This document shows, piece after piece, positions 1 through 24,323 of a DNA stretch of 24,323 nucleotides. Source of the stretch: Macrostomum lignano. Lineage: Eukaryota. Position numbers and translations under genes: made by a program. The first letter of the stretch is position 1. Every line of letters starts with the position of its first letter. A model generated the notes under the pieces. It saw only the letters and a list, made by a program, of their open reading frames with translations. It ran no database searches and was not told the origin of the DNA. The stretch is taken from NCBI GenBank assembly GCA_002269645.1, contig NIVC01000964.1, forward strand, positions 1 to 24,323, read 5' to 3'.

Positions 1-440
1 TCAATGAAATCTGGAGGCAAAAGTGAGTGAGTAGAAGCTATCAAGTCTTGAGAGAGAGCTAGGGTGACCTGAGCAAGTGTCTCAGAGATAAGGACCGAAG
101 TCTGCAGCAGCTCAGCTCATGCAGTGACAGAATTTCGGCAGACCTGCAATGCTGCTTTCAATGGCTTATCGCTGTCATGCCGATCTGGCAGATCTAAACT
201 AGCAATTATAGGCTCGTAGAATTACAGAATTTTTTATTTTTGAATTCAAGTTGATCGCATTTTTGGCAACTGTTTGGTTTATTTATAGATGAGATAAAAT
301 GCTTGGCGCTGATTGTTGACAGATAGCGGAGCAGGCCCAGCTCAAGATTGCTGAGGGCTCTTGGTGAGTGGGGCTGGGCGCTTTTAGCGAAAACCTGGCG
401 CAACTGATTCAAGTTTGACGCCTGTGGGTGCTTTGCGCCA

Positions 441-1092
441 TCTATTCCAGTCTGGCGCCCTCTATTCCAGTCTGGCGCCCTCTATTCCAGTCTGGCGCCC
501 TCTATTCCAGTCTGGCGCCCTCTATTCCAGTCTGGCGCCCTCTATTCCAGTCTGGCGCCCTCTATTCCAGTCTGGCGCCCTCTATTCCAGTCTGGCGCCC
601 TCTATTCCAGTCTGGCGCCCTCTAATCCAGTCTGACGCCCTCTAATCCAGTCTGACGCCCTCTAATCCAGTCTGACGCCCTCTATTCCAGTCTGGCGCCC
701 TCTATTCCAGTCTGGCGCCCTCTATTCCAGTCTGACGCCCTCTATTCCAGTCTGGCGCCCTCTATTCCAGTCTGGCGCCCTCTATTCCAGTCTGGCGCCC
801 TCTATTCCAGTCTGGCGCCCTCTATTCCTGTCTAGCGCCCTCTATTCCAGTCTGGCGCCCTCTATTCCTCTCTATTCCAGTCTGACGCCCTCTAATCCAG
901 TCTGACGCCCTCTAATCCGGTCTGACGCTCTCTAATCCAGTCTGACGCCCTCTAATCCAGTCTGACGCCCTCTAATCCAGTCTGACGCCCTCTAATCCAG
1001 TCTGACGCCCTCTAATCCAGTCTGACGCCCTCTAATCCAGTCTGACGCCCTCTAATCCAGTCTGACGCCCTCTAGTCCAGCCTGACGCCCTC
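441..1092. repeat. 20-bp minisatellite, ~32 copies, unit TCTATTCCAGTCTGGCGCCC with variant TCTAATCCAGTCTGACGCCC in blocks
   Basis: Read directly. ORFs 415..645 and 428..625 are translations of the repeat (20-aa period). Confidence 0.97.
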
Positions 1093-1476
1093 GATTCAAG
1101 TTTAGCGCACTAATTTAAGCTTGTCACCCTTTCGTACCAAAGGCCCATTAAAGATCGCGCTGTCCCCCAGCGCTTGCACAAGCGAAATGTCAGCTGGCCA
1201 TCCATGCACGACAGCAAGACAAGGGAAATGTCACGCTTGGCCTGGCAATTGGGATTCGTATTTCACTGCAATCCCTCCTGTTTCAGAGACAGCCTCCCGA
1301 TGGGCTGGGGTGGCAAGGGAAGTCAGCAAGAGTGCCTGGATCGGCAACTGCGCTTGCGCACTGGAAACTGAGATTTGCGATTGATGAATTGCTTTATCAG
1401 AGTCCTGCATCCTGCTCAATAAACTTGACTGTCTTATGATATGGAATAATGGGTTTTTGCTCTATGGATGAAATAT

Positions 1477-2799
1477 CTCAGATTGGCACCCCCTGACTCT
1501 CAGATTGGCGCCCTCTGACACTCAGATTGGCGCCCCCTGACCCTCAGATTGGCGCCCCCTGACCCTCAAATTGGCGCTCTCCCCTGACCCTCAGATTGGC
1601 GCTCTCCTCCTGACTCTCAGATTGGCACTCTCCTCCTGACTCTCAGCTTGACGCCCTCCCCTGACTCTCAGCTTGGCGCCCTCCTCCTGACTCTCAGATT
1701 GGCGCCCTCTGACTCTCAGCTTGGCGCCCTCCTCCTGACTCTCAGATTGGCACTCTCCTCCTGACTCTCAGCTTGACGCCCTCCCCTGACTCTCAGCTTG
1801 GCGCCCTCCTCCTGACTCTCAGATTGGCGCCCTCTGACTCTCAGCTTGGCGCCCTCCTCCTGACTCTCAGATTGGCGCCCTCTGACTCTCAGATTGGCGC
1901 CCTCCCCTGACTCTCAGCTTGACGCCCTCCTCTGACTCTCAGATTGGCGCCCTCTGACTCTCAGATTGGCGCCCTCTGACTCTCAGATTGGCGCCCTCTG
2001 ACTCTCAGATTGGCGCCCTCTGACTCTTAGTTTGGAGCTCTCCCCTGACTCTCAGCTTGACGCCCTCCCCTGACTCCCAGCTTGGAGGCCTCCCCCTGAC
2101 TCTCAGCTTGGCGCCCTCCTCCTGACTCTAAGATTGGCGCTCTCCTCCTGACTCTCAGATTGGCACCCTCCTCCTGACTCTCAGATTGGCGCCCTCCTCC
2201 TGACTCTCAGCTTGGTGCCCTCCTCCTGACTCTCAGATTGGCGCCCTCTGACTCTCAGATTGGCGCCCTCTGACTCTTAGTTTGGAGCCCTCCCCTGACT
2301 CTCAGCTTGACGCCCTCCCCTGACTCTCAGCTTGGAGGCCTCCCCCTGACTCTCAGCTTGGCGCCCTCCTCCTGACTCTAAGATTGGCGCTCTCCTCCTG
2401 ACTCTCAGATTGGCACCCTCCTCCTGACTCTCAGATTGGCACCCTCCTCCTGACTCTCAGATTGGCGCCCTCCTCCTGACTCTCAGCTTGGTGCCCTCCT
2501 CCTGACTCTCAGATTGGCGCCCTCCTTCTGACTCTCAGATTGGCGCCCTCCTTCTGACTCTCAGATTGGCGCCCTCCTTCTGACTCTCAGATTGGCGCTC
2601 TCCTCCTGACTCTCAGCTTGGAGCTCTCCCCCTGACTCTCAGATTGGCGCTCCCTGACTCTCAGCTCGGTGCCCCTGACTCTCAGCTTGGCGCCCCCTGA
2701 CTCTCTCAGATTGGCGCTCCTTGACTCTCAGCTCGGTGCCCCTGACTCTCAGCTTGGCGCCCCCTGACTTTCAGCTTGGCGCTCCCTGACTCTCAGCTT
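1477..2799. repeat. ~22-27-bp variable minisatellite (CTGACTCTCAG[A/C]TTGGCGCCCTC[CTC]), roughly 50+ copies, with higher-order duplications
   Basis: Read directly. Marker variants recur at 125-bp and 250-bp spacing. Confidence 0.96.
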
Positions 2800-3249
2800 T
2801 ATATGCTCACTACTAGCTTAGCGCCCCACTCCAACCTGCCCAGCCCCCAAAGGCCATCTGTACTTGGTCGAGCGCAGGCCATGGAGAAGCCGTGGCAAAA
2901 AGTGTTCTGTCGGGTTGCAGCTGCACTCGCTGACCTCAGATCTGAGGTTGCCGGGTCGCTCCCCGGGAGGCAGTGCTCGCTCGCTAATTCCCTTTCATAG
3001 TCGCTCCCAGCCTCGCGCTCTCCATCTCAAGTGCTATGTGTGACAAAAATCCCTGACAAGTTCCACTCAACGCGCTGTCGATCCCGCCAAGCCAGCCTGC
3101 CCTTCCGTCCTCACCGACAGGCGCAGATGGGCAATCTTTGGAGAGTTTGCCTAGGAAAACCGCTCTGGCCCTTTGCTTGGCCTGACTAACTGGGTTAGGG
3201 GTCATTTGAAGCGGGCATCCATGAGCTGAGACCCAGAGGCCGCTGTTCA

Positions 3250-3760
3250 CGCGCTGGTGTCGGTGCGCAGGTGCGGACGTGTACAGCAGGTGTACGAGCT
3301 ACCACAGGGTGTACAGCAGGCCCTGCTTGGACCCAACCGCAGGGACATCAGGGCGGTGACCATGGCCATCTCGGGTCATGGCTGTTTCGCCAGACATCGT
3401 CACCTTCAGGGAAAAATCCGTAGTGAGAAATGCCCATTCTGCCTCGCCTTCTGTGAATGCCCCGCCTTTACTCAGGACAGGCTCAACTACCTCAGCCCAA
3501 ACCCGGACCTCTCCGACGTTTTCAGGCCCGAGAATCTCTGCCAGCTCGTCCGCTACCTAAAGGCTACCGGGCGAGCGACAATCCACCTCCTGGACTCTCC
3601 GGAGGGGGACCGCGCTGCAGACACCCGCAGCACCGAATCTCCCTGCGCGACACCGCAACACCAGCTGCCCGTGGTCGCCAGGGGTCATGGGCGGCAACGC
3701 CTCCTCGCTACATCCGGGTGCACGGAGCCCCCTGCAGCCAAGTCAATTAATTCAAGGGTG
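3250..3760 (+). mobile_element. 5'-truncated non-LTR retrotransposon (LINE) 3' fragment, C-terminal end of ORF2 (LOA/R1/I-like zinc-knuckle region)
   Basis: ORF 3257..3844 reads [58 protein letters not shown]. This matches the GH..H..CxxC...CxCPA..R pattern at the C-terminus of RNase H-bearing LINE ORF2s. No RT or endonuclease is seen upstream. End coordinates are approximate. Confidence 0.72.
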
Positions 3761-3908
3761 TACACTCTGGGCCATTGGGTTGGGCCTCGCATACAGACGG
3801 GAAATTTCCGGGTATGGAACCCAAAAAACTGGAGTCTATATTGACAGAAAAAAAAATTAAATTAGTCAATTTAAACAAGTTTAGAGATTTTCCTATCAAA
3901 TATGGCAC

Positions 3909-3994
3909 GCTGAGTAAACATACAAATAATATTTTGGCTGAGTACAATTATGATTTTGGCTGAGTAAACATGCAATTATGATTTTGGCTGAGTA
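3909..3994. repeat. Short tandem repeat, 4 copies of GCTGAGTA separated by (AACATG)CAATTATGATTTTG-like spacers
   Basis: Read directly. Confidence 0.8.
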
Positions 3995-4131
3995 AAAGCG
4001 GATGAGCTGTTAGCTATGATGTTATTTGTACACAAGCAGATTCCGCAATTCAATGTGTGCTCAAGGTGAGACGAAAGTGTACGCTGTCTTTTCTCATCTG
4101 AGGTTTTTTTCTCGCCGAGTTCTCTTGCCCA

Positions 4132-6843
4132 TCAGATGTGGAAGTTCAGGCAGTTCATCAGCTCCTGGCCCTTGCGGGTGGACATCGCGTCCTTGAACTC
4201 TCTTTTTGTCAGCGTGTCCCTGGAAGCCTGCGGGATGGCCAGCGTGCCAGTTGAGAGTGCATTTATCATCGGGTTTTCTAATCCACAAAACCTGCGCCGA
4301 CTTCCCTACTGAACCAATCACGATCGCATTCTATCGGAATTGTTTGCGAACTACTTTAAGTAGTATTGAAGCTGCATTTTCCTAACCCAATTCATTCTGA
4401 ACAGCTGTAAAAATTAACGGTCACCTGAACTCCTGTTCCACTAGCTTTCAAAAACTCCCAGCCTTCACAATCCCCAGCCTTCACAATCCCCAACCTTCAC
4501 AATCTCTAGCCTTCACAATCCCCAACCTTCACAATCTCTAGCCTTCACAATCCCCAACCTTCACAATCTCTAGCCTTCACAATCCCCAGCCTTCACAATC
4601 CCCAACCTTCACAATGCCCAGCCTTTGCAAACCCTAGCCTTCACCATCCCCAGCCCTCACCATCCCCAGCCCTCACCATCCCCAGCCCTCACCATCCCCA
4701 GCCTTCACCATCCCCAGCCCTCACCATCCCAGCCCTCACCATCCCCAGCCTTCACTCAAGCTGCTCACCAGAGTGGGAAAATACTCCTCCAGGTCCCAGA
4801 CTCGCTCGGCATTGTTGGCGATGCGGCTGGCAGTTCGGATGGCGCGGTTCATTTCCTCGACGCTCACCTGGCCGTCGCCATTGAAGTCCATCATCTGGAA
4901 CAGGTCTGCGGCGGGTGCAGCAGGAACAGTTTAGACACAGTTGAGACACAGTTGAGACACAGTTGAGACACAGTTGAGACACAGTTGAGACACAGTTGAG
5001 ACACAGTTGAGACACAGTTGAGACACAGTTGAGACACAGTTGAGACACAGTTGAGACACAGTTGAGACACAGTTGAGACACAGTTGAGACACAGTTGAGA
5101 CACAGTTGAGACACAGTTGAGACACAGTTGAGACACAGTTGAGACACAGTTGAGACACAGTTGAGACACAGTTGAGACACAGTTGAGACACAGTTGAGAC
5201 ACAATTTAAGACACATTGAAAACAACACTGCAGGGACACATTGAAGACAACACTGCAGGGACACATTGAAGACAACACTGCAGGGACACATTGAGGACAA
5301 CACTGCAGGGACACATTGAGGACAACACTGCAGGGACACATTGAAAACAACACTGCAGGGACACATTGAAGACAACACTGCAGGGACACATTGAGGACAA
5401 CACTGCAGGGACACATTGAAAACAACACTGCAGGGACACATTGAAGACAACACTGCAGGGACACATTAAAGACAACACTGCAGGGACACATTGAAGACAG
5501 CACTGCAGGGACACATTGAAGACAACACTGCAGGGACACATTGAAGACAACACTGCAGGGACACATTGAACTTATTGAAGACAACACTGCAGGGACACAT
5601 TGAAGACAACACTGCAGGGACACATTAAAGACAACACTGCAGGGACACATTGAAGACAACACTGCAGGGACACATTGAAGACAACACTGCAGGGACACAT
5701 TGAACTTATTGAAGACAACACTGCAGGGACACATTAAAGACAACACTGCAGGGACACATTGAAGACAACACTGCAGGGACACATTGAACTTATTGAAGAC
5801 AACACTGCAGGGACACATTGAAGACAACACTGCAGGGACACATTAAAGACAACACTGCAGGGACACATTGAAGACAACACTGCAGGGACACATTGAACTT
5901 ATTGAAGACAACACTGCAGGGACGCAAGTGTCCAGAAATGAACTTACAGTCGATTTTCTTCTCCATCGGCAGCTTCGAGCTGTACACCATGGAGATGGAG
6001 AACTCGTAGAAGTCGATACTGCCGTCCTTGTTCAGGTCCAGCATATCGAACACGGAGTCCCACAGTTTCTTGTCGCTGATGGGAGGGCATATGGGGAATT
6101 CATTTTCAAGCTAATAATTGCTGATCCCATCTCCTGTAAGACCATCCCCCACACCCAACATCAAGCTTACAATGGCTGGCCATGAAGTGAGCGCTTGATG
6201 GTCTCGTGAAACTGATGCCGCGACAGGCTGTCCCTGTTGTTGGTCAACTGGAAGAAGCGCTTCATCATGTCGCCTGTCTCCGCTTCGGAGACTGGAAAGC
6301 AGGCGGTGACGCACTAGTTATAGATGCACATATGGATATAGGCAAACTTCTAGGGTTGGCAAACTTTTTTACGCTCGTACTACAAGGGCCAGATAGAGAA
6401 CCCAGCGCATGACTGCGGGCCAGAGGAGGGGAGAGAGGAGAGAGAATAGAGAAGAGAGGAGAGATGAGAGATAGGAGAAAGGAAAGGCGAGGGGACGACA
6501 GGTGAGGCGAGAGGAAAGTGAGAAGACGAGAGGAGAGGAAATATGAAATGGGAGAATGAGAGGAGAGAAGGGAGAGGAGAGAAAAGAGAGCTGAGCAGAG
6601 ACATGGACCTTGAGCGGGCCGGATTGCTATTGTGAATTTTCAAAGAACCCAAGGGCCAGATAGAGAGGCTTTGCGGGCCGCACGTGGCCTGCGGGTCGGA
6701 GTTTGCCGACCCCTCCACACCATGTGTGAGCGTGCCGCTGCGAACGTATTCGTGCTCAGGGACCAGCGGATACTGGTCGGTGACTTACGTTTCAACTCGC
6801 CCTGCACCTTCTTCATGCCGTCGCGACTGTGGCTGTGTCCCAT
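4132..6843 (-). CDS. N-myristoylated EF-hand Ca2+ sensor (NCS/recoverin/calcineurin-B-like/calaxin group), 178 aa, 5 exons: 6843-6789, 6291-6171, 6075-5948, 4905-4769, 4227-4132
   Basis: All four introns are GT..AG and phase-compatible, giving 537 nt. Protein: MGHSHSRDGMKKVQGELKLSEAETGDMMKRFFQLTNNRDSLSRHQFHETIKRSLHGQPFDKKLWDSVFDMLDLNKDGSIDFYEFSISMVYSSKLPMEKKIDYLFQMMDFNGDGQVSVEEMNRAIRTASRIANNAERVWDLEEYFPTLASRDTLTKREFKDAMSTRKGQELMNCLNFHI*. It has an MGxxxS motif and canonical EF loops DLNKDGSIDFYE and DFNGDGQVSVEE. Confidence 0.92.
4457..4755. repeat. 16-bp minisatellite (AGCCTTCACAATCCCC, variants CCCT/CACC), ~19 copies, in intron 4 of the EF-hand gene
   Basis: Read directly; ends ~12 nt from the splice donor at 4768. 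Confidence 0.93.
4927..5203. repeat. 11-bp minisatellite (GAGACACAGTT), ~25 near-perfect copies, in intron 3
   Basis: Read directly; the 11-aa period in ORFs 4891..5202 and 4752..5453 is an artefact of it. Confidence 0.97.
5205..5922. repeat. 25-bp minisatellite (GACACATTGAAGACAACACTGCAGG), ~27 copies, some with a 9-bp insertion (CTTATTGAA), in intron 3
   Basis: Read directly; abuts the 11-bp array. Confidence 0.96.
6350..6715. mobile_element. Degenerate hAT (Charlie/Tip100-like) MITE with an internal GA-rich tract, in intron 1
   Basis: Imperfect TIRs CTAGGGTTGGCAAACT (6350) and AGTTTGCCGACCCCTC (6700-6715). Internal AAGGGCCAGATAG and GCGGGCCGCA motifs are typical of MER58/MER5-like hAT MITEs. 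CAAGGGCCAGATAGAGA occurs twice around a purine-rich tract (~6421-6600). No 8-bp TSD is visible. Confidence 0.6.
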
Positions 6844-7446
6844 GGCTGACTGTCTGACCGCGCGCGAGAATCAAAATCGCAGAGGCGCTGAAAGCAACTG
6901 CTGTTGTGCCGGACAAACTCAATTTTGCCAGCACCTTTACGCTAGCGCCGCTTTTCAAAGACAGAGAGTTGTCATTTTTCCGTGCTCAACCGGTGTACAC
7001 TCCGTGCGAAGCTGTTTGAGACTCGGTTTGAGAATGCGGTGGAAGAGAGGAGAGCTGGGCAAGGCGGGGTGGGCGGTTTGAGTTGTAAACTCAAACGAAG
7101 ATGGCCTCATCAGAGCTAAAAGTAGCTCTGAAACAGCTGCAGTCGACATCACTCTCGACCCATTGTTCACCGCTGCGAGTGGGAGGCTCGGTGCGCAGGC
7201 TGCAGAAAGCCAAGCAGCTCTGCCGAGCTCCGATTCTGAATCTCAGCTGCGGCCTTCACCCAATGTGACCCAAGTATGAACTCCAGTTTCGGAATCTGTT
7301 TTCAAATTGAGACTTGAACGCTGCAAAAAAATATACCTTCTGCATTTCATATTTCATAGTAAATATGAGCGTATTTTGCTCTCATGACATCTATGTGGTA
7401 CCCGTCATCTATGCCGACTTTGGGTCGCTGTACACAAACTTAGTGC

Positions 7447-7447
<1 letters not shown>

Positions 7448-7509
<62 letters not shown>

Positions 7510-7514
7510 GCCTT

Positions 7515-7557
<43 letters not shown>

Positions 7558-7694
7558 GCCTTTCTGTCTGTCTGTCTGTCTGTCTGTCTGCCTGTCTGTC
7601 TGTCTGTCTGTCTGTCTGCCTGTCTGCCTTTCTGTCTGTCTGTCTGTCTGTCTGCCTGCCTGTCTGTCTGTCTGTCTGTCTGTCTGTCTGCCTT

Positions 7695-7773
<79 letters not shown>

Positions 7774-7805
7774 GTCTGCCTTTCTGTCTGTCCGTCTGTC
7801 TGTCC

Positions 7806-7841
<36 letters not shown>

Positions 7842-7869
7842 GCCTTTCTGTCTGTCTGTCTGTCTGTCC

Positions 7870-7907
<38 letters not shown>

Positions 7908-7922
7908 CTGTCTGTCTGTCTC
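7448..7922. repeat. (TCTG)n microsatellite, ~475 bp, interrupted by GCCTT/GCCT/CCGT variants, followed by a T-rich tract to ~8000
   Basis: Read directly; ORFs 7314..8138 and 7448..8089 are artefacts. Confidence 0.98.
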
Positions 7923-9368
7923 TTTACAATTTTTTACAAAAAATTTTTTTTACATTTTTTTCTTTTTTTTCTTTTTTACAATTTTTTACTTTTTACAATT
8001 TACAACTCATTCGAAAATTTTCGGTGGAGGCGAGGCCACCTGACCTTGACTACTCAACTGGGACAAAAACCTGGACCCGGTGCTTTTGAAGTTCTCCGTT
8101 ACTCTTTACCGTCAAAACAGATACGCTTGCACATGTAACGAATCACTGGCCTCTACGAAAATCCAGGGTTTGAGCGCAGGTCAGCCGCGCTAGAGCCGCA
8201 CAAGCTGCTCGGATAAAAGTTGACATTGCTGGGATCAGCTGACTCTCGTCAGATGACTCTGCGGTGCTGTAGACAGTGCTGCAAGCAAAATGCCATACCA
8301 GGAACTTGTATGAACTTGAACATCGCACGAATGGGTTACAACTGTTGAGTTGCTGTTTACCCAAGAGGATAAATCAACAGTGCGCTTAAAAAACAAGCAG
8401 ATACGGTGGACGATTGACACCCGACACTGAGCAAAGTTGCGGAGGCCAAAGTCAAAGCGCGGGGTGGCGAATTGTGGCCGGGACAGAATCATGCTGCGTC
8501 TGCGGTTAGGCCAAATACGAGAATTCAGAGTTAGGGAATGATATCCGTGACGAAGGAAAAGTAAGCTACGAAATTTGGCACAAAAACGCAGGTTAGCCGT
8601 GTGCGGCTGTGTCCTCCGCTTTCAGAAAACTGCAAGCCATTCAGCCCAGGGCCAAGAAGCTCAGCGGTAAACGTGCCCGACTCTCAAACCCAAGTCACAG
8701 AGTGTACATGCCTGACGGTTAGAAAGTCAGGACCGCTGTACATCCTGGGTGAGCGTGTGCGTGAGTGCGTGTCTGCGTACAGTATTCGTATGTTCTCCGG
8801 AGTCAGCGGAAAGGACAGAATTTTTCAAGGTGTTGCAGCAGTCCGGCAGCAAATCTTACTCTTATGAGCTGACACCTCGAAGAAAACACGCAAGGACCAA
8901 ACACCGTTCGAATCATGGCCAGGTTATACTTAGTCGGAAAGTCAAAAATCAAAATTCAGTTAAACAGTTTGAGTTCCGGCTTCTGAATATCGAGCTGAGC
9001 CACGATTGATCCCTTCCTCATGACAATGGGCCGCTACTCCGCCTTTGAAAAGCCACCATCGATAAATTTCCCTCTTTGAAGCTGAGCAACCTGATGCGAT
9101 TTAGAAGTCTGCAATTCGGGTGTGGTCAAAAAAAGTTAGCTCGTAAAATCGAATTTTTGAATCGCGTAGTGGAAATCGAATTCCAAGGAAGAATTCAGCC
9201 GAATTTTTGTGTGTCGAATTTCAGCCGGTTGTGGGAGACTATAAAATTCTCACGGGCTCTTTGCAGTTGCGAGCCCTGCAATCTGGGAAAGCTCAGGCGG
9301 CTTGCTCAAGTGAAGACTTCACCAACTGCAGGAGGCCAGCTGCTGTAAGCTCCTCGGTTTGCTCTGTA

Positions 9369-9388
9369 AATAGAATAGAATAGAATAG
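9369..9388 (+). repeat. (AATAG)4 microsatellite, possibly the 3' tail of a retroposon ending here
   Basis: The repeat is seen directly; the tail interpretation is inference only. Confidence 0.55.
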
Positions 9389-9599
9389 CTAAAAAGAGTT
9401 ACCTGAAAGCTCCATCGCTATTCGGTGTCTCCCACCAGCAACGCAGAGCTCTCCCAGACGCATGCATTATGCATTCATCTTGTCGAGTCCTGATGGTCTC
9501 AGCTTAGTTTGCTCAACCAAACATTTTATAAACAGTTTCTGAAGGTTTAAATAACCTCCTCAAACAGACTCGCGCAACTCGTCCACTTGCAGCTTTCTG

Positions 9600-10421
9600 A
9601 TGATGGACGGCGACTTGGATGCGAGAATTCGCGCTGCGGCCAGCGTCTTGTGGAAGTACCCGCCGCTTGTGCTGCTCAGCTTGTGCTGGCTGGGGAACTG
9701 CCTCTCCTTCCTGGTGCTGTCCAGGCCCGCCATGAGGGACAACAGCGTCAGCGTCTACCTGCGCTTCATCGCCCTGGCCGACACGGCCACCACCACGGTG
9801 GGCCTCGGCCCGAGAGTCGTTCAGCAGTGGGCGGTCGGAGCCGCAGCTTTCGAAGAGTTGAGCAACTTCACCTGCAAGCTCCACCGCTTTCTGTTGTTCG
9901 GCTGCGGAGACCTGGCCATCTGGTGCCTCACAATGCTCACTGTTGACCGGCTGGTCATCGTGAAGCTGCCGCTCCGGGCTGGCACGTGGTGAGTCTGGGA
10001 GCAGCTAAATGAGCGATTTAGCATTGCCGAACTGCAAAGGAAACATCGTCTAAAGCAACAGTCGCTAATTTTCCTAATTTGATTTGCATGCAGGTGCAGC
10101 AAGTCGCGGGCCCGAAATATCTGCTTGTGCATCACGCTGCTCGGCATCGGTAAGAACCTCAGCTCGCTGTGGAGCCGCGGTGAGCGCTGGGAGCTCCGTC
10201 CTGCCGCGTCGGCCAACGGAACCGGCTCGCTCGCGCCCGCCCTGACCGCCAAATGCGGCCAGCTCGTTGAGTTCGACTTCTACGAGAACTACGTCCGCAC
10301 CTGGCTCGGATTCAGCACCTACTTCTTCGGGCCGCTGCTGGTCATCGCTGTGAGCAACGCCCTGATTGTCCGGCAGCTGCTGCTCTCTCGGAAGCGTCGA
10401 CAGGCCATGCAGGAGGGCCAC

Positions 10422-10453
<32 letters not shown>

Positions 10454-10937
10454 AAAGCAGTCGGCCGATGACACAAACAGCAGCATGACCCGCATGATGC
10501 TGCTGGTGACGCTGATGTACGTTGTGCTGATCACGCCGAGCATGTCAATGTACATCTCGGCTCCGTACTGGCCGAGCTACAGTCCGTTTCCAGCTTGCCA
10601 AGAGTTGGCCTCTGCAGCAACGGACGTGCTGGTGTATTCCAACCACACGATGAACTTCTTCATGTACGTGCTCAGCGGCAAAAAGTTCCGAGACGAGCTC
10701 GTGGACGCGCTGCTCTGCCGCTCGGACAGGAGCCGCCGCAGCCGCTACTCGGCCAACTCCGATCCCGGATGTCGAGCCGAGCTCCTCCGGTTTCCCGGGC
10801 TTCGCAGCTGCAGACTGTCGCCTCAACCCCGGCTGCTCCTGACCTGTGATCTGATGGATAATGCAACATTGAAGCCGACTGCGAATGCCGATGTCTCGAG
10901 AGTCCGTAGATGCGTTCTTAAAGGTGGTTTTGGGTGA
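9600..10937 (+). CDS. Class A (rhodopsin-like) GPCR, invertebrate peptide-receptor type (FMRFamide/sex-peptide/TRH-receptor-like orphan), ~410 aa, 2 exons: 9600-9988, 10094-10937
   Basis: The 105-nt intron (TG|gtgagt...tgcag|G) joins PLRAGTW to CSKSRARNIC in frame. Motifs: GN (TM1), IALAD (TM2), C..K..DRL (TM3, DRY variant), ECL2 Cys, P in TM5, ITP (TM6), NHTMNFFMY.LSGKKFR (TM7/H8). The N-terminus may extend via an upstream exon: the frame is open from 9555 and includes an NSS sequon. Confidence 0.92.
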
Positions 10938-11929
10938 CTCGCCATCTCCGGTATTTCCTATGGGTAGAAAGGCTGCTATGATGAACATCTTTGACCAATT
11001 GAAAACTCTCTAATCTAAGATTATAACTTTTTTCTTCACCTCAATTTCTTTAATCTAAGACCGTTTCTACTATTGATGGACCAACACGGTATAAATTATT
11101 TTGTCTATAGAGGCACTGCACACACTAAAAATATACTTTTCGAATCACGGTTCTCTGGCTCTCGTGGTTTTAAAAGTAACATTAACGTTTCGTTGTAATA
11201 TTTATATTAATAGCACTACTGTTTGCACTCATTGCAACTGATGCTGAAAGAGTTCACTGATGACGATGAAGTTGATGAAGAATCAACTGGGGGTCGATGA
11301 AGAACCCCCGGCGGTCGAAGAATGAGTTGATTTTTGCTACCCGTTTGCATGTCATACGAGTATGGCTATATTGTATATTGTTTATGTTTTACCTTTATTT
11401 TCTCAGTTCACGATGCACGCAAAAATAAACTCTAAATTATCAAGTCAAGTTCATCATAGTCATTACAAGTAAGCAGGCTCATTTGCTTCTTCCGTGTACG
11501 AAGAGCAGAAAAAACTACATAAAGGTTTTGAGCTCCGGTCTGCGGACCTCTTGATCGATTTGCTTATCGTTATACGAGAGTATCACACATTTAACTATCA
11601 TCTGGTCGTATTCACACAGCAGTGGAACCAGCAAAGACAACACCTCCTAACCCAATCCCGTCTCGAGCTGACGCTACCCTTGCTCAGTCTTCACGGATAC
11701 TGAAGCACAAGCTGGCGGATGCAATAATTTTTTGGCTGAAGTATTGCCTTACAAGAGTATATATTTTAGAGAGGCAAGTGAAGCTGCAATCGAAAATAAA
11801 TTTTGAAGGTTTTCAGTCACTGAGATACGAGTACGAGCGTACACTGCAGAGGCCCGATTTTTCAAAGATAAAATGTTCTGCTCATGCATCAAAAATGATA
11901 AGCGACCGAAATCTCCTCAAGGTGGCTCA

Positions 11930-12941
11930 TTAAATAAAATCCGTGAACAGACACTCGAACTCCTTCATTGAATGCTCATAGCGAAACGGATAGGGCGCTC
12001 CCGGCCAGAAGTAGTAGATCCCCTGGCTGTCCGTAGCACTTTTGTTGTACGCATCCGGGTACTGGTAGTACAGACCGTTCGGGTTGAAGCAGGCGCAACT
12101 GTTGAACCACCAGCCTCCGTCGTACACTCGCGCACAGTTGACACTGCTGTTGTCGTTGTCCATGTCGAATGTGGAGAAGCTTTGATTGTTGAGAAACTTC
12201 ATGTCCGTGAAGCTGCACTGCCCCATCGAGGAGAGGCTCGATTCCAGCGGTCCGAGCAGCAGTCGGTACAGCTTGTCGGAGCCGGCGACTAGGAAGCGCT
12301 CGTTCTCGGCCCAGAACGGCTGGTCCTGCCACGTTCTCAGCTCCCAGCGGACTCGGCGCAGTCCATCCTCGGTGGCGGCGTGGATGGTGTCCAGGCCCAG
12401 CCAGAAGTTGCGGTGCTCGTCCTGGCCAAACGAGGCCTGGTACTCGGCCCAGTTGCGATCGAACCGCACGGAACCGTCGACGCGGTGCTGGAAGGTGCGC
12501 CAACAGAACTTTCGGTCCAGATGTGTCGGCCGTCTGAGCTGAAATGAGAGAGCGAAATGACCGCAATGGTCAGGAATGCCCAGCTACCCAAACCTCAGCA
12601 GCACAGCTACTGAATTTTCATCCGTCTGGCCTCACCCACAGCCGCGCTCCCTGCGAGACGTATCGGCACTTCCTGCAGCCGGACGGCCCCCATCGGCACC
12701 GGTAGAGGCGGCACAGTCCGTCCTCCTCCGAGAAGTCAGCGGCGTCCGCGGTACTCAGACTGGCTTTCATCAGACATAAGACATTGCTGGGAACGGAGAT
12801 GCTCAGCAGAGTCGAGTACTCGCTCAGACTGTCGAACCACCTATCCCAGACCGTTATTTTGCTCGTTGACTCTTGGGCGAGACCGAAGGCAGGAAGGCAG
12901 AGACACAGCGACAGAAGCGAGTTGACAGTGCCGTGCGACAT
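11930..12941 (-). CDS. Secreted fibrinogen-related-domain (FReD; ficolin/angiopoietin-like) protein, ~304 aa, 2 exons: 12941-12636, 12538-11930
   Basis: Signal-peptide-like start MSHGTVNSLLSLCLCLPAFGLA. Phase-0 intron TGG|gtgagg...tttcag|CTC. FReD motifs: WRTFQHRVDGSVRFDRNWAEYQASFG, FWLGLD, FSTFDMDND, NCA...GGWWFNSC..FNPNGLY. Confidence 0.92.
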
Positions 12942-13202
12942 TGTGAGCGGATATTTTGGAGACTCTGCTGTTCTCAGTTGGTTTGTAGCTGGGGATTTCA
13001 GGAAAGAATCGATGCATTTATGCTGAAAAATAATGATGAAACGATTGGTATCGCTGCATCGATTGAGCAGCCGGAATGGGGTAGATTTTAGGCGAAAGCG
13101 GTGCTTCTGAGAATTCAGTGATTGCATCTTTTTTGCTCGTGGCTGCCAGTCCCAGCAGCGAGGCGAACCAGCATCAGCGGAAAATTTTTCCTTTGTATTT
13201 TG

Positions 13203-13216
13203 CCGCCGCCATCTTT
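13203..13216 (-). promoter_or_regulatory. YY1-like motif (AAAGATGGCGGC on minus) upstream of the FReD gene
   Basis: Plus strand reads CCGCCGCCATCTTT, ~270 nt upstream of the FReD ATG, oriented as expected near a TSS. This is a motif match only. Confidence 0.25.
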
Positions 13217-13842
13217 GATCTGAATTTGCCGAACCGCTTTGCTATTTTAGTAGTGTCAGTTTTTGTTTGAGCAAGCAGCAATTTTTATCGCAACATCTCT
13301 TCCATAGCTGCCTGTGAGACTGAGCAGCGAAGACGAAACGTGTGCGACTCTCGCATCAAATTCGATTGCACGCGACTACGCATTAATTCGAATTAAGCGC
13401 ATGGCAGCTAGGAGGGCTGCATGAGTAGACGAAGATTCGATGTTGCACTTTACCAGATGCTGAGAAAACAAGAATAACGAAAAAAGTAAACTTCCACTTT
13501 CTGCTACCATTTTGGACAGTGAGTGTACGGCAATGCATCTATGAGTATTTTACACCGTGCACTTGGCATTTACGTGTGCACTGAGCCCTCAGCATCCAAG
13601 CCCAAACACTTCATCGAGTTCAGTACGGTCCCGCGCACGTATTGAAGATTGCCCACGTACAGCAATTGTACATCCCATTGTGAGTAGTACGCAAGAGTGA
13701 CGTGGGTTGCAGTACGCGTTACTCGATGAGTAAGTATCATATTATTAGGCAGTAAAGCTAAGGATAAATGGCTTGTTAAATCAACCAGTTTACAAGCGCG
13801 ATCACTTACTCCTAGGGCTCTAGTATTTTTACTCGAATAATT

Positions 13843-16059
13843 ATGGCCATGTCTGCCGAGCTACAGAAGACAGTCGTTAAAATTGCGTCCGTTAAGCCTT
13901 CAGAGCATAAACGGGATGAACCACATTTATCTGGCCAACCATTTTTAGGTTTCTATGATAATTACCGGTATTGGCAGGAGCATCATTTCCCTCGCCCAAT
14001 GTACGGCTACAAAGATCATTATAAGTATGGATGGCCAAGTATCGAAGAGGGTAAGAGCTACAGCAAAATTTTAATCTCTAATTGCTTGAATGTAGCAACT
14101 GTGATTATTTTGACATAATTTATTTGGCGAACTATTTTTAGATTCCGATTATTATAAGTTCCTATCATATTTTCTGGAATCTGCCAGGCAGGGAGGAACA
14201 ACTCCCGAACCGGACCCAATGTCCGGCTACAAAGGTCATTATAAAGGATTTGTGGTCACCACCTCGGACGGCGAAAAGTACCTGTTCGAAGAGGGTGAGT
14301 AAAAGCCACTGCAAAATTTAATCTCTAAATTGCTTGAATGTAGCAACTGTGATGATGATAAATATTATTATTGATGATGTTCGTCTTAACTTGTTTGGAC
14401 ATCGGTGCAAGTAAATGCCGCGACCCGAAGAAATAAGTTCGTGCCGTTCCTGTTTGTTCTGCTGCTTGACTGGGTGCTGCGGACTGCTCTCTCCGACCAA
14501 TGGCGGCTTTCTGCTGCGGCGAAGCGTGGGTCGACGCCAACCGTAGAGACGGCTCAGCCTGTTAGGCTACGCCGACGATCTCGCCCTGCTGTCCTCAACT
14601 GTTTGCTGACTGGTCGACCGACTGGTCGCTGTAGAGTCGATTGTCGGGCTTGTGATCAACACTGAGAAGTCCATCGGGCTCTGTGCGCCGGGCGACATCA
14701 AATTAAAAATTTTACGCGGAGGCGCTGACGGACTTTTTATTAGAGGCTGAAGCTTGGGCGCCCTGTCACACTCCGACAGGCGCCCTGACGAACTACGTCG
14801 TACGTCGATGTCAGACGTCCAGGCACACACTCAAACAGGAGTGTAGAGAGGCTCTAACTTTATTTATCGTTAGGAAAGTACACTTCACTGGGCCTTGGGA
14901 GTTGAACGTCTAGACATTAATTGCACGAACACAGCCAAGCCGAGATTCAAATTTAGGCCTAACAATACATTCCTTGTGACTACTGCATTTGGAATTGAGT
15001 CTGGTCCGCGGGCATGTAAGAGCGCCGCGCTGGACCACACCAGGCTACGGTCCTCTGGTGGCCCGGACTACGTTCGCGCCCTGGCTCTGAGATGCGCCCT
15101 GTGACGCAGAATTTTTTAACTGAGTGTCAGCGTATTTTTGTTGCTATTACTGATAGGAACCAACTAAATCTAAAACAAACTATTTTTTATAAAATTTAAT
15201 GAATCATTAACGAACAGGCGTAGCGCCGGACCAAATGAAAGAGTTGCATCGCATTGGTGAAATACGCATCGTAGACATCGGTAAAAGGCTGCCTTCTGGC
15301 TTCGAGGTCGTCGAAGAAAAAAATGTCAAACGTATCAACATCTCTCTGATGCAGTTGCTTATATTTATGGAGCTGCATAAGACAGTCGTTGAATTCGTGG
15401 TTGTCGAGCGACCACTCAGTACCAAGCGATCGGACAAAACGTCCGGCTACAAATTTCCTCATGAGGGGTGCGTGGTCACCACCGCCGATGGTCAAAAGTA
15501 CCTGATCGAAAAGGGTGAGTGCTGCATATTGTGGCCTCTAAACTGCTTGACTGTTGCAACTGTGATAAATAAATAAATAATGGATAAAACTGTCCAAATT
15601 ATCTTGGTTTTTAAAAATTTAACAAAACACTGACGAACAGGCGTAGCGCCGGACCACATGGAGGAGCTGCACCGCATCGGTGGCGAAAAGGGCAGCCGCA
15701 TTGTCAAGATAGGCAAGGAGCTGCCTCTTAATTTCCGGATTGTCAAACCAATAAAGATCAAACGCACTGACGTCACGCTGATGCAGCTGCTGGAGGCGAG
15801 CGGAGAAGTCTACAGCAGTCTCTGTAGCAACTGCTGGAATGCTACTGAGAGCATGAAGAGAGTTGTGACAGGGGAGTCGCAGTTGTCGTGGCAGTCACAG
15901 GCCGGAATTGGTGCAGTTAAATTCATTATGGCCGGGTTGCTCAGCTTTTTCGCGGTAAGATTTCACAGTCACAAATGTCGAATTTGGCCAGAGAAGTGCT
16001 TGCATCATTCTCAAAGTCCCAAGGTTGGCTTTCTTACGAATTTTGTCAATGGGGCTTAG
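13843..16059 (+). CDS. Chimeric member of a tandem uncharacterised family (candidate permuted papain-like/LRAT-PPPDE fold). Model exons: 13843-14050, 14142-14294, 15218-15514, 15641-15954 (or read-through to the stop at 16059, 358 aa)
   Basis: All three introns are GT..AG and phase 1, and the spliced frame is open. The last module keeps PHEGCVVTTADGQKYLIEKG and YSSLCSNCW, then a hydrophobic IGAVKFIMAGLLSFFA. Whether the four exons form one transcript is inferred. Exons 15218-15954 alone are better supported. Confidence 0.6.
14430..14800 (+). mobile_element. Degenerate non-LTR (RTE-like) reverse transcriptase fragment inside an intron
   Basis: Reads PFLFVLLLDWVLRTAL, then after a frameshift LGYADDLALLSST.*LVDRLVAV..IVGLVINTEKS. 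That is RT domains 4-6 with YADD, a frameshift and an in-frame stop. Confidence 0.8.
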
Positions 16060-16789
16060 TGCAATTAGTCATTCATGAGAGCCGACCCAAGAGCTGCACA
16101 GTGTGCCCACTGGCTGACGAAGAAGTTCGGGAGAGTGAGTGATGTGAATAAGGCAGCAAATGTTCTGTAGACGGTATCCCCTGTTTCTCGATTCCCAATT
16201 GCATGCCGCTGAACAACTTCAACTCTCATTTACAGCGCCGGTGAGACATCGGGACTCTGCCGGCTTTCTCGGGTCCTAAACGGCTGCGGGAACTCTAACT
16301 GTTTAAACAAAGCTGTTTAACTTACTTTAAACTGAAAACCCTCGTTTTTGTCACTACTAGCATAGATTCAATTTTAGTATATAGGATTTGTATCCAAGTT
16401 ATATCATCGTTAAGAATACATTCGGCCCACTCATACTCGAGGGATTCCTTTTTTGTCTCTGAATGTTGTCTGATTACGCAATTTGCTGTGACCAAAATCC
16501 TTGGACATTTTTTAGTCAGCTCCCAAATCTCTAGCTTTTTCTTTATATTTGTTCTCATACGATAATTAAACTGGGGTAACTGTCTACGGAGGAAGAACCA
16601 CAAACAAACAGTTAACACGTTTCAATCGTGTCAAAAATCCGCAACATACAGTCCAGTCCGCACAGGTGCGAAAATTTATAAAAGTTAAGATTTTGGTTAG
16701 TAAATTGAAGGGGAAATCCCAGTGTTTTGTTGCAAATTTTCGTCACTTGAATGAAAGCAAACTTTTCCCAACAGTCGCCATCGGTTTAA

Positions 16790-17144
16790 AGGGGCCTGTC
16801 AGCTTAAGCTCATAAAGTGGAGCCCGAGTAACCTATGCACACAAATGATATGCCATTCAGCTCACAATGACACTAGGAAGCTGGGTTTGGCAAAAAGCGA
16901 CAAAATTGGACTTGGAAGAATAAGCAAGGGGATAATTAAGGAACTATTTACTATTATGTCAACTTAAGCTCATAAAGTAGAGTCACTATTATCAGCTTTT
17001 GCTTGTTTTACCCTATCCCAAGTCAAATTTTCGTCGCTATTTTGCCAAAACTAGCTTCCTAGTGTCATTGTGAGCAGAATGACATACTGTATCATTTGTG
17101 TGCATAGGTTACTCGGGCTCCACTTTATGAGTTGACAGGGCCCT
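16790..17144. mobile_element. 355-bp palindromic MITE, Kolobok/T2 type, with TTAA target-site duplication
   Basis: TTAA|AGGGGCCTGTCA... at 16786-16790 and ...TGACAGGGCCCT|TTAA at 17144-17148. Imperfect TIRs of ~150 bp share CTCATAAAGTGGAGCCCGAGTAACCTATGCACACAAATGATA and CTCACAATGACACTAGGAAGCT. TTAA plus AGG termini is the Kolobok/T2 signature. Confidence 0.88.
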
Positions 17145-17897
17145 TTAATGCGGTCCCCAGGCAAGCTTATTAAAATGAATGGTTCTTTGCCGCTTTAGTT
17201 TAATAAAACTGCAGTACTAATGCAGGTCTCACTCAAATTTGTGCGAGCCCTGTCTGCGATTATCTGTTTCCCTCTTATTTATCCATACCTTAAGAATAAA
17301 CAAAATTATTAAGAAGCGGCGCTACCATTACAACAGTAGAAAACTTTTTTTCATGCGTCAAATATGTTTAAGAAAATGTCTTAAGCCAGTAGCGTCCGAA
17401 CAGCCGTCCATTAAATAAAACGGGTGCAACTCGCACATCAAGCCAGCGTCAATTCGACGCAAGGCTGAAATAATTCGGATTTAGCACAGTTTTAGGTTAT
17501 ACATGTAGATTGCAGATGAAGATTAGGCATTGCACTGTATACCATATGCTAAGAAAACAAGAAAAAAGAAAGAAGTGAAGTTCCACCTTCTCCTACGTTT
17601 TGAACAGTGAGTGTACAATTCATACTAGCTGAAATTACATTCAAGCCCAGACAAGTACATTTTGGACAGTGTACAATCCCGCGCGCGTATTGAAGTGCGC
17701 AATCTAACTGTACAGTAATGCCAGGGTGCTTGGTCTGCAGCGGACACCAGTCGATGAGTAAGTTCCTTGTTATTAGAGAGTAAACCTAATGATAAATGGC
17801 TTGTTAAATTAACCAGTTTAGGAGCGCGCTCGGCTACTTTCACAGCTCCATACTACAGCAGCAGAAAGTAAAGAAACAATACAAATTCCTCGCAATT

Positions 17898-19125
17898 ATG
17901 ACCGCGCATGACGAGCTGCAGAAGATAGTCGTTGAATTCGTGGTTGTCGAGCGACCACTCAATACCAAGCGACCGGACCAAGCGTCCGGCCACAAAGTTC
18001 CTCATGAGGGGTGCGTGGTCACCACAGCCGATGGCCAAAAATACCTGATCGAAAAGGGTGAGTGCTGCCCATTGTGGCCCTAAAAGTGCTTGACTGTTGC
18101 AACTGTGATAATTGACATAATACATAGTAGTATAGTGGATAGAACTTACAAATATATCCTCGTTCTGCAACAATTACTGAACCATTTACGAACAGGCGTA
18201 GCGCCGGATCACATGGAGGAGCTGCACCGCATCGGTGGCGAAAAGGGCAGCCGCATTGTGAAGATCGGCAAGAATCTGCCTCCTAACTTCCGGGTTGTCA
18301 GGCCAGTAAAGATCAAAAACACTGACGTCACGCTGATGCAGCTGCTGGAAGCGAGTGGTAAAGACTACAACTGGCTCTGCAGCAACTGCTGGAATTCTAC
18401 TGAGAGCATACAGAGAGTTTTGACAGAGAAGGCGCAGCTGCCGTGGCAGTTCAAGGCCGGACTTGACGCTGGAATAATGGGCGTCATTGCGATGGTGCTG
18501 TTCGTCTTGATTTTTCGCGGCGGTGCCATGGTAAGATTCCTTCATCATTTAGAATCATTTAGCTTTTCTCTGGTTTACAATTTGCGACAAGGTCTGGCAC
18601 TCTTGGCCCAAAACTCCGATTATGGTCGTTAGCTTAATTTGTTTTGTTTTTCAACAGAATTTATTGGTACTGGGCTTTAGTGCAAATTACAATCATGAGC
18701 AACTCAATGAGATTTGCGAGAGAGTGCAAACCACTCGTTTTGCCCACTCGTTTGAGATCAGTGTAGTCCCAAGTAGCAAATGCTGTGTAGATGCTACCTC
18801 CTGTTCCTCGATTCCCTATTGCATGCCGATGAACAACTCAACTCTCATTTACAGACCAACTGAGACATCCTGCCGGTTCTCGGGTCCTAAACGGCAACGG
18901 GAACTCAAACTGTTTAAAAAATTAAACTATAATTTGTTAGGCTGTCTGCCCCGCGCACACTCTCCTCACCTCCGCACTGTGCCTATAAATTCACTACGAA
19001 TATTCCCCCAAATTTCTTCACTCTTTCGCTCGTGTTCTCTGGTTTTCTCGCTAGAATACGCTTGTACACGATTCCAAATACAAGCGTTTTGGAGTATCCC
19101 GAAATTCTATCCCAAACTGAGTTAG
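17898..19125 (+). CDS. Intact member of the tandem family (candidate permuted papain-like NlpC/P60, LRAT/PPPDE-type, plus TM segment). Exons: 17898-18057, 18196-18530, and a possible third exon 18658-19125 (320 aa), or read-through stop at 18632 (198 aa)
   Basis: The phase-1 GT..AG intron joins MTAHDELQKIVVEFVVVERPLNTKRPDQASGHKVPHEGCVVTTADGQKYLIEK to GVAPDHMEELHRIG...TLMQLLEASGKDYNWLCSNCWNSTESIQRVL...GIMGVIAMVLFVLIF. The first two exons are well supported and the third is tentative. The fold call comes from motif recognition only. Confidence 0.72.
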
Positions 19126-19412
19126 TTGAGTTGGGGATATCAGAAAAACAGGAAAGATCATTTGGCAGTGAGACAATTAGTGACTTAGTACTTGGATTAA
19201 AAAAATAAATGGCGAGTTAAGAGGCCTCAGCGGCTTAATAACTTCAATTTTCCTATTGTGTTCAATTTAAGCAGAATTCCCGTTGTCATACAGTTCTTAA
19301 TTCTGTTGCGCAATACCATTACTATTATAGTAATTTCCAACTCAGTTCGCAGAAACTCCATTGTTTTTTCATTGAATTAAGTAAAAATACACACTCACTA
19401 CACAAACATTTA

Positions 19413-19535
19413 GGGGGCGTACTACGAGCTATAAAGCTGTCGTTGCGTAAGTTGGATCGTACGCCGGAACTTTTACACTGCGGAGATGGTAGCTAAGAAC
19501 GATCTTATCTTACGATGGCTTTATAGAACGGGCCC
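19413..19535. mobile_element. Small degenerate PIF/Harbinger-like MITE
   Basis: Imperfect inverted termini GGGGGCGT..CTATAAAGC..TCGT..TAAG..GATCGT versus ACGATC..CTTACGA..GCTTTATAGAACGGGCCC, flanked by TTA on both sides (3-bp TWA TSD). Confidence 0.5.
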
Positions 19536-21406
19536 TTATTCTCTTTCCGAACAGTCTCTCCTCTGAAACTTGTTTAATTTTGTTTATCTTTCACTGTGGG
19601 ATTTTGTGTAAGAAAATATCGTAGCATTAATAGTGTGTTGCATTCACGGATGAAGGAGACGTGGGTTCTATTCGTCGATCAAGAACGTCTGTCGTGAAAA
19701 ACCCATAGAGAAAGATTTTTTAGCTTGGCAGAGTGAATGAAAAATCCCACCCGTCTGTCTTATGGTTAGGCGAAGGGGAAGTTACTGGTCGCATTGCCAA
19801 TTTTTCGTACTTTAATAGAAAAAAAATTCTTTCCAACGTCTGAGCTGCATCTCTGCAAGTGGCCCTCAAGCAAACGCATTAGCGTCGGGGGTCTCCCGGC
19901 ACTGATATTTTCGAAAATAAAAGTCCTGCATCGAGTGAATTTGAGCATGAGTTGCGTCATGATTATTGGGGTGTACCACTGTACCTACAATAAATACATG
20001 TAGATGAGAGAGTCGGTAAACTCAGTACAGAGTCGTATCTTGTCTACCTACCAAAGGTCCTTGACGAGGTGCCAGCATGAGGGGGTGATAAAAGAGAGGA
20101 TTATATGAAACGGATTAGCAAAATCTAATTGAGGAATCCAAATATATTTGTTACATTTTTAGAATGCAGCTAACTTTTTGTTGGGGATTTCCAAACCTCA
20201 AGAACATTTTTCCTGCGTCATAACGGAGCAACGCAGGCACACAAAGACGTCAATAAGCAAGTCCTCCAAGACAGTCCATTCGAATTCATCTGGCTGAGCT
20301 TTTGTATCTGTTGGGGTTGTACTTTGGTTTTTCATGTTGTTTCACTTGTCTCTCACACCACTTGGTATAATTCTTGCGCTATCGTGAACCTGAAAATCTT
20401 GAGGCTGATGGTTTAGGAAGTGATGCATTTGTCTACATTGTTCGATGTGTCTACTCGTACTAAGAACCAATGATGCTGTTCGTTGCAAACATGACGTTGA
20501 CTGTTTTCAGACAACATTTTTCGCGACAGGATTCATCAAATTGAGATGCCGTTTAGATATTCGCGCCTGGGTTGAAGTATTTGACGCCCAGGCCAGATCC
20601 TCGAAGATACCGACGAGAGACGACCTCACGACGCTTCTGGCGCTCTGCCAGCTCATGGTTGCTCCAAATCTGCGATGGCGAAATCAAGCGCCTAGCGTTT
20701 GTGGAGCCGCTGCAGATTGCTGAGCAGCCTTCATGTCGATGCGCCAGAGGCGAAACCGACCAGCTGCCGCGCTCAGGGAGCAAGCCGGTATGCTTCGCCT
20801 GGGGTGGCTGGACCCCGCCGAGCGCTCATCAAGATGCGGCTCATTGCCGGTCCAACTCCATCAGGAACAAGGTGCTGAGCGTGAAGAAAGAACTGACGGT
20901 CGATCAGGTCACAGATATGTTCAGCAGCTGCTGATGGTCAGCCTTTTCAGGCGTGGGTCACAGCTGCTGCTCACTCGACTCTCGTGGATTCGGTGGTGCA
21001 CCAGGCTAGGTCGCTGTCGACCGCGCGACCGTCTGATGAAGCTCACTGCCATCCGGATAGCCCGGCTCTGTCGAATTCGGTTATGAGGCATGAAGCAGCT
21101 TCGGACACCAGCGCTGTCAGCGTTGCGGGAGTCGCACCAGAGCCCGCTGACTGCGAGCCCTGAGAGCCACCTGCAATCGGGAAAGGCTGGCAGCCCGCGG
21201 TGAAGCGGAGGTCATCAGCCGCTGAGGCTCATTGAGCCGGACTTCGATGACTCGCTTGGAGCAAGGAAGCTCGAGGCGTGAAGCGAATCGAGAAGGACTG
21301 CGGTCGGGTGAGCACCTGTATGTTCCAAACCGCCTGCTCAGGTGTCAGAGTTAATCAAGCCCTGTGCTTGGGAATTAGCGGTGAAATATCAAAGAAATAC
21401 TCTACT

Positions 21407-21800
21407 CAGTGTGCAAGATCACAGTGTGCAGGATCACAGTGTGCAGGATCACAGTGTGCAGGATCACAGTGTGCAGGATCACAGTTGTGCAGGATCACAG
21501 TGTGCAGGATCACAGTGTGCAGGATCACAGTGTGCAGGATCACAGTGTGCAGGATCACAGTGTGCAGGATCACAGTGTGCAGGATCACAGTGTGCAGGAT
21601 CACAGTGTGCAGGATCACAGTGTGCAGGATCACAGTGTGCAGGATCACAGTGTGCAGGGATCACAGTGTGCAGGATCACAGTGTGCAGGATCACAGTGCT
21701 GCAGGATCACAGTGTGCAGGATCACAGTGGCAGGACTCACAGTGTGCAGGATCACAGTGTGCAGGATCACAGTGTGCAGGATCACAGTGTGCAGGATCAC
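21407..21800. repeat. 15-bp minisatellite (GATCACAGTGTGCAG), ~26 copies, inside the gypsy protease region
   Basis: Read directly; a few +1/-1 variants shift the frame; translates as SVQDH/AGSQC/CRITV repeats. Confidence 0.97.
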
Positions 21801-23045
21801 TGCTCGTTAATCTCACGAAGGATCTGGAATGAGCTCGGAAGGCCCCCGCTGAAGTCGGCGAAGTCGCGCATGCTGGCGTATGACGGACACGTTATGAGAC
21901 AGATGGGCGTTCTGGAATGCCTGGTGGAGACCACTGGCAACATCGGCCGCTTCAAGGCGGCAGAGCTGCCCGTCATCGACTGCCAACAGGAGTTTGGGCT
22001 GCTCGGCCGGAATCTGCTGGTCCTCGCACCGGTGCACCATGCCAGTTCTGATGAGTCAGCCGCCAGCAACAGGTATGAGAGCTTGTTGTTGGGAATATCT
22101 GGTGCTACGGGAGAAATCCGTCTTTGTGCTGGAGCTAGGCCAATTTTCCAGGCAGCCAGAGAACTGCCCTTAGCGCTGAAGCACTTGGTTAAGAAGGAGC
22201 TGGACCTGATGGAAAGTGCTGGAATCGTTGAGAAGGTGATGTCGTCGGAATGGGGCAGTCCAATTGTGGTGACGGTGAAGTCAGATCGGGCATCCGTGAG
22301 AATTTGTGGAGATTATTCGGCTGTTAATCGGTTGGTTCAAGACCAGACCTTCCTCACTCCCTCGATTGAGACAGCCTTTTCGAAAATGGCCAACAAGAAG
22401 CTGTTCTGTCGGTTGGACCTATCGGATGCGTACTATCAGGTTCCCCTGGATGAGGAATCGAAAGCGGTGACCACCATAAACACTCCGTTTGGTTGCTACA
22501 GGTTTAACCGGTTGCCGTATGGCATTAAGGTGTCGCCATCTGTTTTTCAACGTGTGATGGAAAAGCTCCTGGGAGACCATCCATGTGTCATAGTATATCA
22601 GGACGATGTGCTGATCGGTGCTGCGAGCCGGGCAGAGTTGCAGAAAATTAGGGAGCAGGTGCTCAACAAGTTAAAGGCCGCAAATGTCAAGATCAACGAG
22701 GCGAAGTGCGTGATGGAAGCCAACAGCCTGAAGTTTCTTGGTCACATTATTGATGATGAAGGAATAAAACCCGATCCGGGCATGGTGAAACGTGTGATGG
22801 ATGTCGAGGTGCCGAAGACCAAGAAAGATTTGGAGAGATTTCTAGGACTGGCTCAATTTTATGGACGGCTGGTTCCAAACTTTTCTGAGAAATGTCGGCC
22901 TCTTCAGGAGCTTCGCCGCGGTGACCGGGTCTTTGAATGGAACGCGGTGGCTGAGGCGGCATTTTCGGAGGTCAAAAGGAGTCTGGCCTCAAACCCGTGC
23001 ATCAAGCCGTTTGATGTTTTCCGCGCCTGTCTGTCTTCGAGTTGA
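21801..23045 (+). pseudogene. gypsy pol: protease C-half plus reverse transcriptase (largest open segment)
   Basis: ORF 21342..23045 after the repeat; YQDD catalytic motif; frameshifts into RNase H near 23015. Confidence 0.9.
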
Positions 23046-24323
23046 TGCGAGCGAGAAATCCTTGGGCGCGGTGCTGGTCCAGTCTGGACATCCCGTCATG
23101 TTCATGTCCAGGGCGCTCACACAGGCAGAAACCAACTACTCAAACATCGAGAGAGAAGCGCTGGCTATTGTTTGGGCGGTTGAACGAGCTCGAAAAATGT
23201 TGCTAGGGAAGAAATTCATTCTGCAGACCGATCACGAGCCTTTGAAGTTTATTCTGAATCCTTGCAAGAATCTTCCAAAGACTGTTTCTGCCAGACTAAC
23301 CCGGTGGGCTCTGCGGCTATCGGCTTATGATTACGAGATTGAATATGTGCCGGAAAGAAGATGCAGGATGCTGACGCTCTATCAAGGCTGAGCTTTGAAA
23401 CCTCGATCCTGAGACGGAGTCTGTTCATCAGACTGAGTTGATCACTGACGGAGGCTTGGTTACCGTGGAGGAGCTGAGAGAAAGTACTTCCCGGTGTTCA
23501 CTGCTTCAAAGACTCCAGCAGAGAATCAGGACAGGCCGGTGGGGTCAGGTCTCTCAGCTGGAGCGGCCGTACAAAGCGTGTCGGGAAGCGTTGTCTGTGG
23601 AGAACGGGCTGGTCATCCACGGTACCAGGGTGGTGCCTCCGACCATTCTCCGGCGGCGCATTTTGGAGACCGCGCATGATGAGGTGCACCCGAGCGCGGA
23701 AAATACGAAGGCCCATGTGTCTAAGGAGTTCTGGTAACCTGGACTGAATCGCGATGTCCGTCAGTTTGTTGAGCGTGTCAGCTCAGCTGTGCGCTGAAAG
23801 ACGCCGGTGGTTCAGCGGAAAATTGACATCTGGCCATCCGAGAGCGAGCCGTGGTCCCGGGTCCACATGGACCACTGTGAGGTGCCAGGAGTGGGCTTGC
23901 TACTGTTGCTGTCTGATGCATACTCGGGTTGGCCAGAAGCTGTCCAGGTCCCAGACAGGTCTGCGGGCAGTGTGCTGAGAGTGCTGAGAGCGGTGTTCGC
24001 CAGAAATGGAGTGCCTCGGACGCTAGTGTCGGATAATGCGCCCGAGTTCAGGTCGGAAAGAGTCTCGCAGTGGCTGAACAGTGTCGGCTGCCAGGAGATG
24101 CACACCCCACCGTACCATCCGGCATCGAACGGGCAGGCTGAGCGGTTGGTGAGGAGTCTCAAAGGCGGGCTGAAGACGTGGACGAAAGTGGTCCCATTTG
24201 ACCAGTTCCTGCAGAAATTGCTCCTAACCATTCGCACCAGCAGGCCTAGCGGGAATCGTTCCAGCTCGCCGGACATTCTCATGTGGGGACGCCGGCTGCG
24301 CCATCCGCCTGACGATGACCGAG

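What the first reader, a model, noticed from the sequence alone, without database searches (positions are those of the whole stretch)
13843..19125. Tandem family of uncharacterised membrane-anchored proteins with a permuted papain-like (His...Asn-Cys) signature
Seen: at least three related units, two of them with the full two-exon module. The module has V-V-E-R-P-L, then P-H-E-G-C-V-V-T-T-x-D-G-x-K-Y-L-I-E-K-G, then T-L-M-Q-L-L-E-A-S-G-x-x-Y-x-x-L-C-S-N-C-W, then a hydrophobic segment. Established: circularly permuted NlpC/P60 enzymes (LRAT/PLAAT-HRASLS, PPPDE/DeSI, YaeF/YiiX) place the catalytic His (HxG on a strand) before a third polar residue and the Cys in a Y-x-L-x-x-N-C motif; PLAATs also carry a C-terminal membrane anchor. 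Inference: this is a locally expanded lipid acyltransferase/phospholipase or isopeptidase family with a His/Glu/Cys triad (E in LIEKG). The ORF track misses it because an intron separates His from Cys. Its position beside a FReD lectin gene hints at a defence locus.
Basis: partly seen in the sequence, partly recalled or inferred. Interest (0 to 1): 0.78.

Follow-up and report, generated by a model that had tools for sequence, protein, structure and literature searches.

The report
Flatworm tail-anchored H-box/NC thiol-enzyme-like genes
Two neighbouring spliced genes of the flatworm Macrostomum lignano encode small membrane-anchored proteins of an undescribed family. The family most probably carries a rearranged papain-like (PLAAT/LRAT-type) His/Glu/Cys active site, but the evidence is convergent rather than strong and no activity has been shown.

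Summary
The window is a Macrostomum lignano contig. Splicing 17898-18057 to 18196-18530, plus a 9-nt third exon, reproduces the transcript-based GenBank model Mlig004476g3 exactly.

Upstream lies an unannotated chimeric gene (13843-16244). It is built from two degenerate exon-1 copies, a truncated exon-2 fused in frame to a third exon-1 copy, and a complete exon 2.

The family has no Pfam or PDB sequence match. An exhaustive HMM search found only M. lignano paralogues, a shark gene and two environmental sequences. K53, G108, Y111, N117 and C118 are invariant. His36 is kept in every complete member. Position 52 is Glu in the flatworm and His elsewhere.

An AlphaFold model (core pLDDT above 90) puts His36 at a strand start and Cys118 at a helix N-terminus, followed by a tail anchor. 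Its best structural matches belong to the permuted NlpC/P60 group:
- Aichivirus 2A H-box/NC (PDB, E 0.11, probability 0.92)
- a DUF4105-annotated virophage protein (E 1.5e-3)

Two uncharacterised giant-virus proteins match more strongly (E about 1e-6).

Profile-profile comparison with PLAAT and PPPDE is only motif-level, and a reversed decoy scores as well.

Verdict: a probable new divergent permuted papain-like family, with untested chemistry. The defence-locus idea is unsupported.

The parts
17823..17897 (+). Gene C, annotated 5' leader. It starts directly after an AG (..TTTAG|GAGCG..), which fits a splice or trans-splice acceptor.
   Evidence: Gene range 17823-18863. The N-terminal extension of P0001 is the translated leader. 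The acceptor reading is inference from the sequence.
17898..18057 (+). Gene C exon 1: Met1 to the first base of Gly54. It holds VVERPL, His36 (18003-18005) and Glu52 (18051-18053). The donor is AAGG|GTGAGT, phase 1.
18058..18195 (+). Gene C intron 1 (138 nt, GT..AG). It separates His36/Glu52 from Asn117-Cys118.
   Evidence: The same intron position occurs in paralogue P0003.
18196..18530 (+). Gene C exon 2: Gly54-Met165. It holds TLMQLLEASGKDYNWLCSNCW (Asn117-Cys118 at 18384-18389) and the tail-anchor segment, residues 142-160 (18459-18515).
18855..18863 (+). Gene C exon 3: ACC AAC TGA (Thr-Asn-stop).
   Evidence: The end of the annotated gene is at 18863.
13843..14050 (+). Gene A/B exon A1: start codon plus a degenerate exon-1-type copy. 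It has no His/GxVVTT motif and is phase 1. Its upstream blocks 13427-13528 and 13723-13803 are homologous to 17514-17616 and 17751-17831 upstream of gene C.
14142..14294 (+). Gene A/B exon A2: a second degenerate exon-1-type copy (..GHYKGFVVTTSDGEKYLFEEG). Tyr sits at the His36 position. The copy on the sister contig carries a 1-nt deletion.
15218..15514 (+). Chimeric exon. The front half of an exon-2-type copy (VAPDQMKELHRIG..SLMQLL, 15218-15366) is fused in frame to a full exon-1-type copy (MELHKTVVEFVVVERPL..PHEGCVVTTADGQKYLIEKG). The internal ATG is at 15367 and His at 15460-15462.
   Evidence: The HMM maps two consecutive half-domains in this one ORF.
15641..15954 (+). Unit B exon 2: a complete C-terminal half with SLCSNCW (Cys at 15832-15834) and a weaker hydrophobic tail.
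16236..16244 (+). Unit B exon 3: CGC CGG TGA. The 3' region 16155-16310 is homologous to 18775-18921 of gene C.

Best explanation
The region holds two tandem, spliced genes of a Macrostomum-expanded family of small proteins (about 155-190 aa).

Gene C (17823-18863) is expressed and already annotated. It encodes a 167-aa protein with no signal peptide, a globular domain of about 130 residues, and a hydrophobic helix 7 residues from the C-terminus. That makes it a tail-anchored protein with its domain on the cytosolic face of a membrane.

The domain is most probably a very divergent, circularly permuted NlpC/P60 (papain-like) domain of the H-box/NC type found in PLAAT/LRAT enzymes:
- His36 opens a beta-strand.
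- Glu52 lies on the neighbouring hairpin strand (His in distant relatives).
- Cys118 of an invariant Y-x-L-x3-N-C motif caps an alpha-helix.

Inferred mechanism, not shown: His36, oriented by Glu52, activates Cys118. Cys118 then forms a thioester acyl-enzyme with a membrane lipid and passes the acyl group to water (phospholipase A) or to an acceptor (acyltransferase).

Gene A/B (13843-16244) is an unannotated product of unequal recombination. It has two degenerate N-terminal half-domains and a truncated C-terminal half fused in frame to one complete unit. Its expression is unproven.

My sub-probabilities:
- permuted NlpC/P60 fold: about 0.75
- catalytically active thiol enzyme: about 0.55
- lipid substrate: about 0.4
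For: Gene model and organism:
- The spliced gene C is 100% identical to the transcript-based model Mlig004476g3.

Family and conservation:
- An exhaustive HMM search of 1.84 billion representatives gave M. lignano paralogues (E 3.6e-13 and 1.4e-5), a shark protein (1.6e-4) and two environmental proteins (9.2e-5 and 2.3e-4).
- In the 17-sequence alignment K53, G108, Y111, N117 and C118 are invariant.
- His36 is present in every full-length member.
- Position 52 is Glu or His only.

Motif geometry:
- The Y-to-C spacing of 7 equals that of PLAAT3 (Y106-C113) and of PPPDE.
- A global profile alignment pairs H36 with H23, E52 with H35 and C118 with C113 of PLAAT3. The hairpin is 2 residues longer on each arm.

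Structure:
- The AF2 model has pLDDT 78 overall and above 90 in the core. It shows a six-stranded sheet followed by helices, with Cys118 as the first residue of helix 118-130 and a C-terminal helix 137-161.
- Foldseek against PDB: the top hit is Aichivirus A 2A, an H-box/NC homologue of PLAAT3 (E 0.11, probability 0.92, TM 0.55 on the target, 126 columns).
- It is again the only whole-domain hit for an independent model of the distant member P0007.
- Foldseek against BFVD: a Tupanvirus protein (E 1e-6), a Moumouvirus protein (E 8e-6) and a DUF4105-annotated virophage protein (E 1.5e-3), all at probability 1.0. Kobuvirus polyprotein and Ac81-like hits are weak.
- DUF4105, LRAT and Ac81 are classified as papain-like/NlpC-P60 families. 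DUF4105 and LRAT are placed in the permuted, lipid-acting group (PMC10318531, PMC12994826).

Other support:
- Sub-threshold Pfam hits of family members fall on the NC region of LRAT (E 0.019) and Peptidase_C97 (E 0.08 and 0.14).
- The tail anchor has KD19 2.41 at residues 142-160 with 7 residues after it. PLAAT3 has 2.08 with 10 residues after.
Against: - No window protein hits any Pfam, NCBIfam or PDB sequence model.
- No Foldseek PDB hit reaches E 1e-3, and PLAAT2/3/4, LRAT chimera, DeSI and YiiX structures are absent from the top 50 for both models.
- hhalign against a PLAAT profile gives P = 0.011 without the TM segment. A reversed-column decoy gives P = 0.006, so the profile signal is not above control. 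However, 0 of 40 column shuffles reached the real score.
- The best solved match, picornaviral 2A H/NC, keeps the H and NC motifs yet has a rearranged, non-catalytic active site. Motif conservation therefore does not prove catalysis.
- It is not known whether the aligned part of the 853-aa virophage protein is its DUF4105 domain.
- His-Cys distance was not measurable here.
- dN/dS between recent copies is high: 0.9-1.0 for C against its sister-contig copy (20 substitutions) and 0.72 for B against C.
- Gene A/B is absent from all protein collections. Its exon A2 is frameshifted on the sister contig.
Confidence: 0.55

Rival explanations
1. A non-catalytic H-box/NC protein. The domain descends from a PLAAT-like enzyme but, as in picornavirus 2A H/NC proteins, its topology is rearranged so that Cys and His cannot cooperate. 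It would then act as a membrane-associated scaffold or membrane-remodelling factor.
For: - The best and only whole-domain PDB match for both models is Aichivirus 2A.
- 2A H/NC proteins keep both motifs without a competent active site, and their predicted TM helix packs into the core.
- Constraint between recent copies is relaxed.
- The classical third His is replaced by Glu in all flatworm copies.
Against: - N117-C118 are invariant, and His36 is kept in every full-length member from flatworm to shark at about 30% overall identity.
- A Glu/His alternation at position 52 is what is expected for a His-orienting residue.
- The C-terminal helix has low pLDDT (45-58) and a hydropathy typical of a real tail anchor.
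Confidence: 0.15
2. A PPPDE/DeSI-like isopeptidase. It would be a permuted papain-fold Cys-His peptidase that removes ubiquitin, SUMO or another modifier from membrane-proximal substrates.
For: - The motif G-x2-Y-x-L-x3-N-C-x-N matches PPPDE (AY-L---NCN-F) as well as it matches LRAT.
- hhalign against a small PPPDE alignment gives P = 0.018 on exactly this motif.
- Two members give sub-threshold Peptidase_C97 hits (E 0.08 and 0.14).
Against: - Those scores are far below the Pfam cut-off (13 bits against 29.2 bits).
- No DeSI structure (2WP7, 3EBQ) appears among the Foldseek hits.
- PPPDE enzymes use a Cys-His dyad and are soluble. This family has a conserved third polar residue at the PLAAT His35 position and a PLAAT-like tail anchor.
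Confidence: 0.12
3. Not papain-like at all. It would be a lineage-specific small beta-sheet/helix domain whose H...NC pattern resembles the NlpC/P60 motifs by chance, and whose function does not involve thiol catalysis.
For: - There is no significant sequence or profile link to any known family.
- A reversed decoy equals the real hhalign score.
- All PDB Foldseek E-values are 0.1 or higher.
- The two strongest BFVD matches are themselves uncharacterised.
Against: Several independent weak lines point to the same superfamily:
- motif order and spacing
- Cys at a helix N-terminus in the model
- top PDB hit and several BFVD hits from permuted NlpC/P60 families
- sub-threshold LRAT and C97 hits on the NC region
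- a tail anchor
.
Confidence: 0.15

Closest known systems
PLAAT/HRASLS-LRAT family (Pfam PF04970), e.g. human PLAAT3
   Same: - Small size.
- The His-bearing beta-hairpin comes before the Cys helix (permuted order).
- Y-x-L-x3-N-C has the same Y-to-C spacing.
- A polar residue sits at the position aligned with His35.
- The C-terminal tail anchor lies 7-10 residues from the end.
   Different: - No Pfam hit.
- The EHF after NC is replaced by W/H/Y-N/D.
- The third residue is Glu in the flatworm.
- The hairpin is longer.
- There is an extra N-terminal strand with a conserved ERPL.
- Solved PLAAT structures are not among the top Foldseek hits.
Picornavirus 2A H-box/NC proteins (Aichivirus A 2A, PDB 7ZV1/7ZV6)
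   Same: This is the best solved structural match for both family models, and both motifs are conserved.
   Different: These are viral polyprotein segments with a rearranged, non-catalytic site. Here the genes are cellular and spliced. The match is weak (E 0.11-0.74, 10-15% identity).
DUF4105/Lnb (PF13387), permuted NlpC/P60 lipoprotein N-acyltransferase
   Same: A DUF4105-annotated virophage protein matches the model at Foldseek E 1.5e-3, probability 1.0, TM 0.50 on the query. The family is lipid-acting, permuted and has conserved His/Cys.
   Different: DUF4105 is bacterial or periplasmic and much larger. There is no sequence-level hit. Whether the aligned region is the DUF4105 domain was not verified.
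PPPDE/DeSI (Peptidase_C97, PF05903)
   Same: A permuted papain fold, with similar G..AY-L---NC motif spacing.
   Different: PPPDE enzymes are soluble, use a dyad only, and act as isopeptidases. Here there are only sub-threshold hits.

Membership tests
LRAT/PLAAT (PF04970) | Score above the Pfam gathering threshold (24.3 bits) | tested here: not met
   Window proteins give no hit. The best family member (P0007) scores 15.7 bits, E 0.019.
LRAT/PLAAT (PF04970) | Permuted order: H-box His on a strand N-terminal to the NC-motif Cys at a helix N-terminus | tested here: met
   His36 is at the start of strand 35-43. Cys118 is the first residue of helix 118-130 in the AF2 model. N117-C118 are invariant.
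LRAT/PLAAT (PF04970) | Cys-His-His triad (second His on the adjacent hairpin strand) | tested here: inconclusive
   The equivalent position is Glu52 in all flatworm copies and His in the shark, Logan and Tara members. The geometry was not measurable.
LRAT/PLAAT (PF04970) | C-terminal membrane anchor (PLAAT1-5) | tested here: met
   KD19 is 2.41 at residues 142-160 with 7 residues after, against 2.08 and 10 residues for PLAAT3. The anchor is weaker in unit B and absent in P0005, P0014 and the shark proteins.
LRAT/PLAAT (PF04970) | Fold superposes on solved PLAAT structures | tested here: inconclusive
   No PLAAT chain is in the top 50. The best hit is the PLAAT homologue Aichivirus 2A at E 0.11, probability 0.92.
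LRAT/PLAAT (PF04970) | Thioester acyl-enzyme; PLA1/2 or acyltransferase activity | not testable with these tools
   Needs biochemistry.
PPPDE/DeSI (PF05903) | Score above the Pfam gathering threshold (29.2 bits) | tested here: not met
   The best scores are 13.2 and 12.4 bits, in P0005 and P0007.
PPPDE/DeSI (PF05903) | Structural similarity to DeSI-1/PPPDE1 (2WP7, 3EBQ) | tested here: not met
   Neither is among the top 50 Foldseek PDB hits for either model.
Permuted NlpC/P60 superfamily (clan level) | Papain-like core with the His-bearing sheet preceding the Cys helix, and significant structural similarity to a member | tested here: inconclusive
   BFVD DUF4105-annotated protein at E 1.5e-3, probability 1.0. 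PDB 2A H/NC at probability 0.92 but E 0.11. The profile-profile score is not above a reversed decoy.
YaeF/YiiX (Peptidase_C92, PF05708) | Pfam or structural match | tested here: not met
   No hit at E up to 10 in Pfam, and none in the Foldseek top 50.

The most novel reading that the evidence does not exclude
The family is a previously unrecognised branch of H-box/NC proteins with a strikingly patchy range: one flatworm genus, elasmobranchs, marine eukaryote metagenomes and, by structure, Tupanvirus and Moumouvirus proteins. It would have moved between giant viruses and marine animals. In the flatworm it would have expanded under rapid evolution as a membrane-attacking or membrane-protecting lipid-modifying effector in host-virus conflict, parallel to the role of PLAAT3 in organelle rupture and picornavirus entry.
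Probability: 0.1. Interest if true: 0.7.

Novelty: new variant of a known kind. Interest (0 to 1): 0.4.

Why it matters
If confirmed, this adds an animal family to the permuted NlpC/P60 lipid-enzyme group that no current Pfam, NCBIfam or PDB sequence model detects.

- It carries a natural Glu-for-His swap at the third catalytic position.
- Membrane targeting varies within the family: a tail anchor in the flatworm and a signal peptide in sharks.
- M. lignano is a transgenic and RNAi-tractable model, so function can be tested directly.
- The chimeric A/B gene is a clean example of exon-level unequal recombination in a recently duplicated genome.

It is not a major surprise: the superfamily is large and known for extreme divergence.

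Tried and rejected
- Pfam, NCBIfam and PDB sequence searches with single proteins and with profiles returned only noise: DUF4379, TM1112, NAD kinase 2 and an ATP synthase model.
- The bacterial repeat proteins P0004, P0006 and P0010 from the exhaustive search were rejected as spurious. They are multi-repeat surface proteins that match 36-45 residue stretches.
- hhalign against a PLAAT profile and a small PPPDE alignment aligns the NC motif correctly. It was rejected as independent evidence because a reversed decoy scored as high.
- A second AF2 model, of the His/His/Cys member P0007, did not pull out PLAAT structures.
- An IMG/VR scan for viral relatives found none by sequence.
- The intron position is conserved within the flatworm family but not in the shark gene, so it says nothing about deep homology.
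- No paper or held supplement mentions Mlig004476 or the paralogue identifiers.
- The defence-locus idea was rejected. The FReD neighbour recurs only on the near-identical sister contig and not at the paralogue locus L003. The other neighbours are a GPCR, a retrotransposon and an amine oxidase.
- dN/dS on the sister-contig copies has too few substitutions to decide constraint.

Full report
**Origin and gene model**

The window is a 24,323-bp contig (NIVC01000964) of the free-living flatworm Macrostomum lignano. Joining 17898-18057 to 18196-18530 across a phase-1 GT..AG intron (AAGG|GTGAGT ... GAACAG|GC) gives an open 165-codon frame.

The product is 100% identical to GenBank 'hypothetical protein BOX15_Mlig004476g3, partial'. 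That gene occupies window 17823-18863. The protein ends ..GGAMTN, which fixes a 9-nt third exon at 18855-18863.

The Mlig_3_7 annotation was built from RNA-seq and assembled transcripts using StringTie, TACO, TBONE and TransDecoder (PMC5730564).

The annotated 5' end falls directly after an AG. This fits a splice or trans-splice acceptor, but that reading is my inference.

**The tandem array**

Self-comparison, tblastn and a six-frame HMM map show four exon-1-type copies and three exon-2-type copies.

- Unit C is complete.
- Unit B is complete: ATG at 15367, exon ends at 15514, exon 2 at 15641-15954, and a 9-nt exon at 16236-16244.
- Unit B's first exon is the back half of a longer exon (15218-15514). 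The front half of that exon is a truncated exon-2 copy ending ..SLMQLL, fused in frame.
- Upstream of it lie two degenerate exon-1 copies, A1 (13843-14050, with the start codon) and A2 (14142-14294).

All junctions are phase 1, and the frame is open for 326 codons from 13843 to the stop at 16244.

Only A1 has upstream blocks homologous to those of gene C: 13427-13528 matches 17514-17616, and 13723-13803 matches 17751-17831. A-B therefore looks like one chimeric gene made by unequal recombination.

Its status is uncertain, for three reasons:
- No protein collection contains it, although the annotation is expression-based.
- A2 has Tyr where His36 should be.
- On the sister contig NIVC01000963, A2 carries a 1-nt deletion (GG to G). 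This breaks the frame if A2 is included. It may be real or an assembly error.

The sister contig has the same A-B-C layout, at 97% DNA identity over A-B and 92% over C. This is consistent with the known recent genome duplication of this species.

**The family**

Single-sequence searches found only the two Mlig004476 copies. An exhaustive HMM search of 1.84 billion cluster representatives, followed by a profile search, recovered:
- six further M. lignano clusters (Mlig017153/000256, 022102, 015703, 018103, 012613, and one UniRef-only entry), all at about 30% identity;
- an uncharacterised protein of three sharks (Carcharodon, Mustelus, Cetorhinus);
- one Logan contig;
- a Tara ocean metagenome cluster.

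Three bacterial repeat proteins in the list are spurious.

In the 17-sequence alignment:
- K53, G108, Y111, N117 and C118 are invariant.
- P20, G46, L50, I51 and G54 are nearly invariant.
- His36 is present in every full-length member.
- Position 52 is Glu in all flatworm proteins and His in the shark, Logan and Tara proteins.

Paralogue P0003 has its intron at the same place, after LIEKG. The shark gene does not.

Flatworm members of the C and P0003 types end in a hydrophobic helix close to the C-terminus. For gene C, KD19 is 2.41 at residues 142-160 with 7 residues after it. Human PLAAT3 scores 2.08 with 10 residues after. The shark proteins instead start with a signal-peptide-like segment.

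**Is it a permuted papain-like domain?**

At the sequence level there is no significant link:
- The window proteins hit nothing in Pfam, NCBIfam or PDB sequences.
- Two relatives give sub-threshold hits to LRAT (E 0.019) and Peptidase_C97 (E 0.08 and 0.14), exactly over the NC region.
- hhalign against a PLAAT profile aligns G..Y-L---NC with PLAAT3 G101..Y106..N112-C113. P is 0.001 with the TM segments and 0.011 without them.
- A global alignment pairs His36 with His23, Glu52 with His35 and Cys118 with Cys113.
- A reversed decoy scores as well (P = 0.006), although none of 40 column shuffles does.

I therefore count the profile comparison as compatible with the hypothesis, not as proof of it.

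Structure gives more. The AF2 model of gene C has mean pLDDT 78, with the core above 90. It shows:
- strands 10-20, 35-43, 48-53, 62-66, 72-77 and 86-91;
- helices 100-107 and 118-130;
- a low-confidence C-terminal helix 137-161.

His36 opens the second strand. Glu52 is on its hairpin partner. Cys118 is the first helical residue, which is the classical arrangement for a papain-like nucleophile.

Foldseek against PDB gives nothing below E 1e-3. The top hit is Aichivirus A 2A (E 0.11, probability 0.92, 126 columns, TM 0.55 on the target). This is an H-box/NC protein homologous to PLAAT3.

An independent model of the distant member P0007 (pLDDT 77) again has that protein as its only whole-domain match, at E 0.74.

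Foldseek against BFVD gives:
- a Tupanvirus protein at E 1e-6;
- a Moumouvirus protein at E 8e-6;
- a DUF4105-annotated virophage protein at E 1.5e-3, all three at probability 1.0 and TM about 0.5 on the query;
- weaker kobuvirus polyprotein and Ac81-like hits.

DUF4105 (the Lnb lipoprotein N-acyltransferase), LRAT and Ac81 are all classified as papain-like/NlpC-P60 families. DUF4105 and LRAT sit in the permuted, lipid-acting group (PMC10318531, PMC12994826).

No confident match to any unrelated fold appeared.

**Mechanism**

The best-supported reading is a tail-anchored, cytosol-facing thiol enzyme of the H-box/NC type. His36, oriented by Glu52, would deprotonate Cys118. Cys118 would then form an acyl-thioester with a membrane lipid, leading to hydrolysis or transfer. 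Every step of this chemistry is inferred.

Caveats:
- Picornaviral 2A H/NC proteins conserve both motifs yet cannot catalyse.
- The PPPDE motif fits about as well as the LRAT motif.
- Recent copies show little purifying selection. dN/dS is 0.88 for C against its sister copy (5 synonymous and 15 non-synonymous changes, none in the first 79 residues). It is 0.72 for B against C. No motif residue differs among the intact copies.

**Context**

On the minus strand, 1.4 kb upstream of A1, lies a fibrinogen-related domain exon (11930-12469, Pfam E 3.8e-32). Further upstream is a rhodopsin-type GPCR, and downstream is an LTR-retrotransposon pol.

The FReD neighbour recurs only on the near-identical sister contig. 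It was not found within the 15.3-kb paralogue locus L003. The sister contig's other neighbour is an amine oxidase. I see no basis for calling this a defence locus.

**Verdict**

This is probably a new, highly divergent family of the permuted NlpC/P60 (PLAAT/LRAT-like) kind, with Glu as the third residue in the flatworm. Gene C is expressed, and the A/B gene is a chimeric neighbour that may be decaying. Interest is moderate.

Noticed in passing
window 435-1111, 1476-2799, 4441-4755, 4926-5926, 7444-7921, 21407-21800: Six blocks of tandem minisatellite repeats (80-97% identity between copies) fill much of the first 8 kb and lie just before the retrotransposon pol. They generate long spurious ORFs such as CLSVCLSV.. 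and SQLCLNCVSTV..
   Followed up: no
window 9600-10937 (+): A rhodopsin-family or Srw-like 7TM receptor split over two ORFs (7tm_1 E 8.7e-7 and 2.2e-9). It has a poly-Gln run in the third intracellular loop region. No gene was called from window 7823 onward apart from gene C; upstream of 7823 was not looked up.
   Followed up: partly
window 11930-12469 (-): A fibrinogen C-terminal domain exon (Pfam E 3.8e-32, profile positions 55-212). It is identical on the sister contig L002 at 4023-4559.
   Followed up: partly
window 21342-24323 (+): An LTR-retrotransposon pol running to the contig end. RT (RVT_1, E 2e-28) and RNase H (E 6e-32) lie in different frames, so it is probably a damaged copy.
   Followed up: partly
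window 16809-17131: An inverted repeat spanning about 320 bp (arms 42 nt at 100% and 47 nt at 91% complementarity) lies between units B and C. It looks like a MITE or hairpin element.
   Followed up: no
window 14400-14730 (+), inside the 923-nt intron of gene A/B: A degraded reverse-transcriptase fragment (..FLFVLLLDWVLR.. and ..LGYADDLALLS.. in two frames; RVT_1 E 0.072, sub-threshold). It explains why this intron is about 800 nt longer than its 126-138-nt counterparts.
   Followed up: partly
L002 6178-6346 versus window 14135-14300: A single-base deletion (CTGGAA to CTGAA) in exon A2 of the sister-contig copy. It frameshifts the A/B reading frame unless A2 is skipped. It may be a real lesion or a long-read assembly error.
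   Followed up: partly
L004 (Carcharodon carcharias CM029970.1), gene 8001-76988: The shark homologue is spread over about 69 kb in at least four coding exons. It begins with a signal-peptide-like segment instead of ending in a tail anchor, and it uses His at the position of Glu52.
   Followed up: partly
L003 (NIVC01001413.1) 1-729 and 6001-9330: Two paralogues of the family (184 aa and 186 aa) also lie in tandem, so local duplication is a general habit of this family.
   Followed up: no
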